DNA of 50,451 nt, taken from NCBI GenBank assembly GCA_964350735.1, contig CAYGKO010000003.1:1-50451 (forward strand), read 5' to 3'. The translations under genes and the position numbers were made by a program. Every line of letters starts with the position of its first letter. Position 1 is the stretch's first letter. Origin of the DNA: an uncultured Candidatus Saccharibacteria bacterium (GTDB taxonomy: Bacteria; Patescibacteriota; Minisyncoccia; Phycocordibacterales; UBA918). The notes below the pieces were generated by a model, which had not been told where the DNA came from, did no database searches, and was given only the letters and a program-made list of their open reading frames with translations. Shown here in pieces: positions 1 through 50,451 of the stretch.

Positions 1-1574
1 CCTGGCTCGTGGGCGCGGATTTGTTTATAAGAGACAGGAGGTGGGGGTGGGCAGGAAACGCCAGAAAGAGTTTGTTGAATACCGTACTCTCCAGCGGCAC
101 TACGCGCGTGTACCCAAACTGTATATGGTACACCAGGAGTCACATTAATAGTGTATGAAGTGCCCGGAACATTATTGTTCCATAGCGACTGATCATCGTT
201 GCTTGAATCTCCATCGTTAGCGTCGGCTGTCGTCAAGACCCGGAAGTAATAGCCGGATGTGCCGTACCCTGGAGTTGAAGCATTCCAAGTCAATGTCATT
301 TGGGTACCGGCGGCGTTACAGGAAGGAGTCAGCCCCGTGAGTGTCTCTGGAACGATAAAGTAGTACCAAGGGGACACATTGTTAGCCAGATTAGTGTCCC
401 CAGGATAGTACCCAGCAGCACCATTGTACTGCCGAGCCCGAACTTGGTGATACCCCGCTGGAATACTCAGGGTCCGCGTTGAAGAAATAGCTTGAGTCCC
501 CCCAGCTGGAACATTGCTACCGGTATCAACATCATTACCTCCCGGCCCTGGCATATAGGCGTTTAAGCCGCTAGAAATATTATAGTTATAATCGACTTCG
601 AACCGATATCCATACGGACCACTAGCACCGCTGCCTAAGTTGCTCATGACAGTGTTAAACGTCCACGGACGTGAGCCAGTGTAATTCGCTCCACCTACCT
701 TAGTTGGAGTACTCGGAGCAAGGTCTACAGTAGGTGACGGTGGGGGTGCACTGGAGCGAGAAGCACTACAACTTGCGGTACCGCCGGTTCCGGCACACGT
801 CCAAGAATCTGAAGAGCCTGCTGCTGGGAAGGCAAAGCCTGAAGCAGTGCCGGCGCTACAAGCGGTATAGCTTCCGTAACTAGTATCTGTATATGAAAAA
901 GTCCGGCCATTAGCAGTCCCACATGAACCCGGAACTGGAGACGGTGTATTATTGGTAATGCGTACCACATCAGTAGCAGTAAGGTTATAGTAACTACAAT
1001 TAACTCGGAAGTTTTTAGAACTTGCATCACCTGGCTCGACAACTGGAATATTGGTTTGTGCACGAGTACCATTACTTGTGAAATTTACTCCGTTACATAT
1101 AACCTTACTCGCATCCCAGTTACCAGTGTACGAACCTCCGTTAGTTCCTATAGCAGCATAATCCAACTGAATCACATCGCCTGTTTGCATACCCCGATCA
1201 TTCACACTATAGCCTGACCAACTACCACCACTATATTTACGACTTCTCAGCGTCACTGAAATTGAACAGCTGTTTACATACCGTGGGCCAAACCCACTTG
1301 GACAACTAAGGTCACCGTCTTTTCCAACAACATACCCATCAATACAATCGCGATGGATAATACTACAGCCACTGGCTGGCATCGCGTACCCACCGGCTTC
1401 GCCAAGTGGCGATAGTTCCAACAAACCCAATTCTACTGAAGCACTGGCCGGTTGTACTGCATCAACTTCAGCAGTAGCCGAAGTTACCTGGAAAAACAAA
1501 AATGACCCAACAGCAACTACTAGTGAAAATAGTACAACAACAAGATGATTTTTTTGTGAAAGCAAAAATGACAT
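1..1574 (-). CDS. Secreted Cys-rich surface protein with FN3-like module. The C-terminus runs off the left window edge. Absent from the supplied ORF track.
   Basis: Hand translation of the minus strand from ATG (1572-1574) stays open to position 1 (524 codons, checked line by line). It begins MSFLLSQKNHLVVVLFSLVVAVGSFLFFQVTSATAEV (signal/anchor). It contains a Cys module GSCGTANGRTFSY...SWTCAGTGGTASCSA, a Pro linker SSAPPPSPT, and an FN3-like stretch TLTWNASTPGYGTSGYYFRV...TSYTINVTPGVPYTVWVHARSAAGEYG. Confidence 0.75.
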   Translation of the reverse strand, partial: MSFLLSQKNHLVVVLFSLVVAVGSFLFFQVTSATAEVDAVQPASASVELGLLELSPLGEAGGYAMPASGCSIIHRDCIDGYVVGKDGDLSCPSGFGPRYVNSCSISVTLRSRKYSGGSWSGYSVNDRGMQTGDVIQLDYAAIGTNGGSYTGNWDASKVICNGVNFTSNGTRAQTNIPVVEPGDASSKNFRVNCSYYNLTATDVVRITNNTPSPVPGSCGTANGRTFSYTDTSYGSYTACSAGTASGFAFPAAGSSDSWTCAGTGGTASCSASRSSAPPPSPTVDLAPSTPTKVGGANYTGSRPWTFNTVMSNLGSGASGPYGYRFEVDYNYNISSGLNAYMPGPGGNDVDTGSNVPAGGTQAISSTRTLSIPAGYHQVRARQYNGAAGYYPGDTNLANNVSPWYYFIVPETLTGLTPSCNAAGTQMTLTWNASTPGYGTSGYYFRVLTTADANDGDSSNDDQSLWNNNVPGTSYTINVTPGVPYTVWVHARSAAGEYGIQQTLSGVSCPPPPPVSYKQIRAHEP

Positions 1575-1706
1575 AGGTACGATAATGAGCTTAGTTAGTA
1601 TATACAGTATGTCATATCTCAGCTCCGGGAGCGTACTTTATGCACAGTAAGCCTTGCCTCATTATCATCAATTCTAAAGTACGGTACACTAAACTTACGT
1701 GCCATT

Positions 1707-2819
1707 ATGTCTCAAAGAATTCTTGCCATTGATCAACTACGAGGTCTTTTAATAGTCAGCATGGTGTTTGATCATAGTCTCATATTCTTGGCCGGTGTAT
1801 CCTTCCTAGAAATTTGGTCCAACCCAATAACTCCCTACACCACCTACGCAAGCGCTCTCCCTCGAGTTTTTTCACATCTTGTAGCCCCGGGGTTTTTCCT
1901 CCTACTTGGAATTGGAGTTGCATTTTTAATAGCAAACCGAAGCAATCGTGGCTGGTCAAATAGAAAGATTAAGGCGTTACTCTTCCGCCGGGGTGTACTA
2001 CTGATTCTACTGCAATTTTTACTGATTAACCTAACCTGGAGCGCTAGTAATTCAGAATCATTATTCACAGCACTATATCAGTACTACACTGCCTTGCTCC
2101 ACCTCCAGTTACCTTCTTATTATATTGGTGTGTTCGTCTCGCTGGGTTTCAGTCTCAGTATCGCCGCACTCTGTATCGACTATAAAAACCGCACATTATT
2201 TGTTGCGGCAATACTTTCCTTCCTGATTTCAGCTGGTAGCATTTATTTTATAAGCTCCACCCCGAATACCTGGCCGATCTTACTGGGCTTACTTGCTATC
2301 CCAGGCGCCGCTGAGCCGTTCTATGTTTTGTACCCTGTATTTCCTTGGCTTGGTTTCACCTTTATCGGTATTATCTGTGGTCGATGGCTCCTGAAAAACC
2401 CCATCATCGCCTGTAAAAATTTTATCACCTTTGGACTTTTACTCTGTCTAGCCGGAGTAAGTCTACGCACACTAGGGGTCGGAAATTTTCCTTATAATGA
2501 GTACAGCGACCTGCTCACTTATTTGACACTGACCAAATATCCACCAAGTATCGTCTTCATTCTACTGACACTGGGTCTTAACCTGCTACTGCTGACTTTT
2601 TTTGTGAAACTAAAATCGTCGTACTGGATAAGCAGAATCCTTGCCACCTTTGGTACCGTTCCCTTGTTCGTGTACATAGCCCATCTATACCTACTATTAG
2701 CTGCTGCGCACTTATTCTCGAACACTAATTCCTTGTCTGACTCTGTATTGATTTGGATTTTAACATTACTGCTCTTATATCCACTGTGTCGCTACCGAGT
2801 GAAGCCTAAAACTACCTAA
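1707..2819 (+). CDS. Polytopic membrane protein, tentatively of the DUF1624 / heparan-alpha-glucosaminide N-acetyltransferase-like family
   Basis: 370-aa ORF made almost entirely of hydrophobic helices. The N-terminus ILAIDQLRGLLIVSMVFDHS resembles the RG...M..H opening of that family. The family call rests on motif memory only. Confidence 0.6.
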   Translation: MSQRILAIDQLRGLLIVSMVFDHSLIFLAGVSFLEIWSNPITPYTTYASALPRVFSHLVAPGFFLLLGIGVAFLIANRSNRGWSNRKIKALLFRRGVLLILLQFLLINLTWSASNSESLFTALYQYYTALLHLQLPSYYIGVFVSLGFSLSIAALCIDYKNRTLFVAAILSFLISAGSIYFISSTPNTWPILLGLLAIPGAAEPFYVLYPVFPWLGFTFIGIICGRWLLKNPIIACKNFITFGLLLCLAGVSLRTLGVGNFPYNEYSDLLTYLTLTKYPPSIVFILLTLGLNLLLLTFFVKLKSSYWISRILATFGTVPLFVYIAHLYLLLAAAHLFSNTNSLSDSVLIWILTLLLLYPLCRYRVKPKTT

Positions 2820-5071
2820 TATCCCCGCCACGCTTGTAAAATGTCTTCATCTTTCGCCTTATTCTCAGATAATCCTTGTGTTACAAACGGTAGAAACAAA
2901 TTACGCAAAGTGGCGCCACTGACTGCTCGGTCTAAAACATACAATGTCTCTAGCCGAGGACGATCGATTGTATTAAGAGGCTGATCAGACATCAAGCTCA
3001 TGTCGAACTTAAATAGTAACGTATATAAAAATTCTTCTGGTGGCATTACGGCAAAATAACGATGCAGTAACGCTTCAAAATAACCACCAGGGGCATCTAA
3101 CTGACTCCTAAATACTAAGGTGTCATTTCCACACGCAAATGCGTAATAACCATCATCGAGATACACGTACCAACATTCGGCAAAGACATCGTCAAGTGTC
3201 GCGAACATTATTTGCAACCCTTCAAGTCCCAAGCGATTATCGATCCAGCCAACAAATACCCCTTCTGGTTCCAGTCGATCACTTACTGCTTGAAACACAT
3301 CCTTCGTCCACAGCTTGTTGGCTGAAAAATATGCCGGGGTGGTGACGGTATTAACAATCAAGTCATACGTATCATTAGATGTTAGTAGTGTTACCAATGC
3401 ATCTTGAATAACCAGATCAACATGTGATTTTTGCAGCAACCTGTCATTAAGTGGCTCAAAATATCTTGCCGCTTCTTGCATGACCGGATTGATCTCTGCC
3501 ACAGTCACCTGATCGTAATGCCCTGCAACCGCAGCTGCCGTCACCCCGGTACCCAACCCAAATACGAGAGCTGACTCATGTTCTGCTGTGAGCCAAGCTC
3601 CCACTTCACCAACCGTCGCTTCGAGGAGGGGTGTCCGTGAATACTGATTAAAACGCAGTGACCGATACCCATTAAACAACAGCGTCGTTTCGTTACCTTC
3701 AGATACAATCGTTACATCATTGCCAAACTGGCGGTACTCAGTCACTGTCCTGACTGCATTATGATTTACTCCGGCTGCTACATATTCCGGCAACTCATGA
3801 TACGCTACATTACCTAGATATGTAGGCCATGCATGTACGGTCAAGATTGAAATCAAAACTAACAAACCACCTAAAAAAACTTCTTGGAATCCATGTCGCT
3901 TGTTGTACCAAATAGCTACGATATACACCACTCCCACAGCCACCAAACATACCACTGGAATAGCTACCCAAGAAAAAAGCCCGTAGGTGAACAGCAGAAA
4001 CCCGAGCGCATTACCGAGTGCTGCTATCGCTAAACATTTTTCGAGAGAAATCTTTTGATTCTGTGCAACCAAAGCAGGTACCGTAGCCCCAAATAAACTC
4101 ATGACCGGGAGAATGACTAATGCGACAAGTAGAAATTTTAACAATACCACTACAGCGAGGCTGAGCGGGACTGATTCATACCCTAACGCAAACACTTGCA
4201 CATATGACGCATACAGTACAGTTGTCAGAGCAAGCACAATTGGAAGCAGTGTAAGGAGCCGTGTAAGGGTCAACCGGAAACAGGAAACTACGGCCGTTCC
4301 CACCGCCACACTCAATAGCATCACTGATAAAATCAGGGCAAAATTTTCTTGCAGCGGTCCAATTGTCCGTTCCAGGGTCGCGATAATTGCTAGCTGGACT
4401 ACCCCACTTGCTACACTTAAGATCCCGAGCACTGCATAATCCACGCGACATTTTCTATCAACCGGTTCAAGAACAGTTCGCTGTGCTTCCAAAGGAGAAT
4501 CTATCCACGACAGTAGTCCGGCGATACAAAAGTTGACACCAGCAAAGACCAGTAGGCTAGTTGAGATACCAAGCGATCTAATCAGTAAATACTCAACCAC
4601 CAACACTGCCAGAGCTGCCCCAATGTTATATAATATATAGGTAAGAGTAAAACCCTCCTTCTTCAGACAATAAAACTGGATGTACTTAGTAAATAACGGT
4701 GTTGTAAAGCCGATTAAAAACGCTGGCAAAATCAGCGTAAGCATCGTAAAAAGGAGAAGGTTAATGGACTCAGTAAATGGAAGGGCTGCGGCCAACTGCG
4801 TGATCGTTAACCCCAGCCACTGCACTATAAAAAATACCAGGACTGCGTACAAACCAATTCCCAATTCAATATACTGCAACCGAGCTGTCTGATGACTAGA
4901 ACGATACGCTCCGACCGCCATACCGACAAAAAAGACAGTCAGCATGGCGCTCGCTACATAAAAAACACTCCCTATATACGATGTAAGGAGTCTAAAATAT
5001 AACAACTCGTAAGCGATACCGCTGACTCCCGAGAGGAGCGCCAGGGCTGGTAAAAAGCGATACATGTACAA
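2816..5071 (-). CDS. Fusion of a polytopic membrane domain with a spermidine-synthase-like SAM-fold domain
   Basis: 751-aa ORF. The first ~430 aa are serial TM helices. The C-terminal part has VFGLGTGVTAAAVAG (GxGxG), VTVAEINP and YDLIVNTVTTP, matching the spermidine synthase / class I methyltransferase pattern. Confidence 0.8.
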   Translation of the reverse strand: MYMYRFLPALALLSGVSGIAYELLYFRLLTSYIGSVFYVASAMLTVFFVGMAVGAYRSSHQTARLQYIELGIGLYAVLVFFIVQWLGLTITQLAAALPFTESINLLLFTMLTLILPAFLIGFTTPLFTKYIQFYCLKKEGFTLTYILYNIGAALAVLVVEYLLIRSLGISTSLLVFAGVNFCIAGLLSWIDSPLEAQRTVLEPVDRKCRVDYAVLGILSVASGVVQLAIIATLERTIGPLQENFALILSVMLLSVAVGTAVVSCFRLTLTRLLTLLPIVLALTTVLYASYVQVFALGYESVPLSLAVVVLLKFLLVALVILPVMSLFGATVPALVAQNQKISLEKCLAIAALGNALGFLLFTYGLFSWVAIPVVCLVAVGVVYIVAIWYNKRHGFQEVFLGGLLVLISILTVHAWPTYLGNVAYHELPEYVAAGVNHNAVRTVTEYRQFGNDVTIVSEGNETTLLFNGYRSLRFNQYSRTPLLEATVGEVGAWLTAEHESALVFGLGTGVTAAAVAGHYDQVTVAEINPVMQEAARYFEPLNDRLLQKSHVDLVIQDALVTLLTSNDTYDLIVNTVTTPAYFSANKLWTKDVFQAVSDRLEPEGVFVGWIDNRLGLEGLQIMFATLDDVFAECWYVYLDDGYYAFACGNDTLVFRSQLDAPGGYFEALLHRYFAVMPPEEFLYTLLFKFDMSLMSDQPLNTIDRPRLETLYVLDRAVSGATLRNLFLPFVTQGLSENKAKDEDILQAWRGY

Positions 5072-5107
5072 AGTATACCCTGAATAATCAGACGGAACTG
5101 TGTAAAT

Positions 5108-5950
5108 CTACTGCACAGAACCTTCTGCCAAAGCCCAATTTTTTTCAATTGCTACTCGAAATTCAGCCAATCCCTGCTCCCAACTAGCTGGATCATTTCC
5201 TGGATAGGAATCCCCCCATTGCTGCGGTGTGAGTGATGATGCTAGCGTACGAGCAAAATCAAAGTGCATCCTCGCCGATTCAGCATCACCGGTATTTAAC
5301 ATCGCCAGACCATACATATTATGCAACCAGGCATTATCAGAATCATACAACAGACCTTCTCCTAAAACCGGTATCATTTCTTGAAATTTACCTTGAGCAA
5401 AATATATCCAGGCTAAATCTACTCGCGGCCACGGTGCTTCGGGCTCATACTCAATAAAATCCTTAAACGCCTCTTCCGCGGCGGTCCAATCATCATCGCT
5501 GCCGGTCTTACGAGCACGATATCCATACACCAATCCCAACATATAGTTTGGATTAATTTCAGCTTCAGGAAATTCTTTTACTTGTGATTCAAAGTTTTCA
5601 GTTGCTTCGCTAAACCTGCCCAAGATAAAATTGACTCGCCCTAGCTGGTACCAAAGTGCCGGGTTAGCTTTCGAATCTTTTTCTACTGCCGCTTCATAAT
5701 AGTCTTTTGCTTTAAAAATGTCATAGGGCCCAGCCGGATCATCGTCATGATTAAAGTAGTACTCTCCTTTTTCAAACAATTCTACAGCTGAAAGTTCTAT
5801 CACATCTTCTGAAAAACTGGTTTCTTTTAGGGTAGTTTCAGCCAAATTATTTGTAGTCAAATAGACTAAGAGTAACCCGACTATAATAGAACCCATCACC
5901 ATCGTGACATAATCTTTTTGAGCTTTGAAAGCAGTAAAATACTTATTCAT
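5108..5950 (-). CDS. Membrane-anchored TPR-repeat protein
   Basis: 280-aa ORF with an N-terminal TM helix (VTMVMGSIIVGLLLVYL). TPR-like repeats follow (YYEAAVEKDSKANPALWYQLGRVNFILGRFSEATENF, AWIYFAQGKFQEMIPVL). Confidence 0.7.
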   Translation of the reverse strand: MNKYFTAFKAQKDYVTMVMGSIIVGLLLVYLTTNNLAETTLKETSFSEDVIELSAVELFEKGEYYFNHDDDPAGPYDIFKAKDYYEAAVEKDSKANPALWYQLGRVNFILGRFSEATENFESQVKEFPEAEINPNYMLGLVYGYRARKTGSDDDWTAAEEAFKDFIEYEPEAPWPRVDLAWIYFAQGKFQEMIPVLGEGLLYDSDNAWLHNMYGLAMLNTGDAESARMHFDFARTLASSLTPQQWGDSYPGNDPASWEQGLAEFRVAIEKNWALAEGSVQ

Positions 5951-5977
5951 GACTCATAGTATAACTACGTAACCTCA

Positions 5978-7324
5978 TTAGTCCACATTAGAATATTTCG
6001 GAAAATATTCTTCAACCAGAGCTTGAATTTCTGATCGATCTAGGTCCCATCCGAGAACAGTATTAAGTCGATCTTTGTAGACTGGATCAAATAATGACAG
6101 CGCCACCTGACTACGTAAGAAAATCAAATCCAAGTTAGTGTATGATCCGCTCACAAAGTTCGTATACGCTTTATTTTGTCGCTCTAAGAAAATAACAAAA
6201 TCTGCGTCACTGAGATATAACAATGAGTCTTCAGTAGAAAGCGGCAGTAAAGTTTCCGCAATCTCCGAACGTTCTGAAGCATCTGAGAACGACAAAGCCA
6301 GGAAAATTGCGTACTCAAGCACTGCCTGCTGGGCACGTTCAGTTTCAACAAACTGCGAATGCTCAAGGAGTGACTGATTAACTGAGCGAACCAGAGCTTC
6401 GTCAGTAAAGCCGTAATACAAAGCCTTGTGTGTGAGCTGTGCCAAAGACATGTATGCTCTAAACAAAGAGTCATCATTAATAGCAAGTGCTTCAATTTGT
6501 CCATCTTCATACTGTGCAACTACTGCTAAGACTTGGCTTTGTAAATTTTGATATACCGCCTCAGCCTCAGCTGTGGTTAAAATACTAAGAATATCTGGTG
6601 TACAAGCACCTGTTTCCGAATCAAATGCATCACGACAACTTTTAAAGAAGGCGTCGTAGATAACAAAGTCACGAGTCAAAGCAGTATTTACATGCGTCAT
6701 GTCGTACTCAATCGGTGCATCATACGGACCTCGAGCCGATAATTCTAGCAAATCAGCATAGGCCTTTTCATGGTCTGCCAATGACATGCTGGTAAAATCG
6801 TCAAATTCAATATCAATAATCTTTGGTTCCTCAGTAAAAATAACCGAAAAAACATCCTGACTATAGTTGCTGTCGGCGTATACGACAGCAAGCATCCGGA
6901 CGTAATTCGACTTGAAGAATGTTCCTTCGTCGGAATATCGTTCATTAGCGACAGCATTTTTGTAATCACGAGCGGCATTTAGGTAGTCTTTCATTTCGTA
7001 GGCAGACACAGCTGCTCTACCTTCAACCATAAGGGCAGCGTCTTCATTCAGATTTGAATCTTGTGCGGCTTGCAAAAACAACTTACGAGCTCGAGAGTAG
7101 TCTCCTTCAGCAAAGGCGAAGGATGCCTCGACGTAAGCTTCATTAGCGCCAAGATCTGGATAGAAGCCCACGTACTGCACGATCCGTGGATCATACTCAG
7201 AAACTTGAGTCTCACTATCACTCAGTAAGGTCGTACTAAATAGTGAATACCCGTAATACAACACAACTACCAAGAGCACCAAAACGATGATTCCTAAAAG
7301 CGTATTTTGGAGCGATTTGTTCAT
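5978..7324 (-). CDS. Membrane-anchored hypothetical protein with a TPR-like N-terminal region
   Basis: The track ORF is 5978..7462. I prefer the ATG at 7322-7324 (MNKSLQNTLLGIIVLVLLVVVLYYGY, a TM anchor). The 46 upstream codons look non-coding and overlap the small ORF at 7341..7517. A TPR-like segment is AEGDYSRARKLFLQAAQ. Confidence 0.65.
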   Translation of the reverse strand: MNKSLQNTLLGIIVLVLLVVVLYYGYSLFSTTLLSDSETQVSEYDPRIVQYVGFYPDLGANEAYVEASFAFAEGDYSRARKLFLQAAQDSNLNEDAALMVEGRAAVSAYEMKDYLNAARDYKNAVANERYSDEGTFFKSNYVRMLAVVYADSNYSQDVFSVIFTEEPKIIDIEFDDFTSMSLADHEKAYADLLELSARGPYDAPIEYDMTHVNTALTRDFVIYDAFFKSCRDAFDSETGACTPDILSILTTAEAEAVYQNLQSQVLAVVAQYEDGQIEALAINDDSLFRAYMSLAQLTHKALYYGFTDEALVRSVNQSLLEHSQFVETERAQQAVLEYAIFLALSFSDASERSEIAETLLPLSTEDSLLYLSDADFVIFLERQNKAYTNFVSGSYTNLDLIFLRSQVALSLFDPVYKDRLNTVLGWDLDRSEIQALVEEYFPKYSNVD

Positions 7325-7340
7325 ATTACAACAAAAATAA

Positions 7341-7517
7341 TTAACAACTTCCTTCTGGATCAGCGCCAGGTGGTATAGGCGGAGGGTCGCCAGGCTTATA
7401 GTCTGCATGCGCAGACTCAGGACCAAACGACCATACGTCATGATCAGATTGACTAAAACCAAACAGAGCTAAGGCGGATAAACTTGCAACTAGTACTTTT
7501 TTAGAAAAATTCTTCAT
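7341..7517 (-). CDS. Unannotated 58-codon ORF encoding a small signal-peptide-like, Pro-rich peptide ending in Cys
   Basis: It runs from ATG 7515-7517 to TAA 7341-7343 and encodes MKNFSKKVLVASLSALALFGFSQSDHDVWSFGPESAHADYKPGDPPPIPPGADPEGSC. It is below the 60-aa track cutoff. It starts 56 nt after the YcaO stop and ends 16 nt before the next start. There is no clear Shine-Dalgarno site. Confidence 0.35.
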   Translation of the reverse strand: MKNFSKKVLVASLSALALFGFSQSDHDVWSFGPESAHADYKPGDPPPIPPGADPEGSC

Positions 7518-7573
7518 TACTAAAACTATATCACGCCAACCTTACTTACTAGGACCAGTGTGTGGATTGTTTT

Positions 7574-8980
7574 TTAAGGAAAGGGGTGGGGATCAGAATT
7601 CAAAACACTTGACTGTCGCAGTCGTTTTGACTGAGTCGGCAGCTTCGCTTCATTAAAGTACATCGGCAGTAACTCTGGTACCATCACTCGAACTGAATGG
7701 TACCCCAGCGTCTGTAAAACCGGCTGCTCAAACATCGCTACGTATACATCAGACACTTCAAATGACTGTTGGATATTTTTAATCACGAGCGTTCGCAATT
7801 CCAACTCATTCAGATCACTGATTGCTTCGTGCTTTGCCGCTACAGTGGCCAGGTCCAACTTTGGACCGGAAAGTAACCAATCGATGTTATGCACATTACA
7901 TACATTGCTCCAGATCCGCATACGATCCACCACCGTGGCTGGAGACTTGAACGAATCAGCCGCGATTGGGACCACTTCGCGGTAGGAGCCAATTGTTTCG
8001 AGTTGCCATAGCCTGATACCTAAAAATTCTTTGATGGACTGAGTCATCGCAGCGTTAATTGTGCTGCCAGTGCCCGCAGTGACCGTAATAGCCGGACCAT
8101 CGCCACTCACATCTACCGCCATCAATGCGATCGTCGGTAGCTGCGACTGATTCGTAATATCAAGCAGCTGTAGCGTAACTCCCTTTTTTTTATAATGCTC
8201 AATCACTGCCGTTGTCTCTGCGTCCACAATCGTATCAGTCGCAATCTGTTCTGGCACTGTCTTAGTCAACCAGGTATGTAAAAAGGCGTCTCGTTCCAAT
8301 AACTCAAATAAGCCTCTCGTAATAGCTCCCGACTGAGTAAAGTACCCGGCGCTCCCAGCGGTATTAACGTCACGCAACACCGGCTCGTTCGTCAAAAAAC
8401 GATAATTCCACCGTGTGAGCTGAGCTGGCATGTAAACCGACTGATTACCAAGGAGCGACTTGACCCGCTCCCAACGAAACACTGACTCTGCAAGATCTGC
8501 CGGACCATCAAGTGTCATGCACTCCCGCGGCAAAACGTGATTAATACCCTGCGCCTGCAATTGAACACTGCTCGCTTTAATAAATTGCTCATCTTGATAC
8601 GCCGATTGCGGCTGCCGCTCCAACAATTCCCCCACGCTCTTTGACAATGCCTCTTCTAAATCAAAACTCACCCCTCTACTATAACCACCTAAAAAATTAA
8701 CCTTCCCGGCCGTCTCTTGTGCATCGGCCTTGGCGAACAATCGTATTGGCCAAAACGTAAACTCTCCGGCAGGTACCTGCTCAAACACAAAACGGGGCAC
8801 CTTCAGGAGCCTTTTTTTATACAGATACTGCACCACTGACTGCCACAAATACGGCACTGGGTAATCTTCATTATGTGAAGCAAACATTGTCTTTGACCGT
8901 AACTCATCACCACTCAATAGCCGTATACTGATCCCGTACAGTATTTTTGTTATCACTGAAATGGGCGCTTTAAATTTCAT
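7574..8980 (-). CDS. YcaO-domain protein (ATP-dependent amide-backbone activating enzyme family) with a C-terminal PxPxP motif
   Basis: 468-aa ORF with GGYSRGVSFDLEEALSKSVGELLER and SAGYFTQSGAITRGLFELLERDAFLHTW. The C-terminus is ...NSDPHPFP. The start codon overlaps the upstream gene's stop by 11 nt. Confidence 0.85.
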   Translation of the reverse strand: MKFKAPISVITKILYGISIRLLSGDELRSKTMFASHNEDYPVPYLWQSVVQYLYKKRLLKVPRFVFEQVPAGEFTFWPIRLFAKADAQETAGKVNFLGGYSRGVSFDLEEALSKSVGELLERQPQSAYQDEQFIKASSVQLQAQGINHVLPRECMTLDGPADLAESVFRWERVKSLLGNQSVYMPAQLTRWNYRFLTNEPVLRDVNTAGSAGYFTQSGAITRGLFELLERDAFLHTWLTKTVPEQIATDTIVDAETTAVIEHYKKKGVTLQLLDITNQSQLPTIALMAVDVSGDGPAITVTAGTGSTINAAMTQSIKEFLGIRLWQLETIGSYREVVPIAADSFKSPATVVDRMRIWSNVCNVHNIDWLLSGPKLDLATVAAKHEAISDLNELELRTLVIKNIQQSFEVSDVYVAMFEQPVLQTLGYHSVRVMVPELLPMYFNEAKLPTQSKRLRQSSVLNSDPHPFP

Positions 8981-10796
8981 AGTTTTTCATAGTGCGAATC
9001 GCTCCAATAATCACGTGCGCAGCGGCATCAATAGCACACACTCGACTAGTAGCTGATTCCCGAATACCGCCACGGAACTGTGCTCGCACAGACTCGCGCA
9101 TGTGATACATATTAGTGTCATTGTATTGCATCATCAGTAACCATGACACCAATTGCGGACACAGCGCCGGATATTCTGCACCCCGGCTCGCGAACACTTC
9201 ATACAACTTCGCCACCCCGCGAGCATAGCGCACCGGTTGATCTATCGCCTCTACACCTACTCCCATCCAGTCAGACTGTACTTCAGCCAGCACCTGCGCT
9301 GCTCCCGCTTCAAAATCAATGGTTACGGCATCTGCCCACACCACACTGGCATAGGGTATATCTCCATAGGTTTTGTTCGTTGTCTGTAATTTTTGCACAA
9401 AACGATCCCAGATCTGAGTAGTAGCTTCCTTGCCGGCAGTAATTCTCAGGTACTGCAACATCGTAATAACATCATGATCAACTGACCAGTCAACGCTCGC
9501 CATCAGCAACTGATAGAATACGTTATCGTTGAGTGCGTGAGCTAACTCTGCCAGATACAACACGGCCACAGGGTTGTCCTTAATCCGATCAGGCTGCCTC
9601 TTATAGATAGCTGCGAGATATTCTGCAACTGCCCCCGCCGCCCGCAGTGAATCATCATCATTAAAGACTTTCCCATACTGTGCTAACGCCACTCCCGCTA
9701 AGGTGAGCTTGGTTGGGTCAAAGTGTGTTACCACACCCTGCCGGGGACACATCACTGCCGGAATATTACCGTCTGACTCCTGCAGTCGACATAACCACCC
9801 CGCCGTTTGTTCGAGTAATGCTTTGACTGACTCCTTAGTCTGTTCCGTCAACTCTCGCTGTACCAGTGGCCCAACCCCTTGCTGCACCGCTTCTGTATCT
9901 ACCGTATACGATCGCACTGGTGATACCGACAAATCATACGTTTCATCGTCTTCGATCCCTGCTTTTTCAAGCAAAGCTTGCCTGTACTCCGCGGCTGTTG
10001 CGAACGTCGCAATGTTAAAAATCTCTGGCAAAAACACCCCCCGCCGGCCACTGGCTCCGACTACAAACACCGCCTGATCAATCACCTCAGATAGGCCAAA
10101 ATTTTTTCTTAGCGGCGTGCGTAGTTTTGAAATACATACCAGCTCCAGCGTCGCGATGACCGCATCTGCTTGACTAAGTGGTTTGAAACGTTGATCATGT
10201 TGCACCGCTTTGCACACAAGTGGCAACGCCTCTGCTACAGACAAGCCACACTGAACCGCTGAACCACGCAACTCTCCATCTACCCACACCGCTACACCAA
10301 CATCTCCTTGCAACATAAAATCCGAAGGAAAAGCTTCGGTACTAACCACATCAACTTCTTGTGTATCCATAGACTGCTGCTGCCAGAAGCACTCCTTCAC
10401 CAACCAGACTTCCGCTGCAGTAAGCTCTCGATCAAAATACACTGGGTCTTGTATATCCTGCGCATTTGTTACTTCTATATTAAAATGACTGGTATGTAGC
10501 GATGACTGATTAACAAAGTCGCCCCGCCGCGCAGACACTACAACACTCGGTTCACCACCTTCACAAACAACAAAACATGCGGTCGGAGCTAGCCCTTGAA
10601 CTACTGTTAGTTGCAGACATACTCGCTTTGCCGCAACAGTGACCGCAACCACTGCCCCTAGCGACAGCTGCTGCGTATAATGCCGCAAGATTGCCTCCAG
10701 CTCTCCTTGGTCAGACCTCGGTAGGCTTGGCCATACCCTATGTATCATATCTAAAACCTCCTGTTCTGAGCTTTTAGTGGCTTGTGCCCACTTCAT
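8970..10796 (-). CDS. Three-part fusion: unassigned N-terminal region, AMMECR1-like domain, and a C-terminal (alpha/alpha) toroid-like repeat domain
   Basis: 608-aa ORF. The AMMECR1 pattern is GVAVWVDGELRGSAVQCG ... HDQRFKPLSQAD ... GRRGVFLPEIF, with Ser where LRGCIG normally has Cys. The C-terminal ~300 aa carries AGWLCRLQESDGNIPA and GGIRESATSRVCAIDAAAHVIIG, reminiscent of prenyltransferase/terpene-cyclase-type toroids. No LanC zinc motifs are present. Confidence 0.7.
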   Translation of the reverse strand: MKWAQATKSSEQEVLDMIHRVWPSLPRSDQGELEAILRHYTQQLSLGAVVAVTVAAKRVCLQLTVVQGLAPTACFVVCEGGEPSVVVSARRGDFVNQSSLHTSHFNIEVTNAQDIQDPVYFDRELTAAEVWLVKECFWQQQSMDTQEVDVVSTEAFPSDFMLQGDVGVAVWVDGELRGSAVQCGLSVAEALPLVCKAVQHDQRFKPLSQADAVIATLELVCISKLRTPLRKNFGLSEVIDQAVFVVGASGRRGVFLPEIFNIATFATAAEYRQALLEKAGIEDDETYDLSVSPVRSYTVDTEAVQQGVGPLVQRELTEQTKESVKALLEQTAGWLCRLQESDGNIPAVMCPRQGVVTHFDPTKLTLAGVALAQYGKVFNDDDSLRAAGAVAEYLAAIYKRQPDRIKDNPVAVLYLAELAHALNDNVFYQLLMASVDWSVDHDVITMLQYLRITAGKEATTQIWDRFVQKLQTTNKTYGDIPYASVVWADAVTIDFEAGAAQVLAEVQSDWMGVGVEAIDQPVRYARGVAKLYEVFASRGAEYPALCPQLVSWLLMMQYNDTNMYHMRESVRAQFRGGIRESATSRVCAIDAAAHVIIGAIRTMKNYEI

Positions 10797-10809
10797 ACTG
10801 ATCGAGTGA

Positions 10810-11586
10810 TTACCATTCTGTTTGTTGCAAATCTTCTAGTTCAGCTCTAAACACTTCATCCTGGAGTAAAAATTCCCAGTACCCTTGGGCTAGTGCCACT
10901 CCGGCCATCGTGTCACTTGGATAATGTACCCCGGCAACTTCCCGATTAGTAGCGATACGTAGCGCATCAGCCGTATATACCTCAGCCTGGTCTGGATCCA
11001 AATATCCCAAAACAAAAGCTACAAAATGCGCCTGACTTGAGTGGCGACTTGGATACGCCGGATGGTCCGGCACCGGAATACTGCTCTCAAGCTGGTCGTC
11101 AAGCAGACTGGGTCGAATGCGGTCGAACGTCGTCTTATAATGAAAGATCGCATAATCAAACCGAAACAAATGCTTTTTTAATAACGCCCCGGTCAGCGGT
11201 TTGTCACGCATCACTACTCCGATTGATGACGATCCTAGTCGAAAATCTTCTAATGCGACCTCCGCCACAATTTCCGCTTCTTGCGTCTCAGTTCGATCGG
11301 TTTGTAATTGATGTAAATAAACTAGTTCTTCAGTGACGACCGCTCCAACTGGTGGTGGTAGCAAATCGAATTGTGATAAAAATGTCACCATTGACGCGGG
11401 TGGCTGGAATGTAAATGTCACGTACTGATCACCCAATACTTGGGTACCCGAAAAAGTATCAGCCGCAACTTCTGGTGAGGCTGATTCTTCAGTCGTATTC
11501 TCTGTGTGCAAACCTTGCATCACCAACAGCCCCATAAATAAAACTACTGTCAGCCCCACGATCTGTAAGCATTCAAAGCCTTTCAT
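10810..11586 (-). CDS. Secreted or membrane-anchored PAP2-superfamily phosphatase (acid phosphatase / haloperoxidase-like fold)
   Basis: PAP2 motifs are KTTFDRIRP, YPSRHS and NREVAGVHYPSD. I prefer the ATG at 11584-11586 (MKGFECLQIVGLTVVLFMGLLVM); the track start is 11637. Its stop lies 13 nt before the next start. Confidence 0.8.
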   Translation of the reverse strand: MKGFECLQIVGLTVVLFMGLLVMQGLHTENTTEESASPEVAADTFSGTQVLGDQYVTFTFQPPASMVTFLSQFDLLPPPVGAVVTEELVYLHQLQTDRTETQEAEIVAEVALEDFRLGSSSIGVVMRDKPLTGALLKKHLFRFDYAIFHYKTTFDRIRPSLLDDQLESSIPVPDHPAYPSRHSSQAHFVAFVLGYLDPDQAEVYTADALRIATNREVAGVHYPSDTMAGVALAQGYWEFLLQDEVFRAELEDLQQTEW

Positions 11587-11640
11587 CACACCAGTATACT
11601 GCAAAATATAGCAAATACACTCCCACAGTCCCAACATAGG

Positions 11641-11681
11641 AAAAAATAAAAAAATCCCCCTTCGAACCGCAGTTCGAAGGG
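11641..11681 (-). terminator. Intrinsic terminator of the lipoprotein gene
   Basis: The stem is CCCTTCGAAC/GTTCGAAGGG (11658-11681) with a 4-nt loop. On the minus strand it is followed by a T-rich run (plus-strand A-run 11641-11655). Confidence 0.65.
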
Positions 11682-11703
11682 AGAGTCATACTTTTGCTGC
11701 AGA

Positions 11704-12213
11704 TCAGCTGATCGGGCCGGAATAGTCGCCGTCACAGTTTGTCCCGCAGGCGCCGCCAGTCCGGGCTTTCGCCTTGACCGTATTTCCGTCAACCCGACCA
11801 TCGAGCGAGCCGGGAAAGCGGCCAAAGCGGCCGAGATTGAATTCCAGCCCACTGATCGAGAAGGTGCCATCTGAATTGATCCGCGCACTGCCGCCCCGCT
11901 TGACGAGGTCGCCCGGCTTAACCGTCACAACGCCGTCAACCACGACAAGATTGATCGGCTTTCCGTGATCCCAATTCGTATTTTTCAGGGTACCGGAGCC
12001 GCCAGTCACCCCAGCTGCTGGCGTCGGCGTCGGATCATCTGCGATTGCCACAGTCGTTACCGATCCTACCGCAGCTGGTTCAGCAGGTGCTGCCGCAGCA
12101 GGCGCCTGATTCGCAGCAGATGCTGGGGCTTCAGTTTTGACAGTTTTGCCGCAAGCGGCAAGAGCGAGTGCAACGACTGCACAAGCGATCAGGCTTGGTG
12201 TTTTGATCGACAT
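11704..12213 (-). CDS. Lipoprotein of unknown function, encoded in GC-rich DNA
   Basis: I prefer the ATG at 12211-12213, with AAGGAG 7 nt upstream. MSIKTPSLIACAVVALALAACGK carries a lipobox (LAAC). An Ala/Pro-rich linker precedes a C-terminal domain with no recognisable motif. The track start at 12291 lies beyond the SD site. Confidence 0.75.
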   Translation of the reverse strand: MSIKTPSLIACAVVALALAACGKTVKTEAPASAANQAPAAAAPAEPAAVGSVTTVAIADDPTPTPAAGVTGGSGTLKNTNWDHGKPINLVVVDGVVTVKPGDLVKRGGSARINSDGTFSISGLEFNLGRFGRFPGSLDGRVDGNTVKAKARTGGACGTNCDGDYSGPIS

Positions 12214-12338
12214 GATCAATCTCCTTGTTAGCACCATGAGGTGCGTGTGATGTCCCACGTAGGACGACAGCCCAACGTGGGCTAAGAACACCTCATCTCC
12301 CCTTAAATAATTTGGAAATCTGGGTGAGGTATAGCACC

Positions 12339-12366
12339 TTTATACACCAATATAAAAAAAAGTCAA
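12339..12366 (-). promoter_or_regulatory. Sigma-70-like promoter for the lipoprotein gene
   Basis: On the minus strand: TTGACT (12366-12361), a 16-nt spacer, then TATAAA (12344-12339). This implies a 5' leader of about 120 nt. Confidence 0.45.
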
Positions 12367-12403
12367 CACTTGTACCGGTGTTTTGATCTCAAAAATTTGA
12401 CAT

Positions 12404-12467
12404 GAAAAAAGACCGTATAACCTGATCTTCGTCGTAGCACCGGTGTGCTGAAGTAGTTATTCGGTCT
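12404..12467 (-). terminator. Long-hairpin intrinsic terminator closing the upstream minus-strand transcript
   Basis: AGACCGTATAAC (12410-12421) pairs with GTTATTCGGTCT (12456-12467) with one mismatch. An inner stem is AGCAC/GTGCT. On the minus strand a T6 run follows (plus-strand A-run 12405-12410). Confidence 0.5.
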
Positions 12468-12690
12468 TCGCGACCGACACGACAAATGTCGTGTCGGTCC
12501 GTTTAGATACCCGTCAGCCTAATTTCCTCTACGAAGAGGGTGAGATCCAGACTTCAAGGTGCTGTGCATAGGTTTCGAGGGAAACCAAGAGCGGTCCCCC
12601 TTCTTCAAGGAGGAGCCGTTAGAGGAATGATAACACAGACAAATATGATCGTCTAGTATAAGGGCGACAACTTGCCGCCCTTACCTTTCT
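12468..12690. ncRNA. Unclassified structured segment. It could be a long 3' UTR of the small lipoprotein gene or an independent sRNA.
   Basis: There are several perfect hairpins: GACCGACACGAC-AAAT-GTCGTGTCGGTC (12472-12499), GGTTTC-GAGG-GAAACC, TCCCCCTT-CTTC-AAGGAGGA with one G-T (wobble) pair, and AAGGGCG-N9-CGCCCTT. A 13-nt direct repeat is also present. No Rfam-type signature was recognised. Confidence 0.2.
12543..12555 (+). repeat. Copy 1 of the 13-nt direct repeat AGATCCAGACTTC
   Basis: An exact second copy lies at 12692-12704, 149 nt away. That copy overlaps the stop codon of the small lipoprotein ORF. Confidence 0.9.
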
Positions 12691-12875
12691 CAGATCCAGA
12701 CTTCCGTCTTGGGTTTAACGACCTTCATCGGTCGAACTGCCGTCGGCCTTTTGGGCTCAGTGGACTGTTCAACTCTTGGTGCCGCCTTTGACCCCAGATC
12801 AGGTGTCACAGCTCCTTGCGGAACTGCGCATCCGGCTACCCAGAGGGCGCCTAGACATAACATAAGAACTCTCAC
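12690..12875 (-). CDS. Small (61 aa) lipoprotein of unknown function
   Basis: I prefer the GTG at 12873-12875, preceded by AAGGAGAG. (M)RVLMLCLGALWVAGC carries a lipobox (VAGC). The track ORF extends to 12938, beyond the SD site. Confidence 0.5.
   Translation of the reverse strand: MRVLMLCLGALWVAGCAVPQGAVTPDLGSKAAPRVEQSTEPKRPTAVRPMKVVKPKTEVWI
12692..12704 (+). repeat. Copy 2 of the 13-nt direct repeat AGATCCAGACTTC
   Basis: Exact match to 12543-12555. Confidence 0.9.
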
Positions 12876-12943
12876 GGTTCTCTCCTTGTATGCACAGAAT
12901 GCGACGTTTCCAGGGATCTCACTCTCCTTCCACGCCACGCAAA

Positions 12944-12971
12944 ATCATACTTTAAATTTAAAATATGTCAA
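12944..12971 (-). promoter_or_regulatory. Sigma-70-like promoter for the small lipoprotein gene
   Basis: On the minus strand: TTGACA (12971-12966), a 16-nt spacer, then TATGAT (12949-12944). Confidence 0.4.
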
Positions 12972-13032
12972 TGTACCGCTAAAAAATCCAAATCCCCTAC
13001 CGCTTCTGGCGTTTTCTGGTATTCTTACGCAC

Positions 13033-14295
13033 ATGAGTAATGACAAACTATCAACCCAGCCTTATAAGGGCGTGCGGGACTTTTATCCGGATGATATGGC
13101 GGTGCAGCGCTATATGTTTGATGTCTGGAGTCACACCGCTGAAAGCTTTGGCTTTGAGCGCTATGATGCGTCGGTGCTGGAGCCAAGTAGCCTCTATAAA
13201 GCAAAAGGGGCGGAGAACGCAGAGATGGTGAATGAACAGACCTACACCTTTACTGACCGCGGTGAGCGTGAGGTAACGCTCCGCCCTGAGATGACCCCAA
13301 CGGTGGCGCGTATGATCGCCGGCAAGCGGCGCGAACTCTCCTTCCCAGTCCGCTGGTACTCCATCCCCAACCTCTTTCGCTACGAACGCGCGCAGCGAGG
13401 TCGCCTACGCGAACATTGGCAGCTGAACTGCGACATCTTTGGCAGCGATGACTACACCGCTGACGTTGAAATAATTGCACTCGCGCACCAAATCTTTATG
13501 AACTTCGGGGCTGACGAGAGCATGTTTGAAATCTTGGTGAACAATCGCCAGACGATGAAAAAAGCCTATGAGTTGCTCGGGATCACCGATGAAGACACTG
13601 TGACCGCTATTACCCGACTGAATGACCGCAAAGACAAAATTGAAGCCGCCGAATATATCTCGTCGTTAACAACGATAGTTGGTGACAGTGCGTTAGCGGC
13701 AGAAATCAAAACCATGATCGAATCAGCTGATCCTGGTGACAATGCCGTCGTAGCTGGACTGCAAGAACTGGGTATCTCTAATTTACGCATCGACCGCTCA
13801 CTAGCGCGCGGCTTCGACTACTACACTGGCACGATTTTTGAAATTAAAGACACCAACCCTGAGAACAATCGTTCGATGATGGGTGGCGGGCGCTACGATA
13901 ACCTCACCGGCCTCTTTGGTGGTGACCCCGTCTCCGGGATCGGCTTTGGCTTTGGTGATGTGACCTTAAAGAACTTCCTCGAGAGCCACGACCTCATGAC
14001 TGCCAATCTCACCTCTCCTGCCCTCACCATTCTTCCAATGGACCCAGCGTACAATCTAGCTGCACAAAAGCTGGCTGCTGCCTTCCGCGCGGCAGATATC
14101 TCAGTCTCGACTGACATCAGTGACCGCAAAGTCGGAAAGAAGCTTGATGCTGCCAACAAAGCTTTTGTTGATTACGCGATTATTCTCGGTGAAGATGAAA
14201 TCGCATCCAGCACCTACACCATGAAAAACCTCACCACTAATGAAGAGACTGCTGGGAATACGAACATCCTAAGCGACACTGTACATAATCAGTAA
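13033..14295 (+). CDS. hisS: Histidine--tRNA ligase
   Basis: Motifs are KGVRDFYPDDM, LRPEMTPTVARM, RWYSIPNLFRYERAQRGRLREHWQ and GGGRYDNL. The start is taken at MSNDKLSTQPYKG. The 108 upstream codons of the track ORF overlap the divergent lipoprotein gene and its promoter. Confidence 0.9.
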   Translation: MSNDKLSTQPYKGVRDFYPDDMAVQRYMFDVWSHTAESFGFERYDASVLEPSSLYKAKGAENAEMVNEQTYTFTDRGEREVTLRPEMTPTVARMIAGKRRELSFPVRWYSIPNLFRYERAQRGRLREHWQLNCDIFGSDDYTADVEIIALAHQIFMNFGADESMFEILVNNRQTMKKAYELLGITDEDTVTAITRLNDRKDKIEAAEYISSLTTIVGDSALAAEIKTMIESADPGDNAVVAGLQELGISNLRIDRSLARGFDYYTGTIFEIKDTNPENNRSMMGGGRYDNLTGLFGGDPVSGIGFGFGDVTLKNFLESHDLMTANLTSPALTILPMDPAYNLAAQKLAAAFRAADISVSTDISDRKVGKKLDAANKAFVDYAIILGEDEIASSTYTMKNLTTNEETAGNTNILSDTVHNQ

Positions 14296-14348
14296 TCACA
14301 TAATATCGGTTTGGTGTATTTCTGTCTAAGATTAGTAGATATGGTAAA

Positions 14349-14936
14349 ATGCCTATCACTATGCGTTATATTGTTTTTGATCTTGAGACTCAAAATATCT
14401 TCCAAGAAGTAGGGAGTAGTGACGCCACGGCGCTTGATATCTCAGTGGGGACTGTCTACGACAGTGAAACTGACACCTATACTACCGCCACTATCGATAA
14501 CCTGGAGATCCTGTGGCCCATTATCGAAAAAGCGGATGCGCTCGTCGGGTACAACAGCAACCACTTTGATATTCCCCTCTTGAATAAGTACTACCCCGGT
14601 GACCTGACGCAAATAAAAAGTATTGATATCCTCGAAGACATCCGCGCCTCGCTAGGCCGCCGACTGCGACTTGATTCGGTCGCTCAAGCTACGATTGGAG
14701 CCAAGAAAAGTGCTGACGGACTGCAAGCTGTCCGCTGGTGGCGTGAAGGCAAGATTAAGGAGATTATGAAGTACTGCGAGCAAGATGTAAAAGTGACCAA
14801 GAAAGTATTTGAATACGCGCTCGAGCATGGCCACGTGAAGTTCAAAGATGGCGCCCGCAAGCGCGAGATCCCAATCGATACCTCAGCCTGGACCACCAAA
14901 GAAGATGCGGCCATGACGCACAGCTTGCCGTTCTAA
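14349..14936 (+). CDS. DEDDy-type 3'-5' exonuclease (RNase H-like fold)
   Basis: The exonuclease motifs are IVFDLETQN (Exo I), LVGYNSNHFDIPLL (Exo II) and YCEQDVKVTKKVF (Exo III). The start may instead be the ATG at 14361. Confidence 0.7.
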   Translation: MPITMRYIVFDLETQNIFQEVGSSDATALDISVGTVYDSETDTYTTATIDNLEILWPIIEKADALVGYNSNHFDIPLLNKYYPGDLTQIKSIDILEDIRASLGRRLRLDSVAQATIGAKKSADGLQAVRWWREGKIKEIMKYCEQDVKVTKKVFEYALEHGHVKFKDGARKREIPIDTSAWTTKEDAAMTHSLPF

Positions 14937-14938
14937 AT

Positions 14939-14978
14939 AAACCACTCAAATCCGTCCGGATTTGAGTGGTTTATTTTT
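14939..14978 (+). terminator. Intrinsic terminator after the exonuclease gene
   Basis: The stem is AAACCACTCAAATCC/GGATTTGAGTGGTTT, followed by ATTTTTG. Confidence 0.7.
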
Positions 14979-15111
14979 GAGTCAAAGGCGGGCATCCTCT
15001 TCTTACAGAAGCTGTACACTCTTTGGATACTTTCTTCCTTGCAGTCAGAAACTATCTCAAACGGTCTTGCGAAAGTACTGTTGTACTTTCTCACTCTCGC
15101 TCGAAACACGT

Positions 15112-15135
15112 AAAAAGTGACGAGGGTCACTTTTT
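15112..15135 (-). terminator. Hairpin at the 3' end of uppP
   Basis: AAAAAGTGAC-GAGG-GTCACTTTTT. It overlaps the uppP stop codon. Confidence 0.45.
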
Positions 15136-15943
15136 ACCCAAAGGCATAGAGAAACACCACTAAGCCAGCCAGGATAAATCGGTACCAGATAAACGGCCAG
15201 AGAGTGTGATTACGAACAAAGCCGATCATGAAGTGAATAGCGGCAAGCCCGGTCAAAAATGCGACCACGGCTCCGACTGACACTGCAGTCCACGCCACGC
15301 TCCCATCAGAGGTAATGAGTTCGAGCATTTTTTTTGACCCCGCTCCCAGCATAATCGGCACCGCCAGCAAAAAGGCAAAACGTGCCGCCTCACTCCGTGA
15401 CAGACCTAAGATCATACCGCCGGCAATACTAGCGCCCGAGCGCGACATGCCCGGAATCAAAGCTAATGACTGAAACAGCCCAATCTTCACTCCCCGTCTG
15501 ACATCCATCTCATTATCCTGATGCTGGTGCTGATAACGCCACTCGGCATATATAAATAGAAACGATCCAGCTACTAACACCCCAGCCACCAAGAGTGGCG
15601 AACGAAACGCACTTTCCATTAAAGACTCGAGGGACAAACCAAGGATCACAGCAGGCACGGTACCAGCTAATAGTGCATAAAGCAGTGTCAGATCACGAGG
15701 ATTAACTGGCAGTCGACTTAATCGCCGAAGTGCGGCTTGGATTAGTGTCCAGATATCTTTATGGAAATACACTATCACTGCCGAAGCAGTCGCCAGATGC
15801 AAAATAGCGTCAAACGCTAAGGCGTACTCCCCCTCAACACCAAATAACGACCGGGCAAGAATCAAATGTCCCGAAGATGAAACTGGCAAAAACTCCGTTA
15901 GTCCTTGCACCACCCCGAGACCAATAGCTTCAAAGATACTCAT
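15134..15943 (-). CDS. uppP: Undecaprenyl-diphosphate phosphatase
   Basis: GLGVVQGLTEFLPVSSSGHLIL and a polytopic membrane profile. I use the ATG at 15941-15943; the track starts at a TTG at 15952. Confidence 0.9.
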   Translation of the reverse strand: MSIFEAIGLGVVQGLTEFLPVSSSGHLILARSLFGVEGEYALAFDAILHLATASAVIVYFHKDIWTLIQAALRRLSRLPVNPRDLTLLYALLAGTVPAVILGLSLESLMESAFRSPLLVAGVLVAGSFLFIYAEWRYQHQHQDNEMDVRRGVKIGLFQSLALIPGMSRSGASIAGGMILGLSRSEAARFAFLLAVPIMLGAGSKKMLELITSDGSVAWTAVSVGAVVAFLTGLAAIHFMIGFVRNHTLWPFIWYRFILAGLVVFLYAFG

Positions 15944-16010
15944 GTACCTCAAGTATACCAGTCAAAACTAGCTATGCTATACTTTTTGCACTGTTAGATA
16001 ATGTTTAAAT

Positions 16011-16760
16011 ATGGAACCACACACTACCGCCCCCAAGCAATCACTCGCTATTCCGCTCGCTATCTTAGTGGGATTTGGCATGATCGCTGGTGCAATTTAT
16101 TTCTCTGGCCAGCAAACTGCCCCGGTGGCAGTAGCGCCAACCCCAGCAGCTGAAAACCAAGGTCCAGCTGCCAACCTAGACGCACTTAATCCGGTGACCG
16201 AGGACGATCACATTCGCGGCAACCCAAACGCAAAAATCATGTTAGTTGAGTATTCTGACTATGACTGTCCATTTTGTAAAAACTTCCACGAAACGATGAA
16301 TCAAATCATGGAAGAATACGGTCTGTCTGGTGAAGTGGCTTGGGTTTACCGACATTTTCCGCTTGAGCAATTACACCCGAACGCTCCGCGCGTGGCCCTT
16401 GCTTCAGAATGTGTAGCAGAACTTGGTGGTAACGATGCCTTCTGGGACTTTAGTGACCTGGTATTTGGCGAACGCGGCACCAATGAACCTACTAACCTAG
16501 ATCGACTCGGAGAATTTGCGGTTGCTGCCGGTGTATCAGAAGCAGCCTTCAACACCTGCCTCACTGAAGAACGACACCGTGATGCGGTAGCGGAAGACTT
16601 CAACAATGCGATTGAAATTGGTGGCCGTGGTACACCCCACACCATTCTCTTAGTTGGTGATCAAAAAGACGTCATCAATGGTGCCCAACCATATGGCGTT
16701 GTCCGACAAATGGTCGAGAATCTTTTGACTCAGCTTGAAGGTAAGCCAGTAGGAAGCTAG
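16011..16760 (+). CDS. Membrane-anchored DsbA/thioredoxin-fold thiol:disulfide oxidoreductase
   Basis: An N-terminal TM helix, then YSDYDCPFCKNFH with a CPFC active site. Confidence 0.8.
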   Translation: MEPHTTAPKQSLAIPLAILVGFGMIAGAIYFSGQQTAPVAVAPTPAAENQGPAANLDALNPVTEDDHIRGNPNAKIMLVEYSDYDCPFCKNFHETMNQIMEEYGLSGEVAWVYRHFPLEQLHPNAPRVALASECVAELGGNDAFWDFSDLVFGERGTNEPTNLDRLGEFAVAAGVSEAAFNTCLTEERHRDAVAEDFNNAIEIGGRGTPHTILLVGDQKDVINGAQPYGVVRQMVENLLTQLEGKPVGS

Positions 16761-16774
16761 GCTGCCCTATATAT

Positions 16775-16807
16775 AAAAACAGCGCACCCAACTGGTGCGC
16801 TGTTTTT
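16775..16807. terminator. Bidirectional intrinsic terminator between convergent genes
   Basis: AAAAACAGCGCACC-loop-GGTGCGCTGTTTTT, with A/T runs on both sides. Confidence 0.7.
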
Positions 16808-16809
16808 AT

Positions 16810-19800
16810 TTAACTTCCTAACTGTAAAAGCTGATTAGCGAGGACACAATAATCACTCTCAGCTGGATCACATGGCTGCTGTAAAAAATCTCCCGCTACA
16901 ATCGCCTGTACCGCCGATCGGATCTCGTCTTTTAAAGCTGAAATCTCAGCCTCGGTAATTGTAAACAATTCTTCTTTTATGGTGCCGTTAGCGGCTGGCT
17001 CCACGAACGATAACACCCCATCTCGAGTCTTATATCGATCATCATCATGCAGTTCGAGTAGCAACGCGTAGAATACTAACTGCCGCTTGTACCCGCCGTC
17101 ACTACTGGCAGTATTCCCCTCAATCACATTTCTCGATTTAGGTTTGCCGGTTTTGTAGTCGACTACTCGGAGGGCCGTGCCATCATCACCCAAATCAATC
17201 CGGTCAAGTTTCCCTGTCAGTGGAACAATTGGCAGCTCTGGAATACCCGTCTCAAAGGAAACCCGGACTGATAATTCTTCTTTAGTAGTTTTTGGTAGCT
17301 GTCCTTTGAGATGCTCAAGGTAACCCGTCAATATATCAAGTCCTTTTTCGTGTAGTCGGGCATATTCTTCGGTCGAGACCGGCAACTTAGTAAGTTCGTT
17401 CTCCAATAACTTTTTGATAGTAGTCACGTCCGGTAATACTCCGTTTGTAGTATGAGCCCGCGTAGCAGATTCCAGCACATTGTGTACCGCCGTACCAAAC
17501 TGCATATGCGCCGGCTGCACTTCGGGGATTCGTAAGACATTGCGGTAGACATAGTCCCACGGGCTCCGCAGATAATTATTTAAAGACGTCGCGGAGAAGC
17601 CACGTTCAGCCAGGATGTGGGTGAGGATGGCTGGGTCGAGGGCCGGCGCCGACGGCGCCGGCTGCAGCCCAACAGCGGGGTCAAACGCCTCTTCTTCTGC
17701 TGCGGTCGACACTTCAGGTAAAAGCGCGTCGGCAATCTCACTCAGTAACCGGCTCGGTAGTAATTCTTTCCCGTCAGTATTGGTACCAGCAGAAGACAGC
17801 AGAAGCTTTCGCTTCGCGCGCGTCATTGCTACATACAACAGTCGCCGCTCATCATCAATCACATCCACCGCTGCTTCACCCGCTAGTTTCGACAACGGGA
17901 TATCGAAGTAGGTTCGCTTCACCGAACCACCCCACACACTATCCACCAAGTGAGGGACGATCACAGTAGTGAACTCTAATCCCTTCGACTTATGGGCCGT
18001 CATTACCTGGACTGATTCAGTGTTGGTAGAAATATACGGTGCGTTGAGTGGCAATCCGTACGACTGTCGGATAGAGAACTGCTCAGACACTTCAACCAAG
18101 GTCCGACCATTATCTTCTGCCACCAGCGCTTCGATCTCATCGTAGATGCGTCGTACTACTCGCCCGCCTTCGATCGGATCAGTCTGCAAAATATATTCCA
18201 AGTACCCACTCTCAGTCAGCATATATTCAAGGACGCGATGTGGTGGTTCAGCTGTTTGCTTTGCTCGCGCTTTGGTAAGCACTTCAGACACCCGCAACAC
18301 GGCTGTGGTATTTTGAACCCCCACCTCTCCCAGCACCACTTCATCCGTCACCACCGCACTCAACGGCCGGTCATAGCGCTTAGCTTGCAACGTCCGTACC
18401 AAATCTGCAGGCGTGATTTGCCAGTACGCACCATGCAGCAGCGTAAAGAGCGCTGCTTCATTGCCGGGCGACACCACCGCTGCGATCATATCTTGAATGG
18501 TCTTCGTAATCGGATGCGACAAAATATCCCCATCGGCTGAAGCGGTGACCGGGATCCCTTGTTTCCGCAGCTCGGCGGTTACGCGCTCCACTTCTCGATT
18601 CGTCCGCACGATCACCGCCACGTCCGCTGCTGGTACCCCCGCCTTGAGCTCCGCCTGCACAGCATCAATCACCCAGGTATCTTCGACCGCCTGGTGCGAG
18701 AACTCACGCTGCTCGATAGTAGCACTCTCCACCGCTGCTGCGGTCAGTGGCACACGCAAGTCTTTCAGGGGGCCGTCTTCTACCGCCACTAAGTCATGGG
18801 CCGCATCAAGCACTGCTTGTCCGGAACGATAATTCTCAGTTAGTGAGATAGTGGTTGTGCCCTTGAAGACGTCTTCAAAGTAAAGAAAGTTTTCCAGTGA
18901 CGCTCCCTGGAAGCGATAAATTGCCTGCTTCTCATCCCCCACCACAAAAATATTTGGGCTGTCATGGTAGCTGCAGAGTGACTCCAGGATGGCGTTCTGA
19001 GCCCCGTTCACATCTTGATGCTCGTCTGCGAGCACATACTGGTACGTCTCCTGGAGATCAAGTCGCATGTCTTCTTGTTCTTTCAGCGCGGTGACGGTTT
19101 CGACAATCATGTCATCAAAGTCAAATCGCTGCTGTTCTTGCAAGAGCGCTTCGTATTGTCGATACACCGTTAGTAGCTCCCGGTTCTTTTCGATCACTTT
19201 GGCTTTCTTCGTATACTCACCACGCACCTTGCCTTTATGAGCGCCTTTTTCATGAATCTTTTCTATTCCTTGTAGTTCAGTTTCTTGTCGCTCAATCAAG
19301 GCCACGAACTTATCCGGTGTAATATACTCCTGTTTCAGCTGACTGATCATCCGCAGGATATGTGGGACGTAATACGTCGGGTTACCCATTGGGCGTAACA
19401 CTTTGCAAGCGCCACTATCGATAATCGATTCGATCATTTTTATTTTCTCTAAGTCACTGGCTGGCTTGCCGCCAATGACGCGCGGGTAGGCGTCGGGGTA
19501 GTCCCGGATCAAACGCTGCGCAAAGCCATGGAAGGTGTAGATCGGTACCCGGTATGCGACCGCCCCCACATAGCGCTCCAGGCGTTGTCGCATCGCTTTG
19601 GCGCCACTTTCGGTAAAGGTAAGGGCCAGGATGTTTTCTGGCTTGACGTCAGTCTGCAGGAGAATATTCGCGATCCGCAGCGTAAGGATCTGAGTTTTCC
19701 CGGTACCAGGTCCAGCAATCACCATCACCGGGCCTTCGATGGTGTCGACCGCTTGTTTTTGGGCAGCGTTTAAGGCGGCGTACGCCGCCTTAAACGCTGC

Positions 19801-19836
19801 TCCACCAGTCATTTCCTTTATTTCTTTCATGTCCAC
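16810..19836 (-). CDS. UvrD/PcrA-family SF1 helicase fused to a C-terminal PD-(D/E)XK (RecB-like) nuclease domain
   Basis: Helicase motifs are AGPGTGKTQ, LADEHQDVN, TAHKSKGLEF and LLYVAMTRAKRKL. The C-terminal nuclease pattern is GKLDRIDL...LRVVDYKTGK...QLVFYALLL. Confidence 0.85.
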   Translation of the reverse strand: MDMKEIKEMTGGAAFKAAYAALNAAQKQAVDTIEGPVMVIAGPGTGKTQILTLRIANILLQTDVKPENILALTFTESGAKAMRQRLERYVGAVAYRVPIYTFHGFAQRLIRDYPDAYPRVIGGKPASDLEKIKMIESIIDSGACKVLRPMGNPTYYVPHILRMISQLKQEYITPDKFVALIERQETELQGIEKIHEKGAHKGKVRGEYTKKAKVIEKNRELLTVYRQYEALLQEQQRFDFDDMIVETVTALKEQEDMRLDLQETYQYVLADEHQDVNGAQNAILESLCSYHDSPNIFVVGDEKQAIYRFQGASLENFLYFEDVFKGTTTISLTENYRSGQAVLDAAHDLVAVEDGPLKDLRVPLTAAAVESATIEQREFSHQAVEDTWVIDAVQAELKAGVPAADVAVIVRTNREVERVTAELRKQGIPVTASADGDILSHPITKTIQDMIAAVVSPGNEAALFTLLHGAYWQITPADLVRTLQAKRYDRPLSAVVTDEVVLGEVGVQNTTAVLRVSEVLTKARAKQTAEPPHRVLEYMLTESGYLEYILQTDPIEGGRVVRRIYDEIEALVAEDNGRTLVEVSEQFSIRQSYGLPLNAPYISTNTESVQVMTAHKSKGLEFTTVIVPHLVDSVWGGSVKRTYFDIPLSKLAGEAAVDVIDDERRLLYVAMTRAKRKLLLSSAGTNTDGKELLPSRLLSEIADALLPEVSTAAEEEAFDPAVGLQPAPSAPALDPAILTHILAERGFSATSLNNYLRSPWDYVYRNVLRIPEVQPAHMQFGTAVHNVLESATRAHTTNGVLPDVTTIKKLLENELTKLPVSTEEYARLHEKGLDILTGYLEHLKGQLPKTTKEELSVRVSFETGIPELPIVPLTGKLDRIDLGDDGTALRVVDYKTGKPKSRNVIEGNTASSDGGYKRQLVFYALLLELHDDDRYKTRDGVLSFVEPAANGTIKEELFTITEAEISALKDEIRSAVQAIVAGDFLQQPCDPAESDYCVLANQLLQLGS

Positions 19837-19863
19837 TAGTATATCATTTTCACAACCTATATA

Positions 19864-19891
19864 TTGACATATACATAATTTATGATACTAT
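19864..19891 (+). promoter_or_regulatory. Sigma-70-like promoter for the NYN-domain gene
   Basis: TTGACA (19864-19869), a 16-nt spacer, then TACTAT (19886-19891). It implies a leader of about 110 nt with three small hairpins and ends in GGAGGA before the ATG. Confidence 0.45.
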
Positions 19892-20005
19892 TTTTTCGCT
19901 CCTCGCCAAAATTTGGATGGAGTGATAATCAACCGCGGTGTTTACCGCTACACAGCCCCTCTACTCGAGCAGGTAGAGATAGGCTAGGGATCCTTAGGAG
20001 GATAC

Positions 20006-20563
20006 ATGTTCTATAAAGGTAAAAAAGTTGCACTGTTTGTCGATGGCAGTAACTTGTACGCTGCTGCCAAAGCCCTCGGCTTTGACATCGACTACAAGAT
20101 ACTTCACACAGAATTTGCCCGTCGAGGGATCTTCTATCGCGCCTTTTACTACACAGCGCTTCTTGACAGCCAAGATTACTCAGCTATCCGGCCACTGGTC
20201 GATTGGCTGGACTACAATGGCTGGCAAATGGAGACAAAGCCCGCGAAGGAATTTGTAGACTCAATGGGCCGCCGAAAGGTAAAAGGCAATATGGACATTG
20301 AATTGGTCTGTGACGCAATTGAGCAGGCAGCCCACTACGACCATGCTGTCATATTTTCCGGCGACGGTGATTTCGTTCCACTGGTCAAACTGCTCAAGCG
20401 CATGGGCAAGTATGTCTCGGTTGTCTCGACAATACGCTCGCAACCCCCGATGATCGCAGATGAGCTGCGTCGTCAGGCAGATAACTTTATTGAGCTCGAA
20501 GAGCTCAAAGACGTTATTGGTCGCCCGCCACGCCCGGACCATGGCGAAGGCGCGTCAGGCTGA
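20006..20563 (+). CDS. NYN / LabA-like (DUF88) domain protein
   Basis: KKVALFVDGSNLYAAAK ... FSGDGDFVPLVKLLKRMGKYVSV. A strong SD site (TAGGAGGA) precedes it. Confidence 0.8.
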   Translation: MFYKGKKVALFVDGSNLYAAAKALGFDIDYKILHTEFARRGIFYRAFYYTALLDSQDYSAIRPLVDWLDYNGWQMETKPAKEFVDSMGRRKVKGNMDIELVCDAIEQAAHYDHAVIFSGDGDFVPLVKLLKRMGKYVSVVSTIRSQPPMIADELRRQADNFIELEELKDVIGRPPRPDHGEGASG

Positions 20564-20764
20564 TGTCCTCGCGCAACTGATACGAAACGCGGTGGCGCCC
20601 AAAGGCGCCGCCGCAAATAATTGTTCTTTATTTCAGCAACACTGAAATCCGAACCGCTCGAGAATTGCTCTGGCGGTTTTCTTGTTTTGACAATCCTCCT
20701 CCCCTATTTCACCCTGCATAACTCCCCTATACAAATGAAATGAGAGGAGTATGATAGCCGCCGT

Positions 20765-21223
20765 ATGGAAGTACAAGATATCATCAAAGACGCCGTTACC
20801 ATCGGCGAAGACGCTTCATTCAAAGAAGCGATCGAGACTATGATCACTGGCCAGAGCAACACGCTATTAGTAACCAACCAAGCCGGTGAACTCGTAGGTG
20901 AAGTAAGTGTTTCAGAATTATTAGACGCGATTGTCCCTGAATACCTTGACGGTGACAGTATTGCAGCGCACTTTGCTACCAAGGAGATGTTCACTGAGGC
21001 TGTGACCGATGCTACTGAGCAGCAGGTGAAGTTTTTCATGAACAAAGAGCTCGCAACGGTAAAAGTGTCTGACGGCCTAATGGCTATCGCCACCACCGCC
21101 CTTAGTCAGCGACAGCTCCGCATCCCGGTCGTAGACGACGCTAATAAACCAGTCGGGATCATCTCTCGTCGTGGCTTGAAGCATATTATTGCAGAGACTC
21201 TTGGCGTCGTAGACCCAAGCTAA
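20765..21223 (+). CDS. CBS-domain pair protein
   Basis: 152-aa ORF with two CBS-like repeats (IMT..V.TI..D.S..EA...M and V.FFMNKELATV ... RIPVVDD..KPVGIISRRGL). The SD site is GAGAGGAG. Confidence 0.75.
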   Translation: MEVQDIIKDAVTIGEDASFKEAIETMITGQSNTLLVTNQAGELVGEVSVSELLDAIVPEYLDGDSIAAHFATKEMFTEAVTDATEQQVKFFMNKELATVKVSDGLMAIATTALSQRQLRIPVVDDANKPVGIISRRGLKHIIAETLGVVDPS

Positions 21224-21269
21224 TTATTCACTAGCCTGATTAGTGTAATCAGGTGTATTTATTGACTGT

Positions 21270-22643
21270 ATGGAAACAATTGAATTAGTAGCCCTGGTGA
21301 TCTTTGCGGTCACATTCTTCTTCATCCTCACGGAGCGGATTCACCGAACGGTGATCGGCCTGTTTGGAGCGATGACGATGCTTTTGGCTGGAATGTACTT
21401 CGACTTCTACCACCCTGGCGACCTACTACACGTCGTCGACTTTAATACGCTTGGACTATTGTTCGGTATGATGCTGCTCGTCGGTATGCTCGAACACACC
21501 GGAGTATTTCAATACCTCGGTATTTGGACCGCTAAAAAGACCAAAGGAAATCCGTGGCTCTTGATGGTAGCCCTCTCAGGGATTACGGCTGGTCTATCGA
21601 TGATCCTTGATAACGTGACGACGATCATTCTGATCGTACCGATCACCATCATCATCGCTGACATGCTAAAGCTCAATCCGGTACCAATCCTGATGGCTGA
21701 AGCCCTCCTTTCAAACGTCGGTGGTACCGCCACCCTCGTTGGAGACCCACCAAACATCATGATCGGTTCGGCGGCTGGGTTCTCATTCAACGACTTCCTC
21801 GTGCACTCTTTGCCAGTAGTGCTCATCACCTGGGTACTTACCTTACTCTTCTTCCGCTTCCTCTTCCGTAAAGATCTAGCTGCTAAACCGCAAAATGTCG
21901 AGGCGTTGATGGCCATGAATGAAAAAGAAGCCATCAAAGACCCCAAGACGCTCAAGAAACTTCTAGCGATCTTTGGTTTGGTAGTGATTCTATTCTTCCT
22001 CCACTCTGCGTTGCACCTTGAGGCTGCTATGGTGGCGCTCATTGGTGCGGCGATCGCCCTCCTCGTGATCTCACCAACTAAAGACCCCCAACAGATTATT
22101 GAAAAAACTGAACTTTCAGTACTACTCTTCTTCGGTTCACTCTTTGTGATTGTCGGTGGGCTGGAGAACGCAGGCGTCCTCGAACACGCCGCAAAATACC
22201 TGACTTCAGGCGCTAATGACAATCTCCTACTCACTGCAATCATTATTTTGTGGTCCAGTGCGATTCTTTCAGCGATTGTTGATAATATTCCCCTAACGGT
22301 AGCAATGATCCCAATCATTGGATACTTGGGCACGCAAGGGGTACCGGTAGACCTGTTGTGGTGGGCCCTCGCCTTCGGGGTTGGGTTTGGTGGTAATGGT
22401 TCTCCAATCGGTTCGACTGCTGGAGTGATCGTGGTAGCCAAGTCTGAAAAGACCGACAACCCAATCTCCTTCATCGACTGGATGAAACAAGGAGTACCGA
22501 CCATGATCCTTGGTCTCGTGGTTGCTACCGGTGCCTTAGTATTCTTTACTGACTTCTTCTCAACTCATAACGGCGTACCCCACGTAGAAGCTGGTGAAGC
22601 AATCATGATTGATGGTGAACACGGACCAATGAAGCATAATTAA
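21270..22643 (+). CDS. ArsB/NhaD-superfamily (SLC13-like) ion permease
   Basis: 457-aa polytopic ORF with SMILDNVTTIILIVPITIIIA and SAIVDNIPLTVAMIPII, typical of this permease superfamily. Confidence 0.75.
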   Translation: METIELVALVIFAVTFFFILTERIHRTVIGLFGAMTMLLAGMYFDFYHPGDLLHVVDFNTLGLLFGMMLLVGMLEHTGVFQYLGIWTAKKTKGNPWLLMVALSGITAGLSMILDNVTTIILIVPITIIIADMLKLNPVPILMAEALLSNVGGTATLVGDPPNIMIGSAAGFSFNDFLVHSLPVVLITWVLTLLFFRFLFRKDLAAKPQNVEALMAMNEKEAIKDPKTLKKLLAIFGLVVILFFLHSALHLEAAMVALIGAAIALLVISPTKDPQQIIEKTELSVLLFFGSLFVIVGGLENAGVLEHAAKYLTSGANDNLLLTAIIILWSSAILSAIVDNIPLTVAMIPIIGYLGTQGVPVDLLWWALAFGVGFGGNGSPIGSTAGVIVVAKSEKTDNPISFIDWMKQGVPTMILGLVVATGALVFFTDFFSTHNGVPHVEAGEAIMIDGEHGPMKHN

Positions 22644-22664
22644 ACCAGAGACCCTGATGACACA

Positions 22665-22700
22665 AACCGGGCAGATCGCTACGCGATCTGCCCGGGTTGT
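22665..22700 (+). terminator. Intrinsic terminator after the permease gene
   Basis: AACCGGGCAGATCGC-TAC-GCGATCTGCCCGGGTT, followed by a T-rich tail. Confidence 0.6.
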
Positions 22701-22754
22701 TAGTTGTGTTTTTCTTGTTTTGTTGTATAGTTTAAAAAGCAACGGGAGGAATCA

Positions 22755-22955
22755 ATGGCTATAAGAACGGATTGTACAATTTTCGGGAAAGCTGCTGCTT
22801 TCTTGGAACTTGATCGAGGAGATACTCTCGATAGTATCCGCGGCGCATTTGGGCAATTCACCAAACTCGTCTGTTGGATGCCCGGTGTCGGCAACGGTTG
22901 CGTGTACGGAGACCCAGAAACAGTCTTCAGACATCTTGACCTCAGAAGAAGTTAA
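22755..22955 (+). CDS. Small hypothetical protein (66 aa)
   Basis: An ATG preceded by GGGAGGA at correct spacing. Hairpins follow it. No recognisable motif. Confidence 0.4.
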   Translation: MAIRTDCTIFGKAAAFLELDRGDTLDSIRGAFGQFTKLVCWMPGVGNGCVYGDPETVFRHLDLRRS

Positions 22956-23053
22956 CCGCTAACGCGAGCATACGGATTTCCAAAACCGTTGTGCTTGTCT
23001 CAGCGGTTTTGTTTTGTCTGCAGATACACTTCTCTTCCCATTTCTTACTACTT

Positions 23054-23089
23054 GTCTTGGTATCATGCGTGATACCAAGACACTTTTTG
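23054..23089 (+). terminator. Terminator hairpin, a member of the TATCA..TGATA hairpin family
   Basis: A perfect 12-bp stem GTCTTGGTATCA/TGATACCAAGAC with loop TGCG, followed by ACTTTTTGG. Confidence 0.6.
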
Positions 23090-23103
23090 GATTTTACTGG
23101 CGG

Positions 23104-23901
23104 TTACTCCCCGTCATCCAAATACAACTCGTAGATCGTCGCTAGCCAAAATGGTACGAGCCAAATGAAGAATAGTTCTTCGAGCGGCAAGGGCTGCCCC
23201 AAGATTTCAAAATACCAGAGGTAGTCATTGGTATTGGCAAAAAACCGTAGGTTGTTACTAAGCGCCACATATTCATACACCAGCGAGATCGGATACATCA
23301 AGGTCGCGAAGAGTGTTGTCTTGCCAAGGACCCGCCACCACTGCCCGGTCACCAATGCAATCAGCGCCACCATGCCAATAGTCCCAAAGAGCAAGAGCCA
23401 GGCAAAGCTATATGTCACCACAAACCCTGAGAACAAATACAAGTACCCGAGACCAAGCCCTAAGAGCACACTCATACCAGCTGTCAGCCACGCAAATGAG
23501 CGGCTTTTGATCTCGCCATTACTCTTCCCATCATCAATAAAAAACTCATACGCCACCACAAAGTACAGCAGATGCATAAACGCCGCTGCAAAAGCTTCAA
23601 TCGGGATCAAATCAAACAACCGATACTCACTCGGCGACAACGAGTACCATATGCCATTGACGTACGCCGACGCTTCGAACAAAGCCGCTCCCGCTAACGC
23701 CATCAGGAGCACAATCGGCAGGATACGGGTATGTAAGTGCTCCAAGCGCCACAGTACAACGATCGGCAGTACGGTCAGTATCGCCATCACCCATAGTACA
23801 TTCGCCTCGAAATACACCAGCAAAATACTCGACAACGCGGTGTACAGAAACAACACTGCCAGTAACATCAATTTTTCAAAATCAAGCCAACGCCAAAACA
23901 T
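23104..23901 (-). CDS. Membrane protein with two lycopene-cyclase-domain-like (CrtYc/Yd type) repeats
   Basis: 265-aa polytopic ORF. Each half has a PxE(E/A) motif (LIPIEAFAAAF and PLPLEELFFIW). Confidence 0.55.
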   Translation of the reverse strand: MFWRWLDFEKLMLLAVLFLYTALSSILLVYFEANVLWVMAILTVLPIVVLWRLEHLHTRILPIVLLMALAGAALFEASAYVNGIWYSLSPSEYRLFDLIPIEAFAAAFMHLLYFVVAYEFFIDDGKSNGEIKSRSFAWLTAGMSVLLGLGLGYLYLFSGFVVTYSFAWLLLFGTIGMVALIALVTGQWWRVLGKTTLFATLMYPISLVYEYVALSNNLRFFANTNDYLWYFEILGQPLPLEELFFIWLVPFWLATIYELYLDDGE

Positions 23902-23949
23902 ACCGACATTGTATCACCCCGAAAGAAGCTCGTGCTATAGTGCTGCCAT

Positions 23950-24444
23950 ATGGAGTTTGCACTTTTCGCCACCATCGGACTCATCGCGCTGGCGGCTGCA
24001 GTCGATGTCTTTTTCCTGACAGGGATGTGGTTTTCTGGAACCTTTCTTCTGGTAGTTATCGGCACTATCTATACCCGCGGGGACGCAACTTTCTGGCTGA
24101 TTGTGCCGGTTATTTTTATTTTTACCGTCCTCACAAACTACGGAAACTTCCTACTTGGGCGCCATGGCAGTCACCTGCCACTTATCGCGAAACAACTACA
24201 AAAGCCTCGGGCGCAAGCAGTCCGAGACAAACTCCAATCCCTCACTCCCCGTTCGCTTTTTGTCACGATGTTCATTGGGCGGTTTGTCGGCGTTATCCGC
24301 CCACTCTACGGACTTGTGTTGGGCGCTTCCCATGTCTCACCGCTGCGATTTTTCATCAATGAAGTCATCCTCTCAGCCGCCTGGACTATCGGCTGGTCAA
24401 CCTTTGTCTACCTAGTCACCAACGGAATCCTCGCCGTTACTTAG
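23950..24444 (+). CDS. DedA/SNARE-associated family membrane protein (tentative)
   Basis: 164-aa polytopic ORF. FIGRFVGVIRPLYGLVLGASHVSPLRFF resembles the DedA R-F/L-x-P-x-x-R core. Confidence 0.6.
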   Translation: MEFALFATIGLIALAAAVDVFFLTGMWFSGTFLLVVIGTIYTRGDATFWLIVPVIFIFTVLTNYGNFLLGRHGSHLPLIAKQLQKPRAQAVRDKLQSLTPRSLFVTMFIGRFVGVIRPLYGLVLGASHVSPLRFFINEVILSAAWTIGWSTFVYLVTNGILAVT

Positions 24445-26201
24445 CTCACGAATCCTCCCTTTTGATGCTCCCATAAGCTTTTGAATACGCTTTCTTCTTT
24501 TTGTAATAGCTCGGTTGGATTTCCGTCTTCCACAATCTGACCATCCTCAATTACCACTATCCGATCCATTTCACGCAATGTCGATAATCTATGAGCAACG
24601 GCAACTACTGTTCGTTCTGAAAATAATTCACGTAAGCCTTGCTGGACAATCTCTTCGCTTTCACTATCAAGCGCAGATGTTGCTTCATCTAGTACCAGTA
24701 TCGGGGAATCTTTTAACATCGCCCTTGCAATCGCAATGCGTTGACGTTGACCCCCTGACAACCTGATCCCACGCTCACCTACCAAAGTCTCGTATTGTTC
24801 TGGTAATGACATTATGAAATCATGAGTATGAGCCCGCTTACTCGCCACAATCACCTCTTCCTTACTGGCATTAGGTCGAGCATAGAGAATATTTTCATAC
24901 AACGACCGATGAAACAAGGTTGTATCTTGCGGAACAAACGCAACCACTTCGCGTAACGAGGCAACAGTTGCTTTAGTGATATCCTGATCGTCGATTTTAA
25001 TATGCCCTGACTGAGGATCATAATGTCTCAACAATAATTTAACTAAGGTACTCTTGCCCGCACCTGATGGTCCGACTACGCCAACTTTAGTTCCTGACAC
25101 AATAGATATGCTGAAATTACTGAAAATATCGCCCTTTGCTTTTGGATATGCAAAACTCACATCATTAAATGATATGGTTGCGTTTTTAGATGGCGAAAGA
25201 TCCTCGGTTCCTTGTGGCAAAATCTCAATGTCAGTTTGGAGATCGAAAATAGCATCGCTTAAGTTGCCATAGTTGCGCACTGTATTAAGCACCATGTCAC
25301 CCAATGACCAAATGACTGCTGTAAGGGTTGGGATAGTACTGGCTACTAAAACAAAATCCCCTACTGTAATCGCCGCTTGTGCAAACAAGTAAATACTAAG
25401 ATAAATCAAGATGAGACCAAGGAGTACAACGCTCATCCCTTGATGCAGCTTGTTACCTAAGAACCACCACCCTTCTCCCATAAACACCTTTGAGATATGG
25501 GCCAGTTGATTTCCTAAACGCTTATTCTCATGTTTTTCTGCTGAAAATGAGTGAATCAGAGGGACATTTGAAATCGCATCCACAACACCCCCATCAAGTT
25601 TAGCCCCTTCATCTGCCACCTCCTTAGACCAACGAAACAAACGACGGAGCAGCGGGATAGAGCTGACAATAAACACAATCATCCACCCAAGGAAACCTAG
25701 GAATAAAACTGGATGAGCTATATACAGTAATGCTCCTGAAACCAGAACTGCAGGTGTTGCCCAGCCAAACTCCCATAAAAATGATTCTAAGAAGTATTTT
25801 GTACTAGTGCCAATCTGCTCAATGCGGCGACTTAGTTTTCCTGAGAAAGTGTCTTCAAAATATGAGCTGGGGCGAAATATTAAATTACTAAAATAATATG
25901 CAGTAACTTTCGCAAATATCTTAATATTCAGTACGATCTCTAAATAATGTGCAGTTCGAAAAGCAATCTCTTGTACCAAAAAAACTATGGCCACAGCGAT
26001 GATAATCCCAGTCAAATCACTGACCACAAACTGATCTCCCGGATTCGCCAGCACATAATCAGTAATTAATTTAAGAAAATATGGAATTGAGAACGAAAAA
26101 AAGTTTCCTAAAAGAATCAGGAATAAAATCAACCCTACCTGGAATCTGACAGGTTTAATTGATAGCCATAGTGACTGCAAGGCTGTTTTCGGCATTATCA
26201 A
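24441..26201 (-). CDS. ABC exporter, fused permease and ATPase (MsbA-like type I exporter)
   Basis: N-terminal 6-TM domain. Walker A is GPSGAGKST, the signature is LSGGQRQRIAIARA, and Walker B is ILVLDEATSALD. Confidence 0.9.
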   Translation of the reverse strand: MIMPKTALQSLWLSIKPVRFQVGLILFLILLGNFFSFSIPYFLKLITDYVLANPGDQFVVSDLTGIIIAVAIVFLVQEIAFRTAHYLEIVLNIKIFAKVTAYYFSNLIFRPSSYFEDTFSGKLSRRIEQIGTSTKYFLESFLWEFGWATPAVLVSGALLYIAHPVLFLGFLGWMIVFIVSSIPLLRRLFRWSKEVADEGAKLDGGVVDAISNVPLIHSFSAEKHENKRLGNQLAHISKVFMGEGWWFLGNKLHQGMSVVLLGLILIYLSIYLFAQAAITVGDFVLVASTIPTLTAVIWSLGDMVLNTVRNYGNLSDAIFDLQTDIEILPQGTEDLSPSKNATISFNDVSFAYPKAKGDIFSNFSISIVSGTKVGVVGPSGAGKSTLVKLLLRHYDPQSGHIKIDDQDITKATVASLREVVAFVPQDTTLFHRSLYENILYARPNASKEEVIVASKRAHTHDFIMSLPEQYETLVGERGIRLSGGQRQRIAIARAMLKDSPILVLDEATSALDSESEEIVQQGLRELFSERTVVAVAHRLSTLREMDRIVVIEDGQIVEDGNPTELLQKEESVFKSLWEHQKGGFVS

Positions 26202-26208
26202 GATACTA

Positions 26209-26251
26209 CCGCAAAAGCCCTAAAATGCGAAGCATTTTAGGGCTTTTGCGG
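26209..26251. terminator. Perfect 20-bp hairpin between rpoD and the ABC exporter gene
   Basis: CCGCAAAAGCCCTAAAATGC-GAA-GCATTTTAGGGCTTTTGCGG. The T-run is on the plus side only, although both neighbouring genes are on the minus strand. Confidence 0.45.
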
Positions 26252-26266
26252 TTTTCTTACAAGTCT

Positions 26267-27598
26267 TTAATATGATTTGAGGCGACGGGCTTTTTCGTGT
26301 TGTCGGATTTTTTCTAAAGCCTTGGCTTCGATCTGACGGATACGCTCTCGCGTTACCCCGAATTCTTTACCAACCTCTTCCAGCGTGTGATACGTCCCAT
26401 CGAGGAGTCCGTGTCGCATCTCTAGGATCTTTCGTTCTTTCTCAGACAAAGTGTCAAGAATTTCCATGATTTGATCGGTCAGAATACTATGTGACACTTC
26501 TTGGTCAGGCGAGACGATCTTATCATCAGAGATAAAGTCTGACAGTCGTGAACGATCGTCATCATCACCAATTGGAAGCTCGAGTGAGATAGTATCTTGT
26601 GAAATCTTTTCGATCTGATAGATCTTTTCTACTTCGACATTCATTTCGGTTGCGATCTCTTCTGGCATTGGGTCGCGTCCCAGGTCTTGGGCGAGGCGTC
26701 GTGATACTTGCTTGTACTTCGCCATCGTTTCCACCATATGGACCGGGATACGGATCGTTCGTGACTGGTCAGCTAGCGCTCGCGTGATCGCTTGGCGAAT
26801 CCACCACGTAGCGTAGGTTGAGAATTTGAAGCCTTTAGTATGGTCGAACTTATCTACCGCCTTAAAGAGTCCGAGGTTCCCCTCTTGGATCAAGTCGAGC
26901 AGAGTGAGATCAGGTGATCGTCCAACGTACTTCTTCGCGATGGATACCACGAGACGCAAGTTAGCTCGAGCGAGCAAGTTGCGCGCCTCTTCGTCTTCAG
27001 CCAGAATTCGCTTGGCCAGATCTTTTTCTTCTTGAGCGGTCAACAGTGGATACTGTCCGATCTCACGCAAGTACATTTGAATTGAATCATACCCACTGTC
27101 ATTTCGGCGGTATGAATTCTTTTGAGCCAATAGCTCAGCACTTTGGTCACCACCAAGCATTCCGCCACTCTGCAGCACGTCGACATTAGCAGTGGCTAAA
27201 CGATCGTACAGGGTTTCTAAAAAAGGAATATCTCGTTCAATACTCGGGAACGATTTTAGAATATCGTCGTAAGTGACGTATCCACGATCACGTCCGAGCT
27301 GCAGGATCGCTCCCGCTTTTGACTCTTGCTCCTTTTGCGCCTTGGTCAGCTTAGCTGGTTTTTTGATACTAAGCTTCTTTTTTGGAGCAGCTGTAACAGC
27401 CGTTTTTGAGGCGGCTTTAGTGGCTACTTTTTTTACTACCTTCTTCACGGTTTTCTTTACCGTAGTTTTTTTGGCCGGTGTTTTTTTAGCTGGAGCCTTT
27501 TTGGTGGCTGTCTTAGCTACTGTTTTGGTGGCCTTTTTGGTGACTTTTTTGGTCACTTTTTTGGTGCTTACTTTTTTAGTTGTAAGTTTTTTTGGCAT
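26267..27598 (-). CDS. rpoD: Primary RNA polymerase sigma factor (sigma-70 family) with a Lys-rich N-terminal extension
   Basis: Region 2 is [40 protein letters not shown]. Region 4 is [24 protein letters not shown]. The first ~93 aa are [14 protein letters not shown]-type repeats. Confidence 0.9.
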
Positions 27599-27691
27599 TA
27601 AAATATGATCATTATTGCGAACTAATTGTTGTATATAACAAATCCTCCACGCAATAAGGTGCGCCTACTATACTAGAATATGGTGAAAAAG

Positions 27692-29461
27692 CTAGCCTGG
27701 GTTTTCTACTGGTTCAGTACTGAAGTAGTCTGTTTGCGTACTAGCTGCAGCTAGCTTTTTTTGCAACACCGTTACCTCAGTCAGTAATGTCTCCGTATCT
27801 ACATCCTCCCGCTCGGCTTTATACAAAGCATCTTTTTTATCACTAATAGCCATCCGGAGCGCTAGCAGTGTAATCTCTTGTAATTTATCGTTGAGTTCAG
27901 CACGCACATGCTTATCCTCCATCTGAGCCAGAGAATCTTCTAGAGTAAACGTTACCTTACTTACTAACTCTGGTGTAACCGATTCGGTTGATTCATTTTC
28001 AGGAAGGGCTGAAATAGCTGCCCTTAGTGGCGCTTTGATACTTTCTGAGACAACACTCTGGGCTGCTTCGAGGTATATTCTAAGTTCGGTTTGGCGGGAC
28101 ATAAGGGATTCTGATTTTTCGACCACCTTCTCGACCGGTGCGGTGCGTGCTGGTGCAACAGGCTTCTTTTCTTCTTGTAAGCGACTCACTTCTAGATGGA
28201 CTGCGTCTTTAGTAGTTGAGAGCGCATCAGCAATGATTTGTTCAAAGTGATCGCGATCAATATGGTTTTGGATCCGGAGCAAGAATGGAACAATCTCATC
28301 TCGTGCCCGCAGTTTGAAAGTGCGGTCGTCTGAGCATTCTGCCTTCAATACATCAAGTAAAAATTCGATTACGTGAGTTGAATGCCCAATCAATTCCTTG
28401 AACTGCTTCGGGTCGGCCTGAATAATATCAGCCGGATCTTGTCCATCCGGAATCCGGGCTACTTTTATATCCGCCCCCCGAGCCAAGAGCACATCAGCCG
28501 CTCGCTTAATCGCTGCAATCCCCGCTCGGTCAGCATCAAGGGCCAGCACCACTCGGTTCGACAAGCGCTGCAAGAGACCAACGTGGTAATCAGTCATGGC
28601 GGTGCCTGATACCGCGACGGTGTTCGTGTAGCCAGCCTGATGCGCCAGCACCACATCAAACTGCCCTTCTACTATCAAGCTGAAATCAAACTTCCGAATC
28701 CCCTGCTTGGCTTTATCGTAGCCATAGAGTGCCTCAGATTTATTGAAAAGTTCAGTCTCAGGTGAATTCACGTACTTTGGTGCTTCGCTATCTTTACTTA
28801 AAATACGGCCAGAGAAGGCAATGATTCGCCCTGACGGATCACTGATCGGAAACATCACTCGATCACGAAATACATCGTACGGTTCTTTTCCCTGCTCACT
28901 TCGTTTCAATAAGCCAGCTTTTATCGCCGCTTGGTCAGTATATTTCTTGGCAGCTAATTCAGTACCCAACTCTCGCCAACCGCCGTGTGGTGGACCAGGC
29001 GCATACCCTAGTCGCCAGGCGGCAATCGTTTCACTTTTCACTCCCCGCTGCTCTAGGTATGACCGTGCTTCGTCATTGGTCTGCAACTTTGACTGGTAGA
29101 ATAGCGTCGCACTCTCGATCATCGCGTACAGGGCATCACGCTCGCTCCGCTTCTGCGGATCTTCTGGCACTAGCTCAATCCCCGCTTTATCCGCCAAAAT
29201 CTTCAACGCCCCCTTAAAGTCCACCCCTTCCATTTCTTGCACAAAGGTAAAGATATCACCGCCTTTACTGGTCGAGAAGCAGTAGTACATCCCTCGATCA
29301 GGCGACACAAAAAACGACGGGGTTTTCTCAGCGGTAAACGGACTCTTCCCCTTATAACTCTTCCCGGCTTTATGCAGCTCCACGTACGGCGCCACCACAT
29401 CAACAATACTGACTCGTTCTTTTATTCGGTCTACCGCATCTGAAGCCATAAGTAGCTGCAT
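27692..29461 (-). CDS. dnaG: DNA primase
   Basis: N-terminal EKTPSFFVSP...CFSTSKGGDIFTFV. The TOPRIM region is LIVEGQFDVVLAHQAG...ALDADRAGIAA. It lies immediately upstream of rpoD, as in the classic dnaG-rpoD arrangement. Confidence 0.9.
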   Translation of the reverse strand: MQLLMASDAVDRIKERVSIVDVVAPYVELHKAGKSYKGKSPFTAEKTPSFFVSPDRGMYYCFSTSKGGDIFTFVQEMEGVDFKGALKILADKAGIELVPEDPQKRSERDALYAMIESATLFYQSKLQTNDEARSYLEQRGVKSETIAAWRLGYAPGPPHGGWRELGTELAAKKYTDQAAIKAGLLKRSEQGKEPYDVFRDRVMFPISDPSGRIIAFSGRILSKDSEAPKYVNSPETELFNKSEALYGYDKAKQGIRKFDFSLIVEGQFDVVLAHQAGYTNTVAVSGTAMTDYHVGLLQRLSNRVVLALDADRAGIAAIKRAADVLLARGADIKVARIPDGQDPADIIQADPKQFKELIGHSTHVIEFLLDVLKAECSDDRTFKLRARDEIVPFLLRIQNHIDRDHFEQIIADALSTTKDAVHLEVSRLQEEKKPVAPARTAPVEKVVEKSESLMSRQTELRIYLEAAQSVVSESIKAPLRAAISALPENESTESVTPELVSKVTFTLEDSLAQMEDKHVRAELNDKLQEITLLALRMAISDKKDALYKAEREDVDTETLLTEVTVLQKKLAAASTQTDYFSTEPVENPG

Positions 29462-29491
29462 TATACGCGACTTTCTGTCTCAGGGCGAAAA

Positions 29492-29519
29492 TTGACAATT
29501 TTAAATAATTGTGTATAAT
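29492..29519 (+). promoter_or_regulatory. Consensus sigma-70 promoter
   Basis: TTGACA (29492-29497), a 16-nt spacer ending in TGTG, then TATAAT (29514-29519). Confidence 0.55.
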
Positions 29520-29556
29520 AAAAAAATAAGATCATTCGGGAAAATGGGAGAAAAAG

Positions 29557-29766
29557 ATGTCTTCTTCATGGACAATGGGATACGGGTTCTGGAAAAATCA
29601 AGCGGGGCTTTTTGTCTACTCATCGATGATGATGAAAGCGTCAGATTTCGGTACGACCGAAAAAGGCGTAACTTACGTCAGCTCACTTTCGGAAGTCCCC
29701 TCGGGGGCCAAAGAACAAACGGACGCTGACCAGAAAGAGCGTGACCTCAAAACTGGTTCTTGGTAA
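29557..29766 (+). CDS. Small hypothetical protein (69 aa) in a self-contained promoter-to-terminator unit
   Basis: An ATG preceded by GGGAGA. The unit lies between the consensus promoter and a strong terminator. No motif was recognised. The alternative frame 29511..29729 begins upstream of the predicted TSS. Confidence 0.4.
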   Translation: MSSSWTMGYGFWKNQAGLFVYSSMMMKASDFGTTEKGVTYVSSLSEVPSGAKEQTDADQKERDLKTGSW

Positions 29767-29784
29767 CCCACATCTTAAAATCAA

Positions 29785-29824
29785 AGACCTTGCAGGATCT
29801 TGTCCTGCGAGGTCTACTTTTTTA
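29785..29824 (+). terminator. Intrinsic terminator
   Basis: A 13-bp stem AGACCTTGCAGGA/TCCTGCGAGGTCT with one G-T pair, followed by ACTTTTTTAT. Confidence 0.7.
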
Positions 29825-29841
29825 TAGTATGATGCTGCCAC

Positions 29842-30192
29842 ATGAAGTGGTTTCTCCTTTTATTTACTATCAGTGCTCTTGGTACCTATGCATGGCTATC
29901 TGGCAGTATTGGTAACATTTTCGCTGAGACAACTACCTACATCAATACGCAATTGGGAGTACGGCAACAACTACTATATGGCCCCATCACGGGTGGCTAC
30001 GAGCCAGATGAAGCCGCCCTTCTGGCCTTTCAAGCCGGGGCCGATATGATCCTCATGGCCGCCCGCCCCAACGACACCATCCCCGCCATCAAACGCTTCC
30101 AAACCGCCCTTCAAGACGAAGAAATCACCGAACAACAGCTCGATCAATCACTCGAACGCATCCTCCGCATGAAACAGATCTACGCTCACTAA
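29842..30192 (+). CDS. Short secreted protein corresponding only to the tail of a glycoside hydrolase family 3 (NagZ-like) catalytic domain; probable gene remnant
   Basis: Signal-like MKWFLLLFTISALGTYAWL, then ALLAFQAGADMILMA...LDQSLERILRMKQIY. This matches the end of the GH3 N-terminal domain. The upstream catalytic part is absent. Confidence 0.5.
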   Translation: MKWFLLLFTISALGTYAWLSGSIGNIFAETTTYINTQLGVRQQLLYGPITGGYEPDEAALLAFQAGADMILMAARPNDTIPAIKRFQTALQDEEITEQQLDQSLERILRMKQIYAH

Positions 30193-30259
30193 TATTGACT
30201 TTTTGTATTTTCGGTGTATTATTTTTTGAGCGCACATTTTGAAAAAAGAGGAGATTCTC

Positions 30260-30694
30260 ATGATTGTCATCGCCGCCTTCCCTGGCGCAGGGAAATCATG
30301 GCTTTCGAAGTCTGATCAAGACGTTGGGACTATCGCAGACCTGGAGCCATCGCCGTTTAAATATGGTGACGATGCTCCAAATTGGCCAGAGAACTATCTA
30401 GCTGCTATCGACGCGGCACAAGAAGCTGATATCATTTTGATTGCCACCTTCCCTGAAGTGGTCGAGGTGCTACTTGCGAAGGACTGGAGCGTTCACATCG
30501 TCTATCCTGACGAGTCGCAGAAAGATGAGTATCACCGCCGCTACATCGAGCGGAGAAACACAGCGCCTGTGGTCAAAGCCTTGACTGATGGCTTCTGGCA
30601 AAACGTCCAGAACCTGCGACAAATCGCTGGCGGCACGCACCATGTGCTCGACGAAGGCCAATACCTGGCAGACATCATTGGCAGGATCATCTAA
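30260..30694 (+). CDS. Small P-loop NTPase/kinase-like protein
   Basis: I prefer the ATG at 30260, with GAGGAG upstream. The Walker A-like motif is IAAFPGAGKSW. The track starts at a TTG at 30239. Confidence 0.6.
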   Translation: MIVIAAFPGAGKSWLSKSDQDVGTIADLEPSPFKYGDDAPNWPENYLAAIDAAQEADIILIATFPEVVEVLLAKDWSVHIVYPDESQKDEYHRRYIERRNTAPVVKALTDGFWQNVQNLRQIAGGTHHVLDEGQYLADIIGRII

Positions 30695-30703
30695 TCCCCC
30701 GAC

Positions 30704-30756
30704 GAACCCGGCGGACACCTTGTGTCCATCCACGGTTCGCCGGGGTTTCGTTTTTA
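30704..30756 (+). terminator. Imperfect GC-rich hairpin followed by a T-run, after the P-loop gene
   Basis: GAACCCGGCG ... CGCCGGGGTTTC with an inner stem GACAC/GTGTC, then GTTTTTA. Confidence 0.5.
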
Positions 30757-30772
30757 TAGCAAAATAATTTAC

Positions 30773-30814
30773 GAAAACAGGCTATGTATCATACATGATA
30801 CATAGCCTGTTTTC
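30773..30814. terminator. 42-nt near-perfect palindrome (bidirectional terminator type), a member of the TATCA..TGATA family
   Basis: GAAAACAGGCTATGTATCAT-AC-ATGATACATAGCCTGTTTTC. Confidence 0.55.
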
Positions 30815-30881
30815 AGTTGTTGTCACAAAATCAGGACTCAAATATTGAAATGAGTATGATGCGAGACAGGCCTTGCGGAGG

Positions 30882-30924
30882 GAGGCACGAAAAAACACGC
30901 CATGGGCGTGTTTTTTCGTGCCTC
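30882..30924. terminator. Perfect 20-bp hairpin downstream of rpoC
   Basis: GAGGCACGAAAAAACACGCC-ATG-GGCGTGTTTTTTCGTGCCTC. Confidence 0.45.
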
Positions 30925-30994
30925 GTGAGCAAAGCGGCAAAATTTTCCGGCCTAGAAAATTTTGAACGTGTGCCTGGCGAGTACTTTCGTTGGT

Positions 30995-33900
30995 CTAGTC
31001 CTGCGCGATCGTCTTCATTAGATCGTGCTTGTTTGAACCAGCAAATCCAGTTCCAGCGGGGATCAATCGTCCGATGATTACGTTCTCCATCAAGCCAGCC
31101 AAATTGTCTTCACTGCCCTTCACTGCTGCATTGATGAGCACGCGAGTCGTGTTTTGGAATGAAGCGGCTGAGAGGAATGACTTACGTGAGAGTGAGGTCT
31201 CTGTGATACCCATGATGAGTCGATCGGCTTTCGCGATCTGCCCACCATTTTCCTTCGCCTTAGCGTTCGCCTCTTCAAAGATCCATTCTTCTACCACGTC
31301 ACTCACGGTGAAGTGAGTGTCACCTGGATCAATCACCTTCACGCGACTCATCATCTGCTTCACGATAAGTTCGATGTGTTTTCGGGAGATCGTCACACCC
31401 TGCAGTTCGTAAATCTTGTTAATTTCCGAAATGATGTAGTCTTGCGTTGGTACTTGCCCACCAAACTTGAAGAGGTCTGGCAAGTAAGCAGAACCGTCGG
31501 TCATAAGCTGCCCCTGCTTCACCGTTTCACCCTTTGATACTTTCACGGTACGACGGTAGTGTACTTCGTACTCGACATTATCTTTCTTCTTCGGCGCGCC
31601 TGGAGCTGCCATATCAGGAGCGATCACGATTACTTGCTCTTTTCCTTCCTTACGGATTTCAGCTACCAATCCTTCGTGCTTGGCAATCAAAGCAGGAATC
31701 TTCGGTAGTCGCTTCTCAAATACTTCTTCTACTCGTGGTAGACCTTGGGTTACGTCTCCTCCAGCAGTCGCTGTACCACCGGCATGCTTCGTGTTCATCG
31801 TGAGCTGCGTACCTGGTTCACCAATCGCTTGCGCGGCTACGGTTCCCACAGCTTCTCCAATATCGACGAGCGCGTTAGTAGTCAGGTCAATTCCGTAACA
31901 CTTCTGACACACTCCCCGCATAGTCTTACAGGTCATTGGTGAACGTACGATCACCGACTCACATGTCGTTCCTTCAACCGCGATCGCGTCGCGTCGCGAG
32001 AGGAGATGACCTTTCTTAAAGATCACTTCACCCTTACTGTCGACAGCGTCTTCAGCCAAGATACGACCCTTGATCGCCTTCGAGAAGGCAATCTCGATAC
32101 CAGAAGCAGAGACGCGTCCAATCGTTGTACCTACCTTCGTCTTACAATCAGCCTCAGTCACAATCGCGTCTTGCGCTACTACGAAGAGTCGCCGCGTTAG
32201 ATATCCAGCCTTGGCAGTCTGAAGCGCTGTGTCAGCTAGACCTTTACGTGATCCGTGAGTCGTAATGAAGTACTCAATCGGTGTCATACCTTCTTTCATC
32301 GAAGATAGAACTGGGAATTCAAGTGTTTCACCTCGAGTGTTCACGATCAACCCCTTCATACCAACCATCTGAGAGATCTGGCGCATCGAACCTCGCGCAC
32401 CAGACTTCCACATATTGAAGGCTGAACCGTACTGATCCATTTTTTCAGGAATCACTTCTTCAAGATCAGACTTGGCTTTGTGCCACACCTCAATAATCAT
32501 TCGACGTCGCTCTTCTCGTGAGATCAAACCTTCGTCGTAGTGAGCTCGAATACCAAGTTCTGCTGCTCGAGCAACATCAAGGATGGCTTCTTTTTCTTCT
32601 GGAATCACCACATCATCAATTCCCCAGGTTGTTCCTGAAACAGTCGCATACTTGAAGCCAAACTTCTTAATCTTATCTACTACTTCTGGCACGATTTCGG
32701 TTCCTTGTTCATCAATCAGATCAATCACGATAGTAAGCAAGTCACGCTGACCAACTTGTTCATTAATGAACGTGTGGTCACTCGGTAGTACTGAGTTGAA
32801 AAGCAGTCGTCCTACTGTTGTCTCAAATAACTGCCCTTCAAACTGAGCGTACTTTGGGGTGTCGGTAGCGAGCACTTTAATCTTCGCCCGGAAATCTACC
32901 ACTCCGTAATCGTACGCTCCGATCGCATCATTAGGTGATGAGAAGAATTTACCTTCACCCTTAGAACCTTCCACGATAGTCGTCATCCAGAATGCACCCA
33001 GAGCAATATCCATCAAACCTTCTGATACTACTGGTTCTGATGAACCTGGCTTTAGAATGTTCTTGTTCGCTGAGATGATTTCTTTTGCTTCCAGCTGTGC
33101 TTCGTCAGATAGTGGTACGTGAACCGCCATCTGGTCACCGTCGAAGTCCGCGTTAAAGGCCTTACAAACCAGTGGGTGCACCTGGATCGCATTACCCTCA
33201 ATCAGTACCGGACGGAACGCCTGAATACCCTGACGGTGAAGCGTTGGCGCACGGTTCAAGAGAACGTGCTTTTCAGAAATTACATCTTCCAAGATCGCCC
33301 ATACTTCTGGCACCCCATCTTCAATCAGACGACCAGCACCACGGATGTTATATGCAAGCTCTTGAGATAAGAGTTGTGCAATCACAAATGGTCGGAACAA
33401 CTCCAGTGCCATATGCTTTGGCAGACCACACTGGTCTAGCTTCAGCTCAGGACCGATAACAATCACTGAACGACCTGAGTAGTCTACTCGCTTACCAAGC
33501 AAGTTTTGTCGAAAATACCCCTGCTTGCTCTTGAGGTAGTCAGAAAGTGACTTAAGAGGTCGTCGTTGCGCTTGACTCATGGCTGAGTAGGCAGTGTTAC
33601 CGTGTCGAATTGAGTTGTCGATCAAAGCATCTACCGCTTCCTGCAGAATACGCTTCTCGTTTCGCAAAATCACGTCTGGAGCCATGATGTCAATCAGTTT
33701 CTTCAGACGGTTGTTTCGGTTGATCACACGTCGGTAAAGGTCGTTGAGGTCAGATGACGCATGTCGCCCGCCTTCAAGAGCTACCATTGGTCGCAAGGCT
33801 GGTGGGATCACAGGGATTCGGTTGAGGAACATCCATTCTGGACGTACACCAGCGTTCAGCATACCGCGCACGAGTGACAATCGCTTGTCGAGCTTCACGC

Positions 33901-34663
33901 GCTCAGCGGCACCAGCGGTAGTTCGTTCTTCTTCCAGTCGGTCACGGAGCTCAGTGAGCTCAATATTTTTAAATAGTTCAAAGACACTTTCTGCCCCAAT
34001 CTTTGCCTCAAAGAGTGTTCCGTATTTGATTGAGAACTTATGGAAGGTATTTTCATCCAGCACGATTCCTTGCTTGATTGAGTCAATTTCTTTTCGAGTA
34101 TCATCAGCTCGAGTCTTCAGCTCAGCCTTAGCATCATCGTTTTGTAGTTCTTTAACTTTTGCTTTGTACTCAGTCGCAAGATCGTTTTGGAGTCGCGCTC
34201 GTTCACTTTCAGACACCTTAGTTACGATATACCCAGCGAAGTAGATTACTTTTTCAATATCACTAGCGGTGATACCAAGAATCAAAGCGATTCGACTTGG
34301 CACTCCACGCAAAAACCAGATGTGTGACACAGGGACACAAAGTTCGATGTGACCCATTCGTTCTCGACGAACGATTGAGCGTGTGACTTCTACGCCACAT
34401 TTTTCACATTCAATACCTTTATATCGAATACCGCGATACTTCTTACACGAACACTCAAAGTCTTCCACTGGACCAAAGATTCGTTCATCAAAGAGACCGT
34501 GCTTTTCTGGACGCTGGGTTCGGTAGTTGATGGTTTCTGGCTTGGTGACTTCGCCGAATGACCATTCGAGAACCTGATCTGGTGAAGCGAGCTTAAGGCC
34601 GACTTCCTTCAACTGCTGTGGGGCCACTTTTGGTCGTGGCGTTTGTTTGCTGTTTATTTCCAT
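30995..34663 (-). CDS. rpoC: DNA-directed RNA polymerase subunit beta-prime
   Basis: The zinc ribbon is [23 protein letters not shown] and the catalytic motif is [12 protein letters not shown]. 1222 aa. A 21-nt gap separates it from rpoB. Confidence 0.97.
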
Positions 34664-34684
34664 AGAGATGAATTATTACGACGA

Positions 34685-37600
34685 TTAATCACGCGGCTGA
34701 AATACCCGCTCTTCCTTTTCTAATCTCACATCAAGTGACAATCCGCGAAGCTGATTCACAAGCACATTGAAGGCGGCTGGAGTGTACGGATGACTGATTC
34801 GTTCTCCGCGTACAATCGCATCGAAGGCAGCTGATCGTCCAACGATATCGTCAGACTTAATGGTAAGCATTTCCCGAAGCGTGTAGGCAGCTCCATATCC
34901 AAGGAGTGCCCATACCTCCATTTCTCCAAATCGCTGCCCACCAATCTGAGCTTTACCGCCAAGTGGCTGCTGCGTAATAAGACTGTATGGTCCAATTGAA
35001 CGCATGTGGATCTTGTCTTCCACCATGTGGTGAAGCTTCAAGATATACATGTACCCAACCGCGGTTCGGTCAGCAAACTCTTCACCCGTTCGTCCGTCGC
35101 GCAGTTGCATCTTGCCGTCTTCTGGCAGACCAGCTTCTTTGAGCTCTGCTTTAATGTCATTTTCGTTAGCACCAGCAAATGGTGGCACCACCGCTTGATA
35201 CCCAAGCGTGTTTGCAGCCATACCAAGGTGGAGCTCAAGAATCTGACCTAAGTTCATACGTGATGGTACACCAAGTGGTGTAAGCAAGATGTCGACAGGT
35301 CGACCATCTTCCATATACGGCATGTCTTCTTCCGGTAGGATTCGTGAAATCACACCCTTGTTACCGTGACGTCCAGCGAGCTTGTCACCAACAGAGATAT
35401 TACGCACTTGAGCTACTGTAATATGAATTCGTTTGATAACACCACTTTCGAGGTTGTCACCATTTTCACGTGAGAACACTTTCACTCCAATAATACGTCC
35501 GCGCTTTCCAGCTTCAAGCCGTAATGACGTGTCTTTTACATCTTTCGCTTTTTCACCAAAGATAGATCGCAGCAATCGTTCTTCTGGAGTTAGTTGTGTT
35601 TCACCTTTTGGAGTTACTTTACCAACTAAGATATCACCTGGTCGAACTTCAGCACCAATCCGGATCACACCGTTTTCATCAAGGTTCCGCAGCTTCATTT
35701 CTGATACGTTCGGGATGTCTGGCGTCGTTACTTCTGGTCCCAGCTTAGTATCCCGCACTGCCACATCGAGTTCTTCGAGGTGCACAGATGAGAACTTGCT
35801 ATCCTTCACCATTCGTTCAGAAATAATGATCGCATCTTCATAGTTCGCTCCACTCCATGACATAAAGGCCACGAGTGCATTCTGTCCGACTGCGATCTGA
35901 CCCTTATCAGTTGAAGTTGTATCCGCCAACAAGTCTCCTCGCTTCACTTTGTCACCAACAGTTACGGCTGGACGGTGGTAAAATGCTGAGAAGTCGTTGG
36001 TTCGTTGGATTGTGATGAGCGGATATTCATCTTTCTTTCCGTTCTTGTTCTTGATCACGATATGCTTTGCGTCGCATTCAATCACTTCTCCAGCTTCGAT
36101 AGCAGCCACTACTCGACCAGTGTCGAGTGCCGCCATCTTTTCAACACCAGTCGCTACCAGTGGTGCCTCAGGGATCACACACGGGGTCGACTGCTTCTGC
36201 ATATTTGAACCCATAAGTGTACGGTTCGCATCGTCATGGTTCAAGAATGGAATCATTGATGTTGCTACTGAGAAAGCTTGGTTAGTGGCAATATCCATGT
36301 AGTCAACATCTTTCTTGGCTACCAGTCGTGGTTCACCTCCTAATCGAGCTTCCACCATGTCTTCTTTAATCTTTCCATTGTCGTCTACCTCAATCGCAGC
36401 GTGAGCAATCGTAAACTTCTCTTCTTCGTGTGCATTGAGGTATACCACTTCGTCAGTTACGTTTCCTTTTTCTACCTTTACGTATGGCGTCTCAATAATA
36501 CCGAAGCGGTTTACGCGAGCGTACATCGCTAGACGAAGGATCAAACCAATGTTTGGACCTTCTGGTGTATGAATCGGACACAGTCGCCCGTAGTGAGACG
36601 TGTGCACGTCACGCACTTCAAAACCAGCTCGTTCTCGCGTTAGTCCACCGGGACCAAGCGCTGACATAGTCCGAAGACCTTCGAGCTCACCAAGAATGTT
36701 CTGCTGTGGCATAAACTGCGACAGCTGGTTAGTGGTGAAGAATTCCTTGATCGCAGCCTGTAGTGGTCGTGGGTTGAGGATTTGGATTGGGAGAGATGTT
36801 TCGGCTTCGATCGTACTCATTCGATCTTGAATGTTTCGCTTCATCCGCGTCATACCAACGCGAGCCCGTTGAGCAAGCATTTCACCAAAGTACCGCACTC
36901 GACGGAAACCGAGGTGGTCGATATCGTCAGCTAATGCACCCGGGGTATGGTTCTTAACCATGATCTCAGACAAAATGATCCGAAGATCTTCTAGCGATAC
37001 TGTTCGTTCAGCCAGAGCCTTGTCAGTCAGAGGACGTTCGTAGCGTTCGTTCCAGTGGTGACGACCGATTTCTGAAAGGTCGTATCGTTCGGGAGCAAAG
37101 ATAGACTTCACGAAGTCACGTGCATTATCTACAGTCGCCAGATCACCATCTCGCAATCGTTTGTAGATTTCGACGTACGCATCATCGTCTGTCTTAGCTG
37201 GATCTTTCGCTAGCGTAGCCTTGATGTATTCCTCACCGCGCTCTACATCCTTGAAGAGCTTGATCATGTCTTCTGGGTCACTGACACCAAAGACACGTAG
37301 AAGTGAAGTAATTGGGAATTTCTTCTTTCGGTCGATCTTACAGTAGATCACTCCGTCGTGTTCTGATTCGATCTCAACCCATGCACCACGGCCTGGGATA
37401 AGTTTTGCGCCAAAGTACGTGCGGCCTTTTTGTTCTTGCGTCGTGTAGAAAATACCGTATGAACGCGCTAGCTGTGGTACTACCACTCGCTCCACACCGT
37501 TAATGATGAACGTTCCGTTTTCGGTCATCACCGGGATGTCAGCCAAGAAGATTTCTTGATCTTTCTCACTTTCAAAGGTTTTGTTCTTCAAAATCACCTG

Positions 37601-37903
37601 CGCACGTAGCGGTGCGTCGTACGTTAACTTGTTTTCCTTAGCGAATTGCGGCGTACACTTTGGTGCGCCCATTTCATACTTCTTAAAGACTAATTCAAAT
37701 TTCTTATCTGAGTAGTCAGCAATCGGAGAAAACTCCTTGAATACATCCTTGAGTCCGTTCTCAACAAACCACTTGAAAGATTCAAGCTGTGGTTCGATCA
37801 GGTTCGGTAGCTCTACTCGTGGGCCTCGGTTGTGTGCAAATGTCTTCGCTGGCAGTGAGCCAACTGAAGGAGCATTTCGCAAAGCATCGCCTTTGGTATC
37901 CAT
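34685..37903 (-). CDS. rpoB: DNA-directed RNA polymerase subunit beta
   Basis: [20 protein letters not shown] and [28 protein letters not shown]. 1072 aa. Confidence 0.97.
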   Translation of the reverse strand: [1072 protein letters not shown]

Positions 37904-38096
37904 AACGCTTACATGAATTATGTGACAAACAAACAGACGTAAAAATCGCCGCTGACGCGGTGTTATATTCGTTTATTTATTTATGCACGGTTACTAATTT
38001 GCATCACAATTGTGATAACGTTCTCCCAAACGTTTTATCCCCAACTTTCCTACCTAGCACCCGTGACTCACTCAGATAGTTGTGTTAGTGGCAGAG

Positions 38097-38124
38097 ATTG
38101 TAACAAACATCACTGATTTTGCAA
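38097..38124 (-). promoter_or_regulatory. Sigma-70-like promoter for rpoBC
   Basis: On the minus strand: TTGCAA (38124-38119), a 16-nt spacer, then TACAAT (38102-38097). It implies a leader of about 185 nt containing the palindrome ATCACAATTGTGAT (38003-38016). Confidence 0.5.
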
Positions 38125-38225
38125 GTAAATGTGACGGGGTTTGTTGACAAATAATTAATTTTGTAGCATTTTAATCTACGAACAGTCCTTAGTGGCCCTG
38201 CCACGTTATTACGGAGTATTAGCCA

Positions 38226-38768
38226 ATGCTACTACAAGCATACGAATCCTCACGAGTTTTCTACGGTCAGATGGCAGATCTTGAATTGCTGTCGGTCCTT
38301 TTCGACCGAGAAATCCGCGGCGTTCATTGCGACATTGAGGGTCACACCCTGGTCTACCAGACCATCGATCAGGTTCGGGGCTTCATGCACCCGATTCTAC
38401 TTGCCAAATGGGGCCCGAACTTCAGGAGTTGGGGGATCACCCATCGTCAAGATCAAGCAGTTCCAGCCATTCTGGTATGCGGCCTAACTCCGCAAGACCT
38501 CTTCGTCTATCGTGATTGGGAAGGGATTGATATCGACAATCCAGCAGAGGGTTGGTTCGTCGAAAAGATCATCGGGATCCAAATGCGCGACAGTATCTGG
38601 GCAACAACCGAAACCTTCCAGCCTGAACATGAGTGGCACGAGCCAGAGGCTGCCCATTTCGATGAGCACGGCATGTCTCGCTTCTGGCTTCCTCGTGATG
38701 AAGTACTCGATCATGCCCGGAAAATCGGCGCAGAAAAACGGCTTGAGTTCTTGCAAAGCTACAGCTAA
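38226..38768 (+). CDS. Hypothetical Trp-rich cytoplasmic protein (180 aa), no recognisable family
   Basis: An ORF followed by its own terminator. It is the only plus-strand gene between rpoB and trmD. I recognised no motifs. Confidence 0.55.
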   Translation: MLLQAYESSRVFYGQMADLELLSVLFDREIRGVHCDIEGHTLVYQTIDQVRGFMHPILLAKWGPNFRSWGITHRQDQAVPAILVCGLTPQDLFVYRDWEGIDIDNPAEGWFVEKIIGIQMRDSIWATTETFQPEHEWHEPEAAHFDEHGMSRFWLPRDEVLDHARKIGAEKRLEFLQSYS

Positions 38769-38785
38769 ATCTCAAACGCAGCTCC

Positions 38786-38824
38786 GGCCGCGCGGACATC
38801 ACCGCGCGGTCGTATTTTATTTTC
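38786..38824 (+). terminator. Intrinsic terminator of the 38226..38768 gene
   Basis: A 10-bp GC stem GGCCGCGCGG/CCGCGCGGTC with a 6-nt loop, then GTATTTTATTTT. It overlaps the trmD stop. Confidence 0.65.
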
Positions 38825-39497
38825 CTCGTCGTTTATCTATCTCCGCGTGATTCCCTCCCACAAATACTTCCGGGACCTTGTATTGCTTCTTTTTGTATTC
38901 TAAAGTTTCGGGTCGAGTGTAACACTCACCGGTGGTGGGACGTTGATCTTCGAGCGACTCGTAGCTACCGAGTACGCCTGGGATTTCGCGCGCCACGGCG
39001 TCGATGATAGTCAGCGCCGGTAGCTCGCCACCGGTCAGGATGTAATCTCCCACACTCACCTCTTCAGCCTTAGTGATTGTATTTACCCGGTGATCAATTC
39101 CCTCGTACCGGCCAGCAATCAATACTACGTGATCGTATTGCTTCGCCAGCTGTTTAGCCATCTTTTGATCAAACTGTTTCCCCCGCGGTGACATGATCAG
39201 CGTCTTCACTTTCTTTTCTTTCAGTGCCTTAGTCTTGCGACCCACCGCTTTATCCCACGCCTTCAGAACTGGCTCGGCTGTCATCACCATACCGGGCCCG
39301 CCACCATATGGCTTGTTATCTACTTTCCGATGTTTATCGGTCGTAAACTCTCGTGGATCATAATACGCAACCGTCATTTTCTTCCCTCGCACCTTAGCCC
39401 CCTTCCCCTTATCAGTCTTCTGCGCTCGTCCTAAAACACTCGCATCAGTGTATGCGCGGCAAACCTCTGGAAAGATAGTGATAACGTGAAAATTCAT
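38817..39497 (-). CDS. trmD: tRNA (guanine37-N1)-methyltransferase
   Basis: MNFHVITIFPE..., SVGDYILTGGELPALTIIDAVAR, GGNHAEI. Confidence 0.9.
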   Translation of the reverse strand: MNFHVITIFPEVCRAYTDASVLGRAQKTDKGKGAKVRGKKMTVAYYDPREFTTDKHRKVDNKPYGGGPGMVMTAEPVLKAWDKAVGRKTKALKEKKVKTLIMSPRGKQFDQKMAKQLAKQYDHVVLIAGRYEGIDHRVNTITKAEEVSVGDYILTGGELPALTIIDAVAREIPGVLGSYESLEDQRPTTGECYTRPETLEYKKKQYKVPEVFVGGNHAEIDKRRGK

Positions 39498-39616
39498 AGT
39501 ATAGCTACTGTAACTCAGATCGTAGTTTCATCCAAAGCTTTCCCTCCTGGTTTTCAATAAAATTAATGTCTCGCGTATTCATATCTTAGCCTAAATATAA
39601 TTATTCGATTGTTTAC

Positions 39617-40268
39617 TCATTGTATGCTCATAACACAAAGTCCAAACAGTATAAAGATTAAAGAAACGACACTATTAAGAAATGATTTTGCCTGCTGTAA
39701 CTCATATTTATGATTTATATTTTTCCATTGCCAGTATGTAGCTGCAAGAAACAGTACATACATACCAATCAATAATATGGGCAAAAAAGTAACCGGTATT
39801 GGCTCATTCGCAGCTGGGTTGAGTAAAACTAATACTATTACAGATAATCCGATCCTGAGTACACTCTGACCATAAGTCCAGTACATTGATAACTTTTTTT
39901 GCTCTAAATTCAATTCCCAGTTAGAAACCAATATCCCAGCGATACTAAAAGATGACAGCGCTAAAATCGAAGCTAGCAAGACAATATGATCATCGACTGA
40001 AACGTTGGCGATATACAAGCAGTAGCGGAAAAAATACAATTAATGAGAAAAAGCGTAACAGCTTATTGTGACGTACTTTTTGATTGAACACGAAGTGAAC
40101 TACAGTGCATTGCCAAAAAACCCCTAGCAAATAGTACGCAATCACACTAATCAACTCTGGTTTGAGGGTCGTGAAAAATGATGTTACAAGATAGCAAATT
40201 ATATAAACTTCAATAGCAGTATTGCTTATCAAAGAAGTTAATCGTCTATCAGAATACTCAATTTTCAT
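39617..40268 (-). pseudogene. AT-rich multi-pass membrane protein gene split by a 1-nt frame change at a homopolymer (track ORFs 39990..40268 and 39617..40039)
   Basis: The two ORFs overlap by 50 nt in adjacent frames. Removing one T from the minus-strand T6 run (plus-strand A6, 40029-40034) joins them into a single ~215-aa membrane protein. The second ORF has only a TTG start. Confidence 0.45.
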
Positions 40269-40320
40269 AAAAATATAAATTTTCTATAATCAGCAATGAT
40301 ACTAATGACAAAATCCTAGC

Positions 40321-40362
40321 ATAGAAAAAGAGCAGCACCGATAGGTGCTGCTCTTTTTCTAT
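40321..40362. terminator. Perfect 19-bp bidirectional terminator hairpin
   Basis: ATAGAAAAAGAGCAGCACC-GATA-GGTGCTGCTCTTTTTCTAT. Confidence 0.65.
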
Positions 40363-40423
40363 CAAGCTAATCGATGTAATTTGAAATTTACACATTAAAT
40401 GAAGAGTGAGATGAAATGCATTA

Positions 40424-40440
40424 CCTCAAGATCTAGACTG
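40424..40440 (+). repeat. Left arm of a 17-bp perfect inverted repeat
   Basis: CCTCAAGATCTAGACTG is the exact reverse complement of 40608-40624. Confidence 0.9.
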
Positions 40441-40461
40441 AGTAGAGTTCGAGGAAGGTAA

Positions 40462-40507
40462 GAAAAAAGACCCGAGTGGGACGAAAGTCCAGTGAGGGTC
40501 TTTTTTC
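40462..40507. terminator. Bidirectional terminator hairpin
   Basis: GAAAAAAGACCC ... GGGTCTTTTTTC, with an inner GGAC-GAAA-GTCC. Confidence 0.65.
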
Positions 40508-40607
40508 GCAGTCTGGTCCAGGAATTTGCTCTAGGAACAGAGTAAATTCGGACATAAATTCAGAATAGTCGCTTGCGCTCCTTTCTTCATTTAACAAAGA
40601 AATCTGC

Positions 40608-40624
40608 CAGTCTAGATCTTGAGG
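40608..40624 (+). repeat. Right arm of the 17-bp inverted repeat; overlaps the KH gene stop codon
   Basis: CAGTCTAGATCTTGAGG. The KH protein stop (40612-40614) lies inside the repeat. Confidence 0.9.
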
Positions 40625-40974
40625 TCGTCGATAGCTTCGTCGAGGGATTTGGGAGCTGTAACCTCCTCCGGTGTCGGCTCCATTGAATTCTCAACATCGC
40701 TATTCATAGTCATACCTTTACCACCCTCTGGCTCGTTGATCTTCAGATTCACCCGGGCATCGTGCTTCATCCCCACCACGCGCAAAAGAGTTCGGATCGC
40801 TTTTGCGGTATTTCCACTGCGGCCGATAATCTTTCCCATATCTTCAGCGTGCACGTCAAGCGTGAGCAGGACTCCCATTTCATCAACCGTGCGATTTACC
40901 GCTACCGCGTCCGGATTATCTACCAAGGCCTTTACTAGTGTCTCTAGAAATTGCTGATCTTCATGCATATCCAT
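40612..40974 (-). CDS. KH-domain RNA-binding protein (YlqC/UPF0109 type)
   Basis: LVKALVDNPDAVAV...GKIIGRSGNTAKAIRTLL (a GxxG loop). It occupies the conserved position after rpsP. Confidence 0.85.
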   Translation of the reverse strand: MDMHEDQQFLETLVKALVDNPDAVAVNRTVDEMGVLLTLDVHAEDMGKIIGRSGNTAKAIRTLLRVVGMKHDARVNLKINEPEGGKGMTMNSDVENSMEPTPEEVTAPKSLDEAIDDLKI

Positions 40975-41027
40975 ACGTAAGGTGTATTAGTTTGTTAAGC
41001 GATACTAAAAAGTATACTGCTATCTAA

Positions 41028-41056
41028 ATAGTACGAGACACTCAGACACACGTCAA
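41028..41056 (-). promoter_or_regulatory. Sigma-70-like promoter for the KH gene
   Basis: On the minus strand: TTGACG (41056-41051), a 17-nt spacer, then TACTAT (41033-41028). Confidence 0.4.
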
Positions 41057-41086
41057 CAGCCGCCCGGGCAAAAGCCGGGCGGCTGT
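41056..41086 (-). other. GC-rich perfect 12-bp hairpin
   Basis: ACAGCCGCCCGG-GCAAAAG-CCGGGCGGCTGT. Confidence 0.6.
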
Positions 41087-41089
41087 AAC

Positions 41090-41117
41090 CTCTTGGTATC
41101 ATGTATGATACCAAGAG
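41090..41117 (-). repeat. Hairpin nearly identical to the one at 23054-23081
   Basis: CTCTTGGTATCA-TGTA-TGATACCAAGAG. It matches GTCTTGGTATCA-TGCG-TGATACCAAGAC at 24 of 28 positions. Confidence 0.8.
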
Positions 41118-41154
41118 CATTTATGTCGGCAGCTTCTTAGCCACGCCTCTAAAG

Positions 41155-41190
41155 AAAAAATCTTATCATATATGTATGATAAGATTTTTT
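41155..41190 (-). terminator. Perfect 16-bp A/T-flanked hairpin; intrinsic terminator directly after rpsP
   Basis: AAAAAATCTTATCATA-TATG-TATGATAAGATTTTTT. Confidence 0.7.
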
Positions 41191-41210
41191 CTTTTGTGAA
41201 GTAGGAAACA

Positions 41211-41681
41211 CTAGTCTTTCTTTTCTTCTTCAGCTTCCTCGGCGACAACTTCTTCGGCCGGAGCCTCTGCAGTTACCTCCTCAGCAGGAGTTTCGTCAGT
41301 AGACGGTTCTGCTTCAGTTTCAGCTGGGGCTTCAGCAGCTACTTTTTCAGCTTCTGCTTTCGCCGCCGCTTCTTCTTCAGCCCGCTTCACAGCTTCTTCG
41401 TCTACAATCGGTGACTTTTTAGGGAGAGCATTTATTTTTTTACCCTCTATCACCTTTTGACCGACGAGAATATTGTGCACGGTATCTGAAGGCTGCACAC
41501 CCTTTGACAGCCAGTCCTTGGCCTTATCAGCATCAATTTGAATATGATTTAGCTTTGGATTGTATGAACCCAAGATATCAATATTCTTGTTGCTTTTTGG
41601 ACCAGTCCGCTTATCGACAACCACAACCCGATAACTAGGATCGTTTTTGCGGCCGACTCGTTGTAATCTCATCATTAACAT
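41211..41681 (-). CDS. rpsP: 30S ribosomal protein S16 with an Ala/Glu-rich C-terminal extension
   Basis: MRLQRVGRKNDPSYRVVVVDKR... Three in-frame ATGs lie at 41681, 41675 and 41672. The last ~65 aa form an acidic, low-complexity tail. Confidence 0.9.
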   Translation of the reverse strand: MLMMRLQRVGRKNDPSYRVVVVDKRTGPKSNKNIDILGSYNPKLNHIQIDADKAKDWLSKGVQPSDTVHNILVGQKVIEGKKINALPKKSPIVDEEAVKRAEEEAAAKAEAEKVAAEAPAETEAEPSTDETPAEEVTAEAPAEEVVAEEAEEEKKD

Positions 41682-41732
41682 AACGGCGCAACAATACTAT
41701 ATAGATAGAGATTTAGCAAGGAGTGGTTTGGC

Positions 41733-41759
41733 AAAAAAAGACCGCGCCGGGGCGCGGTC
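41733..41759 (-). terminator. Intrinsic terminator located upstream of the rpsP start (candidate attenuator)
   Basis: GACCGCGCC-GG-GGCGCGGTC (41740-41759), followed on the minus strand by T7 (plus-strand A-run 41733-41739). No minus-strand CDS lies upstream of it. Confidence 0.55.
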
Positions 41760-41995
41760 AGTTCGACAGGGAGGGGGTGGACATCTCCCTCCAAAACACT
41801 TTTGTTAGAAAATGTCCTAAGGAATTGTTTATTAAGAAGAAAGATGATGGCGACACTCCGTCGATACTTTAATAACAGAGAATTCTAATAATTTGAATTC
41901 GACAAGTGCGCAACTAGTCGCCATCACTTCTACTACAAGGTACGTGCGCTAAAATCAATATACCGTTTCTTTTATATTTTTTTATCTTATAGCTA
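41760..41995 (-). promoter_or_regulatory. Candidate structured leader or small RNA upstream of rpsP
   Basis: Nested helices: TGATGGCGAC (41843-41852) with GTCGCCATCA (41917-41926), inner GTCGA/TCGAC, and GAATTC/GAATTC. There is also a GGAGGG/CCCTCC hairpin next to the terminator. A possible promoter is TTGACA (42025-42020) with TACTAT (42004-41999), but the spacer is only 15 nt. Confidence 0.3.
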
Positions 41996-42017
41996 GAATA
42001 GTAATAAAATTATTCCA

Positions 42018-42046
42018 TTGTCAACACAGCCCTAAAAAGGTAGAGT
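42018..42046 (+). promoter_or_regulatory. Possible promoter for rnr giving a near-leaderless mRNA
   Basis: TTGTCA (42018-42023), a 17-nt spacer, then TAGAGT (42041-42046). The ATG at 42057 is only 10 nt after the -10 element, and there is no SD site. Confidence 0.3.
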
Positions 42047-42056
42047 TAGGCACTTT

Positions 42057-43991
42057 ATGACAGAAACAAAAACCTATACGGGGACCATCCTCGTTCGTGG
42101 CAAAGGCACTGGCTTTGTCGCCGTCGAAAACTTTTTAGAAGATATTGTAATCAATCGAGACAACCTCTCGTTTGGACTTGATGGTGACCAGGTGGAAATT
42201 GAGTTACTACCCGAAAAACCTGGCGATCGCCGCGAAGGAAAAGTAGTCAAAGTAGTCGAGTCTGCCCGTACTGAGTTCATCGGTACTATCAAGAAACGAG
42301 ACGACCGCGACTCACTGTACCTCTCCCCTGACAACCACCGGATTCACGTTCGTCCACTCCTACCTGACGCTACGGCGGCTGATCTTGGTATGAAAGTAGT
42401 GGCACAGATCAAAAACTGGCAATCACCCCACATCGACCCGGTTGGTGAAGTGATCGAAACCCTTGGCAAAGCTGGTGATCACGAAACTGAAATGCAAGCC
42501 ATCATTCGCGGTGGTGGATTTTCTGAAAACTTCGCTGAACCTATCTCAGCAGCTGCGCACGAGCTATACAAGAACCAGGAGCAAATCTTCGCTGATGCTT
42601 TGAAAGACCCCAAGCGAAAAGACCTGCGTGGCATTACCACCATGACCATCGACCCGCATGACGCTAAAGACTTTGACGATGCGTTGTCACTAGAAAAACT
42701 TGAGAATGGTAACTACTCAGTCGGTATCCATATCGCAGACGTCTCTCATTATGTTGAAGACGGTGGACACATTGACATGGAAGCGCGTGACCGTGGTACT
42801 TCTATCTACTTAGTCGACCGGGTTATCCCAATGCTCCCGGAAGTGCTTAGTAACGACCTCTGTTCCCTTCGCCCCGACGAAGACCGCCTGGCTTTCTCAG
42901 CTGTATTCGAACTTACTATAAAAGGTGAGATCAAAGACGCTTGGTACGGCCAGACCATCATTCACTCTGACAAGCGCTTCTCCTACGAAGATGCGCAGCA
43001 AGTCCTCGACGACCAGGCTGGTGAATATCTTGATGAATTGAACACCATGATGACTATTGGTCGAGAGCTGCGCCAGAAGCGGTACAAGAATGGTGCCATT
43101 GCCTTTGAGCAACCCGAAGTAAAATTTGAGCTCGACGAAAATGGTACTCCGATCCGCGCCTACACCAAAGTCCGCACCGAGACCATGATGATGATTGAGG
43201 ACTTCATGCTGCTCGCCAACCGCGAGGTGGCCACCTTCATCCATAAACTATGCAAGGAAAAGAACAAAGACGCCGCGTTTATTTACCGGATTCATGATGT
43301 GCCCAATCCAGACAAGATCGAAGAGCTCGCGCTCTTTGTGCATGCACTTGGATATGAATTTAAAACCGAAAAAGGTCTCGTAACTGCGACCGCTATCAAT
43401 CAACTGCTCAAAGATATCGAAGGCAAGCCTGAAGAAGACCTGTTGAAGGTAGCGACGATCCGCAGCATGGCCAAAGCGGTCTACTCAACTAAGAACATCG
43501 GTCACTTTGGTCTCGCCTTCAAGTTCTATACCCACTTCACCTCACCAATCCGGCGCTACCCTGACCTCATGGCCCACCGCCTACTACGTCGCCATCTTGA
43601 TGGTTCGAATATTAGCGGTCAAGAAATCGCTAAGAACGAACGCCTCGCTACCCAATCATCAGAACGCGAAATGGAAGCAGTGAAAGCCGAGCGCGACAGC
43701 ATCAAGTACAAACAAGTTGAGTATATGATGGACAAAGTCGGGCAAGAATTCACTGGTGTGATCACTGGGGTATCTGACTGGGGTATTTATGTCGCTGAGA
43801 AAAACTCAATGAGTGAAGGAATGGTCAAACTCGCCAGTATCAAGGGCGACTACTTCGTACACGAATCAGCCAAGTACCGCGTCAAAGGTGAACGTTCTGG
43901 CAAGATCTACCGCCTTGGCGACGAAGTGCAAGTAAAGCTCACCCGCGCTGACATGGAAGAACGCCAGATTGATTTTGAGTTAATCTCCTAA
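42057..43991 (+). CDS. rnr: Ribonuclease R / RNB-family 3'-5' exoribonuclease
   Basis: The RNB catalytic motif is TIDPHDAKDFDDALS. Also HFGLAFKFYTHFTSPIRRYPDL. The C-terminal S1-like region is FTGVITGVSDWGIYVAE. Confidence 0.9.
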   Translation: MTETKTYTGTILVRGKGTGFVAVENFLEDIVINRDNLSFGLDGDQVEIELLPEKPGDRREGKVVKVVESARTEFIGTIKKRDDRDSLYLSPDNHRIHVRPLLPDATAADLGMKVVAQIKNWQSPHIDPVGEVIETLGKAGDHETEMQAIIRGGGFSENFAEPISAAAHELYKNQEQIFADALKDPKRKDLRGITTMTIDPHDAKDFDDALSLEKLENGNYSVGIHIADVSHYVEDGGHIDMEARDRGTSIYLVDRVIPMLPEVLSNDLCSLRPDEDRLAFSAVFELTIKGEIKDAWYGQTIIHSDKRFSYEDAQQVLDDQAGEYLDELNTMMTIGRELRQKRYKNGAIAFEQPEVKFELDENGTPIRAYTKVRTETMMMIEDFMLLANREVATFIHKLCKEKNKDAAFIYRIHDVPNPDKIEELALFVHALGYEFKTEKGLVTATAINQLLKDIEGKPEEDLLKVATIRSMAKAVYSTKNIGHFGLAFKFYTHFTSPIRRYPDLMAHRLLRRHLDGSNISGQEIAKNERLATQSSEREMEAVKAERDSIKYKQVEYMMDKVGQEFTGVITGVSDWGIYVAEKNSMSEGMVKLASIKGDYFVHESAKYRVKGERSGKIYRLGDEVQVKLTRADMEERQIDFELIS

Positions 43992-44039
43992 AATCAGCAA
44001 TCTGCTTTTAAAAATTTCCTTTAACTAACCATAGTAACC

Positions 44040-44078
44040 AAAACCGGCCGGAAGCTCCGCTTCCGGCCGGTTTTGTTA
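44040..44078. terminator. Perfect 16-bp bidirectional terminator
   Basis: AAAACCGGCCGGAAGC-TCC-GCTTCCGGCCGGTTTT. Confidence 0.75.
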
Positions 44079-44094
44079 TATATACAAATTTACC

Positions 44095-44147
44095 CAGACA
44101 AAACAAAGGGCCACATTTCAAGCAGCCCAATGCTGCGAAACGTGACC
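44095..44147 (-). terminator. Imperfect hairpin plus T-rich tail downstream of the HTH gene
   Basis: GGGCCACATTTC ... GAAACGTGACCC with 2 mismatches. The minus-strand tail is TTTGTTTGTCTGG. Confidence 0.4.
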
Positions 44148-44156
44148 CCGAAAGAT

Positions 44157-44564
44157 CTATTTCTTTTTATTTCCGTGGAGCCGTCGAGCTTCCGCAGGAG
44201 TCAGAGGAACATCCTCCTCATCTCCAGCTGAAGAGAAGAATCTCAACCACTCACGTGCCAGGCCGACAGCACAGGCAAGCTTCCAGTACGTGAGAAGTGT
44301 CGGTTGACGCCCCTCATCAAATAAGAAGCCGAGGACTGTGCTTTTGTGTAAATTTGCTTTTCCGGAAAATTCACGCCAATCGCCACTTACACCCGGGGAA
44401 CGAAATACTCTCGAGCGTATGACACCCAAGAAATTATTCCAGTCCTGGAGAGAGTACCCTTCCGGCATATTCTCATCTGTCAGAATCCGTTTACGCTTCT
44501 TTTTCTTAGTACTTTCGACCACAATGGCCCCCTTTTCTGCTCTACTCAAAGATTCAGTTCGCAA
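44157..44564 (-). CDS. Putative XRE-like helix-turn-helix DNA-binding protein; start codon uncertain
   Basis: REFSGKANLHKSTVLGFLFDEGRQPTLLTYWKLACAVGL resembles an XRE-type HTH. The track start is a TTG that lies upstream of the predicted TSS. A GTG at 44520-44522, preceded by AAGGGGG, is the more plausible start. Confidence 0.55.
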   Translation of the reverse strand: MRTESLSRAEKGAIVVESTKKKKRKRILTDENMPEGYSLQDWNNFLGVIRSRVFRSPGVSGDWREFSGKANLHKSTVLGFLFDEGRQPTLLTYWKLACAVGLAREWLRFFSSAGDEEDVPLTPAEARRLHGNKKK

Positions 44565-44566
44565 GT

Positions 44567-44596
44567 ATTATAAACACATTTTTGACATAATGTCAA
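44567..44596 (-). promoter_or_regulatory. Consensus promoter whose -35 element is embedded in a 15-bp perfect palindrome (candidate autoregulatory operator)
   Basis: On the minus strand: TTGACA (44596-44591), an 18-nt spacer, then TATAAT (44572-44567). The palindrome TTGACAT-A-ATGTCAA is at 44582-44596. Confidence 0.5.
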
Positions 44597-44945
44597 TAAT
44601 GTTTCTTTTGTGAAAGATTTTTCGACTTGATTCGTCATCAACAGTATATGGAAAACCATACCTATCAATTTGCTAAGCGAAACTTTGCCACTGCCGATAT
44701 TAAGGGCGGCGCTTCTTTTGTAATGCGTATTGCACAGAAGCTAGCCTCCCCTATCGCGAAGCTACCACTGTTTCGATCTAGCCGCGGGTATGGTTCACAT
44801 CGTAAATCTTATTATCTCCAAGAGTTTTAAATAGATTTCCCTTCTCACCTCCCTTTCACAAATCCTCGGCTGGATCAAAGCCGAGTTTTTATATACTCGT
44901 TTTGAACCGCCAGCACCGAACCACTAACCAAAAGGGACACATACT

Positions 44946-46112
44946 ATGAACATGTATCGACAAATTTGGCTCCTTGGTGCCATCAGAGCCATCCGGATGT
45001 TTATGATCACTATGCCGATCATTGCCCTCTATTGGCAATCGCACGGCCTGCTGATCAAAGACATATTCATTTTGCAGGTCATCTTCTCGATTGCAGTCAT
45101 TGTGTTCGAGATACCAAGTGGCTATCTAGCCGATCGCTTTGGCCACAAAACCTCTCTCATCTGGGGCAGCACTACTGGAGCACTTGGCTTCTTCATTTTG
45201 TGGGCAGTTCCAAGCTATGCCGGCTTTATAGCAGCCGAGCTCATTCTCGCTGTTTCTGCCGGATTCATGTCTGGTGCCCGGGATGCTCTGTTGTTTGACA
45301 CGCTTGAAGCTCATGATCAAACAAGCACCTACACCAAATGGCAGGGTCGACTGATGAGTATCGGTAACTTTTCTGAAGCTGTGGCAGCTGTCGCAGCGGG
45401 TGTAATCGCAAGTATTAGTAGTATCTCAACGGTGCTACTGGTGCAATGGGTGATCATGCTGTTCGCTATCCCCCTTTCGTTCTTTCTCACTGAAGTGCGC
45501 GTCCGCATCGCTGGTCAAACACCAACGCTGCTGAAAATCATTCGTGGAAGTATTAAAGAAAATCCGCAGCTGCGTAACCTCAATCTCTTCGCTGGTTTCT
45601 TGGGAGCCTCAACGCTTACCATGGTGTGGTTTACCCAACCGCACTGGAATCAGCTTGGGATTGACGTGCTGTACTTTGGCTACATTTGGGCCGGACTCAA
45701 TGTGGTCGTTGGTATCGGCTCAGCCATTGCCCACCACTTGGAGGCTTGGCTGCGATTCCGAACTCTCTTTGGACTGATTGCCTGTGGACCCCTGCTTCTG
45801 TATGCCGCTATGGCTCTAGGTGCTAATTCAGTTTGGGTTCTGTTGGTACTGCCATTCTTTTGGCTCCAACGAGGGATCTCGAATCCAATCATTCAGGACT
45901 ACGTGCAACGAGAAGCAGCGCCAGAAGAACGAGCGACCGTACTGTCGATCAATGCGCTCGCTACCCGGTTGGTATTCTCGATCTTCTCACCCTTCTTGGG
46001 CTGGATTGCTGACATCTGGAACCTACAGACAGCCTTTACAGCATCTGCTTTGATCTTTGGAGTCTGTACCCTGATTGCATTTGCAGTCTGGTACCGCTCA
46101 CGCGTGACATAA
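44946..46112 (+). CDS. MFS-type transporter
   Basis: 388-aa ORF with ~12 TM helices. The motif SGYLADRFGHK lies between TM2 and TM3. Confidence 0.75.
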   Translation: MNMYRQIWLLGAIRAIRMFMITMPIIALYWQSHGLLIKDIFILQVIFSIAVIVFEIPSGYLADRFGHKTSLIWGSTTGALGFFILWAVPSYAGFIAAELILAVSAGFMSGARDALLFDTLEAHDQTSTYTKWQGRLMSIGNFSEAVAAVAAGVIASISSISTVLLVQWVIMLFAIPLSFFLTEVRVRIAGQTPTLLKIIRGSIKENPQLRNLNLFAGFLGASTLTMVWFTQPHWNQLGIDVLYFGYIWAGLNVVVGIGSAIAHHLEAWLRFRTLFGLIACGPLLLYAAMALGANSVWVLLVLPFFWLQRGISNPIIQDYVQREAAPEERATVLSINALATRLVFSIFSPFLGWIADIWNLQTAFTASALIFGVCTLIAFAVWYRSRVT

Positions 46113-46116
46113 ACTC

Positions 46117-46151
46117 AACCACGGCAGCGTACTGCCGTGGTTGCTTTTTTT
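46117..46151 (+). terminator. Intrinsic terminator
   Basis: AACCACGGCAG-CGTA-CTGCCGTGGTT, followed by GCTTTTTTT. Confidence 0.75.
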
Positions 46152-46214
46152 ACATAAATTGATATGGTTTGTGAGTTCTTTAACTACAATTGTCCAGCCC
46201 GAAAGGAGGACACT

Positions 46215-46523
46215 ATGCTCTACCGTTACACAGTCCTGATTAAATTCGGGACAAGAAAAGATGCATTTGAGGCAATCACAAAACTTAGCAAAAATGCAGC
46301 CATAGACGTTAACGAAACGCAGACAGCTGATAGCAAATTGCGAAAAGTTGCGAAAGCCCTTCGTTTGGGTTCAGTTGAAATAAGTTCAACTTATTCTCCT
46401 GAGGAAATTTTTCCGGCCCTATGTTTACTTATGGGTACAGACTTTATTAACAGGATTGAAGGTATTTACTCCTCTCAAAACCATAGCGGGAGTCATAACT
46501 TTTTGATTGCAGGAGAAAACTAA
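46215..46523 (+). CDS. Hypothetical protein (102 aa)
   Basis: I prefer the ATG at 46215, with GAAAGGAGGA upstream. The track begins at 46164. No motif was recognised. Confidence 0.5.
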   Translation: MLYRYTVLIKFGTRKDAFEAITKLSKNAAIDVNETQTADSKLRKVAKALRLGSVEISSTYSPEEIFPALCLLMGTDFINRIEGIYSSQNHSGSHNFLIAGEN

Positions 46524-46570
46524 AGCCTGTCGAGCAGTTTACCCCAAAGACCAACATAAGGTCAGGACGC

Positions 46571-46593
46571 GCCCCGTGTACCCGGGGCTTTTA
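46571..46593 (+). terminator. Short GC hairpin plus T-run
   Basis: GCCCCG-TGTACC-CGGGGC, followed by TTTTATG. Confidence 0.45.
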
Positions 46594-46598
46594 TGTAC

Positions 46599-48875
46599 CT
46601 ATTTTGCCACCGCTGCTGCTTCATCAAACTTCACTGAGAGGAGCTTGGAGACGCCGTCGCCGGCCATAGTGACGCCGTAGAGCACACCAGCGCGACTCAT
46701 TGTCTCACGATTGTGGGTGATCAGGATCAATTGTGAACGTTCGGAAAGAGCCTGGATCATGTCACCATAGCGACGACTGTTAGCCTCATCAAGCGCCGCG
46801 TCAGTCTCGTCAAGAATAATGAAGAGGGGTGGATTCACCTGGCTCATCGCGAAGATCAGGGCGATTGAGGTCAAAGCTCGTTCTCCCCCGGAAAGTACTT
46901 CCAGCCCCTGTACGCGCTTGTTTGGTAGCTTCACTTCAAGCTCAATCCCCTCCTGTGCCGCTTCGTCTTCCACTTCCTCATCAACTTCTACCATTTCTCC
47001 CATTTCGTCTTCCACCTCTTTCTTCTGCTTCATCTTTGGCTTTACGCGTTTGAGCTCCGCACTTCCACCACCAAACATCAGCATGAAGAAACGATTAAAT
47101 TCACTGCCAATCTTATCGATACCAGCTACAAACCGCTCGTTGAGCTGCTCAGTCAAATCAGCGATCAGCTCCTCTAACTTCTCCACCGATGCCGTTAAAT
47201 CCGCAATCTCATGTACTAAAAACTCATCGCGCTCTTTAACTTCTTTGTATTCTTTTTCAATATCTTCGTTCGCTCCACCAAGCTCTTCGAGACGAATCTT
47301 CATCTTTTCTAATTCCCGTCGTCGTTCACGCTGCTCACTGCGCGCTTCAGCGGCGATTTCTTTGGCTGGAACCTCTTTTCCATCCACTATAATCTGATGC
47401 GTAAAGTACTCCGAAGCTGCTCGCCCAATTAAGGCTACCGCTTCCTGTAGTTCACGCTTGAATTCATTACGGTCACGATCCAGCACCCCAAGCTCGCCAT
47501 CGATTCGCTGTAGTTCATGCTCGCATTCACGCTGCTCGTTCACAATCCTAAAGACTTCCCGCTCAGCTTCCCGGCTCTCGCTGGCATCCGCTTCGATCTC
47601 AGCCTGCACAGCGTTGTATGCCTGCTGAGCAGTCTCTTCAGCAGCCGCCTTGGTCTCAAGCTCGGCTGTTACTGAAGTCATTTGCGTCTGTAGTTCTGTC
47701 AATTCGCGTTCTTCTGCTTCAGTCGTGACCACTTCCCCTTCAGCGGCTTTTTGCAAGAATCGTTTGAGGGTATGCACTATGTCAGTCAGCGACCGCTGCA
47801 AGAATCCTGAGTCTTCTTGTTTCAAGGCTTTTTCAACCCCACCTTCAACTTCCGCAATAATGGCTTCGACTTCTTTGTACGCGATTGGTCGTTCTGATTT
47901 TTTACTCGCTCGTTCTTTCTCACTTTGGATCCGTCGCTCCAAAAATCCAATCTGCCCTTCAAGCTGTCCACTGAGGCGCAACGCATTCTGACGATCGTGA
48001 CGAGCCTGAGTGAGTCCTTCTTCAGCTTCCACCAGTGCATCGCGCTTTACATCCTGCTCAGCTGCAGCCAAGGTCTCCTTAGCGGCCTTGAGTTCGTTTT
48101 GGAGTACCTCAAGCTTTCCAGCTGGCTGTCGGCGCTCAGCCGTTAATCGATCAAAGTGATGGGCAATATATGAATCTTCTCGCCGTAAGTACGCTTTATA
48201 AAAATCTCCGAGTTCTTCGCGCAGTGCGATTGAACGCGCAATCTTTTGCACCTGTCGTTCTAAAAACTTTAAATGTGGCGCCACTTCTCGACGCAGACTT
48301 TCTACCTTCTCAATATTTTCTCGCGTCTTTTTCAGCTTCTTTTCTGATTCCTGCTTCTTGAATTGATAGACCTTGAGCCCAAGCGCGTCCTCGATCATCT
48401 CCCGCCGCTCTTTACCGTTTGATGACAAAATCCGGTCGGCTTCACCCTGCGAAATAATATGATGTCCAGTTGGGCCAATATTGGCGGCGGCGAGTGTTTC
48501 CTGTACATCTTTGAGACGTACCTTCGAGCCATTAATTAGATATTCATTTTGACCATCACGGTGCACCACTCGCTCTAAGATCACTTCATCAAAATCAACT
48601 GGAAACACCCGCTTACTATTGTCGAGTGTCACCGCAACTGACGCCCGGTTACCCCGCGAGACGCCGTCAGTGCCGCCCCAGATTAAGTCTCCACCCTTTT
48701 TACCGCGCAGTGACTTCACCGATTGCTCACCAAGTACAAAGCGAAATGATTCAGCTACATTACTCTTGCCTGAGCCATTAGGTCCCACGATCGCCGTCAC
48801 TGCACTCGAAAATTCTAACTCGCTTTTTTTCGCGAAAGACTTGAAGCCATTAATTGAGAGGTGTTTAAGGTGCAT
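46599..48875 (-). CDS. smc: SMC-family chromosome-partition ATPase, unusually short (758 aa) with no recognisable hinge
   Basis: The N-head is LSINGFKSFA...GPNGSGKSNV. The C-head is LGGANEDIEKEYKEVKERDEFL...FMLMFGGGSAELK...LSGGERALTSIALIFAM...ILDETDAALDEAN. Only ~340 aa of heptad-like sequence lie between the heads. Confidence 0.85.
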   Translation of the reverse strand: MHLKHLSINGFKSFAKKSELEFSSAVTAIVGPNGSGKSNVAESFRFVLGEQSVKSLRGKKGGDLIWGGTDGVSRGNRASVAVTLDNSKRVFPVDFDEVILERVVHRDGQNEYLINGSKVRLKDVQETLAAANIGPTGHHIISQGEADRILSSNGKERREMIEDALGLKVYQFKKQESEKKLKKTRENIEKVESLRREVAPHLKFLERQVQKIARSIALREELGDFYKAYLRREDSYIAHHFDRLTAERRQPAGKLEVLQNELKAAKETLAAAEQDVKRDALVEAEEGLTQARHDRQNALRLSGQLEGQIGFLERRIQSEKERASKKSERPIAYKEVEAIIAEVEGGVEKALKQEDSGFLQRSLTDIVHTLKRFLQKAAEGEVVTTEAEERELTELQTQMTSVTAELETKAAAEETAQQAYNAVQAEIEADASESREAEREVFRIVNEQRECEHELQRIDGELGVLDRDRNEFKRELQEAVALIGRAASEYFTHQIIVDGKEVPAKEIAAEARSEQRERRRELEKMKIRLEELGGANEDIEKEYKEVKERDEFLVHEIADLTASVEKLEELIADLTEQLNERFVAGIDKIGSEFNRFFMLMFGGGSAELKRVKPKMKQKKEVEDEMGEMVEVDEEVEDEAAQEGIELEVKLPNKRVQGLEVLSGGERALTSIALIFAMSQVNPPLFIILDETDAALDEANSRRYGDMIQALSERSQLILITHNRETMSRAGVLYGVTMAGDGVSKLLSVKFDEAAAVAK

Positions 48876-48878
48876 AGG

Positions 48879-49415
48879 CTACGTTCCGTCAAAAGTTTGC
48901 TTGGCCGGCAAGAGGATTACGTGTGTATCTTCATCGGCTGGTAAGGCGCCCGTTGCTGTTGGCTCAGTGTCAGTTCGTATGCAGGTATCAGTTCGGTTTT
49001 TATGCCTATCAGTCTCCATTTGTCGCGCATAAATGGCCACATTATAGGGAGGAGTAAGTTCTGTACAACCATGATACCCATCGTAATAGTAGTAGTAATT
49101 AATACCGTCATGAAATGGATCTTTTGGTATATTCGGTAAATATGGTGCCAGCATGGTATCAATCGGATTTCCGACTCCTAAAAATCCCTGATCTGTCCCG
49201 ACTTCACTTTCAGTAGGATATCCATCATTTGCTTCTGCGTATAGGCGCAGCGCTAGACGAATCTGATTTAAATCATTTACTCTCTGCTCGTCTCGCGCCT
49301 TTTCGGTGGAACCCCATAATGATCGCACGCCCGCGAATAACAAAAGGACTATCACACTGACAACCACCAGCATCTCAACTAGAGTAAATCCTTTTTGTGC
49401 CTTAATAAAATACAT
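48879..49415 (-). CDS. Type IV pilin / pseudopilin-like protein
   Basis: The prepilin N-terminus is KGFTLVEMLVVVSVIVLLL. Its stop is 3 nt from the smc start. Confidence 0.8.
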   Translation of the reverse strand: MYFIKAQKGFTLVEMLVVVSVIVLLLFAGVRSLWGSTEKARDEQRVNDLNQIRLALRLYAEANDGYPTESEVGTDQGFLGVGNPIDTMLAPYLPNIPKDPFHDGINYYYYYDGYHGCTELTPPYNVAIYARQMETDRHKNRTDTCIRTDTEPTATGALPADEDTHVILLPAKQTFDGT

Positions 49416-49524
49416 ACAAGTTTATATTATAGTAGCATGTTGCTCGGAACCGCTAACTTTACAAAAACTGTAAATCTTTTGTTTTTCTGACACACTACAC
49501 ACAATCGAATCATACAACTACTTA

Positions 49525-50118
49525 CTAAAAACATTCTGATCCGTCCTTATTACCAGGTACGCTGTCTCGGTATAATGCGTACGTACGGAAAAAGGCCTCA
49601 TCCTCACAGCGATTTCCCCAACCACCAGTTCCTCCATTTGAAGGGTTCCCTGGATGCAGTAAACAGCTACTATCACAGCGAGAAAACTCATCTTCTTGAT
49701 CAAAAACAGTATTACTTTCAACACTGTCGTACACCATAACTTTATACTCATCGCCGATCACTCGGTACGCAAATCCTGAATTTCTTTCATCTTCTGATTT
49801 TGGATCTTGAGGCAATTCTGTTAAATAATTTGGAACCAAACCTACTATATACTCTTCACAAGGTGAAAAAGAACCCGCCGCATCACCGGGAGTAACCCAG
49901 TTCTCACCAGCACCACATCCAGCTTCGGGATACTGACCGTTGTCTTCATAATACAACTGCACTGCCTGATCAAGATCAACTAAAAGTTTTTTTCGTTCTA
50001 CATCGCGCGCTTTTCCAGACGCACTACTCAAGCTACCGTATACAATCAAAGCTAAAAAACCTATGATCATCAATACAATCATAATTTCTATCAGGGTAAA
50101 ACCGCGAGTCTGTTTCAT
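49525..50118 (-). CDS. Type IV pilin / pseudopilin-like protein
   Basis: I prefer the ATG at 50116-50118 (MKQTRGFTLIEIMIVLMIIGFLALI). The track start is 50151. The C-terminal domain is Cys-rich. Confidence 0.8.
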   Translation of the reverse strand: MKQTRGFTLIEIMIVLMIIGFLALIVYGSLSSASGKARDVERKKLLVDLDQAVQLYYEDNGQYPEAGCGAGENWVTPGDAAGSFSPCEEYIVGLVPNYLTELPQDPKSEDERNSGFAYRVIGDEYKVMVYDSVESNTVFDQEDEFSRCDSSCLLHPGNPSNGGTGGWGNRCEDEAFFRTYALYRDSVPGNKDGSECF

Positions 50119-50137
50119 TTCTTGTAATGGTAGCACG

Positions 50138-50176
50138 ACAAAGGGGCACAAAAACTTCGTTTTTATGCCCCTTTGT
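50138..50176 (-). other. 17-bp hairpin (one mismatch) between rnc and the first pilin gene
   Basis: ACAAAGGGGCA-C-AAAAAC-TTC-GTTTTT-A-TGCCCCTTTGT. No T-run follows it on the minus strand. Confidence 0.5.
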
Positions 50177-50193
50177 GAGTACCTACTAATCTA

Positions 50194-50451
50194 CTACCAA
50201 CCCTTCTTCTCTATTGCTGCTTCTGCTGCTGCCTGTTCAGCCTCTTGTTTAGAGCGGCCCTTACCTTCGGCAATCTGGGCTTTCTTTAGAAACACACCAA
50301 TCGTAAATACTCGGTCATGATCAGGTCCGTCCTGACTCACTAACTGATAGGTTGGCGTGGTAGATTCCATTTCTTGCGACAACTCCTGGAAACGACTCTT
50401 TGGGTCTTGCCATAGTTGTTTATCGACAATTTCCTCAGTCTTTGGGAAGAG
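50194..50451 (-). CDS. rnc: Ribonuclease III, C-terminal dsRNA-binding part; the N-terminus lies beyond the right window edge
   Basis: The frame is open from 50451 to the stop at 50194: ...LWQDPKSRFQELSQEMESTTPTYQLVSQDGPDHDRVFTIGVFL...GKGRSKQEAEQAAAEAAIEK, a dsRBD pattern. The track shows only an internal TTG-started piece. Confidence 0.85.
   Translation of the reverse strand, partial: LFPKTEEIVDKQLWQDPKSRFQELSQEMESTTPTYQLVSQDGPDHDRVFTIGVFLKKAQIAEGKGRSKQEAEQAAAEAAIEKKGW

Follow-up and report, generated by a model that had tools for sequence, protein, structure and literature searches.

On balance, we favour the reading that a minus-strand operon, running from about 11.6 kb down to 5.1 kb of the 50,451-nt stretch of DNA analysed here (the window), encodes a variant of the thiazole/oxazole-modified peptide (TOMM/LAP) system, in which a 58-aa peptide would serve as the substrate, a YcaO protein would form a thiazoline, a fusion of an AMMECR1 domain with an alpha/alpha toroid would act as an accessory subunit, and the product would be exported. 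The operon would make a ribosomally encoded modified peptide and would represent a lineage-specific form of the system, its relatives being labelled nearly all as Patescibacteria/CPR. The best reading of the fusion protein is that it is a new AMMECR1 component of an azoline-peptide system, with a putative exact role.

The two central genes lie on the minus strand, the 608-aa fusion ORF at 8970..10796 and the 468-aa YcaO ORF at 7574..8980, and the stop of the former overlaps the start of the latter by 11 nt (8970..8980), as the preliminary description of this DNA had claimed. From this overlap we infer that the fusion and YcaO genes are translationally coupled. The exact start of the fusion protein is uncertain, the gene caller placing it at Met17 (592 aa) rather than at the start of the 608-aa ORF. 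Within the fusion gene, an N-terminal domain of ~125 aa (10422..10796) is followed by an AMMECR1 domain (residues ~126–310; 9867..10421) and an (alpha/alpha)6 toroid domain (residues ~311–608, with the stop codon; 8970..9866), all on the minus strand. Beyond the YcaO gene, and on the same strand, lie a gene for a precursor-like peptide of 58 aa (MKNFSKKVLVASLSALALFGFSQSDHDVWSFGPESAHADYKPGDPPPIPPGADPEGSC; 7341..7517), a gene for an X370-like, membrane-anchored TPR-like protein of 448 aa, counted from the ATG at 7324 (5978..7324), and a gene for a membrane-anchored TPR protein of 280 aa, recognised by blastp homology (5108..5950). These three genes had been overlooked in the preliminary description. 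None of the five module ORFs of the window is disrupted, and they follow the conserved order with little space between them.

At the other end, a strong intrinsic-terminator-like hairpin with a 13-bp stem and a T-run (11655..11684, minus strand) terminates the lipoprotein gene that precedes the operon and is the likely upstream limit of the latter. Between this hairpin and the fusion gene lies a gene for a 275-aa PAP2-superfamily phosphatase with an N-terminal TM segment (10810..11637, minus strand; PF01569, 40 bits), which is separated from the downstream fusion gene by 13 nt and is probably co-transcribed with it. No PAP2 homologue was found beside the module in any other locus of the census; since it does not recur, the phosphatase was dropped as a module member, and its membership is doubtful. 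An HMM search of all ORFs in the window's 50 kb found no SagB/McbC-type FMN dehydrogenase, and there was no rhodanese or PRTase-propeller protein within the same 50 kb.

The 468-aa protein matched the YcaO family PF02624 at 116.9 bits (cut-off 25.7) over profile positions 3–324 of 325, and it carries SKSVGELLER and GLFELLERDAF, so that both the family assignment and the ATP signatures (GELLER, FELLERDAF) proposed earlier stood. The ATP/Mg motifs are S113-x3-GELLER and E226..R230-D231, and residues S113, G117, E118, E121, R122, E226, R230 and D231 were invariant among 26 clade members including the window. Alignment to the SagD model TIGR03604 was full-length at 136 bits, under the cut-off of 219; the YcaO of one relative (L001) was just under this cut-off too, at 212 bits. 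The C-terminus, NSDPHPFP, includes a PHPFP tail that is near-invariant across the YcaO clade, and a proline-rich C-terminus is a hallmark of azoline-forming YcaOs (PMC8442711). The solved structures nearest to the clade profile were MusD/TruD/LynD (E 1e-27 to 1e-29). Both the tail and these structures agree with the earlier proposal of a peptide-type YcaO, and the assignment of the window YcaO to the SagD-like, azoline-forming type, whose members normally introduce thiazoline/oxazoline rings into small peptides, is supported.

The AlphaFold model of the 608-aa protein (pLDDT 84, pTM 0.88) had a three-part build, and Foldseek agreed with the division into an orphan N-terminus, an AMMECR1 domain and a toroid that had been read from the sequence. 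Residues ~126–310 matched the AMMECR1 structures 1zq7, 1vaj and 1wsc with probability 1.0. The window fusion alone reached 22.6 bits against the Pfam AMMECR1 profile (PF01871, threshold 25), a partial profile match, and a PDB sequence search with the single 608-aa protein gave no match. The family profile was needed: it matched 1zq7 at E=5e-17, and 60 of 60 aligned fusion-family members matched PF01871 at E<=0.01. The YcaO assignment was supported directly in the HMM searches, that of AMMECR1 by the family profile and the structure, the window sequence by itself giving a sub-threshold match. The serine in place of the LRGCIG cysteine, also noticed earlier (LRGS, S179), is real and is found in the window and in at least 90% of the fusion family. 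The domain retains the D201/R203/F204 and P257/N261 motifs, and the window fusion scored 26 against TIGR04335 (cut-off 99).

Residues ~311–608 form a generic (alpha/alpha)6 toroid by AlphaFold and Foldseek. The best Foldseek matches were AprG, cellobiose 2-epimerase, squalene-hopene cyclase and GH88/GH76, with TM values of 0.5–0.58 to the Foldseek targets, and the AprG match reflects the generic fold only. Weak QW-like repeat matches to SQHop_cyclase_C, Prenyltrans and TED_complement were seen; Prenyltrans was matched by a single one of the 60 family members (E=0.008), the LanC profile gave no match for the fusion family, and the family alignment contained no conserved Cys of a zinc site in the toroid. 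Because conserved Cys ligands and a significant profile match were both absent, LanC-like or prenyltransferase membership was rejected. The toroid family has conserved motifs, YTRGTGKIFE, GGFRHD and WIDxxxH. The window toroid keeps the family invariants K530, E533, R579, D590 and H594 and is devoid of the near-invariant H580, D581 and W588 and of the QxxDGSFP motif; the window fusion is the most divergent of the 60 aligned members, with 43 of 66 conserved positions kept.

The N-terminal ~125 aa follow a conserved family pattern and are predicted to adopt an alpha-alpha-beta3(-beta2) fold. A separate model (pLDDT only 67) and a fold search gave no structural match for this domain, and a hidden RRE was set aside given the lack of a fold match at this moderate model confidence. 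Searches with Pfam and NCBIfam gave no signal of E1-like, Ocin-ThiF, TfuA, PqqD or RRE domains in the 608-aa protein or its neighbours, and neither E1-like proteins nor TruD or LynD were within the Foldseek top 50 for the fusion model. No leader-binding domain was identified in the fusion. The earlier statement that this protein contains no canonical partner or RRE was borne out in these searches.

In the 58-aa peptide, a signal/anchor-like N-terminus is followed by an A-x-A-D junction and by an acidic Pro/Gly tail that ends in Ser-Cys (...PEGSC) and bears its single Cys. The small peptides of ~20 loci are TM-like at the N-terminus and continue through an A-x-A-D-(V/A)-P junction into an acidic tail of Gly/Ser/Cys. 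This design was fitted by one of the 413 small ORFs in the window, which lies exactly between the YcaO gene and the X370-like gene; the design rule is post hoc and is weaker evidence than a sequence match. Against the peptide-family HMM the window peptide gave E~2, which is not significant, and its position and design match those of the other loci. The 5978..7324 product, which is also HemY_N-like by profile match, was matched to X370 by hmmsearch at 25.6 bits in two co-linear segments, and on this match it is distantly homologous to X370, a ~370-aa protein whose gene comes after that of the peptide in relatives. The 280-aa TPR protein showed full-length homology (blastp E 7e-15 to 3e-37) to ~270-aa TPR proteins, which according to the census accompany the module in at least 14 further loci.

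An exhaustive HMMER search detected at least 236 clusters of the fusion family, and the organism-named loci are nearly all Patescibacteria/CPR; a word-index search yielded practically nothing but the query itself, whether started from the 608-aa protein or from a 60-sequence profile. The contig scan for fusion relatives was based on an 8-sequence alignment and samples only members carrying RGTGKIFE. According to the neighbourhood census, the fusion is directly upstream of YcaO in six of ten independent YcaO-relative loci, and related genomes share this adjacency, a check that the preliminary description had named. These six loci encode ~30%-identical proteins in the same adjacent order, often with overlaps of 4–14 nt (14, 4, 8 and 4 nt in L003, L005, L007 and L032, respectively). 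Since the same adjacency is found in six independent loci at this level of identity, the pairing of fusion and YcaO is far beyond chance.

The order SagB, fusion, YcaO, peptide, X370 was found in seven loci (L001, L003, L005, L007, L009, L012 and L032), and variants of it in four (L013, L027, L029 and L033). Besides the fusion and YcaO, the module of the relatives encodes a small peptide rich in Cys, two TPR-like proteins with a membrane anchor, and a dehydrogenase of the SagB family, for which scores against TIGR03605 were 123–140 bits, above its cut-off. The preliminary description needs correcting at this point. The relatives' module does include a known YcaO companion, the SagB-family dehydrogenase; and since the relatives hold SagB together with Cys/Ser/Gly-rich peptides, the locus would be a TOMM/LAP variant rather than a wholly new modification system.

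The partnership of YcaO and the fusion is not obligate. The fusion is absent in three of ten YcaO-clade loci, which have SagB-YcaO (L004, L031 and the P0029 locus), and a YcaO gene lies within 6 kb in only 7 of 20 fusion loci. Five loci (L016, L018, L019, L020 and L024) have the fusion, the peptide and X370 with no YcaO within 6 kb, and the fusion, the peptide and a TPR-like protein are often accompanied by a PRTase-beta-propeller protein instead of YcaO. The earlier view of the AMMECR1 fusion as a YcaO partner is upheld by the recurrent adjacency and weakened by these counts. In two proteins, P0104 and P0158, the AMMECR1-toroid is joined head-to-tail to YcaO in one polypeptide. Both are singleton clusters with a junction devoid of a linker; they could be read-through artefacts at the overlapping junction and were down-weighted as 'Rosetta-stone' evidence. 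The neighbours in the window, and those in the related loci that were Pfam-annotated or scanned, included neither Memo (PF01875) nor a radical-SAM activase.

Herein, we describe the process that the favoured TOMM/LAP reading would entail. With the 58-aa peptide as the putative substrate, YcaO and ATP would activate the backbone amide preceding a Cys, most plausibly that of Ser57-Cys58, whereupon attack by the Cys thiol would give a thiazoline. Most relatives would oxidise the ring to a thiazole; given that SagB is missing from the window's 50 kb, the ring in the window product would remain at the thiazoline stage unless processed elsewhere. The fusion has the gene position and the coupling of the canonical E1-like 'C' protein, and would most likely be an accessory subunit that forms a physical complex with YcaO, holding the peptide and/or activating YcaO. 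It may also perform a second modification, of unspecified nature. The hydrophobic N-terminus and the conserved junction of the peptide suggest that it would be exported and cleaved at A-x-A↓D, and the two membrane-anchored TPR-like proteins would handle the product at the membrane.

A less probable explanation is that the fusion acts in this peptide pathway as an enzyme in its own right, tailoring the acidic Cys tail by a reaction of its own, e.g. on the Cys or the C-terminus, and that YcaO is a stand-alone cyclodehydratase like the bottromycin enzymes, with no need of the fusion for its activity. The fusion loci with no YcaO within 6 kb fit such an enzyme better than a dedicated YcaO subunit, and the YcaO clade is likewise found without the fusion. 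The invariant K, E, R, D and H of the toroid, together with the conserved AMMECR1 pocket motifs, are consistent with it as well; so many invariant charged residues suggest catalysis by the toroid rather than a mere scaffold. Azoline-forming YcaOs that act without a partner are known (PMC8442711). The recurrent tight start-stop overlaps, the fixed gene order and the two proteins that join the fusion to YcaO argue the other way, and the window toroid has lost near-invariant residues yet is coupled to an intact YcaO, so that a structural or partner role fits better there.

That the window module is a decaying or re-purposed remnant, which may no longer make an azoline peptide, is improbable. The missing SagB, rhodanese and PRTase-propeller, the single Cys of the peptide, the fewest conserved positions among the 60 aligned fusions and the AMMECR1 score under the Pfam threshold would all agree with decay, but the five module ORFs are undisrupted and retain their conserved order and tight spacing, YcaO has lost neither the PHPFP tail nor any of the ATP-site invariants, and the fusion model is confident. 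Slightly less probable still, by analogy with YcaOs that act on proteins (YcaO/TfuA on McrA; E. coli YcaO with ribosomal protein S12), YcaO and the fusion would modify a housekeeping protein and the small ORF would be incidental, as the small CPR genomes, the widespread pair and the lack of significant similarity of the window peptide to other peptides might suggest, but SagB and hypervariable Cys-rich small ORFs of constant design and position co-localise in ~20 loci, the PHPFP tail and the nearest structures are those of peptide cyclodehydratases, and TfuA is absent.

Compared with known TOMM/LAP systems (McbBCD of microcin B17, SagBCD of streptolysin S, BalhBCD, klebsazolicin and phazolicin), the locus shares a SagD-type YcaO with a PxPxP tail, an accessory gene immediately 5' of the YcaO gene and coupled to it and, in relatives, an FMN dehydrogenase of the SagB family as well as a small precursor whose C-terminal core is rich in Gly/Ser/Cys. 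It differs in having the AMMECR1-toroid instead of an E1-like C protein, an Ocin-ThiF-like F protein or a detectable RRE, in a leader that is signal- or membrane-anchor-like, in the absence of a dehydrogenase from the window and in a YcaO under the TIGR03604 cut-off. The cyanobactin heterocyclases LynD/TruD/PatD/MusD contain the nearest solved YcaO domains and have the same accessory-then-YcaO order, with occasional fusion (P0104, P0158), but their N-terminal partner is E1-like with an RRE, whereas here it is the AMMECR1-toroid. Stand-alone YcaOs (bottromycin BotC/BotCD) and C-less TOMM clusters likewise have no canonical partner; here, in contrast, a specific, conserved and tightly coupled neighbour is present, which may stand in for the partner. 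Cox et al. (2015, PMC4603692) single out the TOMM clusters with 'no identifiable C protein' as a poorly understood category. In CPR bacteria, Sharrar et al. (2020, PMC7298704) described YcaO beside a nitroreductase and a small precursor, with 110 LAP clusters in 93 CPR genomes and YcaO, nitroreductase and peptidase as components; the lineage and the gene pair are the same, and the AMMECR1-toroid, X370, TPR and PRTase-propeller proteins are unmentioned there. YcaO-nitroreductase clusters in CPR are hence already published, whereas the AMMECR1 component is unpublished within the literature searched, which likewise contained no YcaO-AMMECR1 pairing, in line with the preliminary description.

The AmmeMemoRadiSam triad (AMMECR1, Memo and a radical-SAM activase; TIGR04335) shares the AMMECR1 fold and most of the pocket motifs (RDxRF, G..LP.V); the present system differs in that no Memo or radical-SAM protein is nearby, the Cys is replaced by Ser across the family, and AMMECR1 is part of a larger protein, with an orphan domain on its N-terminal side and a toroid on the other. 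With (alpha/alpha)6 enzymes (AprG transaldolase, AGE/cellobiose 2-epimerases, terpene cyclases and prenyltransferase beta-subunits, LanC) the overall fold is common, but the toroid has neither significant sequence membership nor the zinc-site Cys of the LanC/FTase type, and has conserved residues of its own.

To our knowledge, and in the literature searched, the described YcaO partners are E1-like C, Ocin-ThiF-like F and TfuA. The AMMECR1-toroid neighbour, with hundreds of sequences of which the named ones are nearly all from CPR, would either extend this list by a fourth type or represent a new tailoring enzyme. Tentatively, the fusion might be a new RiPP accessory or enzyme class that binds the membrane-anchor-like leader, activates YcaO in place of an E1-like/RRE protein, and/or newly modifies the Cys tail. 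AMMECR1 is a widely conserved domain of unknown chemistry that is linked to human disease; if the fusion is such a class, it would give the first biochemical context for this domain. The domain is placed beside a defined small-peptide candidate substrate, and its function would hence be directly testable. CPR bacteria have very little other secondary metabolism. Their peptide system would be widespread and modular, combining the peptide and membrane TPR proteins with varying sets of YcaO/SagB, AMMECR1-toroid, PRTase-propeller, and rhodanese or DsbA-like proteins, and it may matter for the epibiotic lifestyle of CPR bacteria.

The YcaO gene of the window (7574..8980, minus strand) encodes 468 aa, and its product matches the whole PF02624 profile at 116.9 bits. 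The alignment with TIGR03604 (the SagD family) also ran end to end, but its 136 bits fall short of the model's cut-off of 219. With the single sequence, the nearest solved structures were MJ1094, MusD, TruD and LynD; with a profile of 26 clade members, the azoline-forming cyanobactin heterocyclases came first (MusD, 1e-29; TruD, 9e-28; LynD, 8e-27), followed by McbD (7e-6). S113, G117-E118-L-L-E121-R122, E226, R230 and D231 are invariant across the clade, and the window protein keeps all catalytic invariants. The C-terminal PHPFP is near-invariant in the clade; a Pro-rich C-terminus is given as characteristic of azoline-forming YcaOs (PMC8442711). The identification of this protein as a YcaO in the preliminary description is borne out by the profile match, the motif residues and the C-terminus. 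Judged by these features, the YcaO lacks nothing that an ATP-dependent peptide cyclodehydratase should have.

The 608-aa ORF on the same strand (8970..10796) overlaps the YcaO ORF by 11 nt, and the coordinates agree with the overlap first reported. Where the 608-aa gene begins within 10749..10796 is uncertain: the public gene call (P0001) begins at Met17 and gives 592 aa, in which case the gap to the stop of the PAP2 gene is 62 nt instead of 13 nt.

The 608-aa protein had been described as an N-terminal region, an AMMECR1-like domain and a toroid. Taken alone, it gave only a partial, sub-threshold AMMECR1 match (22.6 vs 25 bits), no match in a sequence search of the PDB and no relatives in a word-index homologue search. 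An exhaustive HMMER search recovered 236 cluster representatives at E<=1e-3, 187 of them reaching 1e-10; almost all were 600-650 aa long, with an aligned span of residues ~155-604. The AMMECR1 assignment, which falls short for the single protein, holds for the family: all 60 members of the alignment matched PF01871 at E<=0.01, and the family profile matched the AMMECR1 structures 1zq7 (5e-17), 1vaj and 1wsc. An AlphaFold2 model built on the family alignment was confident (pLDDT 84.4, pTM 0.88) and, together with Foldseek and the family profile, upheld the three-part build. Foldseek identified the middle domain as AMMECR1 (probability 1.0) and the last ~300 residues as a generic (alpha/alpha)6 toroid, with TM of 0.5-0.58 to AprG transaldolase, cellobiose 2-epimerase, squalene-hopene cyclase, GH88 and GH76. 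Since E1-like partners of YcaO can be cryptic at the sequence level (Russell et al. 2021, PMC8442711), the fold comparison matters here; the top 50 Foldseek matches to the model include no E1-like, TruD or LynD structure, in line with the earlier statement that the protein contains no such partner. The N-terminal ~125 aa are conserved and form a genuine domain. Modelled separately, this domain reached only moderate confidence (pLDDT 67), and searches with that model found no PDB structural match (best E 0.6) and no sign of a PqqD-like RRE, although one may still be present.

Within the AMMECR1 domain, the RDxRF and G..LP.V motifs are retained in the family, while the substitution of Ser for the cysteine of 'LRGC', noticed initially in the window copy, proved to be real and present in at least 90% of members. 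The toroid's invariant polar residues (K530, E533, R579, D590, H594) are peculiar to this family, and the charged ones look catalytic; no Cys of the toroid is conserved in the alignment. Of the 60 aligned members, none departs further from the family than the window copy, which keeps 43 of the 66 conserved positions when every other member keeps at least 52; it has lost H580, D581, W588 and the QxxDGSFP motif. Because this copy is divergent while its YcaO keeps the catalytic invariants, the fusion in this genome may have given up catalysis and still serve as a partner or scaffold.

The pairing was surveyed from both sides. Through YcaO relatives of ~30% identity, ten independent loci were examined (L numbers denote related loci in other genomes). 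The fusion gene lies directly upstream of YcaO in six (L001/2, L003, L005/6, L007/8, L009/10, L032), often with an overlap of 4-14 nt, and 2.6 kb from it in L033; it is missing from L004, L031 and the locus of the related protein P0029, where a PRTase/beta-propeller protein is found instead. The fusion-side survey, a scan of GTDB species-representative genomes with 6-kb flanks limited to family members with one conserved octapeptide, gave 20 loci, and YcaO was present within 6 kb in seven. The names attached to these loci are Patescibacteria/CPR ones (Saccharibacteria, Parcubacteria/Paceibacterota, Moranbacteria, Taylorbacteria) with three exceptions: one short Bdellovibrionales-labelled contig and two unclassified MAGs. 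The adjacency is thus conserved in related genomes, but only in part of the loci. In two proteins, P0104 (1131 aa) and P0158 (1055 aa), AMMECR1-toroid and YcaO form a single chain; since each is alone in its cluster and its two parts meet without a linker, they could be read-through artefacts.

In relatives, the nitroreductase beside the pair belongs to the SagB family of peptide dehydrogenases (TIGR03605, scores of 123-140 bits, cut-off 78). Downstream of YcaO, or of the fusion where YcaO is missing, lies a small ORF (60-120 aa) of constant design: a Lys/Arg-rich start, a hydrophobic helix, a spacer, an A-x-A-D-(V/A)-P junction and an acidic Gly/Ser/Cys-rich tail (for example ...NVFADDVAPPSESGSSCGCESGGSSSA and ...EAKADVPPPNACDCSECESGCESGSCE). 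Next comes X370, a ~370-aa membrane-anchored TPR-like protein, and the vicinity often includes a membrane-anchored TPR protein of ~270 aa. The window contains all three on the minus strand, all missed in the preliminary description: a 58-aa precursor-like peptide, MKNFSKKVLVASLSALALFGFSQSDHDVWSFGPESAHADYKPGDPPPIPPGADPEGSC, exactly between YcaO and the next gene (7341..7517); a distant, co-linear X370 homologue (5978..7324 from its ATG, 25.6 bits); and a 280-aa protein clearly homologous to the module-linked TPR proteins (5108..5950, E 7e-15 to 3e-37). The peptide-family HMM gave no significant match to the 58-aa peptide (E~2); a design rule, written after the peptides were seen, fits 10 of 11 family peptides and, among 413 small window ORFs, this one alone. 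A strong terminator (11684-11655) precedes the PAP2 gene and none equally strong lies inside the gene row, an arrangement compatible with joint transcription of the genes from PAP2 through at least the TPR gene. PAP2 did not recur next to the module in the loci surveyed.

The gene that comes right after the TPR gene on the minus strand (2816..5071) encodes a 751-aa protein in which an MFS-like membrane part is fused to a spermidine-synthase-like one (NF037959, NF002956); it could belong to the same unit. Two minus-strand lipoprotein-like ORFs occupy slightly GC-richer DNA immediately upstream of the operon: 11704..12291 (lipobox-like LAAC), after which comes the strong terminator, and 12690..12938 (VAGC). 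The neighbouring histidyl-tRNA synthetase ORF (12709..14295, plus strand) carries a ~110-aa 5' extension from TTG as listed; its true start is probably near 13033 (MSNDKLSTQPYKG...).

Other loci vary the arrangement. L014 has two tandem peptide and X370-like pairs (7873-8148 with 8152-9327; 10706-11026 with 11070-12212) with related but distinct peptide cores, and the L001 module is embedded among several toxin-antitoxin or abortive-infection-type pairs (AbiEii/AbiEi, HepT/MNT; 2864-5007 and 11892-15137). In YcaO loci without AMMECR1-toroid, a Hint/intein-like protein of ~250-280 aa follows YcaO in the usual place of the peptide (L004:2225-3061; P0029 locus, 4239-4994). A shorter form of AMMECR1-toroid, of ~550 aa and lacking the N-terminal domain, was seen in four Moranbacteria/Patescibacteria MAGs (L021:5899-7551, L022:5106-6749, L025:5803-7455, L026:1522-3195) and the short Bdellovibrionales-labelled contig (L023:2575-4245). 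None of these five has an adjoining peptide, X370 or YcaO gene, which suggests that the N-terminal domain ties AMMECR1-toroid to the peptide system.

A ~550-aa fusion of PRTase (PF00156) and a PQQ-like beta-propeller recurs beside the AMMECR1-toroid/peptide/X370 module (minus strand: L014:4245-5900, L016:3652-5334, L019:7816-9480, L024:4254-5900, L028:1359-2996, L031:4276-5943; plus strand: L004:5516-7168). It tends to occur where YcaO or AMMECR1-toroid is missing, and may serve as a substitute for, or an addition to, the other modifying enzymes. A TM-anchored rhodanese also recurs (L014:10114-10656, L019:9499-9942, L024:9383-9817, L032:8709-9167, L018:5766-6254, L028:5276-5773, L004:10744-11121), followed in L018, L019, L024 and L028 by a DsbA-like thioredoxin; their recurrence hints that the Cys-containing peptides are subject to sulfur or thiol handling beyond the cytoplasm. 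The window has a DsbA-like gene (Thioredoxin_4/DSBA; 16011..16760, plus strand; HMM E 9e-33 to those of L019 and L024), 5 kb off and on the opposite strand, so that its link to the module is uncertain. SagB, PRTase-propeller and rhodanese were not found anywhere in the 50 kb that make up the window.

From sequence, predicted structure and gene context, we read the system as a probable TOMM/LAP variant, because it combines a cyclodehydratase-type YcaO, peptides with Cys in Gly/Ser/acidic contexts and, in most relatives, an azoline oxidase. The window YcaO would convert the C-terminal Ser-Cys of the 58-aa peptide to a thiazoline; no azole would form, since SagB, present in most relatives, is missing here. 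A final location of the product at or outside the membrane is suggested by the leader, which looks like a signal or anchor, by the A-x-A|D junction and by the membrane-anchored companions, which in other loci include the rhodanese and DsbA-like proteins.

AMMECR1-toroid resembles the canonical E1-like C protein in gene slot, coupling to YcaO and occasional fusion, and the simplest reading is that it would serve as an accessory subunit, presenting the peptide to YcaO or activating YcaO. The survey of loci points in both directions: some loci pair the fusion with peptide and X370 in the absence of a nearby YcaO, and members of the YcaO clade occur without the fusion. The toroid also has its catalytic-looking residues. 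A serious, if less likely, rival is thus that AMMECR1-toroid is an independent tailoring enzyme.

TOMM clusters without an identifiable C protein are poorly understood (Cox et al. 2015, PMC4603692). YcaO-nitroreductase 'LAP' clusters are known to occur widely among CPR bacteria, with 110 clusters from 93 genomes in a report that does not mention an AMMECR1 protein (PMC7298704). Full-text literature searches found no paper with both AMMECR1 and YcaO, and nothing relevant on AMMECR1 with RiPP or cyclodehydratase or on AmmeMemoRadiSam biochemistry. The proposal of a new modification system stands in part: the YcaO probably carries out ordinary chemistry, but the accessory protein and the modular system around it had not been described in the literature searched.
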